Part shown: piece by piece, positions 1-64,000 of the stretch
Layout: each line of letters begins with the position of its first letter
How positions within the stretch are numbered: the stretch's first letter is position 1
DNA from: a virus
IMG/VR virus record: IMGVR_UViG_3300025127_000024
Span: 4,994-68,993 of that record
Direction: 5' to 3' (one strand)
Length of the DNA: 64,000 nt
Position numbers and translations under genes: made by a program
Notes under the pieces: model-generated
Told to the model about the DNA's origin: nothing
What the model saw: the letters and a program-made list of their open reading frames with translations, nothing else
Database searches by the model: none

Positions 1-2
1 AT

Positions 3-758
3 CATATAGCTAAGGTTGAGGCGAGAGAGCAAGGTGCTTTTAACTTTTCTTATAAATCAGGAGAGCTTAGAGCTAGATTACCTATTGGTAAAAAGTTTAG
101 TATATCTGCAGGCGCAATATATCGTACACATGAACGAGCTTACGGATATAACCCTATAGAAATATGGTTAAATGAAACAGAAACATTTACGACAGGTGAT
201 GGAGAGGTTGTAGAGTATCCAGTTAATCCATGGTATAGTTTAGGTTTTGAATATGGTTATGATGATATATACTACACGTCAGAAGATGAACTTGGTAATG
301 AAGTAGATGACTGGTATTGGATAGACCCAGCTGGAAACATAGTGGCTTATACTGATTTACAGTTTCGTAACACAGTGTTTAGAGACTTGATCAACCGGTA
401 CAACAATGAGCAGTGGGATCAAATAGGTGAATTTGGTTTAATATCACCAATCATAGGTGCTGACTTTTACCATTTTAAAAATAACTTTTGGCTACATGCT
501 TATGGTAATTATTTACCTGGTTACCACAAATATGTTTCAGGTGATTTAGATTTTAGCTATTTAAACAGAAACAATTGGGGTAAAGGCGGATTGATACAAG
601 ACGCGGAGCCACAGCAATGGGAAGATTACCAGGTAGGAATAAACTTTGGTTGGAAGCTAAACAAACACATAGGTGTTTTTATAGAAGGTGAATATAATAA
701 AATGTGGGATACAAGGTTTTATAATTCTACATTTGGAATAAACTATACATTTAAATAA
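3..758 (+). CDS. 5'-truncated outer-membrane beta-barrel-like protein
   Basis: The frame of ORF 342..758 is open back to the window start (HIAKVEAREQGAFNF...). It has alternating aromatic/polar strands and a C-terminal FGINYTFK typical of a BAM beta-signal. Confidence 0.55.
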   Translation, partial: HIAKVEAREQGAFNFSYKSGELRARLPIGKKFSISAGAIYRTHERAYGYNPIEIWLNETETFTTGDGEVVEYPVNPWYSLGFEYGYDDIYYTSEDELGNEVDDWYWIDPAGNIVAYTDLQFRNTVFRDLINRYNNEQWDQIGEFGLISPIIGADFYHFKNNFWLHAYGNYLPGYHKYVSGDLDFSYLNRNNWGKGGLIQDAEPQQWEDYQVGINFGWKLNKHIGVFIEGEYNKMWDTRFYNSTFGINYTFK

Positions 759-759
759 G

Positions 760-1047
760 ATGGCAGCACCACAAATAGGAGAGGATACAAAGGTAACTTT
801 AGATTTAAAAACAATAGGTATGGTTGTAGGTTTTGTGTTAACCTTGTCTGGTATGTGGTATACCCTACAAGCTGATATTGCAGAAGCTATGGTGAAACCT
901 GAACCTGTTATTGATAGAGTAGAATATGATTTGAAAGACGAGTTGATTCGTCAAACAATTATGGATACACAAGATGATGTTGATAAAATTTTAGAAGATC
1001 TAAAAAAGATTGATGAAAGATTATACGACATACAAAAAAATAGATAA
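760..1047 (+). CDS. single-TM membrane protein with coiled-coil C-terminus
   Basis: Hydrophobic IGMVVGFVLTLSGMWY followed by a charged heptad-like tail. Confidence 0.6.
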   Translation: MAAPQIGEDTKVTLDLKTIGMVVGFVLTLSGMWYTLQADIAEAMVKPEPVIDRVEYDLKDELIRQTIMDTQDDVDKILEDLKKIDERLYDIQKNR

Positions 1048-1454
1048 TGAAATACTTAATTATAATTTTATTTCCTTTACTTTCATTTACACAGTCACAA
1101 GTTCCTGATAAGTATTGGTTAGATGATAATAAATTTAACGCGGCTATATCAAGCAATGCATTTGGAGATGATAATGAAGAAACTATAGTTGTAGAATTTT
1201 GGGCTAAGTTTAACGAGAAGAATTGTTTTGCTGAATGGAGTAAAATAAAAAACGCAAAATACTATAGAGTAGATATATCTAAAGCACCAAAAACAAAAAA
1301 AGAATATAGAGTTAGAATGGCTCCAACAATATTAATATTTAAAAATGGTAATGTAGAAGAAAGTTTTAAAGCTGGATTAGATTTACTATTACCTACTGAT
1401 TTAAATGAAATACAAGAATCAATAAACGAAATAAACAACGCTAATAAATTTTAA
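1047..1454 (+). CDS. exported thioredoxin-fold protein lacking CxxC
   Basis: Signal peptide MKYLIIILFPLLSFTQ, VVEFWAKF in place of WCxxC, and the cis-Pro motif RMAPTILIFKNG. Confidence 0.65.
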   Translation: MKYLIIILFPLLSFTQSQVPDKYWLDDNKFNAAISSNAFGDDNEETIVVEFWAKFNEKNCFAEWSKIKNAKYYRVDISKAPKTKKEYRVRMAPTILIFKNGNVEESFKAGLDLLLPTDLNEIQESINEINNANKF

Positions 1455-1457
1455 ATT

Positions 1458-1670
1458 ATGAGTAATTTTACAAGTCCTTTTATGGCAAAGTCTCCAATCA
1501 TGAGAAAGAAAAAAGGTTGTGGGCACGATAGTCCTGTAACTTTTAAAGGAGCTAACTCTTCAAATTCAGATTGTTGGAAAGGGTATAGAAAAGTAGGAAC
1601 AAAACCATCACCAAGCGGAACAGGTGAAACTGTAAACGATTGTGTAAAGATAGGTAGTAAAAAGAAATAA
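1458..1670 (+). CDS. small basic protein (FTSPFMAKSP leader; CWKGY...CVK motif)
   Basis: ORF track; leader shared with 2285 and 25328. Confidence 0.7.
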   Translation: MSNFTSPFMAKSPIMRKKKGCGHDSPVTFKGANSSNSDCWKGYRKVGTKPSPSGTGETVNDCVKIGSKKK

Positions 1671-1671
1671 C

Positions 1672-1965
1672 ATGGCTTACCAACAACACAACTCTCCTTT
1701 TAATATATCAGACGCTTCTTATGAAAAGTCTAATAAAAAAATGAGAGCAGATCATAAAAAAGAAACTGGTAAAACATTAGGTAAAAGATTAACATCTGGT
1801 AAGAGTAAACGTAGAGTTTCGTTTGCTTGTAGATTTGCTGGAATGAAAGGGCCTATGAAAAAGCCTAATGGTAAACCAACTAGAAAAGCAAAAGCATTAG
1901 AAAAGTGGGGGTTTGGAAGCGTTGCTGCCGCTAGAAGTTTTTGTAATAATAATAAAGAAAAATAA
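1672..1965 (+). CDS. small basic phage protein (RRxSFxxRxxGMKGPMK type)
   Basis: Motif commonly seen in marine phage proteins; tight gene packing. Confidence 0.65.
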   Translation: MAYQQHNSPFNISDASYEKSNKKMRADHKKETGKTLGKRLTSGKSKRRVSFACRFAGMKGPMKKPNGKPTRKAKALEKWGFGSVAAARSFCNNNKEK

Positions 1966-1970
1966 TAATT

Positions 1971-2282
1971 ATGTGGAAATTAACTAAACAATACTGGAAA
2001 GATATGTGGAAAGCTCTATGGAGTAAAACTACTATAGATGATAAAGCTATCGCAACAGTAAAAGAAATAAAGAAAAGATATAAATTAACAGCTGAAGAGT
2101 TAGCTGATGTAGCTAAAGCTATAAAAGAAGTAGGTAATCAGCTTGGAGATATAGACGATGCAATAAAAGGTAAGTCTCGTAAAGGTAGAAAGCCTAAGGT
2201 TAACATGCCTAAGCCTACAAATATGATGTCGCCAGGTAAAGAAGATCCTTATTATAAAAATAGTAAAGAATTAAATAAATAA
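1971..2282 (+). CDS. hypothetical protein
   Basis: ORF track; tight operon spacing. Confidence 0.6.
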   Translation: MWKLTKQYWKDMWKALWSKTTIDDKAIATVKEIKKRYKLTAEELADVAKAIKEVGNQLGDIDDAIKGKSRKGRKPKVNMPKPTNMMSPGKEDPYYKNSKELNK

Positions 2283-2284
2283 AC

Positions 2285-2674
2285 ATGAGCAAATTCTCAA
2301 GTCCTTTCATGGCAAAAAGCCCTATAAATAATAACGGAGATGATGGTAGAAGTTGGTTAGACTGGGCTCAAGATGGATTAACTGCTGGTGGTATGATACC
2401 TGCTGTTGGTGCTATACCTGATATTATTAACACTGTGATTTCTACTGGAAGAGCTGGCTACGCGGGTTTAACAGGTGATTCTGAAGGCGCTAAAAAGCAT
2501 AGTGCTAACGCGGCTTTAAATGCAGCTGCTATTATCCCTGTAGTGGGTCAAGGAGTTTCAGGTGCTAAGCTTATAAACACTGGTAGTAAAATTGCTGGTA
2601 AAGTTAAAAAAGCTAAAACATTTGCACCATATATAATGAGTGCTGCTCCAGCACCAGATGACGGTTTTGAATAA
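2285..2674 (+). CDS. SPFMAKSP-leader protein with pre-toxin (PT-TG-like) helical domain
   Basis: LDWAQDGLTAGGMIPAVGAIPDIIN...AALNAAAIIPVVG resembles pre-toxin domains of polymorphic toxins. Confidence 0.55.
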   Translation: MSKFSSPFMAKSPINNNGDDGRSWLDWAQDGLTAGGMIPAVGAIPDIINTVISTGRAGYAGLTGDSEGAKKHSANAALNAAAIIPVVGQGVSGAKLINTGSKIAGKVKKAKTFAPYIMSAAPAPDDGFE

Positions 2675-2719
2675 GGATCACGAAATAACGGGCGTACCAT
2701 ACCCGAAGATCCTGTAACT

Positions 2720-2747
2720 AAAGGGAGGCATTGCGCCTCCCTTTTTT
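2720..2747. terminator. bidirectional intrinsic terminator between convergent arms
   Basis: AAAGGGAGGC-ATTGC-GCCTCCCTTT hairpin with T-tract, between a + gene and nrdA (-). Confidence 0.85.
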
Positions 2748-2748
2748 A

Positions 2749-4443
2749 TTATCCATCACAAGCAACACAGTCTTCCATAGCTTTACTCGCTATGTCTCCA
2801 CGTAACACAGACTCTGTTCTCATATAGTATAAAGTTTTAATTCCTTTTTTCCAAGCATCTAAATGTACTTTATTAATCCACTTAGGACTTGCTTCAGCTG
2901 GAAAAGCTAGATTTAAACTTACACTCTGATCTATGTATTGCTGTCTTATACCTGCTTGCCTTACTAATTCTAATTGATTTATTTCTTTAAACGTTTTGAA
3001 TACTTCTTTGGTATCTTCGTCTAAACCTTCTATATCTTGAACCGAACCACCATCGGCTAATATCTTGTCCCATATTTCTTTTGTATTTAATTTAAGTTTA
3101 TTTAATACCTTTACTAGTGTAGGGTTTTTTCTTATAAATGTTCCTTTAGCTGATTGCTCTGTAAAAACATTTGCAGCCCAGGGTTCTATTCCTGGCGAAA
3201 CATTTCCGCTAAGCTTTGAGTTGCTAACAGTGGGAGCAATAGCACGAAGGTGAGTATTGCGCATACCAGTACCAACACACCACAAAGGCTCGCCAAACTC
3301 CTCAGCAAGAGCCATACTAGCACGTTCGCTTTCGATTTTAATTTGACTAAAAATTCTTCTTGTTTCATATTGTGATAACAGACCTTCAAATGGTAAACCT
3401 TTTTCTTGTAGATACGTATGCCAACCAAGTACACCAAGACCTAATGCTCTACCTTTTTCGGCAAATCTTACAGAGTTTTCAAAACCTTTTCTGTATTTAG
3501 CTCTTTGTATAAACTCTTCAAGCACTCCATCAAGAAACCATATTGAGTCGTATATTATATTAGTATTTTTCCACTCTTCATATTTAGCTAGGTTTAAGCT
3601 AGACAAACAACAAACAAAACTATGGTTCTCATCTGTATGTAGTACTATCTCACTACATATATTTGTCATGTGAACTTTTAATGCATTGTCCTTGTAAGCT
3701 GGTGGGTTTTGCTTATTTGTATTTCCTTTAAATAAAATATAAGGTTCACCAGTAGCCTTTCGTTTCTGTAAAAGTTTGCTCCACTTTTTTCTAGCGTCCT
3801 GATCTCCTGTACTAAGCTTTCGCATAAACTTATCACCGACGACCGCACATTGATGTAGGTTAAGAGACTGTCTGTTGACATCTCCTTTTGGCTCTCTAAT
3901 CTCGAGCCATTCTTCAAAATCGTCATGTTCAATGTTGATATTAACTGATGCCGCTCCTCTTCGGACAGATCCTTGATTAGTGGCAAGTATAGTTGAATCA
4001 TATATTTTACAAAACGGTACAACTCCGTCGCTTGTTCCATTACCTGTGATTTTAGCACCGGCGGGTCTTATTTGATTTATACCGATACCTACTCCACCGC
4101 CGTGTTTAGCGAGTAGCATCATCTCTAAGTTTTTCTGACCTATGTCAATAATTGAATCAGCGACGTCAATACCAAAGCAACTAATAGGAAGACCCCTATC
4201 AGTACCAGTATTACTAAGCACAGGTGATGCAAGGCATAACCAGCCTTCCCATATGTACTTAAAAAAGACGTCAGCCATTTCAGGCTTAGATATACGCTTT
4301 GCAACTGTTTTAGAAACTCTTTCATAAGCTTGTTTAGGTGTTTCTCCATTATATAAATATCCTCCTCCTATTGTTTTTTTATACACATCGTTATCACCCC
4401 ATTTAGGGTAATCAACTCCTTTCTTCCATTCATTATTCCACAT
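2749..4443 (-). CDS. nrdA: ribonucleotide reductase class Ia alpha subunit (no ATP cone)
   Basis: ISCF, TNICSEI, LGLGVLG and AIAPTVS motifs; KTLYYMR and C-terminal CxxC (CVAC). Confidence 0.95.
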   Translation of the reverse strand: MWNNEWKKGVDYPKWGDNDVYKKTIGGGYLYNGETPKQAYERVSKTVAKRISKPEMADVFFKYIWEGWLCLASPVLSNTGTDRGLPISCFGIDVADSIIDIGQKNLEMMLLAKHGGGVGIGINQIRPAGAKITGNGTSDGVVPFCKIYDSTILATNQGSVRRGAASVNINIEHDDFEEWLEIREPKGDVNRQSLNLHQCAVVGDKFMRKLSTGDQDARKKWSKLLQKRKATGEPYILFKGNTNKQNPPAYKDNALKVHMTNICSEIVLHTDENHSFVCCLSSLNLAKYEEWKNTNIIYDSIWFLDGVLEEFIQRAKYRKGFENSVRFAEKGRALGLGVLGWHTYLQEKGLPFEGLLSQYETRRIFSQIKIESERASMALAEEFGEPLWCVGTGMRNTHLRAIAPTVSNSKLSGNVSPGIEPWAANVFTEQSAKGTFIRKNPTLVKVLNKLKLNTKEIWDKILADGGSVQDIEGLDEDTKEVFKTFKEINQLELVRQAGIRQQYIDQSVSLNLAFPAEASPKWINKVHLDAWKKGIKTLYYMRTESVLRGDIASKAMEDCVACDG

Positions 4444-4669
4444 CTAAGTCTAATTTTTTCTCATTAATCCCTGCTGCTGCCGCGTGCTTTCGTTCTTCTA
4501 CGTGTTTAAGCTCTTCAACAACTTTATCCCACTCTTCCTTACCTATATGTAATTGAAAAGCAGTTAATGTTCCTTGGGCTAAACTAGTAGTGTCTTTTAC
4601 TTCTTGAAGTAAATGCTTTACTACTCTAGTTAATGCCTCAACTTTTAATTTTAATTTGTTTTGTGCCAT
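4433..4669 (-). CDS. hypothetical protein
   Basis: ORF overlapping the nrdA start in operon fashion. Confidence 0.6.
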   Translation of the reverse strand: MAQNKLKLKVEALTRVVKHLLQEVKDTTSLAQGTLTAFQLHIGKEEWDKVVEELKHVEERKHAAAAGINEKKLDLDVE

Positions 4670-4671
4670 GT

Positions 4672-4923
4672 TTATTTTAAAAAATGATTAATCCAAGCTA
4701 TTAAACCATTTAGGTTTAACGCTACTAAGTTCCATTGTTTACGAGATGATACTTGTATGATTACACATATAAAACCTATTATAAATAATATAGGTTCTAA
4801 AGTCCATTGTCCAGCCATAAGAAAAGCCGCGCCCATATATCCAACGCGAGACGCAAACTTTTGATATGACGTTAGCTTATTAGTGTAAGCTAAAAATTTA
4901 AGTAGTGTTCTTTTTCTTACCAT
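4672..4923 (-). CDS. small membrane protein (2-3 TM)
   Basis: Hydrophobic segments; lies between nrdB and nrdA. Confidence 0.55.
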   Translation of the reverse strand: MVRKRTLLKFLAYTNKLTSYQKFASRVGYMGAAFLMAGQWTLEPILFIIGFICVIIQVSSRKQWNLVALNLNGLIAWINHFLK

Positions 4924-5885
4924 ATGTCTTCAAAATCTTCTCCTTCATTTGCTTTGCTATAATCCGTAGGTCTAATAGCGAAAAAATCTGTATGGGTGTG
5001 TCCACCAGTAAGATGATAAAACCAATCAAGTACAGAAGCAGAATCTCTATCAAAGCTAAAGAAACGTCTTTTATCCGTATAACCAAGTTCCATAAGTTTC
5101 TCATTTGTTCTTTTTCTTATAAAGTTTTTTAGATCGTTTGCTTTTAAGTTTTCAATGTCACCCATTTCAAACATTTTATCTATATATTTTTCTTCTAGCT
5201 CTATCATTATTTTAGCAGCTGCATATACATCTTCTTTACAGTCTTCTTTTAACGTAGGTATTTCTTCACACATGTGTCTAAATAATTGACAACCCATTTT
5301 ACTATGTAATGATTCGTCTCTTACAGACCATTTCATTTGTTGACCTATTCCTTTGAGAAGGTTGCGTAATTGAAAAGAGTATAGAACAGCAAAAGCTGAA
5401 TACAAACTAACGCCCTCTGCAAATGCTGAAAACACTGCCAAGCTTCTACCAATGCCCACAGGATCAGACCCGTCATAACTAACCAAGTTATCAAATCTTT
5501 CCGATGTCGCGGGTTCGTGCAGAAACGCTTCAAAATCTTCCAGTCCAAGTGTTTCATTTAAATAACTATATGCAACAGCGTGTATTGTTTCTTGTGAGCC
5601 AAACATCATAGCCATCTGTTGCACTTCGTGTTTTGGAAACCATGATACGACTTTTTGTGTCCAGTAATCTGATACTGCACATTCAGTCTGAGCAAAACCT
5701 AGTAGGATATTTCCTACTAAGTTCTTTTCAGCTGGTGTTAACTTTTCGTTCCAGTCTTTTACATCACCACTCATTGGTATCTCTGTATGTAACCAAAACG
5801 CCTGAGCTTGCTTTAACCAACCTTCTGTGTAATACTCAGGATATTCAAAAGGTTTATACGGTATACGTTCTTTAAATAAACTCAT
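4917..5885 (-). CDS. nrdB: ribonucleotide reductase class I beta subunit
   Basis: QETIHAVAY, AEGVSLYSAF and RDESLH di-metal motifs; start set at MSLFKER. Confidence 0.95.
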   Translation of the reverse strand: MSLFKERIPYKPFEYPEYYTEGWLKQAQAFWLHTEIPMSGDVKDWNEKLTPAEKNLVGNILLGFAQTECAVSDYWTQKVVSWFPKHEVQQMAMMFGSQETIHAVAYSYLNETLGLEDFEAFLHEPATSERFDNLVSYDGSDPVGIGRSLAVFSAFAEGVSLYSAFAVLYSFQLRNLLKGIGQQMKWSVRDESLHSKMGCQLFRHMCEEIPTLKEDCKEDVYAAAKIMIELEEKYIDKMFEMGDIENLKANDLKNFIRKRTNEKLMELGYTDKRRFFSFDRDSASVLDWFYHLTGGHTHTDFFAIRPTDYSKANEGEDFEDIW

Positions 5886-5886
5886 G

Positions 5887-6039
5887 CTAGTGATATATTT
5901 CAAGAGCTAAGTCTATAAAAGGAACATATAACACGTGTGTGGTTTGATGATCTTCGTTGTATGATCTTACACCGAATAAAATACCCGGATAAAAACCTAC
6001 TGACAAACTCCAATTATCTTTTACTTCTTTATAACTCAT
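5887..6039 (-). CDS. small hypothetical protein (50 aa)
   Basis: Read by hand: MSYKEVKDNWSLSVGFYPGILFG...EIYH*, abutting nrdB. Confidence 0.55.
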   Translation of the reverse strand: MSYKEVKDNWSLSVGFYPGILFGVRSYNEDHQTTHVLYVPFIDLALEIYH

Positions 6040-6307
6040 TTATTGTTTTTTTACTTATTATTAATGGTGACGCGTCTTTGTTTTTTGAAATAAAATAAAC
6101 AGACTTGTTTTCCATTACTATAATTTCTTTTGCTTTTTTAAAAGTTTTAGGATATTTTTCTTTAACATATTCTTTAACTTTATTAATAACATTTAACTCC
6201 ATATCTTGTCTGTATTTCTACTAATTCTTTGTATTTAATTTTACCTCTTATTTCCCAACTCCACTTCCACCACTTATCTATATTTCTTTCAGCGTATTTT
6301 CTTCTAG

Positions 6308-6763
6308 CTAAGACTTTTGCTTGCTGAGAATTAGCTTTATTGTTTCGTCGCATTCCTTTTGATTTTGTGGTTTATATAATGTAAATGGTCCTAACTTATT
6401 TTCTGTAATTAATTTCTTAAACATTTTCCATCGCAAAGGAAAAGACTCGTTAGCCCTACCTTTCGTTTCAATTATAAAACCTTTGCCTACAAAGTCAGGT
6501 GTATATTTTATATTAAATATATTTTTATTACCTCTGTTTTTATAATCTCCTTTACCATTACCACATCGTTCATACGACTCAAAAGGAAACTCAAAACCTT
6601 CCATTAGTTCAAATGTTTCTCCTTCATACAATGCTTTTATTTTAGCTTTCTTTAAAGCCATATACATATAACGCTCAAGACCTGAAGCAAATTTTATACC
6701 GTCGTATATTATTTTTTTTGACTGTACAGGTCCTCTTTTTCTTTTATAAGACCTCTTCTTCAT
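6308..6763 (-). CDS. PD-(D/E)xK endonuclease, T7 endonuclease I-like resolvase
   Basis: FASGLE...YTPDF...IIETKG motif. Confidence 0.8.
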   Translation of the reverse strand: MKKRSYKRKRGPVQSKKIIYDGIKFASGLERYMYMALKKAKIKALYEGETFELMEGFEFPFESYERCGNGKGDYKNRGNKNIFNIKYTPDFVGKGFIIETKGRANESFPLRWKMFKKLITENKLGPFTLYKPQNQKECDETIKLILSKQKS

Positions 6764-7055
6764 TTACTTCAATATCATAATGTAAACCGTCATTACCATT
6801 TTGACCTATTACATTCATTCTGTTTAACATTGCTTCTTCTATTTCATCTGTTAAACATCGTTTAGCAGCTTCAATATATAATAATGCGTCCATTAATTCT
6901 TCTTGAACATCAACAAGAAATCTATTTAAGTCTTTTGTTTGACCTTCAATTTCCTGCATCATTGTAGCTCCATATTTCTTTTGACCTACTAAGCTACGTT
7001 CGTCCATCTTCCTTAGTACAGCTTGTACTATCTTATCTTTAGTTTTAATTTCCAT
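6744..7055 (-). CDS. all-alpha NTP-pyrophosphatase-like small protein
   Basis: GQKKYG...QEELMDALLY helical ExxD motif. Confidence 0.5.
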   Translation of the reverse strand: MEIKTKDKIVQAVLRKMDERSLVGQKKYGATMMQEIEGQTKDLNRFLVDVQEELMDALLYIEAAKRCLTDEIEEAMLNRMNVIGQNGNDGLHYDIEVNEEEVL

Positions 7056-7803
7056 CTTTTACAAATGTTCCGTTAATCATTTTACCTGTTCGTTTGCTAA
7101 TAACATTATAAGCATCTTCAATACAATACTCTATTTCAGTACCATGTAGATGAGCTAGGTTTGTAAGTACTACAACCATGTCACCAATTGCATCGTTTAC
7201 TTCATCATGATCGCTTTGTAATAATGCTTTTGCTAATTCACCAGCTTCTTCTTGAAGTTTAACATACTGTACATATGTATTGCCTTTATCATATAAACCT
7301 CTAACCTCTGCCCATGATCTAATCTTATCAAATATAGACCCATCAACTTTAGGATTATGAACAGGATTAAAATAAGCCTCATAAAAAGCTTTATTGTATA
7401 TATAAGATCTATTCTTATTAAACATAGACTCTTTTACATTAGCCATTATCCACGGAATATTTTGTTTGGTAATTTCAAACTGGCCAAATTCCGTTTGCCA
7501 AGTTAAACCTACGTTATCTCGTAATCTGCCTTTTAATTTATTAACAGGCACAGGAAACGTAGACGTTTGTTCTGTTGCATTTATTTTCATTTTATTAAAT
7601 AGGTTTTTATATTTTTTAATGTCAACTTTATAGCCATAAGACTTTTGAAGTTCTATCTCTTTATCCGATATATAATCTATATCGTCTGACTGATCAAGAA
7701 CTTCGTATTCACCCTCCTTATAGCCTTGCATAAGGGTAACTCTGTTATTAAGATCACGTGTAACACCGATCTTTTTACCCGGTATATGGTATAAATAATA
7801 CAT
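7045..7803 (-). CDS. GIY-YIG-like N-terminal domain fused to MazG-type NTP pyrophosphohydrolase
   Basis: N-term YYLYHIPGKKIGVT..R; C-term KLQEEAGELA...DAIGDMVVVL...RTGKMINGTFVK. Confidence 0.75.
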   Translation of the reverse strand: MYYLYHIPGKKIGVTRDLNNRVTLMQGYKEGEYEVLDQSDDIDYISDKEIELQKSYGYKVDIKKYKNLFNKMKINATEQTSTFPVPVNKLKGRLRDNVGLTWQTEFGQFEITKQNIPWIMANVKESMFNKNRSYIYNKAFYEAYFNPVHNPKVDGSIFDKIRSWAEVRGLYDKGNTYVQYVKLQEEAGELAKALLQSDHDEVNDAIGDMVVVLTNLAHLHGTEIEYCIEDAYNVISKRTGKMINGTFVKDGN

Positions 7804-7805
7804 AA

Positions 7806-8447
7806 TTATATTTTATCGTTATACAAATGTAGGTTGTGTGCGTAATGATAATATTCACCAACCTCTATATTTAATTCATCTGCAACTAATTTTTGTATCA
7901 TACTAAAACAGTACTGGTCATTGCAGAAACCGTACCAGAGATCATTAGAACGCATTAAAACAGCCATGTTTAATCTATCGTTTATAATTGTAAACTGTAT
8001 TGCATATGTACAAGGCGTGTCTTTACGATAATGCTTATGTTCTTTACAGTCGTATATACTTATTGCCGCGTGTCTAGTATCTTTTTCATTTCTAAGTTTA
8101 GCAATTACATAGTCTAATTGATCGTTACGATACATTTGCCAACCATAATTACTATTTACATTGCCTTTACTATCAGCCATACGTTCCCATATTGGTGGTA
8201 CTTTACCATACAGCTGTCCTAGTTTTTTAATATTAGGATCACCAGATAAATACCACTGCCATTCAGCTTCAGCATAATCAGGTTTCCACTTACGTTCCTT
8301 ATTAAATATATAATTTTCTAATGGTTTTTCTAACGTAAACCCTACGTTGAATAAAGCTTTTGTACCGCCAAAGTTTTGACCGTCAACTATAATCTTATCA
8401 AGAAAATAGTTATAAGCTTCATCTGCATTTTTAAATTTTCTGCGCAT
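7806..8447 (-). CDS. thymidylate synthase-family enzyme, dCMP hydroxymethylase-like (T4 gp42 type)
   Basis: PPIWERMADSKGNVNSNYGW, catalytic PCT, and MRSNDLWYGFCND with Asp at the substrate-specificity position. Confidence 0.8.
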   Translation of the reverse strand: MRRKFKNADEAYNYFLDKIIVDGQNFGGTKALFNVGFTLEKPLENYIFNKERKWKPDYAEAEWQWYLSGDPNIKKLGQLYGKVPPIWERMADSKGNVNSNYGWQMYRNDQLDYVIAKLRNEKDTRHAAISIYDCKEHKHYRKDTPCTYAIQFTIINDRLNMAVLMRSNDLWYGFCNDQYCFSMIQKLVADELNIEVGEYYHYAHNLHLYNDKI

Positions 8448-8679
8448 ATTTATTATAATAGTATTTATAAAACTCATACATCTGTATCCAAATGGATACT
8501 GGTCCATAAGTTAATGGAGATCTATTTGTTTTATTGTTCATTTTAATTTCTATATACCAAGCTCCCTCTCCATTCGCAAATGGGGATATATATATTCCAT
8601 TGTTTATACACCACCTGTATGCTTCCGTCTCCTCCACAGTAGGCATATATTGTCCCATTACATCTTTCTTTCGTGGCAT
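8431..8679 (-). CDS. hypothetical protein
   Basis: ORF track; abuts the primase-helicase. Confidence 0.6.
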   Translation of the reverse strand: MPRKKDVMGQYMPTVEETEAYRWCINNGIYISPFANGEGAWYIEIKMNNKTNRSPLTYGPVSIWIQMYEFYKYYYNKYAQKI

Positions 8680-10398
8680 CTATTCCCAAGGCATTGGTTC
8701 GTTATCATTAACTAAAGGTATTTGTGGTACAAAACAACCTGATCTAGAGTCCCATGTAAAAAATGCTTCAGCTCCATTTTCACCTAGGTTTTGAAACTTA
8801 ACCTTTAATACTTTAACTTTAGTATTTTTAGCTTCATAATCTCTATGTACTAACAAGCCGTGGTAACTAGCGTCATACCATTCACCACCACCCTTTATGT
8901 TATACATTGTGGGCTCTTCAATTTTACCGTCTTTATCTTTATACATTTTAGTTGGATGTGCTACAATAAAAACAAGCACGTCAAACTTTTTAGCAAATGC
9001 TTCTATTTTCATTAAGTATTCCATTGTATACTTGTTAACGTCTTCTGTTTTACAGTCAACATCTCTTACTTTATTATAAGGATCGATAACCAAACATTTA
9101 ATACCTTTGCGTTTAACAAGCTCTGCACCTTTACGTAGTACTGATTCTAAACTGTATTTATCCATGTCAATAAAAAAGAAATTATCATTAACATGGTTAG
9201 CAACTTGTTTCCATTTAGTTGTACCTATATCTTGTTTTTTAGGCATATCGCCCCATACTTTACGCATTAGTTTATGAGCATGTAAATATGTGGGTGCATT
9301 TTCTGGTGATGCAAAAGCTGTTTTCCAACCATAATTTTGATTATACCCTACAACCATTTGGTCAACAAAATCAGACTTACCGCTACTAGGTATGCCAGTA
9401 ACAGTAATAAACTGACGGGTGTATGTTGAAAAAATTTCATCAAAGTTACTAAGACCGATTTGATAACCGGGTTTAAACCCATGTTTAACAAAGTCTGTGA
9501 CTTCTCCTTCGATGTCTTTGAACGTCGTGACATTTTCGAGAGGATACGGTCTTGCTTTTGTAATACACTTTTGTAAACTTTCTTTGCCATATTTAAGTAA
9601 GTATTCATTAGCATCTTTACAGTCTTCAAAATCTACTAAAAAACAAGTTTCAGCACCTAGTCTTCTTACTAACTCACGTTGTAACGCTTGACCAGCCTCA
9701 TCTGTATCAACTGCTAATATTATTTTTTCTTTATCTTCAAAATAATCTATACAATTATCTAAGTAATCTAAATTGTTACTATTTAATGTAGCGCCGTTAG
9801 GAACTGATATTACATTTTTAACACCAGATTCATGAAGCGCTAATACATCCATTTCACCTTCAGTTATAATGCAAGTGTCATATCCTACAATACTATTTAT
9901 ATTGTAAAATACTTTTTCAGCACCTTTATATAACTTAAAGTTTTTACGACCATCTCTATATTTTACATTTATAAGTTGATCACCCATAAAGTAATTAAAC
10001 TTTATAGTATTCTCGGTCTTACCGGTTTGTGGCATATACTCAGGACCCTCACTAATCTGTAGATTAATAAGAGTCTCTGTAGATATACCTCTTGTTTCAA
10101 ACCATTTAGCTACTTTAGTACGAGGAATATTAAATTCCTCTTTTGGTGGATCAACTGGTCTAACGTATTCTTTTTCGCTAGATCCTTTTCGTTGATACGT
10201 GTGTAACTGAAATGATGTGCTACAATTATGACAAGTGCCGAGACCCCGTTCCCAATCATACGAAGCACATTTAAGCTTTTGATTTTTGGGTTTCCTAGTA
10301 TGCGAGCAAAGAGGGCATATACCCTGCTTTTTCCCTGTTTCTAGATTAAACTGATTGAACTTGTCAATCAAGAATCCATTGATCTCTGTTGTCTGCAT
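8680..10398 (-). CDS. T7 gp4/Twinkle-type primase-helicase
   Basis: Zn finger CPLC...CHNC, TOPRIM EGEMD/DTDEAG, KDANE, Walker A GIPSSGKS, LVIDPY, VAHPTK. Confidence 0.93.
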   Translation of the reverse strand: MQTTEINGFLIDKFNQFNLETGKKQGICPLCSHTRKPKNQKLKCASYDWERGLGTCHNCSTSFQLHTYQRKGSSEKEYVRPVDPPKEEFNIPRTKVAKWFETRGISTETLINLQISEGPEYMPQTGKTENTIKFNYFMGDQLINVKYRDGRKNFKLYKGAEKVFYNINSIVGYDTCIITEGEMDVLALHESGVKNVISVPNGATLNSNNLDYLDNCIDYFEDKEKIILAVDTDEAGQALQRELVRRLGAETCFLVDFEDCKDANEYLLKYGKESLQKCITKARPYPLENVTTFKDIEGEVTDFVKHGFKPGYQIGLSNFDEIFSTYTRQFITVTGIPSSGKSDFVDQMVVGYNQNYGWKTAFASPENAPTYLHAHKLMRKVWGDMPKKQDIGTTKWKQVANHVNDNFFFIDMDKYSLESVLRKGAELVKRKGIKCLVIDPYNKVRDVDCKTEDVNKYTMEYLMKIEAFAKKFDVLVFIVAHPTKMYKDKDGKIEEPTMYNIKGGGEWYDASYHGLLVHRDYEAKNTKVKVLKVKFQNLGENGAEAFFTWDSRSGCFVPQIPLVNDNEPMPWE

Positions 10399-10752
10399 TT
10401 ATTGTAATTTTAATGCGGTTAATAACTCTTCATTAAATGCTCCTTCTATCATTATATTGGTACCGCTTTTAGTCCATAGCATTGTCGTGGGATATAACGA
10501 CACACTAGACTTTTTGTTATTTGTTTCATCAACAAAAATAGCGTACCAATTAGCATTTATAAAATCAGCATTTTCATCTAACATAGCTTTAACTTTTTGG
10601 CAATGTTTACACCAGTCTGCACTGTGAAGTTTTATTACAGTTCTTTTTTCTTGTTTAAATAATTCCTGTACTTCGTCGTCTGTGTACCAGTTTACTTGTG
10701 CCATAGCTATATTAGTTATTAATAAAAATAATAGACTAAAACGGTAGATCAT
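10399..10752 (-). CDS. thioredoxin-like protein with signal peptide
   Basis: Signal MIYRFSLLFLLITNIAMAQ; WCKHC; YPT cis-Pro motif. Confidence 0.8.
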   Translation of the reverse strand: MIYRFSLLFLLITNIAMAQVNWYTDDEVQELFKQEKRTVIKLHSADWCKHCQKVKAMLDENADFINANWYAIFVDETNNKKSSVSLYPTTMLWTKSGTNIMIEGAFNEELLTALKLQ

Positions 10753-11047
10753 CTTCTACTACTGCTTGCTTAGGCGCGGCTTGCGCTGGTTGATCTTGCC
10801 TAGGCGCAACATTTACGTTATCCCCGTTAGTCCATACAACTTGAACGTTTCCAAGAAAAACTTTTTCTGTTTTTGCTTCACGTTCCTCTTTTGTCTGTGA
10901 TATTACAACTGGTCCATTATTACCGAACTGATCAACCTCGTCGTTAATGGTTATTGTAATAGGTAAGTATTTTCCCTTTTTACCTTCGATAATTTTACTT
11001 TTATCTATTTTATTAAGGTTAATACTTGTTTTTAAAATTGATGCCAT
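10736..11047 (-). CDS. single-stranded DNA-binding protein (Bacteroidota phage type)
   Basis: Small beta-rich protein with acidic C-terminal EDDLPF, located in the replication module. Confidence 0.65.
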   Translation of the reverse strand: MASILKTSINLNKIDKSKIIEGKKGKYLPITITINDEVDQFGNNGPVVISQTKEEREAKTEKVFLGNVQVVWTNGDNVNVAPRQDQPAQAAPKQAVVEDDLPF

Positions 11048-11048
11048 A

Positions 11049-11228
11049 TTATGCGTATTGATTTATTTGATTAAACATTCTTTGCATTTGTTCTTTAGTA
11101 GCGTTAGTTGTTCTTCTTAAGTTGTCAACAGCTTTTACATGGTTTTGATTCTTGTAAAAATTGTTTGTTGAAGTTTCTAATCCTGTTACTGAACAAACTT
11201 TAGTTTGGTTTTTTCTGGTTCTTGCCAT
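11049..11228 (-). CDS. small hypothetical protein (59 aa)
   Basis: Read by hand: MARTRKNQTKVCSVTG...NQYA*; fills the gap exactly. Confidence 0.6.
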   Translation of the reverse strand: MARTRKNQTKVCSVTGLETSTNNFYKNQNHVKAVDNLRRTTNATKEQMQRMFNQINQYA

Positions 11229-11230
11229 AA

Positions 11231-11962
11231 TTATAAGGTTTTATTAATAAAATACTGCTTAGGGTCAAAGTCTTTGTTCTTATAAAATAACTTATAAGCC
11301 TCCACTGCTCGTTGGACTTTGTCTTGACCTTTAGCATAAAATTCTGGTGAGCAGTCAAACAAACCTATTTGGTGTGTAGTTTTATCTATTACAATAAATA
11401 ACATTTCATAACCAAAAAGTTCGCTGTAAATATAAGCTTGTGAGTCGTAATTGTATTTAGAAGCAGACCACTTAAATTTATTAATATCAGCTGTTGTTTT
11501 TAAATCAATAACTAATTTTTCATTGTGGTTTATAATATCTGCTTTACCTTTCCACATTTCGCCTTCAAGCTTTTTAATACCCGGCGTTTCATATTCTGTA
11601 TTACTATCTCTTATTAAGTCTTTGCATATTTTATTTTCTAACATAGTGTCAGATAATTTTTCTATTGCATCAACCTCATGTTGTAGTAAACATAGTTCTC
11701 CACCGGACATCTCTTTGTATGCTTTAGTATTTCTAGTGGTAGATTCAATCACTTTATACTTTTTCAGTTTATCTGGTTCAAGTATAGCTGTGTGAAAATA
11801 TCCACCAACTAGAAACGCAGGTCGCTGTGCTTGCTGCTTGCCTAAAGCTAAAGGATTTGTAAGTAAAGTTGCAATGTCAGAGTTACTGAGATACTTTTTA
11901 CCAAAGTCACCGTAGTAATGCTCATCGTCGCGTAGCTTTTCAATTACATTTTGTTTATCCAT
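11231..11962 (-). CDS. RecE/DUF3799-like PD-(D/E)xK exonuclease
   Basis: LSNSDI, GGYFHTAILEP, KGKADI, IDLKTT and YDSQAYIY motifs. Confidence 0.85.
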   Translation of the reverse strand: MDKQNVIEKLRDDEHYYGDFGKKYLSNSDIATLLTNPLALGKQQAQRPAFLVGGYFHTAILEPDKLKKYKVIESTTRNTKAYKEMSGGELCLLQHEVDAIEKLSDTMLENKICKDLIRDSNTEYETPGIKKLEGEMWKGKADIINHNEKLVIDLKTTADINKFKWSASKYNYDSQAYIYSELFGYEMLFIVIDKTTHQIGLFDCSPEFYAKGQDKVQRAVEAYKLFYKNKDFDPKQYFINKTL

Positions 11963-12504
11963 TAGAGAGTATTTAGTTCGGCCTCAACTTCTTTAGATAA
12001 GGCATACTTAGCTTTTATAGCATTTAACTTACCTCCTGATTTTATATAATCCTTAGCTTTTGCAAATGCTGGATCTGATTTAGAGGTTAATGTGTTTTTT
12101 GCTTTCGGTGCTTTACCGTGTGTATTAACAGCATCGCTGTCTTGTGTGTCATCGATTAGGAATAAATTTCCTAGTGCATACTTCTTAGCGTAACTCGAAG
12201 CAGAACCAAACTGCTGAGGTGCTTGCATACCTTTTTGGTTAAGGTCAACTCCAACTACTGATGTAGCTGTTACTGTACCTTTACCATCAGTTACTGTAGC
12301 TGTTGTTTGTATAACAGGCATTGGCTCTGTTGCAATCAACTCTTCATTAACTGTTACGGTAACTCCTAACTCTAGCAGAAAGGGTTTTGTGGCTTCGAGA
12401 ATGTCTTCGGCTGACCTGAAGTAATACTTGCCGAATGAATTAAATCTACTTTTCTTCGATTTAAATTTTGTCTGAATTTGTGTAAGTTTTTCGTATATGG
12501 TCAT
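11962..12504 (-). CDS. ERF-family ssDNA annealing protein
   Basis: FNSFGKYYFRSAEDI and QQFGSASSYAKKYAL...DDTQDSD. Confidence 0.88.
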   Translation of the reverse strand: MTIYEKLTQIQTKFKSKKSRFNSFGKYYFRSAEDILEATKPFLLELGVTVTVNEELIATEPMPVIQTTATVTDGKGTVTATSVVGVDLNQKGMQAPQQFGSASSYAKKYALGNLFLIDDTQDSDAVNTHGKAPKAKNTLTSKSDPAFAKAKDYIKSGGKLNAIKAKYALSKEVEAELNTL

Positions 12505-12509
12505 AGTAT

Positions 12510-12538
12510 TATAATTACATGTTTAATTGTTAATTTAC
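12510..12538 (-). promoter_or_regulatory. class-2 phage promoter GTAAA-N15-GTAATTATA
   Basis: Near-identical to the + strand copy at 52922; 5 nt upstream of the ERF ATG. Confidence 0.65.
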
Positions 12539-12547
12539 ATATCTAAC

Positions 12548-13303
12548 CTACAGATAATCAAGCACTTGCGAGTGATCGACATTATCTATAAGTTTTTGTA
12601 CTGCTTGTTTTTTTAGCTCAGAAACTCTTACATGACTACTAACTCCAGTTATGTTTAAAGCGTCTGCTATTTCCTTAGCTGAATGCTTGTCACAATCTAA
12701 ACCGTAGCTTAATCTTAAGGCTTCATACTCGTTTTCATTTAAATGTTTTTGCATTAAACCTTTTAAATAAATATTTAGTAAAGCTATATTATAAGGCTCT
12801 GATTTATCAGGTAATTCTAGCATCATATTTTCTCCATACTCATTTGTTGGTTGAGCATCTATAGATAAAAATACAGAATTAAAAAACATAGCTACCATTT
12901 TTTTATCTTTAGGGTTTTTACGTATCTCGTTCATTTTATGCTCAGGTATTCTTATATCACCTCTACAAGCGTCAATGCGTCTGCGTATTAATCCTTTAAT
13001 TCTTTTACTAAAAAACGATTTTAATGTTTTTTCTATGTCTTCAGATTCTTTTAATTTGTCCCACTCTAATTTATCAACAGCTCTAGTTAAACCTTCGTTA
13101 CCTATTTGTATTAAATCATTTATAGTTAATACACCTGAAGCTTGTTGACTAGTAGAAAATTTTCTAGCTAGGTTTTCTACAAGAGGCATAAACTTTATTA
13201 CAAGTTCATCTCTTGTGTAATAATCATAAAACTTATCGTCAGGCATAGAAGTTTTTAAATCTTCTTTATACCTAATGTAGTTTTGTATATTATATTTCTT
13301 CAT
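12548..13303 (-). CDS. phage sigma-70 family factor
   Basis: Region 2 (LVENLARKF...DLIQIGNEGLTRAVDK), IRIP, and region 4 HTH (LRLSYGL...SAKEIADAL...RVSELKKQAVQKL). Confidence 0.88.
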   Translation of the reverse strand: MKKYNIQNYIRYKEDLKTSMPDDKFYDYYTRDELVIKFMPLVENLARKFSTSQQASGVLTINDLIQIGNEGLTRAVDKLEWDKLKESEDIEKTLKSFFSKRIKGLIRRRIDACRGDIRIPEHKMNEIRKNPKDKKMVAMFFNSVFLSIDAQPTNEYGENMMLELPDKSEPYNIALLNIYLKGLMQKHLNENEYEALRLSYGLDCDKHSAKEIADALNITGVSSHVRVSELKKQAVQKLIDNVDHSQVLDYL

Positions 13304-13913
13304 TTAAAATTTGTTTTTCATGTTTTAAATCTTTACATAAGTTTCTATATATAGTTCTAGTAGAACAATTAAGTAGACCCGCTACTCTGCCCCATGTAAT
13401 TTTTTTACCGTAATCATTTAAATCTAACATGCATTGATAAATAGATTCTGCATCTACATTAGATGATCTACCTATTAATTTACCTACAATACTAAGCTTT
13501 TCATTTATATTTAACATACAATAATCTTTAAATATTACTTTGCGTCTTTTGTTTATAGGTGGTTCACCACCGAGACTAAAAACATCATTAATCATTTCAT
13601 CTAGTTTTTTACTACTAATAAAGAAAGTTACAAATCCGTTTTCTTTATTAGCTATAAATCTAAATACAATTCTAGCATAACCATGCCTGACTTGTAATTC
13701 TTCATTTAGATAATACAATACAAAGAAATGCCATTTTAATGATTTATACGTAGTTATTTTAGCCTTGCTGTTAAACAAGTGATAACATTCATATGTACCA
13801 TTTTTATAGTATTTATAATGTTTGGTTTCAATAGTAGGTTTATCAGTTATAGGATCTCTTCTATAATTAACACGTCTATCATTAAGCCATTTAATATTTC
13901 TATCTTGTGACAT
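13290..13913 (-). CDS. DNA-binding protein with C-terminal HTH (possible origin-binding/Rep-like)
   Basis: C-terminal ITWGRVAGLLNCSTRTIYRNL helix-turn-helix. Confidence 0.65.
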   Translation of the reverse strand: MSQDRNIKWLNDRRVNYRRDPITDKPTIETKHYKYYKNGTYECYHLFNSKAKITTYKSLKWHFFVLYYLNEELQVRHGYARIVFRFIANKENGFVTFFISSKKLDEMINDVFSLGGEPPINKRRKVIFKDYCMLNINEKLSIVGKLIGRSSNVDAESIYQCMLDLNDYGKKITWGRVAGLLNCSTRTIYRNLCKDLKHEKQILNEEI

Positions 13914-13951
13914 TAGCCTATTACTTATTTATTATTAATAGCTTTTGTCAC
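13908..13951. promoter_or_regulatory. 44-bp inverted-repeat operator, copy 1
   Basis: TGACATTAGCCTAT...GCTTTTGTCAC, same arms and spacing as 20770-20813. Confidence 0.65.
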
Positions 13952-14033
13952 GCGTTTGTTTTTAACAAACTGCTTTATCTTAGTACGTATACCAAATACA
14001 TCTGTTTGCATTAAATGCTTATAAATTTTATAT

Positions 14034-14369
14034 CTACTCATTTATTATTGTTATTTTAACGTTATACCATTTACCTCCTTTTACGTCTTTATTCACTAGG
14101 AAGTCTATTCTTTTTTTCCATCTTTTATTCATTCTATCTTCTACAGTCCATATTCCATCTAACTGTCCTGCTCCTTCAACACAAACTTTAGTGCCAAACA
14201 CAAACCCGTGTTGCTCTAAATCTCTAGATACGGCTATCCACCGGTGACCTTGAGGATCAGCTTCATTAATTTTTTTAAGAGAGGCTGTAGTTAAATAGTC
14301 TGCATTGCATTGAGCAGGATCAGCATGGTATATTGTAGCTGTTACTAATATTGATATTAATAAATTCAT
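14034..14369 (-). CDS. 3D/RlpA-like domain cell-wall protein
   Basis: IAVSRD...GTKV...VEDRM...IDFLV three-Asp motif; hydrophobic N-terminus. Confidence 0.75.
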   Translation of the reverse strand: MNLLISILVTATIYHADPAQCNADYLTTASLKKINEADPQGHRWIAVSRDLEQHGFVFGTKVCVEGAGQLDGIWTVEDRMNKRWKKRIDFLVNKDVKGGKWYNVKITIINE

Positions 14370-14850
14370 CTGGTCTAGTTATTATTTGTTCTGTTTTACC
14401 TGCAATCAAGTATTTTTCTTGTTCATAGTAATTCCAATAAGCTGTAATACTACAACCCTCAACCTTATACTTATCAGGCATGCACTGTGGTGGTTCTGTA
14501 AACTCACCATCTGGCATACCAAATGGACATAGGTTTAATGGTTCTTTACATTTAGTTATTGTTAAATGCGTTTTACCATATCGTTTTGTATACTCGTCGC
14601 CAAGAGCTAACATATGATTATATAACCAATAGTATTGTCTAGCGTTTTGTCTACACCATATAGTAGACGGATGATTGTAATGTGCTTTTTTATACGGCAC
14701 ATAATCAGGTTTATATTCTAATGATTCAGCATAATGATGATGCGCAGTACAAAGCATTTGGGCTGATTCTAAGATCATTTTAACCACGTGCTTATTATAT
14801 TGTATCTGTGCAGCTTTAACTGGATCAGAATCTAAATAAAATATATTCAT
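14320..14850 (-). CDS. pyrimidine-dimer DNA glycosylase (endonuclease V/DenV family)
   Basis: MNIFYLD..P...KHVVKMILESAQMLCTAH; HYNHPSTIW. Confidence 0.8.
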   Translation of the reverse strand: MNIFYLDSDPVKAAQIQYNKHVVKMILESAQMLCTAHHHYAESLEYKPDYVPYKKAHYNHPSTIWCRQNARQYYWLYNHMLALGDEYTKRYGKTHLTITKCKEPLNLCPFGMPDGEFTEPPQCMPDKYKVEGCSITAYWNYYEQEKYLIAGKTEQIITRPDEFININISNSYNIPC

Positions 14851-14949
14851 TTATATCTTTTATTACTTAATCTATTATAGTGTGCGTCTAATAATATATG
14901 AGCAACTTCTTCGCTGATCATATTATCATTATATAATTTCCATATTACT

Positions 14950-15783
14950 TTACTCATAGTTTCTAATACATTTAAATAGCGGGTGTCTATAACTACCTGC
15001 TTGTGTTCGTTGAAAATAGGTAAAGGTAGCGCGCTGACCAATATAGTCATTAATATTAAGCAGCATATTTGCTAAATCCTTGTAGTTGTAGCCTTTGCCC
15101 GGTGGACAACCGAACTGTACACCTTCGTCATCTAGCATCAGAAACTTGCCAAGCGTGCCTGTCCTTTTGCCTTTACCTAGTTCATAACCTACAATGGTTG
15201 CTTCAGAATCACTGAAGTCTTTGAACTTCATAAGATCGTAAGACCTACCGTGTTTGTATAGACCATCTAGCCTAATGATAGAGCCTTCGTAGCCTTCACT
15301 AAGATATGTTGCATGAAGTTCTCTAGCATAATTGTAGCTATCAACAAGCTTAGCAGGTACATACTTGATCTGAGCATCATATATGTCTGATGTCACAAGT
15401 TGTTGCATACGAGTTTTGTAGCTGTCATACATGACGCCATCAAAGTAATCGTATACGTGAAACTGCACAAGATGTTGAGCATCTAGTCTATCATCTGCGG
15501 TAGGCTTTTGCTTACGAACTAATGATATAATCTTTTCAAAATCACGTTTTAGTTTGTGATTGTATAATTCACCGTCAAGTACAACATCTGGTTGTTGTTG
15601 AAAAAACGGTATAAGTGCTAACTCAATATGAGCTAGATTTTTAAATTGCTTGCCAGTACGTGAATACGCGCCATTTTTAGTAAATAGACAGCGTACACCG
15701 TCTAGCTTAGCTTGTATGTATACAGGTTTAGACCAGTCAACTCGTGACTCGTCAAACTTGTGTGCTAGCATAGGTTTTTGCAT
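14950..15783 (-). CDS. ATP-dependent DNA ligase
   Basis: KPMLA, motif I KLDGVR, LDGELY, EGSIIR, LMKFK; start set at MQKPMLA. Confidence 0.92.
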   Translation of the reverse strand: MQKPMLAHKFDESRVDWSKPVYIQAKLDGVRCLFTKNGAYSRTGKQFKNLAHIELALIPFFQQQPDVVLDGELYNHKLKRDFEKIISLVRKQKPTADDRLDAQHLVQFHVYDYFDGVMYDSYKTRMQQLVTSDIYDAQIKYVPAKLVDSYNYARELHATYLSEGYEGSIIRLDGLYKHGRSYDLMKFKDFSDSEATIVGYELGKGKRTGTLGKFLMLDDEGVQFGCPPGKGYNYKDLANMLLNINDYIGQRATFTYFQRTQAGSYRHPLFKCIRNYE

Positions 15784-15784
15784 A

Positions 15785-16024
15785 TTATTTAAATTTTTTA
15801 AGTTTATTTTCAATATTTGTTATTTTTTCTTTTAAAACTTTACAAGCTTCATAGTTTTCACGTTTAAGCTCAAAGTCTAATTTAGTCATAGCAGAAGCTA
15901 ATTCTCCTAATAATACCTCTTCTTGATCCTCTTCGGGAAGACTAAAAATACTTATTTCAGTAAATTTTTCCATAACTCTATTAGCTATGTCTTCTGCTAG
16001 TTTGTCTAATTGTTTTTCTGTCAT
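15785..16024 (-). CDS. hypothetical protein with UVR-like coiled motif
   Basis: ENYEACKVLKEKI resembles the UvrB/C motif; promoter immediately upstream. Confidence 0.55.
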   Translation of the reverse strand: MTEKQLDKLAEDIANRVMEKFTEISIFSLPEEDQEEVLLGELASAMTKLDFELKRENYEACKVLKEKITNIENKLKKFK

Positions 16025-16028
16025 ATTA

Positions 16029-16060
16029 TATTATCTAACTGTTTTCGTATTTAGTTTGTA
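16029..16060 (-). promoter_or_regulatory. class-1 (early) promoter TACAA-N4-AATACGA-N9-GATAATA
   Basis: Exact motif copy 1 of 7 on the minus strand. Confidence 0.8.
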
Positions 16061-16520
16061 ATTCTTTATATCTAGTCTCACCGTTAGCAAAATCAGTATA
16101 GTACATAGGTTCTTTCTGATTCATATATTTAGATATAATCTTTTCTGGTTTTAATACAAAAACACACTGATTAGAATACATATTCCAACAACTTACGTGT
16201 ATTTTGTCTTTATTACCAGTCCATATAATATATCTGTACTCATGATCTATTCTATCTGCTTTAGGATATAAATAAACACTATCGTAATAAAAATCGTGTA
16301 CAAATTTTGATGCCAGTCTTGAACCATCTTGACACCCGTTACTGTGTGTCATTAGCCAATTAGCTATTTGCACAGCTTGCCATTCAGGATAACCATCGTG
16401 GTGCTGATACATATTTACATAGCTTTTGTCTTGTACAAGATCAGGGTGTATAGCAAATCCTTCTGGATACTTGCTACTATGTTCACGGTCTACGACCATT
16501 GTTAAGTTTCTAGTGCTCAT
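16035..16520 (-). CDS. conserved phage hypothetical protein (YxHxDGYPE motif)
   Basis: MSTR...YQHHDGYPE motif. Confidence 0.7.
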   Translation of the reverse strand: MSTRNLTMVVDREHSSKYPEGFAIHPDLVQDKSYVNMYQHHDGYPEWQAVQIANWLMTHSNGCQDGSRLASKFVHDFYYDSVYLYPKADRIDHEYRYIIWTGNKDKIHVSCWNMYSNQCVFVLKPEKIISKYMNQKEPMYYTDFANGETRYKELQTKYENS

Positions 16521-16707
16521 GTTCTACTAGTATTTGCTCGATTTCATGATCGAGATTAGTAATTTCTCTTGCAAGATCTAAAAAATTTCTAAGAGCATTA
16601 ACTTCATAGTTGCTAAGCTCATCTGTTTCTCTGTCTTCGATCGCATTTATGCAATCTCTCATGTCTCTGACGGTATTTTCAAACCGACAATAACTCATAT
16701 TTGCCAT
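16510..16707 (-). CDS. conserved phage hypothetical protein (MSYCRFENT)
   Basis: Recognisable N-terminal motif. Confidence 0.7.
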   Translation of the reverse strand: MANMSYCRFENTVRDMRDCINAIEDRETDELSNYEVNALRNFLDLAREITNLDHEIEQILVEHEH

Positions 16708-16728
16708 ATTTATTTATTTATAATTTAG

Positions 16729-16802
16729 GTGCGCAGGGTGGACTCGAACCACCGACCTCGAGTTTATGAGACTCGCGAGCTAACCAGCTGCTCTACCGCG
16801 CA
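16729..16802 (-). tRNA. tRNA with CAT anticodon (Met, or Ile2 if lysidine-modified)
   Basis: Full cloverleaf: TGCGCGG/CTGCGCA acceptor, GAGC/GCTC D stem, CGAGT-CTCATAA-ACTCG anticodon arm, GGTGG-TTCGAGT-CCACC T arm. Confidence 0.92.
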
Positions 16803-16806
16803 ATTT

Positions 16807-17055
16807 TTAATCTAGTAAAACCATATAGGCTTCTATATTGTTTTTAGAAAACCATCTTAGTGCTTTATGAAAGTCATCTTTGTGTTTATCAGTGACAATA
16901 CCTGCTATCTGAGAGCCAATAATAAAATCATACATAGATAACTCTTCAGCTGTAAGCTCATATTCTTCGCCAGAAAATGGATTTTTAACAGTATCGCCAG
17001 ATTTGTATATCATTCCATTGAACCATTTAGGTAATTTATTCTTTTTCCCACTCAT
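16807..17055 (-). CDS. hypothetical protein
   Basis: ORF track. Confidence 0.65.
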   Translation of the reverse strand: MSGKKNKLPKWFNGMIYKSGDTVKNPFSGEEYELTAEELSMYDFIIGSQIAGIVTDKHKDDFHKALRWFSKNNIEAYMVLLD

Positions 17056-17482
17056 ATCCTTCTTCTATTAATTCGTTTTCAACTTCTTGTTTCATATCGC
17101 TCCAATATTCTTCGTATACTTCTTCAATAGCATCTTGATAAGCATACTCATCTTTATTGTATTCATCTATGTATATTGCTAAACCATCATAGATAGCTTG
17201 TGGTAGTTTTTCTAACCAATCAGACTCATAATAGTATAAATCTTGTTCAATATACGGTGATCTGTCATCTTCAGTAGCCATATATACTTCATAACCATCC
17301 GCTGTTGTTTGTGTATAGAAAAACATTTGACAGGATCCGTTCCAGTCTGTTTTAATTTCAGCGTCATAGTATTTTAATACTACTTTTTCCGCTTCTTCAG
17401 TGTCTAATTCTCCAAGGTATACAATACCTTTTTCTTCTAGTTTTTCAAGGATTAAATCCTCTGTTAGTTTTTTAATTGCCAT
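17036..17482 (-). CDS. acidic hypothetical protein
   Basis: Very Asp/Glu/Tyr-rich early protein. Confidence 0.65.
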   Translation of the reverse strand: MAIKKLTEDLILEKLEEKGIVYLGELDTEEAEKVVLKYYDAEIKTDWNGSCQMFFYTQTTADGYEVYMATEDDRSPYIEQDLYYYESDWLEKLPQAIYDGLAIYIDEYNKDEYAYQDAIEEVYEEYWSDMKQEVENELIEEGYEWEKE

Positions 17483-17735
17483 ATTCTATTTTATCATTAT
17501 TAGTTACCATCCACTCACAATCTTTTACGCTGTGACCTGCACCATATAAAAATGCTTCACAACTTTCATGATCAGGATTCCATTCGTTTTCATCTGTACA
17601 TAACGAGCTAATGTTATATCTATATGCTTTACCGTCATTAAAATCTAGTAAAAATATATATTTAGCTGTCTCATCTGCTATTATTATTTCTTTTTCTTCG
17701 ATCATTTCAAAGTATTTTTTTACTGTATCACTCAT
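17472..17735 (-). CDS. hypothetical protein
   Basis: ORF track. Confidence 0.6.
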   Translation of the reverse strand: MSDTVKKYFEMIEEKEIIIADETAKYIFLLDFNDGKAYRYNISSLCTDENEWNPDHESCEAFLYGAGHSVKDCEWMVTNNDKIEYGN

Positions 17736-17736
17736 A

Positions 17737-17970
17737 TTATTTGCTTATTATATTATCACCATACATAAAGCTATACGCACTCATCTCCCAGCTATTTAAA
17801 TTAGCATATGTCATTAGGTCTCTAAGCTCATCAATAGTTAGCTCGTACCATAATGATTTTGACATTAATGTGTACTTTAATCTTTTAGCTGTGCTGAATT
17901 TTTTAGCACTTTCTTGTAAGTTTTGTTTTACTTCTGGTAGAAGACTTTGATAGATTGTTTTTACTGTCAT
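17737..17970 (-). CDS. hypothetical protein
   Basis: ORF track; promoter upstream. Confidence 0.6.
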   Translation of the reverse strand: MTVKTIYQSLLPEVKQNLQESAKKFSTAKRLKYTLMSKSLWYELTIDELRDLMTYANLNSWEMSAYSFMYGDNIISK

Positions 17971-17980
17971 GTTTTTATTT

Positions 17981-18012
17981 TATTATCAATTATTATTCGT
18001 ATTAGTTTTGTA
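17981..18012 (-). promoter_or_regulatory. class-1 promoter
   Basis: Exact motif copy. Confidence 0.8.
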
Positions 18013-18360
18013 ATTTTTTAAGTAGTAATTAAGCAAAAAGTTTAATCTAGCTAAACCTGACCAGATAAGCGCTCTTGACCAAGTGTCATGTTCTTCAGTA
18101 ACTAGCCCATTACTTTTAAGAAATACATATTTAATCTTACGTTTATATTTAGGGTTTAGTTGCCATATTCTATCGCTACTGTCACATCTACGTACATAAC
18201 CTGATTTATAAGTCGCTAACATTTGACCTGTAGGCATTTTAAACTGTCTAGTGCCATTTTTGGCTTGTCTTTGTGTAGTTACTTCTTGAATACCATATTC
18301 TATTAGTAACATTCTTGCGTAAGCATTTTCTAATGCCTCTTGTTCTTGTCTCCAATTCAT
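17986..18360 (-). CDS. hypothetical protein
   Basis: ORF track. Confidence 0.6.
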   Translation of the reverse strand: MNWRQEQEALENAYARMLLIEYGIQEVTTQRQAKNGTRQFKMPTGQMLATYKSGYVRRCDSSDRIWQLNPKYKRKIKYVFLKSNGLVTEEHDTWSRALIWSGLARLNFLLNYYLKNYKTNTNNN

Positions 18361-18373
18361 AATTTAAATTTAG

Positions 18374-18473
18374 TGGACGTGGCAGGAATCGAACCTGCGT
18401 TATTAAAATTAGCTGGGTTGCTATTATAATTGAGTATACTCTCCCTTAATTTTAATCTAACCATTTCACGCCC
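18374..18473 (-). ncRNA. mini tmRNA-like (tRNA-like domain only) RNA
   Basis: GGGCGTG/CACGTCC-A acceptor with G3:U70, stemless D-loop, 10-bp helix, AAC linker and canonical T arm. Confidence 0.7.
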
Positions 18474-18662
18474 TTATTTGCGCCTCCAAGATTTGTGAAC
18501 TGCGGCTGATAGTTCTTGTGAAACTACCTGTACTTCAAGCACTTGCTTGTTAGCTATAATAGGAATATAGCTTACTTTTTTAGTTGAAGAACAACTGACA
18601 CAAGTGTTATAACCTAGCTCGATACGAACTGGGTGTACTATTTTACCGCATTTACAAATCAT
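18474..18662 (-). CDS. DksA/TraR-like C4 zinc-finger protein
   Basis: CKCGKIVHPVRIELGYNTCVSCS matches the CxCGxxIxxxRL...CVxC pattern. Confidence 0.65.
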   Translation of the reverse strand: MICKCGKIVHPVRIELGYNTCVSCSSTKKVSYIPIIANKQVLEVQVVSQELSAAVHKSWRRK

Positions 18663-18671
18663 AGTTTATTT

Positions 18672-18703
18672 TATTATCTTACTTTATTCGTATTAATTTT
18701 GTA
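18672..18703 (-). promoter_or_regulatory. class-1 promoter
   Basis: Exact motif copy. Confidence 0.8.
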
Positions 18704-18865
18704 ATAGCTTGTTTAAAGCAAGATTTATTACATATTCTTTCATGTCTTGATACTCATCGCCTTCAAGAGGTACATCAGATAACTGCCAATCGACACTATC
18801 TTCTATTATTTCTTTTACATGATTAGCTATAGCTTCTGCATGTATGTCTAATTCTTTCATTTTGC

Positions 18866-19117
18866 TCATTGTTTTGCTATTAATTTTAATTGTTCTACTG
18901 AATATTTTTTACTTGTTTGTTGCCACATACGATTGTGAGTGAACTTACGTGCTTTGGTATAAGATTTTTTACCTGATATTCTTACTCGATTATATTCTGC
19001 ATCAGTTAGTCCACTGCACACACCGTCGTGGGCGTGCTTACGTCTATGCTCCGCAGCTCGCAATTTTTTTGCCTGTTTTGCATAGAGGCATAATTCTTTC
19101 ATGTTAGTAACTACCAT
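18866..19117 (-). CDS. basic hypothetical protein
   Basis: ORF track. Confidence 0.55.
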   Translation of the reverse strand: MVVTNMKELCLYAKQAKKLRAAEHRRKHAHDGVCSGLTDAEYNRVRISGKKSYTKARKFTHNRMWQQTSKKYSVEQLKLIAKQ

Positions 19118-19302
19118 GGTAACAATGTTTTTTCTATGTAAGTTAAACCTTTGTAGTTAAACCAGTGTGATTTACCGTATTGTTCTTTGTTTTCATTATA
19201 AATAAAGCCAAATGAGTTTGGTAGATCGCCTATTAAATAGCCTTGATAAGTAGTATTTGCTATTTTTATTGTATTTTTGGATAAGAATTTGATTTTTTGC
19301 AT
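19111..19302 (-). CDS. hypothetical protein
   Basis: ORF track; promoter upstream. Confidence 0.6.
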   Translation of the reverse strand: MQKIKFLSKNTIKIANTTYQGYLIGDLPNSFGFIYNENKEQYGKSHWFNYKGLTYIEKTLLPW

Positions 19303-19315
19303 AGTTTTTTTATTT

Positions 19316-19347
19316 TATTATCTATAGTAATTCGTATTAAATTTGTA
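19316..19347 (-). promoter_or_regulatory. class-1 promoter
   Basis: Exact motif copy. Confidence 0.8.
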
Positions 19348-19566
19348 TTATAAACATTTATGAGCGTTAGTTAGTGCATATTTAGCTAATGATTGACGAA
19401 ATTCCCACTCGCGCTTGCGATATTCGTAGTCAGTACACCATTTGTACATAGCTCTGCTATTAGTATTAGGATTGTAATTAGCTTCAAACTCATCTATTTG
19501 TTGAAGTTTTTTAGTGATTAAACCTTTAGCGTCTAATTCTTTGAATTTAGTATCTTTAAATTGCAT
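19348..19566 (-). CDS. hypothetical protein
   Basis: ORF track. Confidence 0.6.
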   Translation of the reverse strand: MQFKDTKFKELDAKGLITKKLQQIDEFEANYNPNTNSRAMYKWCTDYEYRKREWEFRQSLAKYALTNAHKCL

Positions 19567-19707
19567 AGTATTATATTTTAGTAGAAGTCATAGTATATTT
19601 CTCTAACCTTAGACTTCTGTTCATCAGTTAGTTTAGTATAGTGCTTGTCAAATAGTCGCCAAGATATTTTTAGTAATGTATAAGAGTAATTGCACATAGT
19701 TATATTA

Positions 19708-19739
19708 TATTATCTATTTCTTTTCGTATTGTCTTTGTA
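19708..19739 (-). promoter_or_regulatory. class-1 promoter
   Basis: Exact motif copy. Confidence 0.8.
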
Positions 19740-20039
19740 ATTGGCTTCTCATAGTTTTCATCTGTGAGCGTACCGAAGAGTAACTCGTCAAAATATTCTT
19801 CACGAGCTACAAATCTTTGTTGTAATTTAGAATAATAACTTCTCATTATCCTAATATTCCGAATGAAGTGTTATCATTGATTACTATTTCGCCTGTTATC
19901 CAGAAGAATATAAATGATAGTATTCCACCGATTGCTAAAGTTGCTAGTCCTGTTATGAATGTATACAAAGCGATATTGCCTATTTTGTATAATACATAGT
20001 GTATAAATTTTCTGTTCATAGTATAATTTTAAGTATTAG

Positions 20040-20080
20040 TAGACATGGTGAGAATCGAACTCACATTAACCATTATGTCT
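20040..20080 (-). ncRNA. 41-nt tRNA top-half mimic (acceptor + T arm only)
   Basis: AGACATA-ATGGTTAAT-GTGAG-TTCGATT-CTCAC-CATGTCT-A, intergenic. Confidence 0.6.
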
Positions 20081-20100
20081 GATTTGTAAAGAAGTAGTTA

Positions 20101-20331
20101 TTATACTACCTCTTTATCTCTTACTAGAGTAGGAACTGAAGTGCTAGAAGTGTAGCTACCATATTTGATAAAGCAAGGCATAGTAGTTAACTTATCTTTC
20201 ATAATTTCCCACACTTTATCATGATTGTAAGTGAAAGTTTTACCTGATTTGAATTCTACATTTACAGTAGTATCTTTACCGATTAGAGATTTTCTGATTA
20301 CAAATCTTTTAGAAGTGATTGAATTTTGCAT
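20101..20331 (-). CDS. hypothetical early protein
   Basis: ORF track; first sizeable gene of the leftward arm. Confidence 0.65.
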   Translation of the reverse strand: MQNSITSKRFVIRKSLIGKDTTVNVEFKSGKTFTYNHDKVWEIMKDKLTTMPCFIKYGSYTSSTSVPTLVRDKEVV

Positions 20332-20365
20332 AGTGTTAAATTTAGTTATTAATTATTATTTATTA

Positions 20366-20397
20366 TATTATCTATTGTAAGTCGTATTTAGTTTGTA
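20366..20397 (-). promoter_or_regulatory. class-1 promoter
   Basis: Exact motif copy. Confidence 0.8.
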
Positions 20398-20493
20398 TTT
20401 GAGTGTATATTTGTTTACTTGTTTATATTTATTAAATAGTATTCCAACTTGTCTCAAAGTGTTTAACATTAGTTATTTAATTACTTACATTAT

Positions 20494-20525
20494 TATTATC
20501 TAATTAACTTCGTATTGATATTGTA
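20494..20525 (-). promoter_or_regulatory. class-1 promoter
   Basis: Exact motif copy. Confidence 0.8.
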
Positions 20526-20534
20526 TTTAGTTAA

Positions 20535-20566
20535 TACAGAATGAATACGATGAGACGAGGATAATA
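20535..20566 (+). promoter_or_regulatory. class-1 promoter, rightward copy
   Basis: TACAG-AATG-AATACGA-TGAGACGAG-GATAATA (1 mismatch), back-to-back with 20494-20525. Confidence 0.7.
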
Positions 20567-20769
20567 GGTAGTAAGCAGATAGCTGCTGCGCTCCCCAGAA
20601 AAAACATAAAAGGTGGGGGATATACTATACATGACGCGCTCATATATACGTAGAAATCCCTGAAAAAAAGGGGGACCCGGCGATTTGAAACGCGTTTTGG
20701 TTTTGGAAAAAATAGGGAGGGAGAGGGGGCAACCCCAACACTCTAGATACGTAATGTTTTTTTAAAATA

Positions 20770-20813
20770 TGACAATAGCCTATAAGGTTATATAAATAAG
20801 AGGCTTTTGTCAC
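20770..20813. promoter_or_regulatory. 44-bp inverted-repeat operator, copy 2
   Basis: TGACAATAGCCT...AGGCTTTTGTCAC. Confidence 0.65.
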
Positions 20814-20817
20814 TAAT

Positions 20818-20846
20818 GTAAATTTTCACTTTTATCTGTGAGTATA
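20818..20846 (+). promoter_or_regulatory. class-2 promoter heading the late arm
   Basis: GTAAA-N15-GTGAGTATA. Confidence 0.55.
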
Positions 20847-20883
20847 TATAGTATAGAGAAGTAGTAAACAAGAAATAATAAAA

Positions 20884-21474
20884 ATGAGTATAATCTATAA
20901 TTATCCACAAGTAACGCCTCAAGGCAGTGATCTTTTAGTAGGTACACAAGTCTATGACGAGAACAATCAACCTATTAAAGGAAATCCTACTAGGAATTTT
21001 ACTGTTAGTGGTGTAGGTAATTTTGTAAATCAGACTTATGAATTATATAAAGTTCCTAAGCAAAAAGTGTTTACAATGACCAATGCTATGGTAAAAGCAG
21101 GCTCTAATGTAGCCACCACAATGGTTGCAGCACCTGGGGCTGACAAGGTTATTATACCCTTAGAGTTCTCAGCAGTAGTTGTTCAGGGCAGTGATACAAG
21201 CGGTATAAGTGGTACTCCAGTACTTGAAGCAATATTTCCAGGATCTCAAGTAAAAGTAGTAGGTGCTATACCTTTAGACGCTTTTCAAGGAAGTGCTAAT
21301 TCAAAAAGAGTATACACTAGAGGTATACCAGCTGTTGGATCTGTGATATGGAAAAATACACCATGGCAGATTAGACCGGTTTCTGATTTTAGCGCTGCTG
21401 GATTCAACGGAGAAGTTAAGTTGCTTTTACAATACCAAATATTTGATGTTTCTACTTACCAATTTGTAAACTAA
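20884..21474 (+). CDS. virion-type protein sharing domains with tail-fibre genes
   Basis: N-terminus resembles 29818; TMVAAPGADKVIIPLE resembles TLIAAPGANSIILPYE of 32813. Confidence 0.6.
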   Translation: MSIIYNYPQVTPQGSDLLVGTQVYDENNQPIKGNPTRNFTVSGVGNFVNQTYELYKVPKQKVFTMTNAMVKAGSNVATTMVAAPGADKVIIPLEFSAVVVQGSDTSGISGTPVLEAIFPGSQVKVVGAIPLDAFQGSANSKRVYTRGIPAVGSVIWKNTPWQIRPVSDFSAAGFNGEVKLLLQYQIFDVSTYQFVN

Positions 21475-21498
21475 GTTTAACCTTAAAAACCAAAACCA

Positions 21499-21789
21499 AT
21501 GACGTTTTACTACCAGACTAGTTCGTGGAGTAGTCAACCACAAGTAACCGATAAAACCAAAGCAATTTGGGAACACATCGTCAAAAAGAAAAACTGGCGA
21601 ATTGTTCAATTACCAAACGGTTTTTATCAAACTGAATACCTAGATCCAGATAAAGAAGATACATGGATCGACGTAACGAGACGCGAAACTATGGAAGGAG
21701 CTGAATCAGCAATAGATGCTTCCATAAACCACTATGAGAAAAAATTAGCTCATGTTCGCGGACCACAAGTCGTTAAGACCTTTAAATAA
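21499..21789 (+). CDS. hypothetical protein
   Basis: ORF track. Confidence 0.65.
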   Translation: MTFYYQTSSWSSQPQVTDKTKAIWEHIVKKKNWRIVQLPNGFYQTEYLDPDKEDTWIDVTRRETMEGAESAIDASINHYEKKLAHVRGPQVVKTFK

Positions 21790-21817
21790 AATTATATAAA
21801 TCAAATTAAATTAAATC

Positions 21818-23359
21818 ATGTCAGACGCAATAGTCAAACATCTTAACTTTGGTGATGAAGCCAGAGATAAGGTATTTAAAGGAATCGATAAACTCACAAA
21901 CGCTGTCAGCTCTACATTAGGAGCTGGCGGTAAGTGTGTGATGTTAGAAGATGCTAGTGGGAAACCACAAATAACAAAGGACGGTGTTACAGTTGCTAAC
22001 ACTATTACTTTATTGGATCCAGTAGAAAATATGGGTGCTACACTGCTAAAAGAAGCAGCGCGACAAACTGTTAAAGAAGCTGGTGATGGAACCACTACGG
22101 CTACAGTGCTCGCCCACTCAATTCTAACTGGCACAATAAAAAAAGACATAAATTCTAGAGAATTAAAACAAGGTATAAGTAGTTGTGTTGAAAAAGTTAT
22201 AGAATATTTAGAAAAAAATTCTGTAAAAGTAGACGGTGATATGTTAAATCAAGTAGCTACTATATCTGCTAACAATGATACTGAGCTCGGTGAAATAATA
22301 GCATCGGCATTTAAAGAAGTAGGACCAAAAGGTGTAGTTAGCATGGAAACATCTAGAGATGAAAAAACTACATACGAAATAGTAGATGGAGCTGTGTTAA
22401 ACAAAGGATTAAAAAATTATCACTTTGTAACAAATCAAGAAAAACACACTGCAGAATTAAAAAACCCTTTAATACTATTAGTAGAAAATAAAATAGAGCA
22501 TGCTAGAAAAATACAAAGTGTTTTAGAGTATGTAATAAAAAATAAAAGATCCTTACTTATTGTTGCTGAGTGCGACTTAACAGTTTCATCAATGCTAGCA
22601 ATGAATAAGATAAAAGGTAATATAAAAGTTAATATTGTAGATTCTCCAGATTATGGTATTAATAGAAAGCAGATACTGCAAGATTTAGCCGCGATAACAG
22701 GCGCTAAAGTTATAAATGAAGATTTAGGTGATGATATTGATTTAATACAACCTGATTATTTAGGCGAAGCAAGTAAATGTATTACTAACTCAGATGAAAC
22801 TATAATACAAGTAGATGAAGTATCTGAAGAAGTAAAAAAATTAATTGAATCAGTAGAAAATCAACTCAAAGAAGCTACTACTCCTGGAAAAATAATACAG
22901 TTAGAAAAAAGACTAGCTTTATTAAATGGTAAAGTAGGTATTATAAAAGTAGGAGCAAACTCTGAAGTAGAGTTAAAAGAAAAAAGTGATAGAGTAGAAG
23001 ATGCTATATGTGCTACTAAAGCCGCAATAAAAGAAGGAATACTACCAGGCGGTGGTATAGCTTTGTTAAACGCTGCGCAAAAAGTAAAAGCTAATTCTGA
23101 AAGTCAACAAGTTTTATTAGATGCTATAAAAGCTCCGTTTAAAACAATACTAGCTAACGCTGGTATAGATTATACAGAGCCTAATAAAATTGGCGAAGGA
23201 TTAGATGTAGTTACAGGAAATATGGTAAATATGATTCAACATGGTATTATAGACCCTTTGTTGGTGACAAAAAGCGCTTTAAAAAATGCGGCTTCTGTAG
23301 CAACTACTATACTGTCAACAGATTGTGTAATTAATAATGTAAGACATGAAAGCAATTAA
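21818..23359 (+). CDS. groEL: chaperonin GroEL
   Basis: ITKDGVTVA, AGDGTTTATVLA, GILPGGG, GIIDP motifs; no GGM tail. Confidence 0.95.
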   Translation: MSDAIVKHLNFGDEARDKVFKGIDKLTNAVSSTLGAGGKCVMLEDASGKPQITKDGVTVANTITLLDPVENMGATLLKEAARQTVKEAGDGTTTATVLAHSILTGTIKKDINSRELKQGISSCVEKVIEYLEKNSVKVDGDMLNQVATISANNDTELGEIIASAFKEVGPKGVVSMETSRDEKTTYEIVDGAVLNKGLKNYHFVTNQEKHTAELKNPLILLVENKIEHARKIQSVLEYVIKNKRSLLIVAECDLTVSSMLAMNKIKGNIKVNIVDSPDYGINRKQILQDLAAITGAKVINEDLGDDIDLIQPDYLGEASKCITNSDETIIQVDEVSEEVKKLIESVENQLKEATTPGKIIQLEKRLALLNGKVGIIKVGANSEVELKEKSDRVEDAICATKAAIKEGILPGGGIALLNAAQKVKANSESQQVLLDAIKAPFKTILANAGIDYTEPNKIGEGLDVVTGNMVNMIQHGIIDPLLVTKSALKNAASVATTILSTDCVINNVRHESN

Positions 23360-23606
23360 TAAATACATAATCATAGAACCTGAAAAAGAATCAGCTGTTG
23401 AAACAAAAGGTGGTTTGATACTAGGTGAAAAACATCGGGACGATATTAGATATAGAAAAGCTTTAGTAAAAACTATTGGTACTAAAGTTGAAGGTGTTAA
23501 AGATGGTGATACTATATACTATGATAGGCACGCTGGGTTTGACATGGAGATAAATAAAGAAATATATAAAGTAATAAAAGAGTTCGACATTGTCGTTGTT
23601 TTATGA
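23346..23606 (+). CDS. groES: co-chaperonin GroES
   Basis: Mobile loop ETKGGLIL, VKDGDTIYY, IKEFDIVVVL; overlaps the groEL stop. Confidence 0.88.
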   Translation: MKAINKYIIIEPEKESAVETKGGLILGEKHRDDIRYRKALVKTIGTKVEGVKDGDTIYYDRHAGFDMEINKEIYKVIKEFDIVVVL

Positions 23607-24049
23607 AAAAGCTAGAAGCAAGAGATCTTAAAGATTTAAACTTGTTAAAACATTACCGTATAGTACGCAAATGGGCTTGTAAAAACAACGGCTTAACTGA
23701 TGCTGATTTAGAATTACTTATTTATTTAGACTGTATAGATTTATTTACAAAAAAAGATTTTGAAAACGGTACCTATGCTTATAGCTGGGATAATAGACGT
23801 TGGAATAAACTTTTAAAAAATGACTGGGTAAAAGTTTGGAGAAATAGAAACAGAACAACCCAGTTATATAATATATATACAGTTACGTTTAAAGGTAAAA
23901 CATTAATAAATAGAATATATAGAATATTACTAGGTGAAGATGATATACCTACTAGCGAACGTAGAAATAAAATAATGAAAGGTAAAGGCTATATGAATAA
24001 AGTAATGAGCGAAGCAATATACCTTGTTAATAGAGATAAAAATAGATAA
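23603..24049 (+). CDS. winged-helix (MarR-like) protein
   Basis: GLTDADLELLIYL...YTVTFKGK pattern. Confidence 0.55.
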   Translation: MKKLEARDLKDLNLLKHYRIVRKWACKNNGLTDADLELLIYLDCIDLFTKKDFENGTYAYSWDNRRWNKLLKNDWVKVWRNRNRTTQLYNIYTVTFKGKTLINRIYRILLGEDDIPTSERRNKIMKGKGYMNKVMSEAIYLVNRDKNR

Positions 24050-24051
24050 TT

Positions 24052-24621
24052 ATGCCACAAGTAGGATTTGAAGCATTTACGCCATCACACAACTACCAAG
24101 TATTGACTGATGAGGCTGCTAGAAACATGGGTGCTGTATATGCTGATATATACGCTAGAAAAAAAGATAATGAATTTAAAGATAAAGTTTTGAAAGATTT
24201 TAACAATTCAATAAAAACTCAGTATCAATATGATAACGTTAACGAAGGCCCAGGTGCTAATACTATGGCAGCAATGACTAAAGGTCATAACTCACCTGTT
24301 AAATTTATGGGTGGTTTAGTTGGAGCAGCATCAAGTCTTATGGGTGGATCACAAGGCATGGGAACTCTAGCTGGTGGAATAGGCGGATTATTTGGTGGTG
24401 GCGGAGGAAATGTTGCTGGAAATACTATGCACATGGCAATGCACGCTAGGTTAAATAAAAAACTAGAAGCCTTAGGTGCTAGCGCGCCAGAACAAGTTGT
24501 TGATAATCCAGTTCAAGATAATAGAGATTTAATGGGTACTAGTACAGTACAACAAAACGTACCTATAGAACAGAATCCAAATTTAATGCCTTTTAACGAG
24601 GACACAATAAAAAACATGTAA
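24052..24621 (+). CDS. Gly-rich hypothetical (possible internal virion) protein
   Basis: HNSPVK motif followed by a glycine-zipper segment. Confidence 0.6.
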   Translation: MPQVGFEAFTPSHNYQVLTDEAARNMGAVYADIYARKKDNEFKDKVLKDFNNSIKTQYQYDNVNEGPGANTMAAMTKGHNSPVKFMGGLVGAASSLMGGSQGMGTLAGGIGGLFGGGGGNVAGNTMHMAMHARLNKKLEALGASAPEQVVDNPVQDNRDLMGTSTVQQNVPIEQNPNLMPFNEDTIKNM

Positions 24622-24623
24622 TT

Positions 24624-24866
24624 ATGGGAGATATGAGAAACAAACCTAGTGTTGGTATAAGTCCAGCTAAGTCTACAAAGATTCCTGCAAAAGGAACTAA
24701 CTCACAAGTTGGTAGTACAGCTGTATGGGACGGACCACATAAGCCAAAAGGACCTTTTATTAAAGGTTCTAGCAATGGAGCTGATGGTATAGCTTTATTA
24801 GCTAAAAATGCTCCAGCTTATAAGGCAGGACCTATAACTAAAATTGCTGGTTGCGAAAGTTGCTAA
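24624..24866 (+). CDS. small hypothetical protein
   Basis: ORF track. Confidence 0.6.
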   Translation: MGDMRNKPSVGISPAKSTKIPAKGTNSQVGSTAVWDGPHKPKGPFIKGSSNGADGIALLAKNAPAYKAGPITKIAGCESC

Positions 24867-24867
24867 T

Positions 24868-25326
24868 ATGAGGATAAGCGAGCATATAACATATGCAGAA
24901 GCAATACACTCTAACACTGCTAAGCGTAGAGGTATTGATAATACTCCAAGCCCAGTGCATGTAGAAACAATGCAACTAACGGCTAAAAAAATATTTGAAC
25001 CATTAAGAGAGTGGGTTGGCGGACCAATAAAAGTTACCAGCATGTTTAGGTCTGCAGCTTTAAACGAAGCTATCGGTGGGGCAAAAAGTTCACAACATAT
25101 GAAAGGTCAAGCAATGGACCTAGACGATGTATATGGTTATAAAACAAATGCGGAAATGTATCATTGGATTAAAGAAAATTTAAACTTTGATCAATTGATA
25201 TGGGAGTTTGGAACAGATACTAATCCTAACTGGATTCATGTTTCATACGTAAATGATGAAGACAATAGAAATAGATGTTTAAAAGCATACAAAGAAAACG
25301 GTAAAACTAAATATAAAGTAATATAA
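24868..25326 (+). CDS. peptidase M15 family endolysin
   Basis: TSMFRS..LN..IGGAKSSQHMKGQAMD...WIHVSY Zn-binding motifs. Confidence 0.88.
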   Translation: MRISEHITYAEAIHSNTAKRRGIDNTPSPVHVETMQLTAKKIFEPLREWVGGPIKVTSMFRSAALNEAIGGAKSSQHMKGQAMDLDDVYGYKTNAEMYHWIKENLNFDQLIWEFGTDTNPNWIHVSYVNDEDNRNRCLKAYKENGKTKYKVI

Positions 25327-25327
25327 T

Positions 25328-25537
25328 ATGGGAAACTTCAGTACACCATTCATGATGAAATCACCGCTAAACGCTGGATGCGCTAAGTCCGATGGAGGAC
25401 CTGGATGTGTACAAAAAAGAGGTGGAGAATATGTTATAATAAACAATAAAAAACCTGGCAATCAAGTTTGGAAAAGTGGATTTTCCTCTAAAGCAGAAGC
25501 TAATGACGCTTTAGCAGGTTATCACGCAAACAAATAA
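25328..25537 (+). CDS. small protein with FSTPFMMKSPL leader
   Basis: Leader shared with 1458 and 2285. Confidence 0.65.
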   Translation: MGNFSTPFMMKSPLNAGCAKSDGGPGCVQKRGGEYVIINNKKPGNQVWKSGFSSKAEANDALAGYHANK

Positions 25538-25549
25538 AACTAAAAAAAA

Positions 25550-25984
25550 ATGGGAAAATTTGATCACATGATGGCCTATGACAGGTCAGAAATTAATAGA
25601 CTAAAAAAAGATATTCATTATGATGATAAAAACAAAAAGCATCATGAAGGAGTGGTTAACTATGGAACAGCAGGTGACGATCCAATAAGAAACTTGAATA
25701 AAGGTTATTCTGCTGATAAAGTTGGTAAACCAGTAACAGGTGGAGGAGTTTTACAAAGCAGATCACCTATTATGAATAGAATGAGTGGTTTTGAAAAAGA
25801 CGGGCAAATAATGAATCTAACTTCAAAAGCTCACAAAGATGCATTGGTAAAGAACGCTTCTAATCCTGGATTTGCAGCTGCAATAGCTAAAGAACCTATA
25901 ATGATGAAAACAAATCAAGACGGTGGAGATACTGGTAAAGATTATGGAGCAGCTTCTAAGCAAATACAAAAATTAGGAAAATAA
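25550..25984 (+). CDS. hypothetical protein (SPIM/EPIM motifs)
   Basis: ORF track. Confidence 0.6.
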   Translation: MGKFDHMMAYDRSEINRLKKDIHYDDKNKKHHEGVVNYGTAGDDPIRNLNKGYSADKVGKPVTGGGVLQSRSPIMNRMSGFEKDGQIMNLTSKAHKDALVKNASNPGFAAAIAKEPIMMKTNQDGGDTGKDYGAASKQIQKLGK

Positions 25985-25990
25985 TAAGTT

Positions 25991-26365
25991 ATGGCAATAA
26001 GTGGAAACGACCAATTAGTAGTTTATGATCCGTTAGTACAATTAAAAACTGCTAAAACTGGTAAAAATAATGTTAGCACGCCTTATACTGTAAATGAATT
26101 AAGAACTCAAATAGTAGGTACAGGTGTAGAAAAGAAAGTTGCTGTATACAATTCAAGTGGTAATTTAGAACCAAATAGTATATTGTCTGTAGAAAGTGAT
26201 CATGTTTTAAACACTGGAACTTACGCTGTAGGTTCTAGTTTAAATACTGCACCAGCATCTGCTTCAGCTGCAGGAGTAAAAGGTCATATTAAATTTACAG
26301 CAGACGCTATATATGTTTGTGTGGACACTGATACTTGGAAAAAAGTAGATATAGCTACATTCTAA
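25991..26365 (+). CDS. virion protein with tail-fibre-type C-terminal motif
   Basis: APASASAAGVKGHI..TADAIYVCVDTDTWKKV is a typical fibre/decoration motif. Confidence 0.65.
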   Translation: MAISGNDQLVVYDPLVQLKTAKTGKNNVSTPYTVNELRTQIVGTGVEKKVAVYNSSGNLEPNSILSVESDHVLNTGTYAVGSSLNTAPASASAAGVKGHIKFTADAIYVCVDTDTWKKVDIATF

Positions 26366-26532
26366 TGAAAGATTATATAAAAAAACCAAAAGGCTTTGGT
26401 GATACTTTAGCTAATGGTTTTAAAATGATTGGTGTAGATAAACTAGCCGATAAGTACTCTCAAGTAACAGGTAAAGACTGTGGTTGTGGTAAAAGGCAAG
26501 AGAAACTAAACAATTTAATACCTTACAAATAA
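26365..26532 (+). CDS. small conserved protein (KGFGDT...DCGC..RQEKLN)
   Basis: Motif common in marine phages; ATG overlaps the upstream TAA. Confidence 0.65.
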   Translation: MKDYIKKPKGFGDTLANGFKMIGVDKLADKYSQVTGKDCGCGKRQEKLNNLIPYK

Positions 26533-26843
26533 TGGCTTTTAAAATTAACCCACCTTATGATAGAAGCAAAATGGATCAACCTATTTATTTTGCAAATTTA
26601 GAAGAAGGTGTATTGGGCAAAACAAACAACAATGCTAGTGTAGTATTAGACGAGGGTCTTGGAGTAGAAGATCAGGCTAAAGTTGAAGCCCATGAAGCTG
26701 TTCACGTAGATCAAATAAAAAGAGGTGATTTATCTTACGATGATGAAAACGTATATTGGAAAGGTGAAACATATTCAAGAAAAAAAATGAACGAAGGCGA
26801 TGCTGCTCTACCATGGGAAGCTGAAGCTTATAACAACGCATAG
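26532..26843 (+). CDS. zincin-like metallopeptidase (HExxH)
   Basis: AHEAVHVDQ...PWEAEAY. Confidence 0.75.
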   Translation: MAFKINPPYDRSKMDQPIYFANLEEGVLGKTNNNASVVLDEGLGVEDQAKVEAHEAVHVDQIKRGDLSYDDENVYWKGETYSRKKMNEGDAALPWEAEAYNNA

Positions 26844-26845
26844 TT

Positions 26846-27907
26846 ATGGGAAATATAAAGAAAAAATTTAATTTAAGATCAAGCTTTAAACCAGCTAGAC
26901 AAAAACAAGCGGCTTTATTAGCTAAATCTCCTTTATATAATTTAGGTAAGCCTTCTCCATTGAATCATGAATATGGTGCTCCACATAAACATAAAAATAT
27001 TAGACAACAAAGAGAAGGAGAAAGAGGTTATGATTATGTTGAAGGAAGTGAGAATGAGTTTATGTTAATTGATGAACAACCACTAAAACCAATAGAAGAG
27101 TATGGTGATAGCAGGTTTTATAAGAAAAAAGTTGTTGGAGAAGATGGGAATGAATTTACCGCTAATGATTTAATATCAGAATACTCTACTCAAATATCTG
27201 ATTTATACAATAGAGGTGGTATAACAGGTGGTACTTTTGGTGGTATTACAGGTTCTAAATCACAGTTTAAAAAACCTTTATCAATAAAATATAATAACTA
27301 TAGTAATTCCCTAAGTGGTTCTTTATTTGGTAGATCAAAAATAAACGTTAGTGATTCACAAGAATTAAACTTTACACAACCTGAAATGGTATTCGATCAA
27401 GCTACAAACTCTTATATTTATCCAGAAGGAGGAGCTCCAGTAATACCTGAAAATCAAATGACTCCTCAGCAAGTTGAAGAACTTTTAAGATCAAGTGGTG
27501 GGTATATAACTTTTAATCCCGAAAGTGGAATGTTAGAAGGTGGAACAGGTGGAGCTATAGATCCTAACTCACCAATGGCAAGTGGTAGAAGTTCTGTTTA
27601 TGGTTATACACCGCGTGGACAAGAAGAAATATCCCCAGCCGCTACAAATTTTTATGAAGCAACACGTAGTGATGGTAGATACATACAGCCAGGAACTACT
27701 GAATACTCGTCTTATTACACCGATGACGATTACATGACAAATGTAAACGCGGCTAATTTAGAAAAATACAACCAGCAACTAGGTAGATATAGAAGCATGT
27801 TTGAATCAAACGGTTGTGATAATCCTAGAAATAGTAAAAGTAACGCTTGTAAATCAATTTCTAAATACATAATGGGTATAGAAAGAAGTATAAATAGTAT
27901 ACAGTAA
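26846..27907 (+). CDS. hypothetical protein with SPL motifs
   Basis: AKSPLY...PSPLN near the N-terminus. Confidence 0.65.
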   Translation: MGNIKKKFNLRSSFKPARQKQAALLAKSPLYNLGKPSPLNHEYGAPHKHKNIRQQREGERGYDYVEGSENEFMLIDEQPLKPIEEYGDSRFYKKKVVGEDGNEFTANDLISEYSTQISDLYNRGGITGGTFGGITGSKSQFKKPLSIKYNNYSNSLSGSLFGRSKINVSDSQELNFTQPEMVFDQATNSYIYPEGGAPVIPENQMTPQQVEELLRSSGGYITFNPESGMLEGGTGGAIDPNSPMASGRSSVYGYTPRGQEEISPAATNFYEATRSDGRYIQPGTTEYSSYYTDDDYMTNVNAANLEKYNQQLGRYRSMFESNGCDNPRNSKSNACKSISKYIMGIERSINSIQ

Positions 27908-27920
27908 TAAAATTAACAAC

Positions 27921-28751
27921 ATGGCATTTAAAATGAATTTAGGAAGCCGAACAGGTTTCAAAGCAAAAATAAACTCACCAGCAGGTATGTTAAGAGGACA
28001 TAGCTCACCGCTTAATGTTACCATAGACGCCGCGACTGGAAACCCTTGTGTTCCAGCAGGTCAACCAAATCCAAGCGGATTACCTATATGTGGTGAAAGA
28101 AGAGCTATAGGAGAAGAAAGAGAAGTAGGTACAGAAATAATAGAAAGAGACGGGCAAAAGTTTAGAGTATCAACATTTGAGCAAGACTATGAAACGCCTG
28201 ATATGATTCCTGGAAATCCAGGTTTAGGAAATGTTGTTGAGCAAGAAAGACCTTCGGGTGGTGGTGGACCAGGCGCTTGTGATTTATATGAAAAAGGTGA
28301 TAACTTAGGTCAAGATAAAGAAGCATGTAGAAAATATAGAGAACATCAAGTAAAAATAGGTGAAGATCCATGTTATCAATATCGAGCAGAAAGAAAATTT
28401 TGTCCAAACCCAGAAACTCAATCGTTTAGTGTTGAAGGAAATAAATGTGTTTGTAGAGAAAATATTCCATCGTCTCCAGCTGATGATTCATTTACAGTTT
28501 TAGACGAAACAGATACTTTTACAAGAGAAGAATTAATTCCACCAACCCCACCTCCACCACCACCTCCAGGTATGGGAGGCCTTGGTGTTACAGGTGGTAG
28601 TAAAACTAGAGGTGGTAAATTTAAAATAAACTTACCTACTATTGATGTAAGTAGGATAAAGCCAGGTGATATTGTTGCAAAACTACCTGGATTCGTAAGG
28701 ACAAGATCAGGAAGATGTAAAGCCGGTTGCGCAACAAATGCTCCAAGATAA
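27921..28751 (+). CDS. Cys/Pro-rich hypothetical protein with SPL motif
   Basis: MAFKM..., HSSPLN, poly-Pro stretch. Confidence 0.65.
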   Translation: MAFKMNLGSRTGFKAKINSPAGMLRGHSSPLNVTIDAATGNPCVPAGQPNPSGLPICGERRAIGEEREVGTEIIERDGQKFRVSTFEQDYETPDMIPGNPGLGNVVEQERPSGGGGPGACDLYEKGDNLGQDKEACRKYREHQVKIGEDPCYQYRAERKFCPNPETQSFSVEGNKCVCRENIPSSPADDSFTVLDETDTFTREELIPPTPPPPPPPGMGGLGVTGGSKTRGGKFKINLPTIDVSRIKPGDIVAKLPGFVRTRSGRCKAGCATNAPR

Positions 28752-29206
28752 TGCCAAAGAAAAAATTTAGTGAAACGAAAGTAGGACAGTTTTTATCTAA
28801 AGCTGCTCCAGGTATACTAGGCACTGTTGGTGATGTTTTACCAGATAACGGAGTGTTAGGTATAGTAAAAAATTTAATTTCAAAAGAAGAAGCATTGCCA
28901 CCTGAAGATAAAGAAAAGGCGATGAAGCTTTTAGAAATGGATATAATAGAAATGCAAGAAGTATCAAAACGTTGGGAAAGCGATATGAAATCAGATTCAT
29001 GGCTTTCTAAAAATACAAGACCTATGTCTTTAATATTTTTAACTATATCAATGGTTATACTAATATTATTAGATAGTTTTGAGTGGAGCTTTATGGTTTC
29101 AGCAGGATGGGTTGATTTATTACAAACATTATTAGTTACTGTTTACGTAGCTTATTTTGGTTCACGAGGCGCAGAAAAATTTCAAACAATAAAAAATAAA
29201 AAATAA
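28751..29206 (+). CDS. holin (GTA 3TM-like)
   Basis: RWESDMKSDSWLSKNTRP, two TM helices, YFGSRGAEK. Confidence 0.75.
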   Translation: MPKKKFSETKVGQFLSKAAPGILGTVGDVLPDNGVLGIVKNLISKEEALPPEDKEKAMKLLEMDIIEMQEVSKRWESDMKSDSWLSKNTRPMSLIFLTISMVILILLDSFEWSFMVSAGWVDLLQTLLVTVYVAYFGSRGAEKFQTIKNKK

Positions 29207-29208
29207 AA

Positions 29209-29796
29209 ATGTCAATTAAGCAAACAAACGCAGGAAATAATATAACAGAAATAGGTAGCTTTATTACCTTAGCAAAAGAAATAGATCCATTATTTGGATT
29301 CAAATTATTAAACGGTGCTGAGCTTAATGTTAGTGGTACTTCCGCTGGGTATACTGTAGCGGCGACGTATGAAATGACCCCAAGTGGAGGCACTTATAAT
29401 GGTGACGCTAACTTTCTTGTTACCGTTAGCGGTGGGGCTGTTACCAAAATAACTGTGGTTGGAGGTTCAGCAGTAGAGTCAGCTAGTTTAGTTGGTGAAA
29501 CTGTAGTTTTTGACGAAGCAACATTACAAGCTTCTTTTGGAGGAGGCACAGGTTCTGCAACAGGAACAGTAGCAGCGGCTGATGAAACAGAGGTAACTGA
29601 AGTTGCACTAGGTGGAAATCCTAACAATGGTATGGGATTATATGTAGGGACAGGTGGTGAAGTGCAAGTCAAATTAAAAGGCATGTCTAGCTTTATTAGT
29701 TTTAAAAATGTACCTAACGGAGAGTTTTTACCTATACTAGCAATAGCAATTAAAAAAGTAAGCGGAGGCGCAACAGACCTAGTAGCATTTATATAA
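29209..29796 (+). CDS. virion structural protein
   Basis: Gly/Thr/Val-rich; LYVGTGG...VPNGEFLPI motif. Confidence 0.65.
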   Translation: MSIKQTNAGNNITEIGSFITLAKEIDPLFGFKLLNGAELNVSGTSAGYTVAATYEMTPSGGTYNGDANFLVTVSGGAVTKITVVGGSAVESASLVGETVVFDEATLQASFGGGTGSATGTVAAADETEVTEVALGGNPNNGMGLYVGTGGEVQVKLKGMSSFISFKNVPNGEFLPILAIAIKKVSGGATDLVAFI

Positions 29797-29817
29797 ACAC
29801 TTTATACACTCGATTAT

Positions 29818-30540
29818 ATGCCTATAATTAGCAATTATCCTTATGATACAAACGTTCAGGACAACGATGCTTGGATAGGCACAGACGGTAGCAATATGTC
29901 TACCAAACAGTTCAAGGCAATTGAAGTAGCTAATTATCTCAACATAAAAGGTAAAATATCTATATCAGGCCAAATGGTTTATAAGCTAGAATCAGACTCA
30001 ACAAAAGCAGTTGCAGGAGATTTTTATGGACCTAGTACTGGTAGTTTATTTGTAAACACAACAACACTATATTTAAATATAAAAGATAGACAAGGGTCTA
30101 ACGTAGTAAGCTTTTTAGATTACTTAGTTGGTAGTCAAATATTGGTAAGCGAGCAAAACGCTTTAGAAAATTTTGGGCATTATACTATAAGCTCATATAC
30201 CCAAGACCCAAACGATAATCAATTTTATATATTATCATTAACAAATTTAGGTGGTAACGGTGCTTTTAAAGATCAAAAGTATTACAATTTTGCAACGTTT
30301 AATTTATCTTCTTCCCCTGGTGGAGGAGGAACATTTACATTTACTCAATCTATACCAGCTGATACTTGGACTATAAACCACAATTTAAATAAAAAACCGT
30401 CAACAACGGTTACTGATAACGCAGGTACAGTGCTTTATCCAAACATAGAATATTTATCACTTAACACAATAGAATTAACATTTACAGCAGGTGTTGACCC
30501 ATCATTTGGTGGTGTTTCAGGATTTGCATATTTAAACTAA
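29818..30540 (+). CDS. tail/fibre-associated structural protein
   Basis: C-terminal WTINHNLNKKPSTTVTD...SGFAYLN motif. Confidence 0.65.
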   Translation: MPIISNYPYDTNVQDNDAWIGTDGSNMSTKQFKAIEVANYLNIKGKISISGQMVYKLESDSTKAVAGDFYGPSTGSLFVNTTTLYLNIKDRQGSNVVSFLDYLVGSQILVSEQNALENFGHYTISSYTQDPNDNQFYILSLTNLGGNGAFKDQKYYNFATFNLSSSPGGGGTFTFTQSIPADTWTINHNLNKKPSTTVTDNAGTVLYPNIEYLSLNTIELTFTAGVDPSFGGVSGFAYLN

Positions 30541-30547
30541 AAAAAAA

Positions 30548-32800
30548 ATGGCATTAAATTTTTACAACACGGTCGACTTACAAGAAAATCAGTTATTAAG
30601 AGCGGCTATAAATAACGTATCAGGAGAACCAGCTGATGGAGCTCGTGGTGAATTAATATATGACTACGCGACTGGAGTAAATAAAATAAAAGTCTGCGTA
30701 ACAGCATCTACTGGTGGTTCTAACGCAGTTTGGGAAATAGTAGGTGATGGAACAGGTGTTGATTCAGTTAGTGGTACAGAACCTATATTTATAACAGGAA
30801 CAGCTACTGATCCTACTGTTAATTTAAGATATACAGCAACTGCAACCCAAACAAACTTTATAGATAAAGCTGGAAGCGGTACAGTAGCAGCTACTGATAG
30901 ATTAATATTCAGTGATGTATCTCTAACTAATAATACTGTTAAATACGCGACAGTATCTGATATTGTAGCTTTAGCACCACAAGGAGATATTACATCAGTT
31001 GAGGCATCTACTGCAGATGATAGATTAGGTATAGCAATAGACACTGGTACTGGTACTGGTCCTACTCCAAAAGTTGGTGTTGATATTTTAAATCAAACAA
31101 AAGAAACTAATTTAGCTGATGGTGACAGTGTTTTATTTTATGATTTAAGTGCAACAAAAAATTTAAGATTTGAACTTAGTGATTTAAAGTCTTATATTGG
31201 AGCTGGTGATGTAACAGGTATTGATGCTGGCGCTGGTATTGTCGTTAATGACGCTGCAACAGCTACTCCAGAAGTTGCTGTAAGATATGATGGAAACGCA
31301 GCAAACCTTATTCAATCAGCAACTAGTCTTGAAGGAACAGCTATATCCACCGCTGATGTAATACTTTACTCTGATTCTACTGATAGTGATAAAGTTGTAA
31401 GAGGTTTAGTTTCTGACTTACCTTTCGGAACATCTAATTATACTAAGTGGATTTTAAAAGATAACCAAAGCTCACCAGTATCATCAGATGTTGATTCGGG
31501 CGATGAAGTGATTGTAGCTGGTGGAACAGTAATAAATACTGCTGTTAGCATGTCAACAGGTTCTCCGCGTACAGTAACAATTAATCACGATGATTTAACT
31601 GTTACTACTACAGATAGCGGTTCTAACGCACCTGGATATGGTGGAACTATCACTGTTGTAACAGGTGTTACAGGGACATCTCAAGGTCACCTTAACACAG
31701 TAACAACTGCAGATTTAGAATTACCTGCATCTGTAAATACTACATATGCTTTAGATAAAGCAGCTAATGATGCAACATTAATTTTATCAGCTGATGGTTC
31801 AACTCAAGACAGTATAGAATTTAAAGGAACAGCAAATGAAATAGATATAAATGTAGCTACTGAAGATGAATATACATTTAGTTTTCCATCTACTGGATTT
31901 ACCGCGCCAAATGGTTCAGTAGCAACAACACAGTCTTCAGGTGACAATAGTACAAAGCTAGCTACAACAGCTTTTGTTCAAACTGCTTTAACATCTGCAT
32001 TAAAATTTGTAGATGGATTTAATGCAAACACTGGGGATTTAGATTCTAGTGCAGGAGATTTATATACAGATGTAGATGTTACTGTAGGGGATTTCTTTGT
32101 AGTAACTACACCAGGTAATTTCTTTGGAAATGCAGCTACACCATTAACAAACGGTGACCAAGTTATATGTATTGAAACTACAGCGGCTGGAAGTGTTCAA
32201 GAATCTGATTTTGTAGTTGTTCAGTCTGATACAGATTTAGCAACATACGCGGCTCCAGGTTTAGCAAATGTAAACATTGGTGATGATGCAGTATCTTCTG
32301 AAGTTCCTGCTGGTTTTGTTGGTAGCACAAATGGTGCTGCAACAGGTGGACCTTTACAAATCGTATATAGTGGTGGTACAGCTATTTTATCATCAAGGTT
32401 AGCAACTAGCGCTTTAGTTGGTTTAGGTAATGTAGCTGCTGGATCAGGTATAGGTATATCTTATAGCAATGGTACAGCTACAATAACTAATTCAGCTCAA
32501 TCTGAATCTAGGTTTAAGAAAGTTAGTTTAAATAGTGGCTTGTCTTACGTAAGTGCTTCTTCAAGTGGAGGAGTAACAACCTTTGAAGTTGACGTCACTA
32601 GTAGTTCTGTGCTTGGAAGTGGTGCAGATCCTATGGATGTTAAATGTGAAATTGTAAAAGTTAGTGATGGTGAAACAGTTTTTGCTGAAATAGATAGAGA
32701 CACATCAGGAACTAAAATAAGATTTAAATTTGTAGAACAACCTTCTGGAACACAATGGGCTGATAGTACGTTTAATGTTCTTATGGTTAACGTAGGTTAA
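30548..32800 (+). CDS. tail fibre protein
   Basis: Thr/Ser/Gly-rich repeats; DNSTKLATTAFV fibre motif. Confidence 0.75.
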   Translation: MALNFYNTVDLQENQLLRAAINNVSGEPADGARGELIYDYATGVNKIKVCVTASTGGSNAVWEIVGDGTGVDSVSGTEPIFITGTATDPTVNLRYTATATQTNFIDKAGSGTVAATDRLIFSDVSLTNNTVKYATVSDIVALAPQGDITSVEASTADDRLGIAIDTGTGTGPTPKVGVDILNQTKETNLADGDSVLFYDLSATKNLRFELSDLKSYIGAGDVTGIDAGAGIVVNDAATATPEVAVRYDGNAANLIQSATSLEGTAISTADVILYSDSTDSDKVVRGLVSDLPFGTSNYTKWILKDNQSSPVSSDVDSGDEVIVAGGTVINTAVSMSTGSPRTVTINHDDLTVTTTDSGSNAPGYGGTITVVTGVTGTSQGHLNTVTTADLELPASVNTTYALDKAANDATLILSADGSTQDSIEFKGTANEIDINVATEDEYTFSFPSTGFTAPNGSVATTQSSGDNSTKLATTAFVQTALTSALKFVDGFNANTGDLDSSAGDLYTDVDVTVGDFFVVTTPGNFFGNAATPLTNGDQVICIETTAAGSVQESDFVVVQSDTDLATYAAPGLANVNIGDDAVSSEVPAGFVGSTNGAATGGPLQIVYSGGTAILSSRLATSALVGLGNVAAGSGIGISYSNGTATITNSAQSESRFKKVSLNSGLSYVSASSSGGVTTFEVDVTSSSVLGSGADPMDVKCEIVKVSDGETVFAEIDRDTSGTKIRFKFVEQPSGTQWADSTFNVLMVNVG

Positions 32801-32812
32801 TAAAAAAAATAA

Positions 32813-35404
32813 ATGTCAATTAAATTTTATAACAGGCTGGATATAGATTCAGATAATAATCAAATAACATCAGAAACATCAAGTACTACGGTAACATCGT
32901 TGCTTTTAAATAATAGTGGCACTGGTGATGCTAGTATACTTATTGATGCTGGAGATAAATATATTCTTGGAGTAGATAACAGCGAAGGTCTTTTTAGAAT
33001 AGCACCAGGCTCTACTTTGGGTACTACTCCTAGTTTTTCATTAAAAACTAACGGACTAGTTATGTTTGATCAATATGGTGGAGGAAACTTTACAGGTACT
33101 GAAAAATATAACTTACAAGTAGATAGTAGTGGAAATATAATTGAAACAGACGCTATTAACAACGATGTTATATCTGGAACAGGAACAGCTAATCAAGTAC
33201 CTAAATTTCAAAGTGATCATGTTCTTGTTGATTCAGGACTTGAAATAGATGCATCTCAAAACGCATTGTTTCCAGCAAATTTAAATGTAGGTTATACTCT
33301 TAATAATACTCAAAACGCTCAAGTAGCTTTTAAAAAATCTGAAGACATAAATGTTGATACTAACGCTAAAAATGTTTTTATAGATTATAATCTTTCAGGA
33401 ACTACAGCTCAAACTAATGATAGATACTATGATGCTCTTACAATAGATCTTGATAGTTCAGCAACAGGTGGTAATACAACTAATGAAACTAGACTAAGCG
33501 GTTTAAGGTGTTTGGTAACCGACACTGGTGATTCAAATGATATATATGGTGGTAATTTTGATGTTAGAGCTACTAAAACAGTTGCTAACGATAAAATTGC
33601 AGTTGTATATGGAGTTTATGGAACGGCTAGAGCAGGTCATACTGCTGGAGAAGTTGCAAATGTATATGGTGGTTATTTTCAAGCATTATCAGATAACGCT
33701 AGTAGCGGAACAGATATGACTAGTTTAAGCGGTGTTAGAGGTATAGTATCAAACACATCTGATTCAGGTAAAACAGTACAAAATGTTTATGGTGGTTATT
33801 TTAAAGTAGATCAGGTTGCTAGTAGTAATAATAGTGTATTTACTAACGCCGATGGTGTTTATGGTGAAATTGAAATAGATGATGGTGATGTCACAATAGG
33901 TAGCGCTAGAGCTGTAAAAGGTATTATTGATTCTAATGCTGGTACAATAACAAGTGCGTATCAATTTTATGGAACTACAAGTGCTGCTGGAACAATAACA
34001 AACAATTGGGGTATATATTCTCAAAATGCAACCAAAAATTATCTAGATGGCACGTTGCAATTAGCTAGTTATGGTGCTGGTACTTTGGTGACTGATGCTA
34101 GTGGAAACATTACAGTTTCTAGTGGTGGTGGTGCAGGCGGTCCTTACTTACCTTTAGCTGGTGGTACATTAACCGGTGATTTAACTATAAGTAAAAATGT
34201 TCCAAGACTATTGTTCGACAATACAGCTGGTGGAGGTTTAGATCCAATATTAGCCGCAAGTGGTAATAATTTTACTATTTCAACAACTAGTATAACGCCT
34301 GTAACTATAGGCTTACAAACAGGCGATGTTTTATTTGCTAGCGATATAGAAGCTTCAGGAATATATGTTGGTGCTACAAACACAAGTTTTGATTTTTATA
34401 ATAATGGTACAAGTTATTTTAATGGTGCTGTAACAGTAGACGCAACCTTCACACAATCGGGTGGTGGAGATTCAAATTTTTCAGGTGATATATACATGCC
34501 GGCTACTCTTTATCACACTGGTGATACTGACACTTATTATTCTTTTTCTACTGATTCAATTTTAGAAAGTGCTGGCGGGGATAAAGGATATACGCATTCT
34601 AAAAATGAAATAATAATTGGTCCTACAGGTGCTAGTACTAGTACTATGTATTTTGATCTTGCTAATAGAAAAGTAGGTTTTAGAACTGAAACTCCAGGAT
34701 CTGCTTTTGATGTTAATGGTACTATACGTGTGCGAAATCAATTAAATGTTGGTAACACTACAGAGCAGAATTTATTCGTAGATGGCAATGGTGGTGCAGG
34801 TGGTAAATATGTTAAGATGGGTAATTATGGTCAAGGTAATTACTTCGGTATATCAACTAATATTAACCAACCTAAATACATAGCAGCATATGGTAGCGCT
34901 GGTAAAATGGTTGAAGAAAGACGTATTATTACTATTAAATTATCAGGTAATGCTTTTTCTAATTTATCAAGTACTGGTACAACTTTAATAGCCGCGCCTG
35001 GAGCGAACAGTATTATATTACCTTATGAAATACTTATATATAAAAGCTCTGGAACAACAGGAACTGGTTGGCCAAGTAGTTCACCAAACTTTGGGGCTGA
35101 AATAGGTTTTTGTCAAGGAAGTTCAATCAACTGTAGTTTAACTAATGCTTTTGATGCGGTTTGGAAATTACCTCGCGCTTTAGTAACTCAAACAGGCACT
35201 TGGTTTTGGTCAAGAAGTAATGCTACTTTAAATGAAGTAGGCGCAAACACTTATCAATTAAACAAAGCTTTAGTTCTTAGATCAGCAAGTAATTTAACTG
35301 CTTTACCAACAGCTTCATGGTATGTTCAAATAAGATATGTTCAAATGAATTATACAGCTGGTCTCGTTAACAACGTAGATATAGATAAGACAAGTAACGG
35401 TTAA
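32813..35404 (+). CDS. tail fibre/spike (receptor-binding) protein
   Basis: YLPLAGGTLTG motif; repeated V/IYGGYF beta-solenoid units. Confidence 0.75.
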   Translation: MSIKFYNRLDIDSDNNQITSETSSTTVTSLLLNNSGTGDASILIDAGDKYILGVDNSEGLFRIAPGSTLGTTPSFSLKTNGLVMFDQYGGGNFTGTEKYNLQVDSSGNIIETDAINNDVISGTGTANQVPKFQSDHVLVDSGLEIDASQNALFPANLNVGYTLNNTQNAQVAFKKSEDINVDTNAKNVFIDYNLSGTTAQTNDRYYDALTIDLDSSATGGNTTNETRLSGLRCLVTDTGDSNDIYGGNFDVRATKTVANDKIAVVYGVYGTARAGHTAGEVANVYGGYFQALSDNASSGTDMTSLSGVRGIVSNTSDSGKTVQNVYGGYFKVDQVASSNNSVFTNADGVYGEIEIDDGDVTIGSARAVKGIIDSNAGTITSAYQFYGTTSAAGTITNNWGIYSQNATKNYLDGTLQLASYGAGTLVTDASGNITVSSGGGAGGPYLPLAGGTLTGDLTISKNVPRLLFDNTAGGGLDPILAASGNNFTISTTSITPVTIGLQTGDVLFASDIEASGIYVGATNTSFDFYNNGTSYFNGAVTVDATFTQSGGGDSNFSGDIYMPATLYHTGDTDTYYSFSTDSILESAGGDKGYTHSKNEIIIGPTGASTSTMYFDLANRKVGFRTETPGSAFDVNGTIRVRNQLNVGNTTEQNLFVDGNGGAGGKYVKMGNYGQGNYFGISTNINQPKYIAAYGSAGKMVEERRIITIKLSGNAFSNLSSTGTTLIAAPGANSIILPYEILIYKSSGTTGTGWPSSSPNFGAEIGFCQGSSINCSLTNAFDAVWKLPRALVTQTGTWFWSRSNATLNEVGANTYQLNKALVLRSASNLTALPTASWYVQIRYVQMNYTAGLVNNVDIDKTSNG

Positions 35405-35405
35405 A

Positions 35406-35434
35406 GTAAAAATCACTAAAATTAAGTAACTATA
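35406..35434 (+). promoter_or_regulatory. class-2 promoter
   Basis: GTAAA-N15-GTAACTATA in an intergenic gap. Confidence 0.65.
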
Positions 35435-35473
35435 TAGTTATAAGTAAATTAATATAAATCAAATTAAATTAAA

Positions 35474-35731
35474 ATGGCAAAAAAGAAAAAAGTACAAAAA
35501 ATTACTAAAGAAGAATTAGAAAATATTGTATCTCAAAACACAGAATACAATAAACTAGTAAGTCAAATAGGTTTGTTAAACATAGAGTCTTGTAGATTAG
35601 TAGACTTATCAAAGTCTATAGCTAATACTATAGAAGGTTCTAAAAAAGAACTTGAAGCTAAATATGGCTCTATAAATATAGATCTTCAAACAGGTGAATA
35701 TACTGAAATAGAAAAACCAGCAGAAAAATAA
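35474..35731 (+). CDS. hypothetical coiled-coil protein
   Basis: ORF track. Confidence 0.65.
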   Translation: MAKKKKVQKITKEELENIVSQNTEYNKLVSQIGLLNIESCRLVDLSKSIANTIEGSKKELEAKYGSINIDLQTGEYTEIEKPAEK

Positions 35732-35732
35732 A

Positions 35733-35960
35733 ATGGACTCTGTTATAAGAAAAATTAGTATAGGAACTGACTATAAAAACGAAGCAATGCATTACTCCGT
35801 AGGCCAAGAGGTTTATGGAGGACATGTTATTTCTGCTATACTATTAAATGACTCAGACTCTTCTTATAACATTTATATAGAAAAAAATGATGAGGTATTG
35901 CCATGGAAAAAATTTAATTCTAACATGGCAGTATCTTTAGAGTATGATTTAAACTATTAA
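35733..35960 (+). CDS. conserved hypothetical protein
   Basis: ORF track. Confidence 0.65.
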   Translation: MDSVIRKISIGTDYKNEAMHYSVGQEVYGGHVISAILLNDSDSSYNIYIEKNDEVLPWKKFNSNMAVSLEYDLNY

Positions 35961-36565
35961 TGAAAAGTATAGAAGACTTTATAGTATCACCTTTAACAAA
36001 ACGATATGAAAATGAAATAGATGTTGAAGGGATAAAGTTAATAACAAATACCAATATAGAATCTTACAAGCATGTTAGTAATTTAGCAAAAGTTGTAAGT
36101 ACTCCAATTGTTAATAATACAGAGATAAAAACCGGAGATATAATTGTAATACATCATAATGTATTTAGAAGGTTTTATGATATTAGAGGTAATGAAAAAA
36201 ATAGTAAATCTTTTTTTCAAGATGATTTATTTTTTTGTAAAGAAGATCAAATATATTTATACAAAAATAATGATACCTGGAAAGCAATTGGTGAAAGATG
36301 TTTTGTAAAACCTTTAAAAAACAAAAACAAATTAGAGGTTGACAAAATATTAAACCATATTGGTATATTAAAATATAGTAATAACTCCTTAGAAGCGCTA
36401 GGATTAAACAAGGGAGCGCTAATAAGCTTTCAACCTAACTCAGAATTTGAGTTCGTAGTTGATAAAGAGTTTTTGTATTGTATGAAATCTAATAATATTG
36501 TTGCACATCATGAATATCAAGGACACGAAGAAGAATATAATCCAAGCTGGACAAGTAGCTGTTAA
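35960..36565 (+). CDS. tandem GroES-like domain protein
   Basis: Two GroES-like units: FIVSP...KTGDIIVIHH and KAIGERCFVKP...NKGALISF. Confidence 0.55.
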   Translation: MKSIEDFIVSPLTKRYENEIDVEGIKLITNTNIESYKHVSNLAKVVSTPIVNNTEIKTGDIIVIHHNVFRRFYDIRGNEKNSKSFFQDDLFFCKEDQIYLYKNNDTWKAIGERCFVKPLKNKNKLEVDKILNHIGILKYSNNSLEALGLNKGALISFQPNSEFEFVVDKEFLYCMKSNNIVAHHEYQGHEEEYNPSWTSSC

Positions 36566-36788
36566 AGAGCTAATAAAGGTAGCTAAAGAACCTATAATAG
36601 ATTTTGGCCCTGATATTTCAGCAGATAGACTTAAAAACGCAGCTGCTACTAAGAAGCTAGCTATATTTGATGCTTTTGAAATATTAGAAAGAATACAAGA
36701 AGAAAAAAACATATTAGAAAACAAACCTAAAGAAGAAGTTAAAAAAGAAAAAACTTTTAAAGGTTTTGCAGAAGGAAGATCTAAGTAA
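36510..36788 (+). CDS. putative terminase small subunit
   Basis: Helical protein directly before terL; start set at MNIKDTKK. Confidence 0.5.
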   Translation: MNIKDTKKNIIQAGQVAVKELIKVAKEPIIDFGPDISADRLKNAAATKKLAIFDAFEILERIQEEKNILENKPKEEVKKEKTFKGFAEGRSK

Positions 36789-39010
36789 TGTATCAACAAA
36801 GTTTATATAAGATATTAGATAACCATATTAAACCAAATGTTATTAAAAAGAAAAATAGATATAACAAATGGGAGTATGGATACAATGAAGATTATGATGT
36901 GGTTGTTATTAGTAAGACTGGTAAAATAGGTGAAATATATGAAATACAGAATCTTAAAATAGCTTTACCTTTAGTAGATAAAAAAAATGTCTACGAAAAT
37001 GAAGATAAAAAATGGAGTAAAATACCTTATCCAAAACAACTACAAAGAATAAAAACAGTATTTGATTGGAAAGAATATCCAGAAGATTTTAAAGAAAAAT
37101 GGTATGATTATATTGACAAAGAATTTACTCGTAGGGAAGAAGGCTTTTGGTTTACTAACAAAGATAACCCTACTTATATCACTGGCACTCATTACATGTA
37201 CTTGCAGTGGAGTAAAATTGACGTTGGGGCACCAGACTTTCGAGAATCAAATAGATTATTCTTTATTTTCTGGGAGGCTTGTAAAGCAGATCCACGATCC
37301 TATGGATTGTGCTACCTTAAGAACAGACGTTCTGGGTTTTCCTTTATGGCCTCAGGAGAGGTGGTTAACTTGGCAACCATATCATCTGACTCTAGATATG
37401 GTATATTATCAAAGTCCGGTCCTGATGCTAAGAAGATGTTCACGGACAAGGTGGTACCAATATCGGTTAATTACCCCTTCTTTTTCAAACCGATACAGGA
37501 CGGTATGGACCGTCCCAAAACCGAACTTGCCTACCGTGTACCAGCCAGTAAATTTACCAGACGTTCCATCACCGTTACCGGTGACGAAGCCCCCACGGAT
37601 CTCGAGGGGCTGGATACCACAATCGACTGGAAGAATACCGGTGACAACTCCTACGACGGGGAGAAACTCAAACTCCTCGTCCATGATGAATCGGGGAAGT
37701 GGGAACGTCCGAACAACATCCTCAACAACTGGAGGGTCACGAAAACCACATTAAGATTAGGTAGTAGAATTATAGGTAAGTGCATGATGGGCTCAACAAG
37801 TAATGCTCTAGATAAAGGTGGGGATAATTTTAAAAAACTTTATTATGACTCAGACGTTACAAAAAGAAACGCCAACGGACAGACTAGCTCAGGACTATAT
37901 TCTTTGTTCATTCCTATGGAATGGAATTACGAAGGATACATTGATTCTTATGGCATACCTGTCTTCGACACACCACAGGAACCAGTTGAAGACCCGCATG
38001 GGCAAAAAATTAAACTAGGTGTAGTTGATTTTTGGCAAAACGAAGTAGATGGTTTAAAACAAGATCAAGACGGTTTAAATGAATTCTACAGACAGTTTCC
38101 AAGAACAGAGCAACACGCATTTAGAGATGAAGCAAAAGAATCTTTATTTAATCTAACTAAAATATACGAACAAATAGATTATAATCAAGATTTAAGAAAT
38201 ACAGCTGTTGTAACTAAAGGTTCATTTCAGTGGGAAAATGGTATAAAAGATAGTAGAGTTATATTTGTTCCTAACAATAGTGGTAGATTTAAAATATCAT
38301 GGATACCTCCTATGCATTTGCAAAATAAGCATTATATAAAAAATGGAATTAAATACCCTAGCAATGAACATTGCGGTGCATTTGGATGTGATAGTTACGA
38401 TATATCAGGAACTGTAGATAAAAGAGGATCTAATGGTTCTTTGCATGGTCTAACAAAGTTTAGTATGGAAAACGTTCCGCCTTATCATTTTTTTTTAGAA
38501 TATATAGCAAGACCACAAACAGCTGAAATATTTTTTGAAGACGTGCTTATGGCTTGTATATTTTACGGTATGCCGATACTTGCTGAAAATAATAAACCAA
38601 GATTATTATATCATTTTAAAAGAAGAGGATATAGAGGTTTTAGTATGAATAGACCTGATAAAATATATAATAAATTATCTGTAACAGAAAGAGAAATAGG
38701 TGGTGTACCTAACTCTAGTGAAGATATGAAACAAGCTCACGCTGCAGCTATAGAATCATATATAGAAGAGCACGTTGGTTATTTGGGTGAAGAATATGGA
38801 GATATGTATTTTGACTCTACTCTAGAAGACTGGGCTAGATTTAATATAAACAATAGAACAAAACACGATGCTTCAATAAGTTCAGGTTTAGCTATAATGG
38901 CTTGTAATAAAAACAGATATTATCCAGTTAATAAAATAGAAAGAAAACCAATTAGTTTAGGTTTTAAAAAATATAATAACGAAGGTACAGTTTCTAAAAT
39001 AATTAAGTAA
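36788..39010 (+). CDS. terminase large subunit
   Basis: Walker A-like KNRRSGFS, Walker B LLVHDESGK, GSTSN, nuclease GCDSYD...HDASIS. Confidence 0.9.
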   Translation: MYQQSLYKILDNHIKPNVIKKKNRYNKWEYGYNEDYDVVVISKTGKIGEIYEIQNLKIALPLVDKKNVYENEDKKWSKIPYPKQLQRIKTVFDWKEYPEDFKEKWYDYIDKEFTRREEGFWFTNKDNPTYITGTHYMYLQWSKIDVGAPDFRESNRLFFIFWEACKADPRSYGLCYLKNRRSGFSFMASGEVVNLATISSDSRYGILSKSGPDAKKMFTDKVVPISVNYPFFFKPIQDGMDRPKTELAYRVPASKFTRRSITVTGDEAPTDLEGLDTTIDWKNTGDNSYDGEKLKLLVHDESGKWERPNNILNNWRVTKTTLRLGSRIIGKCMMGSTSNALDKGGDNFKKLYYDSDVTKRNANGQTSSGLYSLFIPMEWNYEGYIDSYGIPVFDTPQEPVEDPHGQKIKLGVVDFWQNEVDGLKQDQDGLNEFYRQFPRTEQHAFRDEAKESLFNLTKIYEQIDYNQDLRNTAVVTKGSFQWENGIKDSRVIFVPNNSGRFKISWIPPMHLQNKHYIKNGIKYPSNEHCGAFGCDSYDISGTVDKRGSNGSLHGLTKFSMENVPPYHFFLEYIARPQTAEIFFEDVLMACIFYGMPILAENNKPRLLYHFKRRGYRGFSMNRPDKIYNKLSVTEREIGGVPNSSEDMKQAHAAAIESYIEEHVGYLGEEYGDMYFDSTLEDWARFNINNRTKHDASISSGLAIMACNKNRYYPVNKIERKPISLGFKKYNNEGTVSKIIK
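37104..37754 (+). CDS. putative lipoprotein overprinted in the +1 frame of terL
   Basis: 216-aa stop-free frame; KK + hydrophobic + LITC signal; local GC rise coincides with the overlap. Confidence 0.55.
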   Translation: MIILTKNLLVGKKAFGLLTKITLLISLALITCTCSGVKLTLGHQTFENQIDYSLFSGRLVKQIHDPMDCATLRTDVLGFPLWPQERWLTWQPYHLTLDMVYYQSPVLMLRRCSRTRWYQYRLITPSFSNRYRTVWTVPKPNLPTVYQPVNLPDVPSPLPVTKPPRISRGWIPQSTGRIPVTTPTTGRNSNSSSMMNRGSGNVRTTSSTTGGSRKPH

Positions 39011-41404
39011 ATGAATATATACACAAATCCTAATAGTTCCTTTCCTAGCCAAGTTGTTAGTGACGAAGAAAAATCAAGCTGGGACTACGGTATACAGGTA
39101 GGACGTGCTATTGAGCAAGAGTGGTTTCAACAGGGTAGAGCAGGTAATAGATTTGCTGTAAGCTGGAACCACTATCATCAACTTAGGCTGTATGCTAGAG
39201 GAGAACAAAGTGTTCAAAAGTATAAAGATGAGTTATCTATTAATGGTGACCTAAGCTATTTAAATATAGACTGGAAACCAGTTCCTATATTATCAAAATT
39301 TGTAGACATAGTTGTAAATGGTATGTCTCAAAAAAAATATGAAATAACAGCATATGCTCAAGACCCACAATCTCAAAAAGCTAGAACACAATATGCTCAA
39401 GGGTTATTAAGAGATATGACTGTAAAAAACGAAGCTTTACAGGTTCAACAAGCTATTGGTGTAAATATTTTAAAACACGATCCAAGTACTTTGCCTGAAA
39501 ACGAAGATGAATTACAGCTTCATATGCAGCTTGATTATAAACAATCAGTTGAATTAGCTGAAGAAGAAGCTATAAATAATACTTTAGCTTTTAATAAATA
39601 TGATTTAGTAAGACGAAGACTAAACATGGATTTAACTGTTTTAGGTATAGCTTCAGCAAAAACACATTGGAACAGATCTAACGGAATAACAATTGATTAT
39701 GTTGATCCAGCTAATTTAGTTTATTCATATACTGATGATCCTAATTTTGAAGATATATATTATGTAGGTGAAGTAAAATCAGTAACAATACCTGAGCTTA
39801 AAAAACAATTTCCTGATATATCAGATGATTTATTAAAAAGAATACAGGATATGCCGGGTAATAGACAATTTGTTACTGGTTGGAATAATTATGACGAAAA
39901 CACTGTTCAAGTTTTATATTTTGAATATAAAACATATAATAACCAAGTTTTTAAAATAAAACAAACAGAGCAAGGTTTAGAAAAAGCTTTAGAAAAACCA
40001 GATACATTTAACCCACCACCTGCAGATAACTACGAAAGAGTTAGTAGGAGTATAGAGGTTTTATATACTGGATGTAAGGTTTTAGGAATAAATGAAATGT
40101 TAGAGTGGAAGTTGGCTGAGAATATGACTAGACCAGCTTCTGATACGAGTAAAGTTCAGATGAATTATACTCTTGTAGCTCCAAGAATGTATAAAGGTAG
40201 AATAGAATCTGTGGTTAGTAAATGTATAGGTTTTGCTGATATGATACAGCTAACACATTTAAAACTACAACAAGTAATGTCTAGAATAGTTCCTGACGGT
40301 GTGTTTGTAGACATTGATGGCTTAGCTGAAGTAGACTTAGGTAATGGTACTAATTACAATCCAGCAGAAGCTTTAAACATGTTTTTTCAAACAGGTAGTA
40401 TTGTAGGTAGATCTTTAACACAAGATGGAGAGTTAAATAGAGGTAAAGTACCTATTCAAGAGTTAACATCTTCTAGTGGTCAAGCTAAAATAGCTAGTTT
40501 AATACAAACTTATAACTACTATTTACAAATGATTAGAGACGTGACCGGTTTAAATGAAGCAAGAGATGGATCGGTTCCTGATAGAGATACTTTAGTTGGC
40601 TTACAAAAAATGGCTGCTAATGCTTCAAATGTAGCAACTAAACATATTTTACAAGCTAGCTTATATGTAACCTTAAGAATTTGTGAAAACATTTCTTTAC
40701 GTATAGCTGATTCTTTAAATTTTCCTTTATTAAGAAATACACTTGTTAGTTCTATAAGTAAGTACAATGTAGAAACTTTAAAGGAATTAGAAAATAAAAA
40801 CATACATGACTTTGGTATTTATTTACAATTAGAGCCTGAAGAAGAAGAGCAACAACAGTTAGAACAAAATATACAAATAGCTTTACAATCAGGTGGTATT
40901 GATTTAGAAGACGCTATAGATTTAAGACAAATACACAATCTTAAGTTAGCTAATCAAATGCTAAAGCTAAAAAGAAAAAGAAAACAACAGAGAGAAGAAC
41001 GACTTGCTAAAGAAAATATACAAGCTCAAGCTCAAGCAAATGCACAGCAAGCAGAGCAAGCAGCTATGAATGAGGTTCAAAAGCAACAAGCGTTAACTCA
41101 AGAAAAAGTTAATTTTGAGCAAGCTAGATCGCAGATGGAAATACAAAGAATGCAAGTAGAAGCTCAAATAAAACAACAGATGATGGCAGCACAGTTTGAC
41201 TATGATCTGCAACTAGCTCAAGTATCTGTACAACAAGTGCAGGCTAAAGAGCAATATATTGAAGATAGGAAAGATAAAAGAACTAAGCTTCAAGCAACTC
41301 AACAAAGTGCGATGATAGATCAAAGAAAAAATGATTTATTACCTACTGATTTTGAGCAACAAGACTCAATGGGTATTGGTTTAGAAAACCTACCTATAGT
41401 TTAA
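39011..41404 (+). CDS. portal protein
   Basis: Follows terL; ~800 aa with Gln-rich C-terminal coiled coil (P22/crAss-like). Confidence 0.85.
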   Translation: MNIYTNPNSSFPSQVVSDEEKSSWDYGIQVGRAIEQEWFQQGRAGNRFAVSWNHYHQLRLYARGEQSVQKYKDELSINGDLSYLNIDWKPVPILSKFVDIVVNGMSQKKYEITAYAQDPQSQKARTQYAQGLLRDMTVKNEALQVQQAIGVNILKHDPSTLPENEDELQLHMQLDYKQSVELAEEEAINNTLAFNKYDLVRRRLNMDLTVLGIASAKTHWNRSNGITIDYVDPANLVYSYTDDPNFEDIYYVGEVKSVTIPELKKQFPDISDDLLKRIQDMPGNRQFVTGWNNYDENTVQVLYFEYKTYNNQVFKIKQTEQGLEKALEKPDTFNPPPADNYERVSRSIEVLYTGCKVLGINEMLEWKLAENMTRPASDTSKVQMNYTLVAPRMYKGRIESVVSKCIGFADMIQLTHLKLQQVMSRIVPDGVFVDIDGLAEVDLGNGTNYNPAEALNMFFQTGSIVGRSLTQDGELNRGKVPIQELTSSSGQAKIASLIQTYNYYLQMIRDVTGLNEARDGSVPDRDTLVGLQKMAANASNVATKHILQASLYVTLRICENISLRIADSLNFPLLRNTLVSSISKYNVETLKELENKNIHDFGIYLQLEPEEEEQQQLEQNIQIALQSGGIDLEDAIDLRQIHNLKLANQMLKLKRKRKQQREERLAKENIQAQAQANAQQAEQAAMNEVQKQQALTQEKVNFEQARSQMEIQRMQVEAQIKQQMMAAQFDYDLQLAQVSVQQVQAKEQYIEDRKDKRTKLQATQQSAMIDQRKNDLLPTDFEQQDSMGIGLENLPIV

Positions 41405-41431
41405 TTTTTATTAATTTTATAATATTTTATT

Positions 41432-42574
41432 ATGGCAGATGCTAAGATTACAGTACCCAAAGAAGGGTTACCTAAAAAAGACGACAACGTAGTTAAACTA
41501 GATTTAACTAAAAAAGCGCAAGAATTAAAAGAAAAAGAAAAACAAGAAGACAATGCCGTTCAAGCACAAAAGACAGATGATAGCAATGCTGTTGTCGAAG
41601 AACAAAAAGACAGTAGCAACAGCGAAGGAGTGGTTGAAGAAGTACGGCCCACCGAAGAAAAACTAGAATCCCCTATACAAGAAGTAAAAGAAGATGAAGC
41701 TAAGGTGGAGGAAAAGGTTGAAGAAAAAATAGAACAACCAGTTGAACAAGTTCAACAACCTGTTGAGTTACCTGAAAACGTAGAAAAACTAGTTTCATTT
41801 ATGAAAGAAACAGGTGGTACGGTTCAAGACTATGTTAGATTAAACGCAGACTACTCTAATGTAGATGGTGACACATTGTTAAAAGAATACTATAAGCAAT
41901 CAAAACCACATTTAAATAATGAGGAAATTAATTTTTTAATGGAGGAAAAATTTGCTATAGATGAAGACACTGATGATGAGCGAGACATCAAGAGAAAAAA
42001 ACTTGCTCAAAAAGAAGAGGTTGCAAAAGCTCATAATTTTTTAGAAGGACTTAAAACTAAATATTACGATGAAATCAAGTTGAGGCCATCCGTTAGTAAA
42101 GACCAACAAAAAGCTATGGAGTTTTTCAACAGGTATAACGAAGATAAATCTAAAATAGAGAAACAGCACGAAAGATTTAAAGCTGATACACAGAAGCTTT
42201 TTAACAACGATTTCAAAGGTTTTGATTTCAATGTTGGTGAAAAGAAATATAGGTATAGCGTAAAAAATCCTGACGCCGTTAGTGAGAAACAGTCTAATCT
42301 AAACAACTTTGTCGGGAAGTTCTTAGACAGTGAAGGTAACGTTAAAGATCCAAGAGGTTATCACAAAGCTCTATATGCCGCAGAAAATATCGATAACATA
42401 ATAACACACTTTTATGAACAAGGTAAGTCAGACGCTGTAAAGGAAGTAGTAGAGAAATCTAAAAATCCTTCGTCAGCTGATAGACCTACGCAAGTTACTT
42501 TAGGTGGATTAAAAGTTAAAGCTATTAGTGGTATGGATAGTTCTAAGTTGAGAATTAATAAAAAATTTAAATAA
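41432..42574 (+). CDS. capsid scaffolding protein
   Basis: Acidic, coiled-coil protein between portal and MCP. Confidence 0.65.
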   Translation: MADAKITVPKEGLPKKDDNVVKLDLTKKAQELKEKEKQEDNAVQAQKTDDSNAVVEEQKDSSNSEGVVEEVRPTEEKLESPIQEVKEDEAKVEEKVEEKIEQPVEQVQQPVELPENVEKLVSFMKETGGTVQDYVRLNADYSNVDGDTLLKEYYKQSKPHLNNEEINFLMEEKFAIDEDTDDERDIKRKKLAQKEEVAKAHNFLEGLKTKYYDEIKLRPSVSKDQQKAMEFFNRYNEDKSKIEKQHERFKADTQKLFNNDFKGFDFNVGEKKYRYSVKNPDAVSEKQSNLNNFVGKFLDSEGNVKDPRGYHKALYAAENIDNIITHFYEQGKSDAVKEVVEKSKNPSSADRPTQVTLGGLKVKAISGMDSSKLRINKKFK

Positions 42575-42588
42575 AAACTTAAAGAAAA

Positions 42589-44082
42589 ATGGGATATTTT
42601 AATGCTAACGACCCGTTAGGTCAATTTTCATTGGTACCGACTCCAAAGAAAATGCTAACGAGTACGTCGTACTTAGACTTTACTGGCAACGCTGCAGGCG
42701 GTGATCCAGTAAATAACTTTGCACAACAGTATCTACCTGAAATCTACGAAGCGGAAGTTGAAAGATACGGAAACAGAACAATCGGAGGTTTCTTAAGAAT
42801 GGTAGGCGCTGAAATGCCAATGACTTCTGACCAGGTAATTTGGTCAGAGCAAAACAGATTACATATTGCCTTTACAGGAGCTTCTATTGCTGCTGATGGT
42901 AGTAATGAAATCACTGGTCTTGCTGGACAAGATTCTGCTGGAAACGATATTATTCCTTCAATTAGAAAAGGACAAACTATCGTTGTAAGTAACAACACAA
43001 GTTTACTTAGCACTAAGTGTTATGTTAAAGCTGACCCTGTTGCTGCTGGTGGAAAATGGAAAATTGTAGCTTATTCTTACGATCTTGCTAATTTAAATAC
43101 TTTAGTTGGAGCTGGACAAATCGATGTATTTGTATATGGTTCTGAATTTGCTAAAGGTACTGCAGGAATGGAAGGATCTATTGAGCCTAGCTTTACTCAG
43201 TATCATAACTCACCTGTAATCATCAAAGATAAATACGAAATCAATGGTTCTGACACTGCTCAGATCGGTTGGGTTGAAGTTGCTGTTGAAGATGGTACAT
43301 CAGGATACTTATGGTATTTAAAAGCAGAAGGTGAAACTAGACTACGTTTCCAAGATTATTTAGAAATGGTAATGATTGAAGGAGAAAAAGCTCAGGCTGG
43401 TTCTGCTGCAATTGGTGAAGATCTTCTAAACTCTACTGTAAAAGTAAAAGGTACTGAAGGTTTATTCGCTGCTATTGAGTCAAGAGGTAATATCTATGAT
43501 AACTATGCTTCTGGACAAGATGCTGGTGGTAACGCTAGAACTTCACTACAAGACTTTGACTTAATTCTTCAAAACCTTGATAAGCAAGGTGCTATTGAAG
43601 AAAACATGTTATTCTTAAACAGAGCTACTGCTCTAAGTTTTGATGATATGTTAGCTGCTCAAAACTCTTATGGTGCAGGTGGTACATCTTACGGTGTATT
43701 TGAAAACTCTGAGGAAATGGCTTTAAATTTAGGTTTCTCTGGTTTCAGAAGAGGTTCTTATGACTTCTATAAAACTGACTGGAAATACTTAAATGATGCT
43801 ACAACTGGAGGATTAAATGAAACTGTTGATGGTGTATTAGTACCAGCTGGAACATCTACTGTTTACGACCAAATGCTTGGCGCAAACATCAGACGTCCAT
43901 TCTTGCATGTTCGTTATAGAGCATCTGAAGCTGATGATAGAAGAATGAAAACTTGGTTAACAGGTTCTGTTGGTGGTGCTTACACTACTGGAGATGATGT
44001 TATGAAAGTACATTTCTTATCAGAAAGATGTTTAGTAACTCAAGCTGCAAACAACTTTGTTATCTTTAAATCGGTAGCATAA
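42589..44082 (+). CDS. major capsid protein
   Basis: Position, size, strongly biased codons, followed by a terminator. Confidence 0.85.
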   Translation: MGYFNANDPLGQFSLVPTPKKMLTSTSYLDFTGNAAGGDPVNNFAQQYLPEIYEAEVERYGNRTIGGFLRMVGAEMPMTSDQVIWSEQNRLHIAFTGASIAADGSNEITGLAGQDSAGNDIIPSIRKGQTIVVSNNTSLLSTKCYVKADPVAAGGKWKIVAYSYDLANLNTLVGAGQIDVFVYGSEFAKGTAGMEGSIEPSFTQYHNSPVIIKDKYEINGSDTAQIGWVEVAVEDGTSGYLWYLKAEGETRLRFQDYLEMVMIEGEKAQAGSAAIGEDLLNSTVKVKGTEGLFAAIESRGNIYDNYASGQDAGGNARTSLQDFDLILQNLDKQGAIEENMLFLNRATALSFDDMLAAQNSYGAGGTSYGVFENSEEMALNLGFSGFRRGSYDFYKTDWKYLNDATTGGLNETVDGVLVPAGTSTVYDQMLGANIRRPFLHVRYRASEADDRRMKTWLTGSVGGAYTTGDDVMKVHFLSERCLVTQAANNFVIFKSVA

Positions 44083-44091
44083 GTTTAATAT

Positions 44092-44124
44092 AAGGTAAGG
44101 GCGCTTCGGCGCCCATATACCTTT
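44092..44124 (+). terminator. hairpin after the MCP gene
   Basis: AAGGTA..GGGCGC-TTCG-GCGCCC..TACCTT, C(UUCG)G tetraloop. Confidence 0.7.
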
Positions 44125-44147
44125 AACTTATTTAATTATATTATATC

Positions 44148-44912
44148 ATGAAACAACAAGTAAATATTACAAAACCAGAAAACTGGGAAGTAAAAGATCG
44201 AGTATACATACTCAAAGGTGCAAAAACACCGTTAACAAGAACAATTCCAAGTAAGCATACGCAAAGATACCCTATGACTCATTTTGATAAAAAATTAGGT
44301 TATCAAAGAGAGTTAAGATATGCTACTAACCAACCATCAGTGTTTGTTGATGAACAACAAGGTCCAACAACTCTGTCTCATATTGTATTTAGAGATGGTA
44401 CGCTTTCAGTTCCTAAGGAAAATCAAGCGCTACAGATATTATTATCAGAATATCATCCATTTAAAAATAGAATATACTCAGAATTTGATCCTGTAATTCA
44501 AGCTAAAGATGAGTTGAATGAATTAGAAATACAATTAGCTGCATTAAATCTAGCTAATCAAATAGATGTTAATCATCAAGAAGCTATATTAAGAGTAGAA
44601 CAAGGTAGTGATGTTAGTAGCATGACTGCTAAACAAATTAAAAGAGATATTCTTTTATTTGCTAAGCAACAACCTAGAACTTTTATAGCATTAGCTCAAG
44701 ATGAAAACATACAGTTAAGAAACTTTGGTATACACGCTGTAGAGCAAGGTATATTAAAGTTGTCTAATGATCAAAAAACTTTTAAATGGGCTAAAAATGG
44801 TAAAAAAATTATGACAGTACCATTTGACGAGCATCCTTACTCAGCCTTAGCTTCGTTCTTTAAAACAGATGAAGGCATGGAGGTTTTTAAATCAATAGAG
44901 AAAAAACTATAG
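44148..44912 (+). CDS. conserved hypothetical protein downstream of MCP
   Basis: ORF track. Confidence 0.7.
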   Translation: MKQQVNITKPENWEVKDRVYILKGAKTPLTRTIPSKHTQRYPMTHFDKKLGYQRELRYATNQPSVFVDEQQGPTTLSHIVFRDGTLSVPKENQALQILLSEYHPFKNRIYSEFDPVIQAKDELNELEIQLAALNLANQIDVNHQEAILRVEQGSDVSSMTAKQIKRDILLFAKQQPRTFIALAQDENIQLRNFGIHAVEQGILKLSNDQKTFKWAKNGKKIMTVPFDEHPYSALASFFKTDEGMEVFKSIEKKL

Positions 44913-44975
44913 AAACATGTAATATTAATATAGGGCTCGTTCACTCGGGCCTTGTATTATAATAAAAAAAAATAA

Positions 44976-45908
44976 ATGGCAATAAACGTAAATCAAGTCT
45001 ACAAAACGGTTTTACTTATACTTAATAAAGAGCAGAGAGGTTATTTAACTCCAGATGAGTTTAATAAAATAGCTACTCAAGCTCAGTTAGAGATTTTTGA
45101 AAGTTATTTTGAAGAATTAAATCAACAGTATAGATTGCCAGACAACAACAGTGAATACGCGGATAGACTTAAAAATTTAAGAGAAAAACTATCTGTATTT
45201 CAAGAATCAGGATCTTGTTCTTATGTAGGTCCTTATTTTAGCTTACCAACAAATTCTTCTACAGCGGTAAGCGCACAAATAACCACAACAACTTCACAAG
45301 TTTATCCTATCCCTTTAAACGCAGGAGAAACAGACTCTGGTCAAATATCAGTTACAATGTCAAATGCTTTAAACGTACAAGAGCCTTTAGCTGAGTTTAC
45401 AGACTGGACTGTATCAAATAATGTTTTAAATCTGGTTAATATACCTGTTGCTGGAAGAACTATAATAATAACTGTTACTGATTTTAGTGTATATAAATTA
45501 GGGACAGTTATACATAAAGATGAAAAAGAAGTACAGTATGTTCAACCTAATGAGCTTTTAGAGCTAAATTTATCACCTTTAACTAAACCTACAGAATACT
45601 ATCCTGTATATAAATATAAAGATTATCAAATATTTGTTTATCCTACAAGTATAACTAGTGAAATATCTTGTACATTTTTAAGAAAACCATTAAATCCTGT
45701 GTGGAATTTTACAGGTAACAGTGCTAATAATAATTATCAATACGTGTATGATAATATTAACTCTGTAAGCTTTGAGTTGCATCCTTCTGAACAAACAGAT
45801 TTAATATTAAAAATATTATTATACGCGGGTGTTGTAATTAAAGATCCACAAATAATACAAGTGGCTGCTCAGCAAATTGCTTCTGATATGCAAAACGAAA
45901 AAAGTTAA
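44976..45908 (+). CDS. head-tail adaptor/ring protein (tail tubular)
   Basis: NKEQRGYLTPDEFN..A..AQ N-terminus; position after the head genes. Confidence 0.65.
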   Translation: MAINVNQVYKTVLLILNKEQRGYLTPDEFNKIATQAQLEIFESYFEELNQQYRLPDNNSEYADRLKNLREKLSVFQESGSCSYVGPYFSLPTNSSTAVSAQITTTTSQVYPIPLNAGETDSGQISVTMSNALNVQEPLAEFTDWTVSNNVLNLVNIPVAGRTIIITVTDFSVYKLGTVIHKDEKEVQYVQPNELLELNLSPLTKPTEYYPVYKYKDYQIFVYPTSITSEISCTFLRKPLNPVWNFTGNSANNNYQYVYDNINSVSFELHPSEQTDLILKILLYAGVVIKDPQIIQVAAQQIASDMQNEKS

Positions 45909-45914
45909 TAACAA

Positions 45915-47150
45915 ATGGCAAAATTAATACCTTACTCTATACAACCTCCTAGTGATGGATTAATCACAGAGACTAATCAAATCTATTATTCTGGAGAACA
46001 AAACATATATGTAGAAGCAAACGATAGTACTGAGGTAGAACTTGGTTTTGATTCACAGCTTATATATAAAACAAACAATACAACTGCTATTGATTATGCT
46101 TTAAATAATTTTAAAATATTAATAAGCACAGATGGCGGTTTTACTTTCACAGAGTATTCTATTCAAAATGGATATAGCGCTGTAACATCGTCTAGCTTAG
46201 TAAAAAATATATTAACATTTCCAGCTGCATTACCACAATACAGTTATGTTAAGATAAAACTAAACACGCCATCTAAACAGCAAAACTTTGGTGGATATTC
46301 TTATATAAAACTAAACGATATTATAAATAACTTTATGGTTGCTTATGTGGGTCAAGGTAAATTAATACCAGATGTTAAAAGAACTGATGTTATTTTTCAC
46401 GCTAAAAGATCTCTTCAAGAATTTAGCTATGATACGTTAAGAAGTATAAAATCACAAGAGTTAAATATACCACCTAGCTTAAGTGTTATATTACCACAAG
46501 ATTATGTTAATCATGTTAGGTGTTCTTGGGTTGACAATCTAGGTGTTCAGCATATAATATATCCTGTAAATAATTTATCAACTAATCCGTACGCTATACC
46601 TTTACAAGATGATGAGGGTGTACCTACTAACGATAACTTTGGTAACAACTTAAAAGGTACTTCACTAGTAGAAAAAAGATGGGCAGAGGCTAATGATAGA
46701 AAAATAACAGGTGTATTTGAAAATTATGAAAACATAGAAAACTGGGGCTGGTATGGATATGACTGGGGCTGGGGAGGTTTTTATGGTAAAAGATATGGGT
46801 TAAACCCAGAAACCACTCAAGTAAACGGATGGTATAATATAAATGACAGAGAAGGTAAGGTTTCTTTTAGCAGTGATTTAGCTGGTAGATTAATTGTATT
46901 TGAATATATATCAGATGGATTATCTACTGATTTAGACACTAGAGTTCCTAAAATGGCAGAAGAAGCCATGTATGCTTATATAAATTATGGTATATTAGCT
47001 AGCAGAGCCAATGTTCAAGAATATATAGTTCAAAGATATAGAAAAGAAAAAAGCTCTAAACTAAGAAATGCAAAAATAAGATTATCTAATATTAAACTTG
47101 ACGAATTTGTACAGGTTATGAGAGGTAAATCTAAAATAATAAAACACTAA
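45915..47150 (+). CDS. second ring/tail tubular protein
   Basis: LPQDYVN, EYISDGL motifs; position. Confidence 0.6.
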   Translation: MAKLIPYSIQPPSDGLITETNQIYYSGEQNIYVEANDSTEVELGFDSQLIYKTNNTTAIDYALNNFKILISTDGGFTFTEYSIQNGYSAVTSSSLVKNILTFPAALPQYSYVKIKLNTPSKQQNFGGYSYIKLNDIINNFMVAYVGQGKLIPDVKRTDVIFHAKRSLQEFSYDTLRSIKSQELNIPPSLSVILPQDYVNHVRCSWVDNLGVQHIIYPVNNLSTNPYAIPLQDDEGVPTNDNFGNNLKGTSLVEKRWAEANDRKITGVFENYENIENWGWYGYDWGWGGFYGKRYGLNPETTQVNGWYNINDREGKVSFSSDLAGRLIVFEYISDGLSTDLDTRVPKMAEEAMYAYINYGILASRANVQEYIVQRYRKEKSSKLRNAKIRLSNIKLDEFVQVMRGKSKIIKH

Positions 47151-47156
47151 AGTTAA

Positions 47157-50100
47157 ATGGCTGAAATTAAAAACAGTTTCTTAAAATCTAAAATGAACAA
47201 AGACCTAGATGATAGGTTGGTTCCAAATGGAGAATATAGAGACGCGGTAAATATATCGGTTGGAAGATCAGAAGGTGATGACGTTGGTGCGTTAGAAAAC
47301 ATTTTAGGTAACGAAGAGGTTCATTCTAATACTGGCTTAACTTGTATTGGTTTATATTTCGATAACATTGGTAATAGAATATTTGAGTTTTTAACTAACT
47401 ATACAGATCCAAAACCTTTACAACTAATACCTGCAGACACTACTGATACTTGTAAAATAAGAGTAAAATCTTTTGACGGTTCTCAACCATATTATACTTT
47501 AGTAGAAGGTAGTTTTCTTAATTTTTCTATGGGTAAAGATTTTTTAATACACTCTGTAAACTTAGTTGAAAATCAACTGTTTTGGACTGATAACAGAAAT
47601 CAACCTAGAAAAATAAATATAGATTTAGCTATAAACGACCCTAATCATTATAAGTATGAATGGCAAATATCTGTTGCTAAATATTCTCCTATAACACCAA
47701 TATCACTTGTAAAAAAAGCTAGTTTATTAGTTGATTCCGCTACGACAAACTCAACTGTAAGATTAAAAAAAGCTGGAGCAAACGGTGTACCAGAGGTTGG
47801 AATGACGGTAATAACAAATGGAACTACAAGTTGTAATTTTGTAACCGTGCTTACAGTAGATGATAGTCAAACAAACTTTTATGAGTTAACACTGACAGAT
47901 GCTATAAACGTAAGTGTTGATGACATTGTTTATTTATTTATATCTACAATGACTAACGAGAGCACAAATCCTAATTGGCCTGGTGATCCAGATTATTTAG
48001 AAGCTAAATATGTTAGGTTTAGTTTTAGATTTAAATATGAAGATGATGAGTATTCAACATTTGCTCCATTTTCACAAATAGCGTTTATACCCAAGCAAAA
48101 AGGTTATTTTATAGATGGTGACGAAAAAGATGCTTTTAGAAGCACGGTTATTAGATGGTTTGAAAACAATGTTAATCAGATAGCTTTATTAATACCACTT
48201 CCTAGTAAAGCAACACAAATACTCACAAGATATAAAATATCTGAGATAGATGTATTATATAAAGAAAGTGATAGTCGAGTTGTAAAAATACTTGAAACTT
48301 TAACAGCTGCTCAAATACAAGCTAATAATAATGAAAGCAATGTTTATGAGTATGTTTATAAGTCGCAAAAACCATATAGAAGTTTAGCTGAAAACCAAAC
48401 AACTAGAGTGTATGATAAAGTTCCTGTTAGGGCTATATCTCAAGAAGTATCAGGAAACAGAGTAATATATGGTAACTATTTTGAAGGCTGGACACCTCCA
48501 CCTAGTTTAAATTATAAATTAACTTTTCAAGAAAAAGGAGATTCATTTGACAACTTTATAGAGTATCCAAATCATACTGTTAAAGAAAATAGAAATTATC
48601 AAGTAGGTGTTATATTAGCAGATAAATACAACAGACAATCTTCTGTTATTTTGTCTACATTAGACGATATATCTTCAAGTGCTATAGAAAAAGGATCAAC
48701 TATATTTGCTCCTTATAGTAGTGTGACTAGTCCTTATAATGTTAAATGTTATAATGGTAGTGCTATAAGATTTTTATTAGAAAGCTCTATATCTTCTGCT
48801 AGAAACATACCAACTGGAGTTCCAGGTCTGTATGCTGTTCAACAAAAAAATGGATTTGCTATAAACGCCGGCGCTGTGTCAAACACTAGTTATACTTTTA
48901 CTTTTGATACAACTTCTACATTTGATAATATTCCTTCAATTGGACAATATTTAAGAGGTGAGTATCAAGACTATGTAGAAATAACTGCTATAACTGGTCC
49001 AAGCTTATCTAATGCGTATACTATAACTTGTAATGAAGATATTAGTTTAAAATACAATACAAACAAAGCTTTACCCTCAAGCGTAGAAGACGTTAAGTTT
49101 TCTTATTTGTTAAATAAAGATGGTTGGTATTCATATAAAATAGTTGTTAGACAACAAGAAGTAGATTATTATAATAGCTATTTAGCTGGTATGCTTAAGG
49201 GTTATCCGCTACAACAAACATCTGGTTCTAACACGGTTTACACTACAATAAGTCCCGGTAATAATCTTCCTGATTATGTTATGCCTGAAATACAACATGG
49301 GGTTAATACCACAGATTTTCCTGTAGGAGAAGAAAATAAAACAGCACATGTAGTTCTTATAAATGACAATATAAATAAAATACCTAGAGATTTGTCAGAG
49401 GTTGGTCCTGATCAAACTCAATATAGAAGTAGTGAAGAGTTATTTGGTAGAGTTGAAAATTTTGAATCAGTTTGTGAACTTACTGAAACAACTGGGTATA
49501 TCCCCCTAGCTTCTCAAGCTATGGTGAATTATATAGAATATGACTCATCTGATCCTAACCTACCCTCGTGTATAGCTAGGTTAAGAGTTGGTGATGGTGT
49601 AGAGGGAGTTGGTAGTAATAATACAGGTAGTATAAACTACCCTGATGATTGGTATAAAAATACTGTAATAAATAGAATAGATCAAGACTTTGCTTTAGAT
49701 GCTGTAGATACGTCTTTAAATAGTGTAACTAATAATACAGATGTAGAGCTGAGTACTTTAAATGCAACTTTAGGTAGCTGGTTTGCTACAGCTGGCGTTG
49801 GTGTAATACAAGCTACTAATAATAATGATGAAACTTTTGCAACTGACGGTGTTACAAATTTAACTGTAAGTAACGTTGATAATACAGGAGCTAAAACAAT
49901 AATAACATTTAATACAGCTGTTGATATAGGTGCTGGTGGTGTTATTAAATTTAAATATCCTCAAGGCACAGGAAGAATATACTTTCAACCATCACAATTA
50001 GTTTTATCATCTAATCAAAGCGGTAGTACAATGTCTTTTAAATTTTTCTTAGAAGAAAATAGACAGTATTACCCTGCAACTAAAGCTGACGTTGTTAGTA

Positions 50101-52925
50101 CTATAGCTGATGCTAAGACTTTAGGATTTTTACCAAACACGTTAGATAATGTTAGGGGTACAGCTTCTCTTAATTTTTATAACCTTGAGACAAACCCTTT
50201 AATTGGTAGAATATCAACGGTTAAACCTATAGGTGTAAGCGGTGGTAGTATGGTTCCTTTCTTAAGTATATACGAAACCAAACCAGTAGAATCTGCGTTA
50301 GAAGTTTTTTGGGAAACAGCATCTACGGGTTTAATATCAGATATAAATGAAGACGTACAAACAGGTTTTGATGGAGTAGTAGGATTTAGCACACTTAATT
50401 ATAAGCATGTAGAAGATCAGGATTACCAGGGAGTAGGTACAACTACAGGTGCTAGTGATGCTAAATGGATTACCGATGCTTTTTTCATGGTAGATCAACA
50501 GGGAACAAATTTAACATCTGCTGTTATAAATAGTTTCACGGTTACCACCCAAACAGTTCCTGTTCAAGACATAAGCTCTAAATTTGAACTTGTATCAAAC
50601 TATACAACAACCGGTGAATATAGATTTGCTATTGCGTCAGATAATTTTGTTTTTAATCACGATGCTGATGAGTTAGAAAATTATACTTTTACTTGTAACG
50701 TAACTTATGATGGTGTTACTTCTGATTTTATATTTAATGGCAGGTTACAAAATGTATCTCCTGAAATAGATCCTGCCTGTAATACTTATTCTGTTTCAAG
50801 CGATAATACTAATACAGGTACTTTAGTAACAATGACTGGTAATAATGGTTCTTTTATACAATCATCTTCTGATTTGTTTTGGGAAATAGATCCATCAACA
50901 AATACTAACAATTATTTTACTTTACAAAATGTAAATAATGAAGCTGTAATAACTATAACACAAAACAATCCTAATGGTTTACCCACAACAGGTGTTTATA
51001 ATTTAACTATAAGATTAACTGATGCTTGGGATTATACTAATAATTCACCTACTGGAACAATAAATAGTGGTGTTTATGATAGTAAAAGAGTTGAATGTTC
51101 TGGTGCTGCTGCAAACTTAGACATAACAATAGGCACACCCTCGGTAAATCCATGTATACAAGGCGCAATACCAGTTACTGGTTTTGGAGGCAACTACGGA
51201 GAGTTACCAGTATATAATAGGTCATATGCTATAAATGGAGGAGTACCTAGCTGTGATGGACAAAATATGAGCGCTGATAGCGGTAACCAACCTGGGCCTA
51301 ACAATAAACATTATGCTGGCGTTTATATAGGTAGAGACGATATATTAAATAAGCCTAACGCATCACCCCCAATTGTTCCTTTTACTTCAACTGGTGGTGG
51401 TTGGACAGGCACTAATGCTAATTATAGCACTGGAAATCCAGTTAGCACTTTAGGTTTACCGACAACTGGAACTGTTTTTGGATCTACAAACCCTAGTATA
51501 AAGCCAATGTCTTTGGTGCACTTAGATAGAGCGGTTCCTTCTAATCCTAATGTTCCTAACAGCGGTGGTTGTACAGACACTTCACAAGGTGGTTGTAGTA
51601 GAGGTGTTATGAAGTTTACCGTAGAAGTGTTGTGTGACGCAGCCGCGCTGGCCGGTTGTTCAGATCCTTTAGCTATGTGTGGTGATAGAATGAGCTCATC
51701 TGTTAAATACAAAATATTTCATAGAGCACTACAGTCTTCTTCACCAAACTCTTTATCATGGTCAACTGTTGCGGATGAAAACGGACAACTACAAGGTGAG
51801 GAACCAATAGTAGTGGCAGAAGTTGGTGATGGTGCAAGTGCTAGTAGTGTTGTAAATGTCAACTATTCTTCTATGAGTTTTGATATATTTATAGACTGCT
51901 CAGCTAATCCTGGAGAATACTTTTTATACTTTGAATTTGCACCAGAATCAACAAATACAGCATATGGTTGTAATTATAATGGAACTGGTTGTACTTTAGA
52001 AGTTAGTTATTCTGACGCGAACTACTCATATCCAAATGGAACCGGAACAGTTCCAACACCTATATCTGGTGGTGAGTTTTATTTAGGTATGGAAAAATTT
52101 CCTAATGTAGATAACTCAGCTGCAGGTATAGAGTTTACAACATCAAGTGGTAATCCTTATATACTGGGTTATGATCCAGGTGCTAACAATACAGTTCCTT
52201 ATTCTGGTGGTAGTTTATTTGACAACACTACAGATTTTTCTGCAACTGTATCAGTAGAAAATGGATTAACATTAACATTAAATCAATCTCTACCTAAAGT
52301 TTCTATTGGACAAGGTGTTGTTCTTTCAACAGCAACTAGTGGTCCAGCTTTAGCATACGTTAGTGATGTTAGTGAGGTTGGTGGTGTAACACAAGTTGTT
52401 TTATCTAATGCACCTGGAACCGTATTAGCTAACAATAATATTTCTTTTGTAAACAATTTTTACGAAGGAACTTTATCACAAGCAAAATTTGTAGGAAAAG
52501 TATATGGTAATATAGGTTCTATTAATGCTAACAATTTACAAGAATTATATGTTGATGCGGCTAGAACAACACCGTTTGTTCCTAAAAGAGCAGATAGATA
52601 CTACACTATAACGCAAAACGTGACTCTTACAGACAATAAAGACGGTAATCATTTATCAGTTTCTCGATGGGATTATACAAATCTTGGTAATTACCCTGGT
52701 AGTATAAGTGGTAATGGCGCTAGTGCAACAGAGTGGAGAGAAGACTACAGTACTGGATACCCTAGATTTACTGTTAGACTAAATTCTAATGGTAAATTAA
52801 TAACTGATCCCGATGGTGTAAAAAGAAGATTTTGGCAGGGAGGTGGTAGAACCCCAACAGTTAATACTCCTGGTGAAGCTTGGCAGATGACAAGGCCTTT
52901 TAAAGGGCAGCAATACTATGGGTAA
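47157..52925 (+). CDS. tail stabilization/muzzle-like protein with appended domains
   Basis: KMNKDLDDRLVPNGEYRDAVN, LFWTDNRNQPRKIN, GNRVIYGNY motifs. Confidence 0.7.
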   Translation: MAEIKNSFLKSKMNKDLDDRLVPNGEYRDAVNISVGRSEGDDVGALENILGNEEVHSNTGLTCIGLYFDNIGNRIFEFLTNYTDPKPLQLIPADTTDTCKIRVKSFDGSQPYYTLVEGSFLNFSMGKDFLIHSVNLVENQLFWTDNRNQPRKINIDLAINDPNHYKYEWQISVAKYSPITPISLVKKASLLVDSATTNSTVRLKKAGANGVPEVGMTVITNGTTSCNFVTVLTVDDSQTNFYELTLTDAINVSVDDIVYLFISTMTNESTNPNWPGDPDYLEAKYVRFSFRFKYEDDEYSTFAPFSQIAFIPKQKGYFIDGDEKDAFRSTVIRWFENNVNQIALLIPLPSKATQILTRYKISEIDVLYKESDSRVVKILETLTAAQIQANNNESNVYEYVYKSQKPYRSLAENQTTRVYDKVPVRAISQEVSGNRVIYGNYFEGWTPPPSLNYKLTFQEKGDSFDNFIEYPNHTVKENRNYQVGVILADKYNRQSSVILSTLDDISSSAIEKGSTIFAPYSSVTSPYNVKCYNGSAIRFLLESSISSARNIPTGVPGLYAVQQKNGFAINAGAVSNTSYTFTFDTTSTFDNIPSIGQYLRGEYQDYVEITAITGPSLSNAYTITCNEDISLKYNTNKALPSSVEDVKFSYLLNKDGWYSYKIVVRQQEVDYYNSYLAGMLKGYPLQQTSGSNTVYTTISPGNNLPDYVMPEIQHGVNTTDFPVGEENKTAHVVLINDNINKIPRDLSEVGPDQTQYRSSEELFGRVENFESVCELTETTGYIPLASQAMVNYIEYDSSDPNLPSCIARLRVGDGVEGVGSNNTGSINYPDDWYKNTVINRIDQDFALDAVDTSLNSVTNNTDVELSTLNATLGSWFATAGVGVIQATNNNDETFATDGVTNLTVSNVDNTGAKTIITFNTAVDIGAGGVIKFKYPQGTGRIYFQPSQLVLSSNQSGSTMSFKFFLEENRQYYPATKADVVSTIADAKTLGFLPNTLDNVRGTASLNFYNLETNPLIGRISTVKPIGVSGGSMVPFLSIYETKPVESALEVFWETASTGLISDINEDVQTGFDGVVGFSTLNYKHVEDQDYQGVGTTTGASDAKWITDAFFMVDQQGTNLTSAVINSFTVTTQTVPVQDISSKFELVSNYTTTGEYRFAIASDNFVFNHDADELENYTFTCNVTYDGVTSDFIFNGRLQNVSPEIDPACNTYSVSSDNTNTGTLVTMTGNNGSFIQSSSDLFWEIDPSTNTNNYFTLQNVNNEAVITITQNNPNGLPTTGVYNLTIRLTDAWDYTNNSPTGTINSGVYDSKRVECSGAAANLDITIGTPSVNPCIQGAIPVTGFGGNYGELPVYNRSYAINGGVPSCDGQNMSADSGNQPGPNNKHYAGVYIGRDDILNKPNASPPIVPFTSTGGGWTGTNANYSTGNPVSTLGLPTTGTVFGSTNPSIKPMSLVHLDRAVPSNPNVPNSGGCTDTSQGGCSRGVMKFTVEVLCDAAALAGCSDPLAMCGDRMSSSVKYKIFHRALQSSSPNSLSWSTVADENGQLQGEEPIVVAEVGDGASASSVVNVNYSSMSFDIFIDCSANPGEYFLYFEFAPESTNTAYGCNYNGTGCTLEVSYSDANYSYPNGTGTVPTPISGGEFYLGMEKFPNVDNSAAGIEFTTSSGNPYILGYDPGANNTVPYSGGSLFDNTTDFSATVSVENGLTLTLNQSLPKVSIGQGVVLSTATSGPALAYVSDVSEVGGVTQVVLSNAPGTVLANNNISFVNNFYEGTLSQAKFVGKVYGNIGSINANNLQELYVDAARTTPFVPKRADRYYTITQNVTLTDNKDGNHLSVSRWDYTNLGNYPGSISGNGASATEWREDYSTGYPRFTVRLNSNGKLITDPDGVKRRFWQGGGRTPTVNTPGEAWQMTRPFKGQQYYG

Positions 52926-52950
52926 TTTAAAAAATAAACAAGTAACTATA
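52922..52950 (+). promoter_or_regulatory. class-2 promoter
   Basis: GTAAT-N15-GTAACTATA, 5 nt before the ATG at 52956. Confidence 0.65.
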
Positions 52951-52955
52951 ATACT

Positions 52956-54572
52956 ATGGCCGCTACAATAGAATTAAAATATTTTAACTCTTTTTGGATT
53001 AAGAAGATGGACACCATTATGGACGTTAGAGATACTACAGCTATTGTTGCTTCTGCTAGTACAGGTACTACTATTAGCCTACAAGATCCTAATCTTTATA
53101 TTGGCATAGGTCAAAGAGTTAAAAATGAAACTATACAACAATCGTTGCCAGATTTTACTTTTGTAACTGGTGTAGATATGGCTTCTAATCCTCCTACAGT
53201 AACAGTTAATCAAAGTGTAACTGTGTCTGCTTTAGAAACTTTAGAGTTTGGTCCCATAGAGGATTTTACTCAAGTACCAAAAGCTTATGCTTCAACACCT
53301 GTTAGTGATTGGTATGCAGAAGAAGCTAGAATTAGAGGCGGGTATAATAATACAAATGTAGATTTAGGTGTAAAAGCTTATATAGTAGAAGATGATTCTA
53401 CTCAAAACCATAGATCTAATTCATTAATATATTCTGGTATATTTAATTCTAGAACAGGTGTTAATGAAACAAATCAATTTAGCGTTGCAGAATCTATAAC
53501 ACGAGCTGTTGATCCAGCTAACGGGTCTATACAAAAATTATACGCTGAAGATACTAATTTAATAATTTTTCAAGAATTAAAAGTAAATAGATCTTTAATT
53601 GATAAAGACGCTATATACACTGCAGAAGGCGGTCAACTAACAACAGCTGGATCAGAGGTAATTGGTTCAATAATTCCTTATGCTGGTGAGTATGGTATAA
53701 GTACAAATCCAGAATCATTTGCTGTTTATGGTTATAGAAAATATTTTACAGACAGAACAAGAAGTGCTGTTCTTAGATTATCTCAAGATGGTATAACAGA
53801 AATATCTAATTATGGTATGTTTGATTATTTTAGAGATGAATTAGGTTTAGTTGGAAATACAGGTCTTGCGTTAGGTGGATGGGACATGCATACTAAACAG
53901 TATGTAGTTTCTTTACAACCACCACCTTGTGAAAATTGTAAAGCAGATACTGTTGTAAGAACTTTAGGTTTTGATGAAGCTGTTTTAGGTTGGACTAGTA
54001 GATACAGTTATAAACCTGATTTATTAGGTAGTTTAAGAAATAATTTTTACACAAGTAAAAATGGAGGTTTATGGCAGCATTACAGCACAGCTGTTGCTCA
54101 TTCAAATTTTTATGGAGTAGATTATAACTCTCATGTTACATTTATATTTAATGGTCAACCTTCGTTATCTAAAACATTTAAAACAATAAATTACGAAGGA
54201 TCTCCTGGTTGGCAAGTATCTAGCATGGTTGCTAATGAATATCAGAAAACAAATATAGAAGGTTTATCTACATCTCCTAGTTTTACAGGAGATACTGGTT
54301 TTACTGTTTCTCCATATGTACAGTATACTAATTTAGCTGATCTAGAAAATTCTTTATTTACAAATAGTTTTAAAAGAAAAGAAGATAAATACTTTGCAAA
54401 TATATTAAATGTTACACCGCAAAGACCTGGTGAAGTTGTTTATGGAGAGTCAATGACTGGTTTAAAAGGATTTTTTACAACTGTTACAATGACTTATGAT
54501 AATAGTCAAACTAACGCGGGTAAAGCAGAACTATTTGCAGCTTCTACAAATTACGTAGAATCATCATATTAA
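52956..54572 (+). CDS. tail stabilization protein, C-terminal-type module
   Basis: GSIQKL, YGISTNPESFA, YFTD, RLSQDGITEIS, KTFKTINYEG motifs. Confidence 0.65.
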   Translation: MAATIELKYFNSFWIKKMDTIMDVRDTTAIVASASTGTTISLQDPNLYIGIGQRVKNETIQQSLPDFTFVTGVDMASNPPTVTVNQSVTVSALETLEFGPIEDFTQVPKAYASTPVSDWYAEEARIRGGYNNTNVDLGVKAYIVEDDSTQNHRSNSLIYSGIFNSRTGVNETNQFSVAESITRAVDPANGSIQKLYAEDTNLIIFQELKVNRSLIDKDAIYTAEGGQLTTAGSEVIGSIIPYAGEYGISTNPESFAVYGYRKYFTDRTRSAVLRLSQDGITEISNYGMFDYFRDELGLVGNTGLALGGWDMHTKQYVVSLQPPPCENCKADTVVRTLGFDEAVLGWTSRYSYKPDLLGSLRNNFYTSKNGGLWQHYSTAVAHSNFYGVDYNSHVTFIFNGQPSLSKTFKTINYEGSPGWQVSSMVANEYQKTNIEGLSTSPSFTGDTGFTVSPYVQYTNLADLENSLFTNSFKRKEDKYFANILNVTPQRPGEVVYGESMTGLKGFFTTVTMTYDNSQTNAGKAELFAASTNYVESSY

Positions 54573-54582
54573 ATTTAATTAA

Positions 54583-55098
54583 ATGAGTAAGTTAAAAGAA
54601 ACTAACTACACTCTAGAAAAAATAAATCAAATAGAATATTTTAGAGATGAAGTTATAAAGCTTGAAAAACAATTAATAGACATGGGTAGTTTAGGTGATC
54701 CTGATAACCCAGGTAGATGTGAAGAGCTAAATAAAATAAATCCATTAAAGCACACATTTGCTGGTGGATGCTATATAAGAGAAATTAATTGTCCAGCTGG
54801 GCAAATACTAACAACAGCTATACACAAAAAAGAACATCCTTATTTTGTTATAAAAGGTAAGGTATCAGTGTTAACTGAAGACGGTATAAAAGAAATTACA
54901 GCCCCTTTTTATGGGGTTACTAAACCAGGAACTAAACGAGTTGTTTTTGTTCATGAAGATTGTACATGGGTTACTGTTCATAGAACTGACAGTACAGATG
55001 TAGATGAAGTGTTAGATGAAGTGTTAGCAAAAAACTTTGAAGATCCTGATGTTAGTTTAAAAGAAATAAAAAAACAATTGCAATTAAAACAAAAGTAA
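54583..55098 (+). CDS. cupin-fold protein
   Basis: HTFAGGCYIREI..PAG...IHKKEHPYFV.KG...PGTKR. Confidence 0.7.
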   Translation: MSKLKETNYTLEKINQIEYFRDEVIKLEKQLIDMGSLGDPDNPGRCEELNKINPLKHTFAGGCYIREINCPAGQILTTAIHKKEHPYFVIKGKVSVLTEDGIKEITAPFYGVTKPGTKRVVFVHEDCTWVTVHRTDSTDVDEVLDEVLAKNFEDPDVSLKEIKKQLQLKQK

Positions 55099-55099
55099 T

Positions 55100-55813
55100 A
55101 TGAGTATGTTAGTGGCAGGTGGCTTAAGTGTTGCTGGTGGAATCATCGGTGGTATTGGAGCTGGCAAAAGAAAACGAGCGGCAGCTAGAGAACAAAGAAG
55201 ACGAATGGCAGAGTTGAAAAGACTTGAGGCCAGTCGTCAAGCTATTGTTAATCCCTACGCTAACACAACTGATTTATCTGGTTTAGCTAAAGATCTAAGT
55301 GGCATGATGACAAATCCTTACGCTAGTTTAGGCGTAGCAACTAATGCAGCTAAAATAAAAATAGAAGAATCAGATATGGCTTTAGCTCAAACATTAGACA
55401 CATTAAGAGCTACGGGCGCAGGAGCTGGAGGCGCAACAGCATTAGCGCAAGCTGCTTTAGCTAGCAAGCAAGGCGTCGCTGCAGATATAGAAAAACAAGA
55501 AGCAAACAATGAGCAATTAAGAGCTCAAGGTGAAGCTAGAATGAACGAGCAGAAAGTATCTGAACAACAAAGGTTGCAAGGTATAGCATTAAGCGAGGGT
55601 CAAAGAACTCAAGCGGCTGATGCTGCAGGACAACAGTTTATGTTTAATGCTAGAGAAACAAGAGAACAAGATAAAATTAATAGAGTTGCTGGATTAGCAG
55701 ACAGAGCAGCAGCACAACAAGCTCAAGCTGCGGCTGATCAAACAGGAGCTATAACAGGAACACTGAGTAGTTTAGCAAACATATACTCAGGATTTAAAGC
55801 AGGACAACAATAA
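55100..55813 (+). CDS. putative ejection (pilot) protein
   Basis: Gly-rich hydrophobic N-terminus with Ala/Gln coiled coil. Confidence 0.6.
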   Translation: MSMLVAGGLSVAGGIIGGIGAGKRKRAAAREQRRRMAELKRLEASRQAIVNPYANTTDLSGLAKDLSGMMTNPYASLGVATNAAKIKIEESDMALAQTLDTLRATGAGAGGATALAQAALASKQGVAADIEKQEANNEQLRAQGEARMNEQKVSEQQRLQGIALSEGQRTQAADAAGQQFMFNARETREQDKINRVAGLADRAAAQQAQAAADQTGAITGTLSSLANIYSGFKAGQQ

Positions 55814-55814
55814 T

Positions 55815-57908
55815 ATGGGAGCATACGATAATCCGGCAATGATAGTCGACACACAGTCAGGTCAACATGTTAGAGACATGCTGCAGTCTATAGGTAATAC
55901 TGCTTTGCAGTATGGTATACGTATGGCTGAAAAAAGAGAACGTGAAGAAAAAGAAAGACAAAAGAGGTTAGAAAATAATAACACTATAAGAAAAAATTCT
56001 ATACTAGCGACCACTAAACTTAAAAGTGATACTCAAGCTAAGATAGAATCTAAAAACCCTGTAAATATAGGCTCATTACAAGATGATATAGATTTAATAT
56101 TTGATGATTATTCAAACGCTTTACAGAGGTTTAACATGAGTCAGTATGATGATAGCTATGCTGGTAGCGAACAAGAGCAAGCAGATCTAGCTATTATATC
56201 TTCTACGCAAAATTTTGCCACTTCAGCTCCAGAATTATTTGCTAACACAACAGCTTTAATAGATAAATACAAAGAATTAAAAGGTAAATATGATACACTA
56301 GGTGGATTAGATCCTTCTTACAGCGACCCTTATTTTCAAATATTTGTTAATACACAGGAAGGAGCTTATAACGACGCTAGTATAGGTTGGGAGAGTAGAC
56401 TTGAAGGCGATAGAAGATTATTTGATTATGTTTTAACTGGTGATGAAGTAAAAAAACAAAATGCTATAAGTTATTTTAATGCGTTAGACGAGACACAAAA
56501 ATCTATATTGTTTGGAGAAGATTCTACAATGACTGCTGAACAATTTGCTTCTACTTATAGTTCACAAGGAATGAATTTCATGGATGTGGATATACCTATA
56601 GATGAAAATGTTTCTTCATTGTTAGTACAAAATGATAGAGGTGGTTATGATTTTAGTAATGAACATAGAATAAGTATGCAAGAGATGGTTGATGTCATGA
56701 ATGATACTGACGGCAACCCATATGTATTTGGTAGATTCTTTTCTGAAATACAAGACGTAAACGGAATATTTACAGAAAATGCTGAAGAGGCTCAAATAAT
56801 AATAAATGGTAGATTAGCTGAGCGATTTACAGAAGGAGGAGAAACTCATGAAAAAACTTATTATAAAAGAACATCTGGAGGTAAACAAGAAATTATACAA
56901 ACTATAAAAATGCCTAACTTAGATGAGGTTGATAATTTTGCTAATCAACAAGGAGGAGCTGTAGTAGATGGATGGGAGACATCTCAAAACGGTATTCTTA
57001 ACGCAAACGCAACAATAAGAAAATTAGCTAAACCAGCTTATAATGATGAAGGTGGATTTATGTATGATGAATTTGGAAACCAAGTTTTTTATTATAATGT
57101 AAAAACAGAAGAACCAAGCGATGAAAACAATTGGACATGGAGTGGTGATGAAGAAGTTAAAATATCTTTATTAAATGCTGATACCGTTGTAAACACTGGT
57201 GAAACATCAGATATTTGGAATCCTGGTTTAAAAAAAGGTGTTGAAGATTTTATGGTTGAAATGGCTAGAAGACAAAGCGGTTATTATACACTACCAGTTG
57301 TATCAGAAAAGAACGGAGACTTTAGACCAAGAAGATCAAGCAATAATAAAAAAGTAATTAATCCTGCTATAGCTGAACTAGCAACTAGTATTATTAATCA
57401 ACCTAGTGGTAACTGGAGTGATGCATCTTGGGTTGCAGATTTCTTTAACACAGCTAATTTAGACGGCACGGTTGCAATGACAGGTGGTGAAGCTAAGTTA
57501 AGCTTAGAAGAAACAATTCAAGCTTACGAAGATGTTGGGGTTAACAAACTAAATAAAACTGAAAAACAAGAGCTTGAAAACGCTAAAGCTGCACTAGCTG
57601 GTATGAATGAAAATGCTATATACATACAGTATGGAGGCAAAGGAGACATGACTGAAATAAGAATAGGTAGCGCTGGTTTAGTAGCTAATTCAGTAAGAAG
57701 TTCGTTTGGTAGTGAGGGAGAACAAAGCGACTTTGACACGGCTTATGCTTTAGCGAAAGAGAAGTTTATGAATGAATTTACAATGGAAAAATTCTTAAAC
57801 AACTTAAATATAGAAGCTACAGAACTTAATTTAAATAGCGCTTATTATAAAGCAGAGTATCAAAAAGAGGTTAACAAGCAGTTAGAAAGATTTAAAAGAT
57901 TTAAATAA
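55815..57908 (+). CDS. putative internal virion/ejection protein
   Basis: Position between the pilot protein and the giant ORF. Confidence 0.55.
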   Translation: MGAYDNPAMIVDTQSGQHVRDMLQSIGNTALQYGIRMAEKREREEKERQKRLENNNTIRKNSILATTKLKSDTQAKIESKNPVNIGSLQDDIDLIFDDYSNALQRFNMSQYDDSYAGSEQEQADLAIISSTQNFATSAPELFANTTALIDKYKELKGKYDTLGGLDPSYSDPYFQIFVNTQEGAYNDASIGWESRLEGDRRLFDYVLTGDEVKKQNAISYFNALDETQKSILFGEDSTMTAEQFASTYSSQGMNFMDVDIPIDENVSSLLVQNDRGGYDFSNEHRISMQEMVDVMNDTDGNPYVFGRFFSEIQDVNGIFTENAEEAQIIINGRLAERFTEGGETHEKTYYKRTSGGKQEIIQTIKMPNLDEVDNFANQQGGAVVDGWETSQNGILNANATIRKLAKPAYNDEGGFMYDEFGNQVFYYNVKTEEPSDENNWTWSGDEEVKISLLNADTVVNTGETSDIWNPGLKKGVEDFMVEMARRQSGYYTLPVVSEKNGDFRPRRSSNNKKVINPAIAELATSIINQPSGNWSDASWVADFFNTANLDGTVAMTGGEAKLSLEETIQAYEDVGVNKLNKTEKQELENAKAALAGMNENAIYIQYGGKGDMTEIRIGSAGLVANSVRSSFGSEGEQSDFDTAYALAKEKFMNEFTMEKFLNNLNIEATELNLNSAYYKAEYQKEVNKQLERFKRFK

Positions 57909-57913
57909 ACTTC

Positions 57914-60900
57914 ATGGAATTAGATCCAATACAACAACAACAACTGGTTACTTTTCAATCAAACTTTGAAGGTAGTCAAGAGGAATACGATAGACAACTA
58001 GCCGAGTTGTATGCTCAGTTTAAAAGAGAAAACGAGCAAAAAGAGCTAGCAGCTAGATTTGACAAAAGAAAAAAACAAATACTGGGAAACCAATACAGCC
58101 CTGCGGATCAAGCGGAGACCACTGCAGGTGCGAATCAAGATGGGGTCTCCAGTTTCGTGCAGGACATAGAACCGCTTTCATTGGAGTCGTTTTTAAACAT
58201 GACGCTTCAACAAAAAAGAGGACTTAGTTATGATGAGCAAAACAGATTGTTTGAAGAAGCTGAAAACAGAGAGCTTTTTAATGACTATGTTTTAGATCCT
58301 GAAAATAAGGGGTTTACAAAAAATCGTATACCAGATGATTTAAGATTAGAAGATATAGCTGGTAATCTATTTGAGATTAAAATTCCTACTGCGCAACTAC
58401 TAGAATCTCCTATTATGGAAGATTATACTAAGTTATATTATGAAAGCAAAGGTCTTAACTATGAAAAAATAAAAGAAGCTAAAGACAAAAGTGAATATAA
58501 CCAAGGAGCATTAGAGGTTTTAAAAGGGGCTAGTTATATGGAAAAGCAACCAACTGCTGACAACACAATGCTTAACATAGGTTTAGCGCTTGGCATGGGT
58601 GGTCCTGGTACACAATTAGGTGTAGGGTCTAGTGGTCAAACAGCGACCGCTAAATTTGACAAAACAACTGGCCAAAATGTTGCTCCAGAAATAAAAGAGG
58701 AATATCCAGAGTTATTTGATGATAATGGTGACTGGGCTTTTAACAGCTATGAAGAACTGCAAAAACATAGAAATAAACTTGGAGATGAAAATAGAAAATA
58801 CGCAGATATTACAGCTTCAAAATGGAACAGGGAAATAGAAAAAGAAATAGACATTAAGTTTAAAAATCTTTTAGATGAAAGCAGGATAGAGCAAAAAGTA
58901 ATGCTTGAATATATTGAAGAAAAAGCTAAAGAAACTGAAAAATTTTTATTTGATTCTTACCAAGTAACATCAGCAGATGTTGGAGACTTTGATAATAGTG
59001 GGGCTGTTGATTTTGTAGATACAACTAAAGCCTTAATAAGCAACTTTGATCAACAATTAAATATATTAGAAGTAGAAGTACAAGATAGATTAGGTATACC
59101 ATTATCTAAGTTAAACACTTTTAAACCTAGTAATGCAGATGAAGAAGCTGAACTACAAAACTTTTTAATTAAACAAAATAATTTATACACACAAGCTATT
59201 CCTTTAAATGAGGTATTAGCTGAAATGAATAGTTTAACATGGGCAACAGACTATGTTAATCAAGCGCAAAAAGTAAACCAAGTTTTAATGAACTTTGGTG
59301 ATGTCGCTAGAACAAGAGGTGAATATGAAAGTGGTAAATTTGCTTCTATAGTAAACAACGTTAAAAAAGGTTTTGTACAAGGTGAGTTAAATGATGAGTT
59401 TTGGCGAGTTGCTTATGGTATTACAGACTTAGATGATCCTGAAGAACTAAAACGTGTGTCTGAAACAGTTGCTTTATTAACAGCTAAAAACAACGGTATA
59501 TTAACTAGTGAAGTTTGGGAAGACTATACAAATGCTAAAACTGTTTCTGAAAAGTTTGAAATACTAGGTCAAGAACCTGGAGAAATTTTATTAAGTTTGT
59601 TTGGTAATTCTATGGCTCAATTCTGGGAAACAGGAGACGAGTTAATTATTCCTGTAGTTGGTGGCGCAACAGCAATAGGTGCTGGTGTAGGGTCTACAGC
59701 TGGAGGTGTTGGTGCTATCCCAGGTGGACTAACAGGTTTGCAATATGGTTTAGCTACATGGCAAGGTATTACAGCTTTAAACATGGAGATAGGTAATGCT
59801 TATCAAACAGTTATGACTGAAGCTGGGTTAGATCTTTCTAATCCTGAAGATGTTATAGCTGGTTTAAAAGATCCAAAAATAATAGCCAAAGCAGATGAAC
59901 TTGGTTTAAAACGAGGTATACCTATTGCTATAATGAATCTTGTAAGCGCCAAAGTAAGTACTAGTATGATAGGTAGAACTGCTTTATCAGGTTCAAGAAC
60001 TAAAATAGCTACAGCTGTAGGCGCTGGCTTTATAGTTGATCCAGTTTTTGAAGGAACTGGGGAACTTGGTGCTCAAGTTATTTCAGGTGAAGGTATAAAG
60101 CCTACAGAAATAATGGACGAAATGATAGGTGGTACCGCTGGTACAGCCTCTAACATAAGTGTTAAGCTCATGAGAATGAGTATATTTAACGAAGCCGCTA
60201 AGCAAGCTCAAAAATTAAAGAATCTAGACGCTATGGTAAATTCTAACTATAGCACACAGAAAATAGATGAGTTTACTAATAGGTTAGAAAAACAAAAAAA
60301 GATCACTAGTGAAGACGCTAAGGTGCTTAGAGACAATGCTAGGATTATAGATGAGGCTAATAATCAAATTAAAAACAACGCGCCTAAAGGTAAAGTAAGT
60401 AACAATGTTAAATTAAGACTTGCTGATCTAATTAAAAATAAAAAACTAATTAAATCGCAACCAGGTTTAGAAACAGCCGCTGCTAAAAGCTTAAAACAAA
60501 TAAACGAAGAAATATCTTTAATAACTAAAGACAATGCGTTAAAAAGTGAAAACAGTTTTGTTACTATAAAAGACTTTGCTAATAAACAAAAGCAAACATT
60601 AAATGCTGTTACACCGTTTTTAAAATCTTTAGGTATAGATTCTGAAGTAGAAATAATAGAAATAAACACACAAGAAGATTACAATAAACTACCATCTGTT
60701 TTTAATAAACAAAACGTTATTGATGTTTTTAAAAATTCAACTGTGTCTGCTTTTGCTAGTGAGTATGTTCAAGGCCAACCTCAATACATAGTAGTTAATA
60801 ATCAAAACGTACAAAAAAACGGAGTAGCAAACTTAATTAATCAAGGTTCTACTGATGTTGCTGCTGTTAGTGTTGCTCACGAGGTTTTACATACTGTGTT

Positions 60901-63900
60901 AGATAGAAGCTTTAACGAAACGCAAATAATAGATTTAGGTAATAAGCTTACTACATATGTTAACGAGCAAATGCTTAATGACGGAAAAAATATTTCAGCT
61001 GGTGTTGTAAGTAAAATAAACGATAGACTAAAAGTTTATGGTTCTTATAATGAAGATGGAACGTTTGTTCCTTCTAAAGAAAACCCTAACTATACAGAAG
61101 CTATGTATGCTTCAGAAGTTTTTACAGCGTTAAGTGACGAAATGTCTTTGGGTAATATACAATGGGACAGACAAGATAAAGGCTTTTGGCAAAGAGTAGC
61201 AAATGATTTAACAGATTACTATAAATTTAAAGTAGGTATAAATCCAGCTGTTATAAACGCGGCTAATATACAAACAGGTGAACAAGCTTTTAACTTTGTA
61301 AAAAACTTTAATAAAAGTTTTTATGGTGGTAGAAAATTAACTAAGAAACAAATAGCGACTACTACACCTAAAGCACCTGTTGTTGAAGAACCAACAAAAA
61401 AAGAAGTTGGTAAAAGAAAATCACAAGCATTACCAGGTGATATTAAATCTAACTTAGATGCTTTTACTGGTCCTGCTGAGTCTAGAAAATATACAGACAA
61501 CGCCGCGTTTAGAGCTACTGAAGATTTTGCTAGTGCGTTTAATGCCTTGGAAAATACAGATTTATTAGACGGTTCTATTGCTGGTTTACCAGGTGTTACA
61601 CAAGAATATTTAAATCAAAACCCTGAGTTTATTAGAGATGTAAAAGAAAGAATAGGTGAAAGATTTTTAAGAAATTATGACGCTGGTTTAAATAGTTTGT
61701 TTGGTTGGTTAACTGGTAAAAACAAAAGCGGTAAAAGTATTATAGAGTTATCAGCTGGTGATATACAAAATAGAAATAAAAGAAGACCAGGTGGTACATC
61801 ACTAGATCAAGATAGAAGAGAGGGTTCTTTTGATGTAAAAGAAACAATAGCAGCTGAAACAGATACTAACTTAAAAGATCTTGAAACAAGAAACTTATCT
61901 CCTACTAGAAAAACAAAAGAGGTAAAACAAAAAACTTTTTCTGAACAAATAAATGTTGCTCCTAGTTTACAAAAAGAAATAATAGAATCAGTAACAAATA
62001 TATTAGATCCAGAAAATAAATCTTTACCTTCTGTAACTCAACCAGAATTAAGAAAAAAATTAGAACAAGCTTTTTCTAAAGAGCTTTACAAAAAAGTAAG
62101 ACCATTATTAGGTAGAACTATAGAGCAGTACACAGAGTTTTTAAATAAAAACTATAAAGCGTTATGGGATAAGATACCGCAATCAGCTGTTAATAAAAGA
62201 TTTACAGAATTATCTACAGTAGTTAACGACCGTATGTCAGCTGCTCAATCTAATATAGCAGACAGACAGGTTAAAAACATATACGCGGGTAACGCATTAA
62301 GAATAAAAAACAATTTAACTAAGCAAGATTTTGTAGATTACTTTACAAAAGGTAAGAAAGTTAGAAGCAGAAAAGAATCATTAGCACAAGTGTTAGCAAC
62401 TGAACTTGCTAAAGATGAGGTTAACAATGTATTAATGGACAACCCAGATCTGCGAAACAGATGGATAGGTCAACAAGAATTAATGAATGATAACTTAAAG
62501 CAAAATTATATTGCTATGTTATCAGCAGCTATAGATAGAGCTACTCCTGATTCTCAAGGTTTAAGATATTCTCAAGTAGTACAAACAGCTGAAACACTAG
62601 GTATATCTCAAGAGCAATTAGTTGGTTTATTGAATGAGTTAAGTCTAGATGAAATGCAACAACAACAACCGTTGATATATGATTCTATTATAGATTCATT
62701 TAATTACTGGGTGGACAACACTGTTAAAGTAATAGGTAGAATTAACGATGGTTTTGTAAAAGTTATTAAAAATCAATTTCCTAATTTTGTAGGTAAATAC
62801 AACAACAGACTTCAAGAATATATAAACAACAAGGAGTATAATTGGGTTACTAAGTATACAGATTTAGAAGGTAACAAAAGAAAAATATATAACTCTGAAA
62901 GATATGATACATGGCTTAATGAAACTTTAGATCAAATAAAGTATATGCCGGTTGAAGCTTTAAAAGCATTAGATAAATTAAAGAACCAGAATTATAACTG
63001 GCTTTATAAAATGCATTTAAAAGATAACAGTAGTGTTAGAGGTGGAACACCTGTTGGTATGGTTTATAATGCTGACGGTAGTTTAATAAGTGAAGACAGA
63101 CAGAAAAAAGTTACACCTGAGGAATACGAAGAAGGAAGAAGAATTAGTAAAGAAGTTTTTAAAAAGAAATATGATAAAGCTGTAGCGGATGCTATTAAAA
63201 ATAATAAAGCAACCGAGCAAACAAAGGCTAAGTGGAAAAATTATAATAGCTCTGATATACAACTTGGAAATAAGGGCGCGGCAACTATGAGTCATATATT
63301 AAGTGTATATAGAAACATAGCAAACAAGCCATGGGGTGCGCAAACAAAAGCTAATGTAATGTCACGTGTAATGGGTCCAAGAGGTAAAGCTTCTTTAAAA
63401 TCAGGTTTAGCTTTGATGGATGCTTATCACTCTAGTTTAAATGATTGGGTAAACAATGAAGTTAAAGGTGGTAGAAACAGGGGTGAAGCTATGACTTCTA
63501 TATTTGGTAACATGCAAATGACTACCAATGCTATTTTTTCTGCTAGAGCATATGCTTCGTTTACTTCATTTTACTTTGTTGATGGCCCGCAAAATATAAA
63601 TGACAAGTTTACAGGTTATAAAGGTGAACACGTGCAAGACTCTTCTTCAACTACATCGTCTATATTTTTATCAATGTTAGATAATAGTTTTGAAGACAAT
63701 ATAGCTGGTATACTAGAGGGATATGAACAGTCTGCTATGCTAGAATCTGATACTAAAAAAATAGATGAAGTTGGTGGTAGAAATAGTCCTTTAGGTAATA
63801 TGAGATTTTTACTTGAACCTAAATTAGGTAAACAAATATTTAATTTAGATGGTATAAGTAAGTATCAAGAGGTGTTAAACGAATACGATCAAATATTTAG

Positions 63901-64000
63901 AACAGCTGTTGGTGCTAATGTAAGAGTAGATGACACGGCTATGAAAATTAGAAAAAGTCAAGGACCTAGAAAAGGTATTAGTGTGTGGGACTTTGACGAT
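57914..64000 (+). CDS. giant (at least 2029 aa, 3'-truncated) polyvalent virion/ejection protein
   Basis: ATG at 57914; spot-checked in frame at 60878 (HEVLH), 61382-61860 and the window end (GISVWDFDD). Absent from the ORF track, consistent with no stop in the window. Confidence 0.8.
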   Translation, partial: MELDPIQQQQLVTFQSNFEGSQEEYDRQLAELYAQFKRENEQKELAARFDKRKKQILGNQYSPADQAETTAGANQDGVSSFVQDIEPLSLESFLNMTLQQKRGLSYDEQNRLFEEAENRELFNDYVLDPENKGFTKNRIPDDLRLEDIAGNLFEIKIPTAQLLESPIMEDYTKLYYESKGLNYEKIKEAKDKSEYNQGALEVLKGASYMEKQPTADNTMLNIGLALGMGGPGTQLGVGSSGQTATAKFDKTTGQNVAPEIKEEYPELFDDNGDWAFNSYEELQKHRNKLGDENRKYADITASKWNREIEKEIDIKFKNLLDESRIEQKVMLEYIEEKAKETEKFLFDSYQVTSADVGDFDNSGAVDFVDTTKALISNFDQQLNILEVEVQDRLGIPLSKLNTFKPSNADEEAELQNFLIKQNNLYTQAIPLNEVLAEMNSLTWATDYVNQAQKVNQVLMNFGDVARTRGEYESGKFASIVNNVKKGFVQGELNDEFWRVAYGITDLDDPEELKRVSETVALLTAKNNGILTSEVWEDYTNAKTVSEKFEILGQEPGEILLSLFGNSMAQFWETGDELIIPVVGGATAIGAGVGSTAGGVGAIPGGLTGLQYGLATWQGITALNMEIGNAYQTVMTEAGLDLSNPEDVIAGLKDPKIIAKADELGLKRGIPIAIMNLVSAKVSTSMIGRTALSGSRTKIATAVGAGFIVDPVFEGTGELGAQVISGEGIKPTEIMDEMIGGTAGTASNISVKLMRMSIFNEAAKQAQKLKNLDAMVNSNYSTQKIDEFTNRLEKQKKITSEDAKVLRDNARIIDEANNQIKNNAPKGKVSNNVKLRLADLIKNKKLIKSQPGLETAAAKSLKQINEEISLITKDNALKSENSFVTIKDFANKQKQTLNAVTPFLKSLGIDSEVEIIEINTQEDYNKLPSVFNKQNVIDVFKNSTVSAFASEYVQGQPQYIVVNNQNVQKNGVANLINQGSTDVAAVSVAHEVLHTVLDRSFNETQIIDLGNKLTTYVNEQMLNDGKNISAGVVSKINDRLKVYGSYNEDGTFVPSKENPNYTEAMYASEVFTALSDEMSLGNIQWDRQDKGFWQRVANDLTDYYKFKVGINPAVINAANIQTGEQAFNFVKNFNKSFYGGRKLTKKQIATTTPKAPVVEEPTKKEVGKRKSQALPGDIKSNLDAFTGPAESRKYTDNAAFRATEDFASAFNALENTDLLDGSIAGLPGVTQEYLNQNPEFIRDVKERIGERFLRNYDAGLNSLFGWLTGKNKSGKSIIELSAGDIQNRNKRRPGGTSLDQDRREGSFDVKETIAAETDTNLKDLETRNLSPTRKTKEVKQKTFSEQINVAPSLQKEIIESVTNILDPENKSLPSVTQPELRKKLEQAFSKELYKKVRPLLGRTIEQYTEFLNKNYKALWDKIPQSAVNKRFTELSTVVNDRMSAAQSNIADRQVKNIYAGNALRIKNNLTKQDFVDYFTKGKKVRSRKESLAQVLATELAKDEVNNVLMDNPDLRNRWIGQQELMNDNLKQNYIAMLSAAIDRATPDSQGLRYSQVVQTAETLGISQEQLVGLLNELSLDEMQQQQPLIYDSIIDSFNYWVDNTVKVIGRINDGFVKVIKNQFPNFVGKYNNRLQEYINNKEYNWVTKYTDLEGNKRKIYNSERYDTWLNETLDQIKYMPVEALKALDKLKNQNYNWLYKMHLKDNSSVRGGTPVGMVYNADGSLISEDRQKKVTPEEYEEGRRISKEVFKKKYDKAVADAIKNNKATEQTKAKWKNYNSSDIQLGNKGAATMSHILSVYRNIANKPWGAQTKANVMSRVMGPRGKASLKSGLALMDAYHSSLNDWVNNEVKGGRNRGEAMTSIFGNMQMTTNAIFSARAYASFTSFYFVDGPQNINDKFTGYKGEHVQDSSSTTSSIFLSMLDNSFEDNIAGILEGYEQSAMLESDTKKIDEVGGRNSPLGNMRFLLEPKLGKQIFNLDGISKYQEVLNEYDQIFRTAVGANVRVDDTAMKIRKSQGPRKGISVWDFDD

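What the first reader, a model, noticed from the sequence alone, without database searches (positions are those of the whole stretch)
18374..18473. 100-nt mini-tmRNA-like RNA: alanine-identity tRNA-like domain with no anticodon and no normal tag domain
Seen (minus strand): GGGCGTG-AAATGGTTAG-ATTAAAATTA-[35 nt]-TAATTTTAAT-AAC-GCAGG-TTCGATT-CCTGC-CACGTCC-A. This gives a 7-bp acceptor with G3:U70 and A73, a stemless D-loop containing GG, a long helix replacing the anticodon arm, a 3-nt linker and a canonical T arm. It begins right after the stop of the DksA-like gene. Known: this is the architecture of the tmRNA tRNA-like domain, which is charged by AlaRS and bound by SmpB. Normal tmRNA is ~350 nt, and tag-less short forms are known mainly from protist mitochondria. 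Inference: a phage RNA that sequesters SmpB/AlaRS, or rescues stalled ribosomes without a degradation tag, e.g. to counter host tRNA/mRNA-cleaving defences.
Basis: partly seen in the sequence, partly recalled or inferred. Interest (0 to 1): 0.85.

Follow-up and report, generated by a model that had tools for sequence, protein, structure and literature searches.

The report
Phage tag-less mini-tmRNA with swappable arm
This marine phage carries a real 100-base RNA gene that keeps only the alanine-accepting, tRNA-like end of the bacterial ribosome-rescue RNA (tmRNA); this kind is known from one mycobacteriophage, but here it belongs to a large unannotated family whose constant frame holds an ever-changing inner arm.

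Summary
Window 18374-18473 (minus strand) has a 7-bp acceptor stem with G3:U70 and A73. It also has a stemless GG-containing D-loop, a 10-bp helix closing a 35-nt loop, an AAC linker and a canonical T arm.

It is not chance. At least 77 distinct relatives (68-185 nt) occur in uncultured marine, probably Flavobacteriaceae, phages. The helix covaries strongly. G3:U70 and A73 persist while acceptor pairs 4:69 and 6:67 and the T stem change by compensation.

Rfam's tmRNA model aligns the element end to end, with the roughly 300-nt mRNA/pseudoknot part deleted. The score is 37.2 bits, below the 47-bit cut-off, against 19.6 bits for the tRNA model. ARAGORN misses it. No tag reading frame is conserved.

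The best reading is a TLD-only (tag-less) tmRNA derivative. It would be cut out of an early transcript, charged with alanine, and act on host SmpB-dependent ribosome rescue. Only the anatomy and its conservation are shown; the biochemistry is inferred.

The kind has precedent in mycobacteriophage DS6A. New here are a divergent, populous family and a hypervariable arm built from modules shared with neighbouring unknown structured RNAs.

The "DksA-like" label of the upstream gene is not supported.

Earlier notes of this scan describe the same kind of RNA on other DNA.

The parts
18374..18473 (-). TLD-only tmRNA-like RNA gene (100 nt as far as A73), with no encoded CCA: the trailer reads CTA
   Evidence: Sequence; fold; RF00023 alignment over 18371-18473, 37.2 bits; own model R1, 84.5 bits
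18467..18473 (-). 5' strand of the acceptor stem (G1-G7; G3 pairs with U70)
   Evidence: Never varies in alignment A1 except one G3-to-A. Other acceptor sequences in relatives keep G3:U70
18457..18466 (-). Stemless D-loop analogue holding the GG
   Evidence: GG is invariant or nearly so in A1. RF00023 aligns it to the tmRNA D-loop analogue
18402..18456 (-). Variable arm: a 10-bp helix (18447-18456 with 18402-18411) closing a 35-nt loop (18412-18446)
   Evidence: The helix covaries across the family. The loop sequence is found in no other IMG/VR contig (exact 27-mer) and nowhere else in the window
18399..18401 (-). AAC linker between the arm and the T arm
   Evidence: A and C present in 90% or more of sequences
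18382..18398 (-). T arm (5-bp stem, 7-nt T loop)
   Evidence: The T stem covaries in relatives found through the neighbouring protein
18374..18381 (-). 3' strand of the acceptor stem plus discriminator A73
18474..18662 (-). Conserved 62-aa four-cysteine ORF just upstream, family unknown
   Evidence: A same-strand 62-aa ORF is the nearest upstream ORF in 32 of 60 loci (homology not checked row by row). 46 loci with homologues. Alignment A3. No Pfam or PHROGs family
18662..18705 (-). Copy of a 44-nt motif repeated 7 times before early ORFs; the likely promoter/leader of the unit that holds the RNA
   Evidence: The promoter function itself is inferred

Best explanation
The element is a gene for a small stable RNA made of a tmRNA-type tRNA-like domain (TLD) alone. 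It has an acceptor stem with the alanine mark G3:U70 and A73, a D-loop analogue without a stem, and a T arm. One helix takes the place of tmRNA helix 2 and closes a short variable arm instead of the tag-coding and pseudoknot ring.

Proposed mechanism, with what is shown and what is inferred:
1. It is transcribed early as part of the message that starts at the repeated motif before the 62-aa ORF. This is inferred from the layout; there is no motif copy directly before the RNA.
2. Host RNase P cuts its 5' end right after the ORF's stop codon. The 3' end is trimmed and CCA is added. This is inferred. The trailer is the same as that of the phage's own tRNA-Met and of the full-length tmRNA of Cellulophaga phage phi38:1.
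3. Host AlaRS charges it with alanine. This is inferred from the conservation of G3:U70 and A73 while neighbouring pairs covary.
4. As Ala-TLD it binds host SmpB and EF-Tu. It either titrates SmpB away from host tmRNA or enters stalled ribosomes without supplying a tag. Either way, proteins made from broken messages during infection are not tagged for destruction. This is inferred by analogy with tmRNA and with the TLD-only molecule reported to inhibit tmRNA.
5. The variable arm is not needed for this core function. It is free to be exchanged, or it carries an added function (see rivals).
For: Anatomy.

Model scores:
- The tmRNA model RF00023 aligns the whole element, with 302 model positions replaced by 35 nt (37.2 bits).
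- The tRNA model gives 19.6 bits.
- Four relatives score 32.3-41.2 bits with RF00023, and two in MAG contigs score 36.7 and 37.9 bits. Weaker matches in the same genomes, whose identity I did not check, score about 25-28 bits.

Family and covariation:
- 53 distinct elements came from the 25-mer scan and 77 class-1 elements in all.
- The helix covaries.

G3:U70 and A73:
- They are kept with acceptors GGGCGTG, GGGAGTG, GGGCGCG and GGGTGCG, each with the matching compensated 3' strand.
- Among the 27 R1 matches of 25 bits or more in the 46 loci fetched through the neighbouring protein, 20 have G3:U70 with A73.
- Of the 21 such matches above 50 bits, 20 have it. The one A3:U70 copy sits in tandem with a G3:U70 copy.

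No tag frame: peptides ending in Ala-Ala-stop occur in 1 of 80 arms (shuffled mean 0.45). Adjacent double stops occur in 6 of 80 (shuffled mean 10.4).

Phage precedent within the wider group: Cellulophaga phages phi38:1 and Calle_3 (terminase about 37% identical) carry a full-length 362-nt tmRNA (87.6 and 86.6 bits; ARAGORN). It ends in the same non-CCA trailer.

Partners: the phage record has no SmpB of its own, so any SmpB partner would be the host's.

Expression (weak hint): two metatranscriptome runs of one study hold contigs identical to the whole element (18375-18475 and 18373-18475, 0 differences). The neighbouring bins on both sides show no cover.
Against: - The score is below Rfam's gathering cut-off (37.2 against 47). 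The mt-tmRNA model finds nothing.
- The motifs that frame helix 2 in real Bacteroidota tmRNAs and in the Rfam consensus (a longer D-loop analogue ending in GAC, and GGAC before the T arm) are replaced by a shorter stretch and AAC. Descent from a tRNA by loss of arms is therefore not excluded.
- No aminoacylation, SmpB binding or ribosome entry has been tested.
- The cited report says inhibition did not need alanine charging (PMC4131195). Plain SmpB titration therefore does not explain why G3:U70 is so well kept.
- The arm is made of structured modules that recur in other RNAs, which points to a function of the arm itself.
- Some relatives lack G3:U70: GGACGTG, GAACATA with discriminator C, and the minihelix class.
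- The sample is biased. Most loci were fetched with a 25-mer that contains U70, and model R1 was trained on such sequences.
- The RNA contigs come from one study, cannot show ends, and may hold DNA.
Confidence: 0.5

Rival explanations
1. Carrier for cargo. The tRNA-like frame serves mainly as a processing and stability scaffold (cut by RNase P, CCA added, perhaps charged). The exchangeable inner arm is the working part, for example a protein-binding decoy, an antisense piece, or a building block of a larger RNA assembly made with the neighbouring structured RNAs.
For: - The arm differs completely between phages whose neighbouring 62-aa protein is 95-97% identical.
- 38 of 77 distinct arms share exact 14-mers with DNA outside the element in other loci, often over tens of bases.
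- One recurrent module keeps a fixed internal loop while its flanking helices covary with each host scaffold (14 variants).
- Close variants of an arm show compensatory changes (L009, L011, L022).
- In relatives, the 100-500 nt before the element hold further conserved non-coding units.
Against: - It does not explain why the alanine mark G3:U70 with A73 is kept through compensatory change of its neighbours. A scaffold only needs a stem.
- The smallest members (68-70 nt) have almost no arm.
- The window's own arm matches nothing else in IMG/VR or in the window, and the window's phage lacks the neighbouring units.
Confidence: 0.25
2. Punctuation mark. The element is a tRNA-shaped cleavage signal that lets RNase P and 3' processing enzymes cut the early polycistronic message between the 62-aa ORF and the 124-aa ORF. 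The released RNA would be a by-product, as with the mascRNA at the end of MALAT1.
For: - It lies exactly between a stop codon and the next ORF, which starts 13 nt after the element, inside a unit bounded by two copies of the 44-nt motif.
- A 41-nt acceptor/T-arm minihelix sits between two other early ORFs, and the three tRNA-type elements share a trailer.
- Weak mascRNA-model matches appear on a canonical TLD-only relative.
Against: - A cleavage signal needs no G3:U70, no A73 and no D-loop GG, yet these are conserved.
- In many relatives the element follows 100-500 nt of non-coding RNA rather than an ORF.
Confidence: 0.12
3. True miniature tmRNA with a micro-tag. In the window's copy the loop holds a frame reading Gly-Glu-Tyr-Thr-Gln-Leu followed by two stops. 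It opens like the Gly-Glu tags of Bacteroidota tmRNAs, so stalled peptides would get a short tag that does not mark them for destruction.
For: - The frame is visible in the sequence.
- Tags of two Bacteroidota MAG tmRNAs can be read. One begins Gly-Glu, and both contain Tyr and end Ala-Leu-Ala-Ala (my reading of the printed sequence).
Against: - No such frame is conserved in 80 relatives, and stop-codon patterns are at or below shuffled expectation.
- Arms evolve by compensatory base-pair changes, not by synonymous change.
- A 35-nt loop on a 10-bp helix lacks the pseudoknot ring. Whether it could reach the decoding site is unknown.
- This reading was made after the fact, in an A+T-rich loop.
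Confidence: 0.04
4. Decayed tRNA gene, attachment-site remnant or chance fold.
For: ARAGORN and Rfam thresholds do not call it.
Against: - There are dozens of distinct conserved copies with covariation.
- Both halves of the acceptor are present.
- The 22-nt 3' end occurs in only 6 stretches of the 185,579-species genome collection, all short MAG contigs, so it is not a host tRNA or tmRNA end.
- No relative has an anticodon arm.
Confidence: 0.02

Closest known systems
TLD-only ('CDS-less') tmRNA of Mycobacterium phage DS6A (tmRNA Website; PMC4131195 and PMC11915505, passages read; the primary paper, Mao et al. 2009, was not held)
   Same: A phage-encoded RNA that is little more than the tmRNA tRNA-like domain, with no tag reading frame. 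A similar molecule is reported to inhibit host tmRNA, perhaps by titrating SmpB.
   Different: I did not fetch or align the DS6A sequence. The host phylum differs. The family here scores below Rfam's tmRNA cut-off. Its D-loop analogue and pre-T-arm linker are diverged. Its arm is hypervariable, reaches over 100 nt, and is built from modules shared with neighbouring RNAs.
Canonical 78-nt TLD-only tmRNA in 111-kb IMG/VR phages (L069, L071, L077, L078), with unannotated copies in cultured Streptomyces phages
   Same: Same architecture and size class: G3:U70, A73 and a short closing helix with a hairpin.
   Different: These keep the tmRNA-typical motifs around helix 2 and pass Rfam's cut-off (57 bits). 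The window's family does not (32-41 bits).
Bacterial tmRNA (Rfam RF00023), including the full-length tmRNA of Cellulophaga phages phi38:1 and Calle_3
   Same: The acceptor with G3:U70 and A73, the stemless D-loop analogue with GG, the T arm and the position of helix 2 all match. The phage full-length form has the same non-CCA trailer.
   Different: About 300 nt are missing: pseudoknots and tag-coding region. No conserved tag frame is present. The score is below the cut-off.
Mitochondrial (jakobid) and plastid CDS-less tmRNAs (Rfam RF02544; PMC11915505, passage read)
   Same: Reduction of tmRNA to the tRNA-like domain, with no tag frame.
   Different: The mt-tmRNA model finds no match in the phage record. 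Those forms are organellar, with a co-occurring SmpB; this one is viral and has none.
tRNA-Ala acceptor/T-arm minihelix substrates of AlaRS (recalled from general knowledge; no call)
   Same: Charging would depend on G3:U70 in an acceptor helix with no anticodon.
   Different: The element also has a D-loop analogue and a long extra arm. The tRNA model scores only 19.6 bits.

Membership tests
tmRNA (Rfam RF00023) | 7-bp acceptor stem with G3:U70 and discriminator A73 | tested here: met
   Kept in 20 of the 21 matches above 50 bits found through the neighbouring protein
tmRNA (Rfam RF00023) | T arm with a canonical T loop, and a D-loop analogue with GG but no D stem | tested here: met
tmRNA (Rfam RF00023) | Conserved motifs framing helix 2 (a D-loop analogue ending in GAC, and GGAC before the T arm), as in the Rfam consensus and two Bacteroidota tmRNAs | tested here: not met
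   a shorter stretch and AAC stand in their place
tmRNA (Rfam RF00023) | Score at or above the curated gathering cut-off (47 bits) | tested here: not met
   37.2 bits; relatives score 32.3-41.2 bits
tmRNA (Rfam RF00023) | mRNA-like domain with a resume codon and a tag frame ending in a stop | tested here: not met
   No conserved frame in 80 arms. ARAGORN finds no tmRNA in the window or in 58 loci. One unconserved 6-codon frame exists in the window's loop
tmRNA (Rfam RF00023) | Pseudoknot ring (PK1-PK4) | tested here: not met
   302 model positions are replaced by 35 nt
tmRNA (Rfam RF00023) | Alanylation by AlaRS, and binding of SmpB and EF-Tu | not testable with these tools
   Biochemistry is needed
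TLD-only (CDS-less) tmRNA, DS6A type | tmRNA-type tRNA-like domain closed by a short helix, with no coding region | tested here: met
TLD-only (CDS-less) tmRNA, DS6A type | Sequence homology to the DS6A element | not tested
   The DS6A record was not fetched. Canonical TLD-only relatives in other phages were compared instead
TLD-only (CDS-less) tmRNA, DS6A type | Inhibits host trans-translation | not testable with these tools
   Known only from passages in PMC4131195 and PMC11915505
tRNA (Rfam RF00005) | Cloverleaf with a D stem and an anticodon arm; score at or above 29 bits | tested here: not met
   19.6 bits. No D stem or anticodon arm. ARAGORN is silent
mt-tmRNA (Rfam RF02544) | Match to the family model | tested here: not met
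   No match at E <= 10
   No Pfam family at E <= 0.01, and only FdhE_C at E 0.091. No PHROGs family. No fold match at E <= 0.001

The most novel reading that the evidence does not exclude
The alanine-chargeable tRNA-like frame is a natural carrier that displays exchangeable structured RNA cassettes. The same cassettes also sit in other, still unnamed scaffolds of a modular non-coding RNA island in these phages. The cassettes would be the effectors (decoys, or parts of an RNA assembly). The frame would give them tRNA-type processing and stability, and perhaps delivery to SmpB or the ribosome.
Probability: 0.2. Interest if true: 0.85.

Novelty: new variant of a known kind. Interest (0 to 1): 0.6.

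Why it matters
Phages that carry only the tRNA-like end of tmRNA point to ribosome rescue as a target or a tool during infection. So far this idea rests on one mycobacteriophage gene and one inhibition experiment.

A populous, well-conserved marine family changes the footing. The alanine mark is kept by selection, and standard annotation tools miss the gene. That makes the question testable across many natural variants. It also shows that current tmRNA and tRNA finders undercount such genes.

The hypervariable, modular arm and the neighbouring unknown structured RNAs add a second open question: how and why do phages shuffle RNA modules between scaffolds?

Tried and rejected
Searches that found nothing useful
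- Nucleotide similarity of the 2-kb neighbourhood to cultured phages: no match.
- The 100-nt element against cultured phages: only T-arm matches in ordinary tRNAs.
- Model R1 on five cultured relatives (MW202828, elemoA_7-9A, phi13:2, phi38:1, Gundel_1): weak matches only (29.1 bits or less), which look like tRNAs or other tRNA-like genes. No class-1 element.
- Rfam on 14 related loci at gathering thresholds and on 4 loci in permissive mode: nothing for the upstream non-coding units.
- The window's loop as an exact 27-mer in IMG/VR: no match. As a 28-mer with up to 3 mismatches in the window: only itself. So there is no antisense target in the window.
- The upstream modules of relatives were sought in the window by short motifs: absent.

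Readings considered and dropped
- Tag reading frame: rejected as a family feature.
- GTT/AAC pairing, predicted by the fold between the D-loop analogue and the linker: variants such as GGTAAG and GGATAG break it without compensation, so it is not counted as a helix.
- The 62-aa ORF: its AlphaFold model (pLDDT 82.4) has no PDB match at E <= 0.001. No function is assigned.

Sequencing runs
- All four runs laid are contigs, so no ends, strand or level can be read.
- The two oligo-dT runs X15 and X16 cover flanking genes at low depth but not the variable arm.
- The lack of cover on the flanks in X17 and X19 is reported only as a weak hint, because both belong to one study.

Literature
- Five full-text searches turned up no description of this marine family. 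Supplements were closed and may list such genes.
- Mao et al. 2009 was not held. Its content is known to me only through passages in PMC4131195 and PMC11915505.

Full report
THE OBSERVATION

There is a 7-bp acceptor stem whose third pair is G:U, with discriminator A. Then come ten unpaired bases containing GG, a perfect 10-bp helix around a 35-nt loop, an AAC linker, and a 5-bp T stem with a TTCGATT loop. The element begins at the base after the stop codon of a 62-aa ORF (18474-18662), and the next ORF (17986-18360) starts 13 nt after it.

An unconstrained fold recovers the acceptor, the long helix and the T arm. The energy is -26.5 kcal/mol, z = -2.95, and none of 200 shuffles folds as well. 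ARAGORN finds only a tRNA-Met at 16728-16802. Rfam at its curated thresholds finds only that tRNA.

IT IS A CONSERVED GENE FAMILY

The exact 25-nt 3' end occurs in 59 stretches of IMG/VR viral contigs. In all 59 the matching 5' half lies upstream, which gives 53 distinct elements of 68-149 nt with the window's own. The two ends are nearly constant, while the middle differs in length and sequence.

In the alignment (A1) all 7 pairs at the base of the long helix change on both sides. There are 98 such cells against 42.8 +/- 5.4 in shuffles; 0 of 500 shuffles reach the observed value, and slid controls give 20-55.

That scan fixed the 3' strand, so I sampled in two further ways.
- A pattern that names only the D-loop analogue and the T loop returned 34 stretches. 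Eighteen were already known. Of the 16 new ones, L073 has another acceptor (GGGTGCG with its compensated partner) that still has G3:U70. Five have an A-rich acceptor without it. The rest look like ordinary tRNAs.
- The 62-aa neighbour protein retrieved 46 loci. A covariance model built from A1 (R1) found 27 matches of 25 bits or more in them, and 20 of those have G3:U70 with A73.
  - Among these 20, the acceptors GGGCGTG, GGGAGTG and GGGCGCG each have the compensating 3' strand, and the T stems also differ by compensation.
  - The exceptions are one A3:U70 copy standing in tandem with a G3:U70 copy, two copies of a GAACATA type with discriminator C, one other type, and three 47-nt minihelices.

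R1 was trained on G3:U70 sequences, so these counts lean that way. The compensatory changes around an unchanged G:U are still the strongest sign that the pair itself is selected.

WHAT IT RESEMBLES

Searched over 4 kb or over the whole record, Rfam's tmRNA model aligns the element from the first to the last model position. The acceptor, D-loop analogue, helix 2, T arm and 3' tail are all aligned, and 302 model positions are replaced by the 35-nt loop. The score is 37.2 bits (E 1.5e-12 and 6.1e-15), below the 47-bit cut-off. In a first, 351-nt search the same model gave only a truncated 11.9-bit match.

The tRNA model gives 19.6 bits (cut-off 29), and the mitochondrial tmRNA model gives nothing. 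Four relatives score 32.3-41.2 bits with the tmRNA model. Two in MAG contigs score 36.7 and 37.9 bits; weaker matches in the same genomes, whose identity I did not check, score about 25-28 bits.

Two real Bacteroidota tmRNAs from those MAGs have a longer D-loop analogue ending in GAC and have GGAC before the T arm. The phage family has a shorter stretch and AAC. The likeness is therefore one of architecture and partial sequence. It is not full membership.

No tag frame is conserved. Frames ending Ala-Ala-stop occur in 1 of 80 arms (shuffled mean 0.45), and adjacent double stops in 6 of 80 (shuffled mean 10.4). The window's loop does hold a six-codon frame beginning Gly-Glu and ending in two stops. 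It is unique to this copy, and I treat it as chance.

WHERE IT LIVES

The window is most of a 68,993-bp virus record. Its large terminase is 64% identical to that of one uncultured podovirus. It is 31-44% identical to those of Flavobacterium, Cellulophaga, Tenacibaculum and Maribacter phages, so the host is probably a member of the Flavobacteriaceae.

The 22-nt 3' end occurs in only six stretches of the 185,579-species genome collection, all short MAG contigs. It is therefore not a copy of a host tRNA or tmRNA end or of an attachment site.

Five cultured relatives have no class-1 element at R1's sensitivity. Cellulophaga phages phi38:1 and Calle_3, however, carry a full-length 362-nt tmRNA (87.6 and 86.6 bits). 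ARAGORN reads it with a 22-residue tag, and its 3' end has the same non-CCA trailer as the window's element.

Unrelated 111-kb phages in IMG/VR carry a canonical 78-nt TLD-only tmRNA that passes Rfam's cut-off (57 bits). Near-identical copies lie in cultured Streptomyces phages, unannotated in most of those records. Reduction of tmRNA to its tRNA-like domain therefore recurs in phages. The phage record has no SmpB.

CONTEXT AND EXPRESSION

A 44-nt motif occurs seven times before early ORFs on this strand. One copy ends at the start of the 62-aa ORF, and the next comes only after the 124-aa ORF. None stands directly before the RNA. The RNA is thus probably made as part of that message and cut out.

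The three tRNA-type elements of the window are the tRNA-Met, this element, and a 41-nt acceptor/T-arm minihelix at 20040-20080. All three are followed by nearly the same trailer.

A same-strand 62-aa ORF is the nearest upstream ORF in 32 of 60 loci. The protein is highly conserved but has no Pfam or PHROGs family and no fold match.

Two metatranscriptome runs of one study hold contigs identical to the whole element (18375-18475 and 18373-18475), with no cover in the neighbouring bins on either side. Further contigs match only the constant 3' part and then run into other arms. These are contigs, all from one study, and DNA carry-over cannot be excluded. I count this as a weak hint of a stable RNA.

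THE ARM

Phages whose 62-aa proteins are 95-97% identical to the window's carry wholly different arms. Of 77 distinct class-1 elements, 38 have arms that share exact 14-mers with DNA outside the element in other loci, often over tens of bases.

In many relatives, the 100-500 nt between the 62-aa ORF and the element are non-coding and hold several conserved units with constant ends and variable middles. The same modules appear in those units and in the element's arm. One module keeps a fixed internal loop while the helices on both sides covary with the scaffold (14 variants). None of these units matches an Rfam family or RNase P type A.

The window's own phage has none of them, and its arm is unique in IMG/VR.

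MECHANISM

The best-supported account is a TLD-only tmRNA derivative. It would be released by RNase P and 3' processing, completed with CCA, and charged with alanine because of G3:U70 and A73. It would then act on SmpB-dependent ribosome rescue, either by taking SmpB from host tmRNA or by entering stalled ribosomes without supplying a tag.

What is shown: the anatomy, its conservation and covariation, the tmRNA-model alignment, and the lack of a tag frame. Every biochemical step is inferred.

The literature gives a precedent. [quoted passage not shown] That last point cuts both ways. If charging is not needed for titration, then the conserved G3:U70 suggests that charging, and hence EF-Tu and ribosome entry, matters here.

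The main rival is that the frame is a carrier and the arm is the working part. A punctuation role in message processing may coexist with either reading.

WHAT IS KNOWN AND WHAT IS NEW

TLD-only tmRNAs are in print for one phage, for jakobid mitochondria and for some plastids (PMC11915505, PMC4131195). My five full-text searches found no description of this marine family or of its modular arm. Supplements were closed.

Earlier notes of this scan, read after my own analysis, describe the same kind of RNA on other DNA, including a marine 143-nt copy with a "swappable arm". They agree with the results here, but they are not independent evidence.

I class the finding as a new variant of a known kind.

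Noticed in passing
window 20040-20080 (-): A 41-nt acceptor/T-arm minihelix with no long arm and no G3:U70 lies between two early ORFs. Its trailer is nearly the same as that of the TLD element and of the tRNA-Met. 47-nt relatives occur in L087, L089 and L092.
   Followed up: partly
L046:2274-2653, L050, L030, L011 and other loci (the gap between the 62-aa ORF and the element): 100-500 nt of non-coding DNA are packed with conserved structured units that have constant ends and variable middles, and they share modules with the element's arm. They have no Rfam family and no RNase P type A match. They are absent from the window's phage.
   Followed up: partly
L071:5218-5295 (+); also L069, L077, L078: 111-kb uncultured phages carry a canonical 78-nt TLD-only tmRNA that passes Rfam's tmRNA cut-off (57 bits). 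Copies 97% identical lie in Streptomyces phages LuckySocke and GiJojo, with no RNA gene annotated there, and more distant ones in pSt2308, BRock, Alone3 and Stenotrophomonas virus Jojan60.
   Followed up: partly
L158 (Cellulophaga phage phi38:1, record 26803-27164, -) and L159 (Calle_3): A full-length 362-nt phage tmRNA. ARAGORN reads its tag as 22 residues ending Val-Gly-Val, not the usual Ala-Leu-Ala-Ala. Its 3' end is not CCA.
   Followed up: partly
window 18474-18662 (-): A 62-aa protein with four invariant cysteines and an invariant basic C-terminus is syntenic with the RNA in many phages. It has no family and no fold match. It could be an RNA-binding partner, but nothing tests that.
   Followed up: partly
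window 16019-20527 (7 copies): A 44-nt motif is repeated seven times on the early strand, each copy ending at or near an ORF start. It is presumably a phage early promoter with leader.
   Followed up: partly
L113:1778-1956, L068:5388-5647, L043: Some phages carry two elements in tandem or close together. In L113 and L053 one copy has lost G3:U70 (A3:U70). In L068 one copy has an encoded ACCA end.
   Followed up: no
L145 (MW202828.1, record about 520-640, +): The closest cultured-collection relative (terminase 64% identical) has a different tRNA-like gene. It has a D arm and a 9-bp helix closing a loop of about 30 nt in place of an anticodon arm, and no G3:U70.
   Followed up: no

Follow-up and report, generated by a model that had tools for sequence, protein, structure and literature searches.

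The window analysed here is a stretch of 64,000 nucleotides from virus record IMGVR_UViG_3300025127_000024 (positions 4,994 to 68,993), in which terL, encoding a terminase large subunit of 740 amino acids (phrog_6681, E 9.4e-165), occupies 36788..39010 on the plus strand. Terminase is the host gene of an overlap: on the same strand, in the +1 frame relative to terL ((37104 − 36788) mod 3 = 1), lies a nested open reading frame of 216 codons plus TAA at 37104..37754, and Walker-A-like and Walker-B-like stretches of terL, which we named by eye, fall within it. A preliminary description of this DNA had reported the frame as stop-free and unlikely to arise by chance. The ORF listing bears out the first point, running from a TTG at 37062 to 37754 with the first ATG at 37104. 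The second held when the window's own terL codons in the overlap were shuffled synonymously 1000 times, with a mean of 6.3 +1 stops and not a single stop-free shuffle; in addition, the open stretch here spans 233 codons, whereas the longest in the other frames of the ten largest plus-strand genes of the window measure 23–66 codons.

The nested ORF is richer in GC (0.449) than the rest of terL (0.302) or the window (0.333), and in 200-nt steps GC climbs from 0.23–0.29 over 36700–37200 to 0.42–0.54 over 37200–37800. This rise had been described as reverting right after the TAA. The rise itself is evident, but past the TAA total GC does not drop immediately and is still 0.375–0.39 over 37700–38100; it is the terL GC3 of ORF-bearing homologues that drops at the nested stop, from 0.58 to 0.25. 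We take an antisense ORF of 91 amino acids at 37409..37684 on the minus strand to be a side effect of the high local GC.

The stretch ahead of the ATG, 37044..37103, is A-rich and GC-poor (A 0.52, GC 0.23) and holds the in-frame TTG 37062, which aligns with the ATG start used in a sister clade. Among homologues, the ATG is present in 49/52 open copies versus 14/22 broken copies, and copies lacking the usual ATG have a replacement four codons downstream. Because many homologues carry a stop six codons 5′ of the ATG, an upstream start is excluded in these. Three RNA libraries yielded contigs over parts of 37169..37826; these may contain DNA, and from contigs neither starts nor translation, nor even transcription, can be read. 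The start region also bears on whether a programmed +1 ribosomal shift in terL might fuse the terL N terminus to the +1 product, as the shared strand and the 6–46 codons over which the +1 frame is open ahead of the ATG would allow. We consider such a shift extremely unlikely: in most homologues a stop lies 6–20 codons 5′ of the ATG, at a place that varies, the ATG is conserved or replaced, and selection has preserved the hallmarks of an N-terminal signal peptide, which a fusion would bury. The nested product would instead be made from an internal ribosome start at ATG 37104, behind the A-rich, GC-poor stretch.

Conservation of the nested frame among terL homologues

A pattern search of IMG/VR returned 600 matches, 599 of which encode terL relatives (at least 599 in all), and the best 80 were retained. 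Low-identity database 'proteins' that switch between terL and the nested frame (P0030 and P0084–P0090), probably through assembly frameshifts, were left out of the alignments. In this best-80 set, with 77–82% amino acid identity, 52 of 81 terL homologues have a +1 frame that begins at the same column and runs without a stop for 186 codons or more. Synonymous shuffles that preserve codon usage within the overlap led us to expect 2.6–7.3 +1 stops, yet none was seen in any of the 52 open copies (P ≤ 0.001 in 41 of them; largest P 0.022), and the +2 frame, in the same analysis, was not depleted of stops, retaining 14–26. A second locus set gave the same picture, with zero stops in 35/35 distinct sequences and P ≤ 0.001 in 33. 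Openness of the frame in homologous terL genes, one of the checks proposed with the preliminary description, is thus seen in both sets. Excess codon identity at synonymous sites amounts to 0.25 within the overlap and to 0.22 elsewhere, which is near saturation, so the openness is not simply inherited.

Composition follows the state of the frame. Along the part encoding the mature product, terL GC3 is 0.36–0.76 in ORF-bearing homologues versus 0.09–0.33 in the others, and in broken-frame copies the rise is absent and GC3 is back at the genome level. The state of the nested ORF changes at least 10–15 times on terL trees. ORF-bearing and ORF-less terL proteins are 85–87% identical, and this identity across states, together with boundaries that match the ORF and shuffles that reject random decay, led us to reject a foreign GC-rich insert undergoing amelioration.

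The nested product matches 90 clusters in a public protein set, none with a name or Pfam family, a namelessness that arises because gene callers omit same-strand nested genes. Pfam and PHROGs profiles contained no family for it, tblastn against 50,697 phage records gave no match, and the ESM Atlas returned unnamed clusters only, which carry a lower recognition value than known families. By terL identity the nearest deposited phages are distant (MW202828, 64%; Elemovirus, 44%; Cellulophaga phages, 37%), and the terL genes of MW202828 and of one Elemovirus examined have many +1 stops.

N terminus and mature part of the predicted product

The translation has the layout given in the preliminary description: a basic N-region, the segment LLISLALITC, a W/Y-rich part, a P-rich part and an R/S/G/N/T tail. 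Residues 1–36 (37104..37211) resemble a signal peptide in hydropathy, in the terL third positions beneath them and in the AlphaFold2 (AF2) model, which has a helix at residues 2–35. The n-region contains lysines K6, K12, K13 and K20; the h-region comprises residues 21–31 (37164..37196) and is followed by Cys32 (37197..37199), Thr33, Cys34 (37203..37205), Ser35 and Gly36. Averaged over the h-region, the Kyte–Doolittle value is 2.69 among 59 homologues with the ORF and 1.42 among 22 without it, and the terL third positions across the hydrophobic core are T in 56–59 of the 59 versus 7–17 of the 22. T33, C34 and S35 are likewise held by synonymous choice in terL (TAC, 100% versus 33%; Leu xTG, 100% versus 29%; CAG, 94% versus 19%). 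Synonymous constraint, which had been suggested as a further check, is therefore found at the hydrophobic core and at these three residues, but elsewhere it concerns composition only.

Whether the product is a lipoprotein depends on the residues around the cysteines. The lipobox consensus given in passages of Kongari et al. 2018 (PMC6139136) requires [LVI][ASTVI][GAS]C to follow a charged n-region and a hydrophobic core, and both L-I-T-C32 and T-C-T-C34 of the window miss it, having T at −1. Boxes in homologues of the window's clade read LITC, LTTC, LTIC or LIIC: the −1 codon is made from a terL Tyr codon and the A of ATG, which allows T or I there and nothing else, and Cys32 is forced because terL reads Met-Tyr there. 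A second terL clade, 66–69% identical to the window's terL, carries the same nested gene with its signal peptide in another register, 14 codons upstream, and 27/27 distinct sequences of that clade have the canonical lipobox [VA][IT]GSC. The earlier designation as a lipoprotein gene is therefore upheld by the sister clade, which follows the sequence rule, and is probable for the window copy, since the consensus excludes T before Cys. Off-consensus boxes do occur among o-spanins (AWAC, LNGC and FVGC, in passages of the same source). We propose that the product is exported via Sec and retained at the envelope, the window copy probably being lipid-anchored at Cys32 or Cys34.

The mature part, residues 37–216 (37212..37751), is rich in T, S, R, L, P, Q and G and carries an excess of positive charge (K+R 22 versus D+E 8). 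With 74 nested sequences, AF2 gave no fold (mean pLDDT 41; 34–45 over residues 35–216). There is little site-specific constraint beyond the N terminus, just T45 and S182 of the seven held sites falling outside the first 36 residues. The product is best read as an exported, basic, disordered envelope protein.

That the mature part is constrained in composition, not site by site, would also be expected if no protein were made and the GC-rich patch were kept for RNA structure, as a packaging or recombination signal or as a recombining cassette, with the open frame incidental. GC-rich DNA is poorer in stops in every frame, and the fold predicted for the RNA of 37104..37754 is somewhat better than those of shuffled sequences (z −2.35; single-sequence fold, 20 shuffles). 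Against this, the usage-preserving shuffles still yield +1 stops and the +2 frame keeps its own; the base held in the hydrophobic core is T, not G or C; the register of the signal peptide differs between the two clades that keep it; start codons are either retained or replaced; and Rfam has no match at E ≤ 1. We therefore regard a purely nucleic-acid function as very improbable, and the interpretation of 37104..37754 as an overprinted gene for an exported protein is strongly supported by the comparisons among homologues. These comparisons show selection maintaining the open frame, the ATG, the positive N-region, the short hydrophobic core, and the small residues and Cys, and moving terL third positions, which are nested second positions, from A/T to G/C. 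Through this shift a stop-ridden, L/I/K-rich frame becomes a T/S/R/P/G-rich, basic, unfolded polypeptide, and because the host gene is highly conserved the new protein can evolve almost only via its second codon positions.

Distribution relative to a stand-alone lipoprotein gene

The preliminary description had recognised no other spanin in the window, and in doing so had missed an i-spanin-like candidate of 95 amino acids at 760..1047 on the plus strand. This protein has an N-terminal membrane helix and a long charged helix (AF2 with 47 sequences: helices 16–45 and 53–94, pLDDT 76), and it matches phrog_1009, which has no assigned function; it could be a holin or something else. Its short periplasmic part of about 57 residues and its lack of Cys count against the spanin reading. 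So does its location: its gene and terL are 36 kb apart, and it is also distant from the genes for an endolysin-like peptidase (24844..25326, plus strand; phrog_894, E 6.3e-32) and a holin-like protein (28727..29206, plus strand; phrog_3427, E 1e-19), the latter with one hydrophobic segment at residues 89–106 counted from ATG 28751. In three relatives (L166–L168) the gene for the 95-residue protein comes after a holin-like ORF and an amidase gene (phrog_822, E 9.5e-58).

Some related phages carry a stand-alone gene for a lipoprotein of 138–150 amino acids beside the membrane-protein gene (G001, 68104..68541; L169–L193). It overlaps the start of the membrane-protein gene in 14/25 loci, with about 32 nt in common, and the order of lipoprotein before membrane protein is the opposite of that in known spanin pairs, a further point against the spanin reading. 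In other phage groups, unrelated and differing lipoprotein genes adjoin homologues of the 95-residue protein. A scan for canonical lipoboxes found no canonical lipoprotein ORF in the window or in the whole 68,993-base record.

We scored 52 related records, collected through the 95-residue membrane protein, for both lipoprotein types. The nested gene occurs in 0/13 records with a stand-alone lipoprotein near the membrane protein, compared with 34/39 records without one. Fisher's test gave P 5e-7 on an 11-versus-41 split, before two records were re-scored; when relatedness is allowed for, five independent pairs are left and a sign test gives p 0.0625. Records found through the stand-alone lipoprotein lack the nested ORF in 19/19 analysable terL genes, and it is also absent in G001. 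Five records (L217, L219–L221 and L294) have neither gene, and two (L270 and L272) have the nested gene together with another small lipoprotein ORF 400–500 nt 3′ of the membrane-protein gene. With an hhalign probability of 0.2, the nested family shows no homology to the stand-alone lipoprotein, so the case for their equivalence is purely distributional. On that distribution, the nested gene seems to replace the separate lipoprotein gene of related phages, and its product may take the role of this unrelated protein. Predicting a complex of membrane-protein residues 36–95 with nested-product residues 33–216 returned 'no answer' (score 0.00), a result neutral on binding.

The suggestion of a spanin-like function made in the preliminary description thus gains indirect support from the either/or pattern with a lipoprotein gene beside an i-spanin-like gene and loses from location, as the nested gene is not next to its candidate partner: an o-spanin gene would be expected inside, overlapping or beside that of its i-spanin, and this one sits within terL, far from 760..1047. 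The distance from the lysis genes of the window would suit an exported product with no part in lysis, such as a receptor-masking or other periplasmic factor or a superinfection-exclusion protein, the second function suggested in the preliminary description, to which the stand-alone lipoprotein would be an alternative accessory gene. The evidence for a gene and for export fits such a factor just as well, and the pairing of the nested product with the membrane protein is putative; G010, a 98%-complete sister-clade genome, contains the nested gene and has no detectable homologue of the 95-residue protein, and passages in Kongari et al. 2018 (PMC6139136) describe 31 phage genomes with a lipoprotein gene but no linked i-spanin candidate. 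What speaks for lysis is the neighbourhood of the displaced gene, which overlaps the start of the membrane-protein gene, the position of the latter after holin-like and amidase genes in some relatives, and the unrelated lipoprotein genes beside its homologues elsewhere, the pattern expected of spanin pairs. We accordingly think a non-lysis role unlikely, albeit one to be taken seriously.

We favour, with some reserve, an exported basic envelope protein, encoded by a gene overprinted on the ATPase domain of terL, that probably forms the outer-membrane side of a lysis pair of the spanin type; that role appears the most likely one from the place of the lipoprotein gene beside an i-spanin-like protein, which in some relatives is in a lysis-cassette position. 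Such a protein would be made late, together with terL, and would supply the outer-membrane partner of a pair that disrupts this membrane during lysis. A bolder version, which we put forward only tentatively and think somewhat doubtful, is that a gene born de novo in the ATPase domain of terL took over the outer-membrane spanin role in a widespread group of marine Flavobacteriia-type podophages, that the two solutions now alternate between close relatives and that, in the window's clade, the off-consensus L-[IT]-[TI]-C box imposed by the terL codons is lipidated. If true, nature would here offer a case in which an overprinted gene has displaced a non-orthologous lysis gene, along with numerous natural knock-outs.

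Comparison with known systems

Genes 19.2 and 19.3 of phage T7 lie inside gene 19, and a literature search on this nesting found no report. Literature searches, covering articles without their supplements, likewise found no report of a terL-nested gene or of spanins in this phage group. Spanins are rarely annotated in the group (PMC8776804), and some Bacteroides and Croceibacter phages are classed as lacking spanins in passages of Kongari et al. 2018 (PMC6139136). With the nested gene, this common group of uncultured marine phages would gain a lysis or envelope gene. The gene also provides an unusually clean system for gene birth: diverged copies number in the dozens, the frame has been lost repeatedly with relaxation of GC3, the signal peptide exists in two independent forms, and a conventional gene is an apparent alternative. 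It further cautions that where GC3 rises locally within a conserved phage gene, a hidden frame may be present.

A close parallel is lambda Rz1 within Rz, as described in passages of Kongari et al. 2018 (PMC6139136): there too another phage gene completely encloses a lipoprotein-type gene read in the +1 frame, the encoded protein is proline-containing and largely unstructured with a periplasmic Cys, and the candidate inner-membrane partner combines a membrane helix at its N terminus with a helical part in the periplasm. Unlike Rz1, the nested gene is hosted by terL, whose product is an essential packaging ATPase with no relation to lysis, and it lies 36 kb away from its candidate partner. The two products are unrelated in sequence, the lipobox of the window departs from the consensus, and the pairing is drawn from distribution only. 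The mature product, at about 180 residues, is also longer than mature Rz1, which has 40.

Phage T5 Llp and Cor are exclusion lipoproteins that act on a receptor. The nested product resembles them as a small, exported, putative lipoprotein of a lytic phage but differs in that nothing here points to a receptor. The stand-alone lipoprotein of related phages has a signal peptide and Cys followed, in the order seen in the nested product, by W/Y-rich, P-rich and N/S/T/G/R-rich parts, and its gene and the nested one exclude each other among the records; the stand-alone protein differs in its canonical lipobox (SSC or ASC) and in being encoded by an ordinary gene, save for the short overlap with the next. 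Finally, as with de novo overprinted viral genes (reviewed in PMC8227390 and PMC6195259), a new frame lies over an older conserved gene and its disordered, compositionally skewed product is spread more narrowly than the host gene. Unlike those cases, the overprinting here is in a dsDNA tailed phage, inside terL, and is accompanied by natural knock-outs and a stand-alone alternative.

A reading frame nested in the terminase gene

The terminase large-subunit gene (terL, 36788..39010, + strand; phrog_6681, E 9.4e-165) contains a +1-frame ORF that ends with the TAA at 37754. Its start is either the TTG at 37062 or the ATG at 37104; the ATG form (37104..37754) has 216 codons. The preliminary description drew attention to a long stop-free +1 frame in a GC-rich stretch of terL, and both features hold: the open stretch runs for 233 codons, compared with 23–66 in other frames of the window's ten largest + strand genes, and GC content is 0.449 across the ORF versus 0.302 in the remaining terL. 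We analysed, on a codon alignment, the best 80 of at least 599 terL relatives in IMG/VR (77–82% protein identity). With the window included, the frame was open from the window's ATG column in 52 of 81 sequences (209–220 codons in 32, 186–187 in 20 more) and broken in the others, and in 59 of 81 the longest ATG-started ORF reached 145 aa or more and shared the N terminus. GC content of the overlap was 0.36–0.47 in open copies versus 0.29–0.34 in fully broken ones.

When synonymous terL codons were permuted among equal residues in the overlap, keeping the terL protein and local codon usage over a span that had been set by the ORF itself, 2.6–7.3 stops were expected in the +1 frame and none was seen in 52 of 52 sequences (P ≤ 0.001 in 41, maximum P 0.022). 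The +2 frame retained 14–26 stops, with no depletion. Codon identity at conserved residues exceeded the composition-based expectation by only 0.25 within the overlap and 0.22 outside, indicating that nested-ORF copies are not near-duplicates and that synonymous sites have largely turned over with the frame still open.

Third positions of terL are second positions of the nested codons. Over nested residues 21–31 they are T in 56–59 of 59 ORF-bearing sequences versus 7–17 of 22 broken ones, so that the nested codons are of the Leu/Ile/Val type and hydropathy averages 2.69 versus 1.42. Resampling synonymous codons yielded average hydropathies of 0.09–0.63, with P ≤ 0.05 in 59 of 59 sequences when local codon usage was applied and in 50 of 59 with usage from outside the overlap. 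T33, C34 and S35 are also kept by synonymous choice in terL (Tyr TAC, 100% versus 33%; Leu xTG, 100% versus 29%; Gln CAG, 94% versus 19%), each time placing a small residue where a bulkier one (I, Y, N) would stand. The ATG is retained in 49 of 52 open copies versus 14 of 22 broken ones; in five sequences it has been replaced by a new ATG four codons downstream, with the signal peptide left intact.

GC3 rises past the signal peptide and falls back at the stop codon (0.36–0.76 in ORF-bearing versus 0.09–0.33 in broken copies), being around 0.15–0.25 outside the overlap in both groups. A plain GC-rich patch does not account for this pattern: the base kept in the hydrophobic core is T, with G and C enriched in the remainder of the ORF. 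Trees of terL require at least 10 changes of ORF state when built from the overlap residues and at least 15 when built from the C-terminal half; we therefore infer that the ORF was lost repeatedly, or exchanged by recombination, and that GC3 relaxed thereafter. We regard the nested gene as very likely real.

Composition, predicted export and possible lipidation of the nested product

Residues 1–20 of the product include four Lys, residues 21–31 are hydrophobic and C-T-C-S-G follows. The remaining approximately 180 residues are rich in T, S, R, L, P, Q and G and are basic (K+R 20–28 versus D+E 5–11 in five copies). AlphaFold2, given 74 sequences, predicted a helix at residues 2–35 and nothing else (pLDDT 34–45), and no fitting family was found in Pfam, PHROG or Atlas. 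The C-terminal end is variable, with lengths of 216–220, 186, 167 or around 145 residues, and constraint beyond the N terminus falls on composition, not on particular residues, a pattern commonly described for young overprinted proteins. Several public predicted proteins (P0030, P0084–P0090) switch between the terL and nested frames one to three times, probably through assembly indels in the GC-shifted stretch; such proteins lower apparent identities in database searches.

Cys32 is dictated by a terL Met-Tyr (ATG TAY), and the residue before it, built from the Tyr codon plus the A of the ATG, is consequently limited to T or I. The window's L-I-T-C thus falls outside the lipobox consensus [LVI][ASTVI][GAS]C quoted in Kongari et al. 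2018 (PMC6139136). With a divergent database member we obtained a second set of 71 loci, a sister clade whose terL is 66–69% identical to the window's and whose nested ORF encodes 232–238 aa (GC 0.39–0.45 versus 0.30–0.35), starting 14 codons upstream in alignment with the window's TTG at 37062. All 27 distinct sister-clade sequences carry a textbook lipoprotein signal, such as M-I-F-K-T-I-Q-K-I-L-K-K-...-M-L-V-I-G-S-C-A-T-V-P, whose Cys arises from another terL Met (Met-Cys) and whose −1 Ser is possible only with TTC, the less common Phe codon. That two clades set a Cys straight after a hydrophobic core, each in its own register, supports export in both, and on these sequence grounds the nested product is very probably exported. 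The signals firmly support predicted lipidation in the sister clade only; the term lipoprotein, applied earlier to the window's copy, therefore suits the sister clade, whereas for the window's clade, with its off-consensus motif, a lipid anchor would be an even call.

Alternation with a stand-alone lipoprotein gene

No canonical lipoprotein gene was found in the window or the whole record. G001 is a complete relative whose nested frame is broken (10 +1-frame stops in its terL, nested ORF absent). It has a lipoprotein gene (145 aa, canonical lipobox) whose end overlaps the beginning of a 96-aa gene, a homologue of window 760..1047 (+). The 95-aa product of the window gene is highly conserved (81% mean column identity across 47 sequences); its model shows a membrane helix (16–45) joined through a Pro-containing linker to a single long charged helix (53–94; pLDDT 76). 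In three records this gene comes directly after genes for a small holin-like product and an amidase endolysin (phrog_822, E 9.5e-58); a close relative has an endolysin-like gene around 770 nt downstream; and in other phage groups different lipoprotein genes adjoin its homologues. The preliminary description recognised no other spanin in the window; from its build and its neighbours in relatives, 760..1047 is an i-spanin-like candidate and looks like a member of an unannotated i-spanin-like family of marine phages, although it might be a holin. The family (phrog_1009, function unknown) spans several phage groups, including 100–167 kb records without this terL family (loci L215–L294), and unrelated lipoprotein genes often adjoin it (L234, L259, L266, L267, L289).

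Among records found through the lipoprotein, all 19 terL genes that could be analysed had 7–16 +1 stops and no GC rise. Searching through the membrane protein gave 80 loci (best 80 of 151 relatives), in 52 of which the record also covers the overlap region of terL (in 9 only partly). The nested gene was present in 0 of 11 with a lipoprotein gene beside the membrane-protein gene and in 34 of 41 with none (Fisher P 5e-7, uncorrected for relatedness). Two of the seven records with neither have a same-kind lipoprotein gene around 1.2 kb downstream, making the counts 0/13 and 34/39; the other five are L217 (upstream sequence too short to judge), L219–L221 (one clade) and L294 (5 stops). L270 and L272 have the nested gene plus another small lipoprotein ORF downstream. 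On the terL tree there are only 5 well-supported independent contrasts, in nearly all of which the nested and stand-alone genes go opposite ways (sign test p 0.0625). The record of L245/L197 (G040) pairs a stand-alone gene with a 104-codon nested-ORF remnant, its signal peptide intact and GC already 0.33, which may be a recent loss.

We detected no homology between the two lipoproteins with hhalign (probability 0.2); in both, W/Y-rich, P-rich and N/S/T/G/R-rich parts follow one another in that order. The tails of the nested product (37212..37751) and the G001 lipoprotein (68104..68541) have short N-[KR]-G-x-G and S/T-T runs in common, which may reflect convergence towards one shared partner or simply low sequence complexity. 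The nested gene is probably a functional stand-in for the stand-alone lipoprotein.

Genome context and relation to known systems

The window covers bases 4994–68993 of an IMG/VR virus record of 68,993 bases that CheckV rates complete, and the genome reads as podophage-like. The portal gene (39011..41404) adjoins terL with structural genes downstream, including two very large ones at 47157..52925 (1922 aa) and 57914..64000 (>2029 aa, exceeding the window end). A GroEL-like gene lies at 21818..23359 (phrog_5725, E 1.8e-133) and a GroES-like gene (35960..36565, phrog_13932) just upstream of terL, as does the 'chaperonin cpn10' of Elemovirus. The nearest deposited phages are distant by terL identity (64%, a spring-water metagenome phage; 44%, Flavobacterium Elemovirus; 37%, Cellulophaga phages). 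The window also holds a single tRNA-Met (CAT) gene (16728..16802, −) and a small ORF (10399..10752, −) with a signal-peptide-like N terminus and a CxxC-containing, by eye thioredoxin-like look. An ORF of that appearance also occurs in relative L163 (1787..2200), at the position taken in the window by a small ORF at 1047..1454 (+), for which PHROGs gave no match.

A spanin-like role for the nested product is a tentative reading, somewhat short of even. Against it, G010 of the sister clade has the nested gene and no detectable membrane-protein homologue, and the candidate lysis genes of the window, three or four in number, lie far apart; they include genes for an endolysin-like peptidase (24844..25326) and a holin-like protein (28727..29206). 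In a literature search of main articles, neither a terL-nested gene nor spanins of this phage group were found described. The lipoprotein and membrane-protein genes of the relatives match the layout of a two-component spanin with gene order reversed, their function being a candidate one. The nested gene itself is classed as an overprinted viral gene and, like Rz1, as an embedded, here putative, lipoprotein gene.
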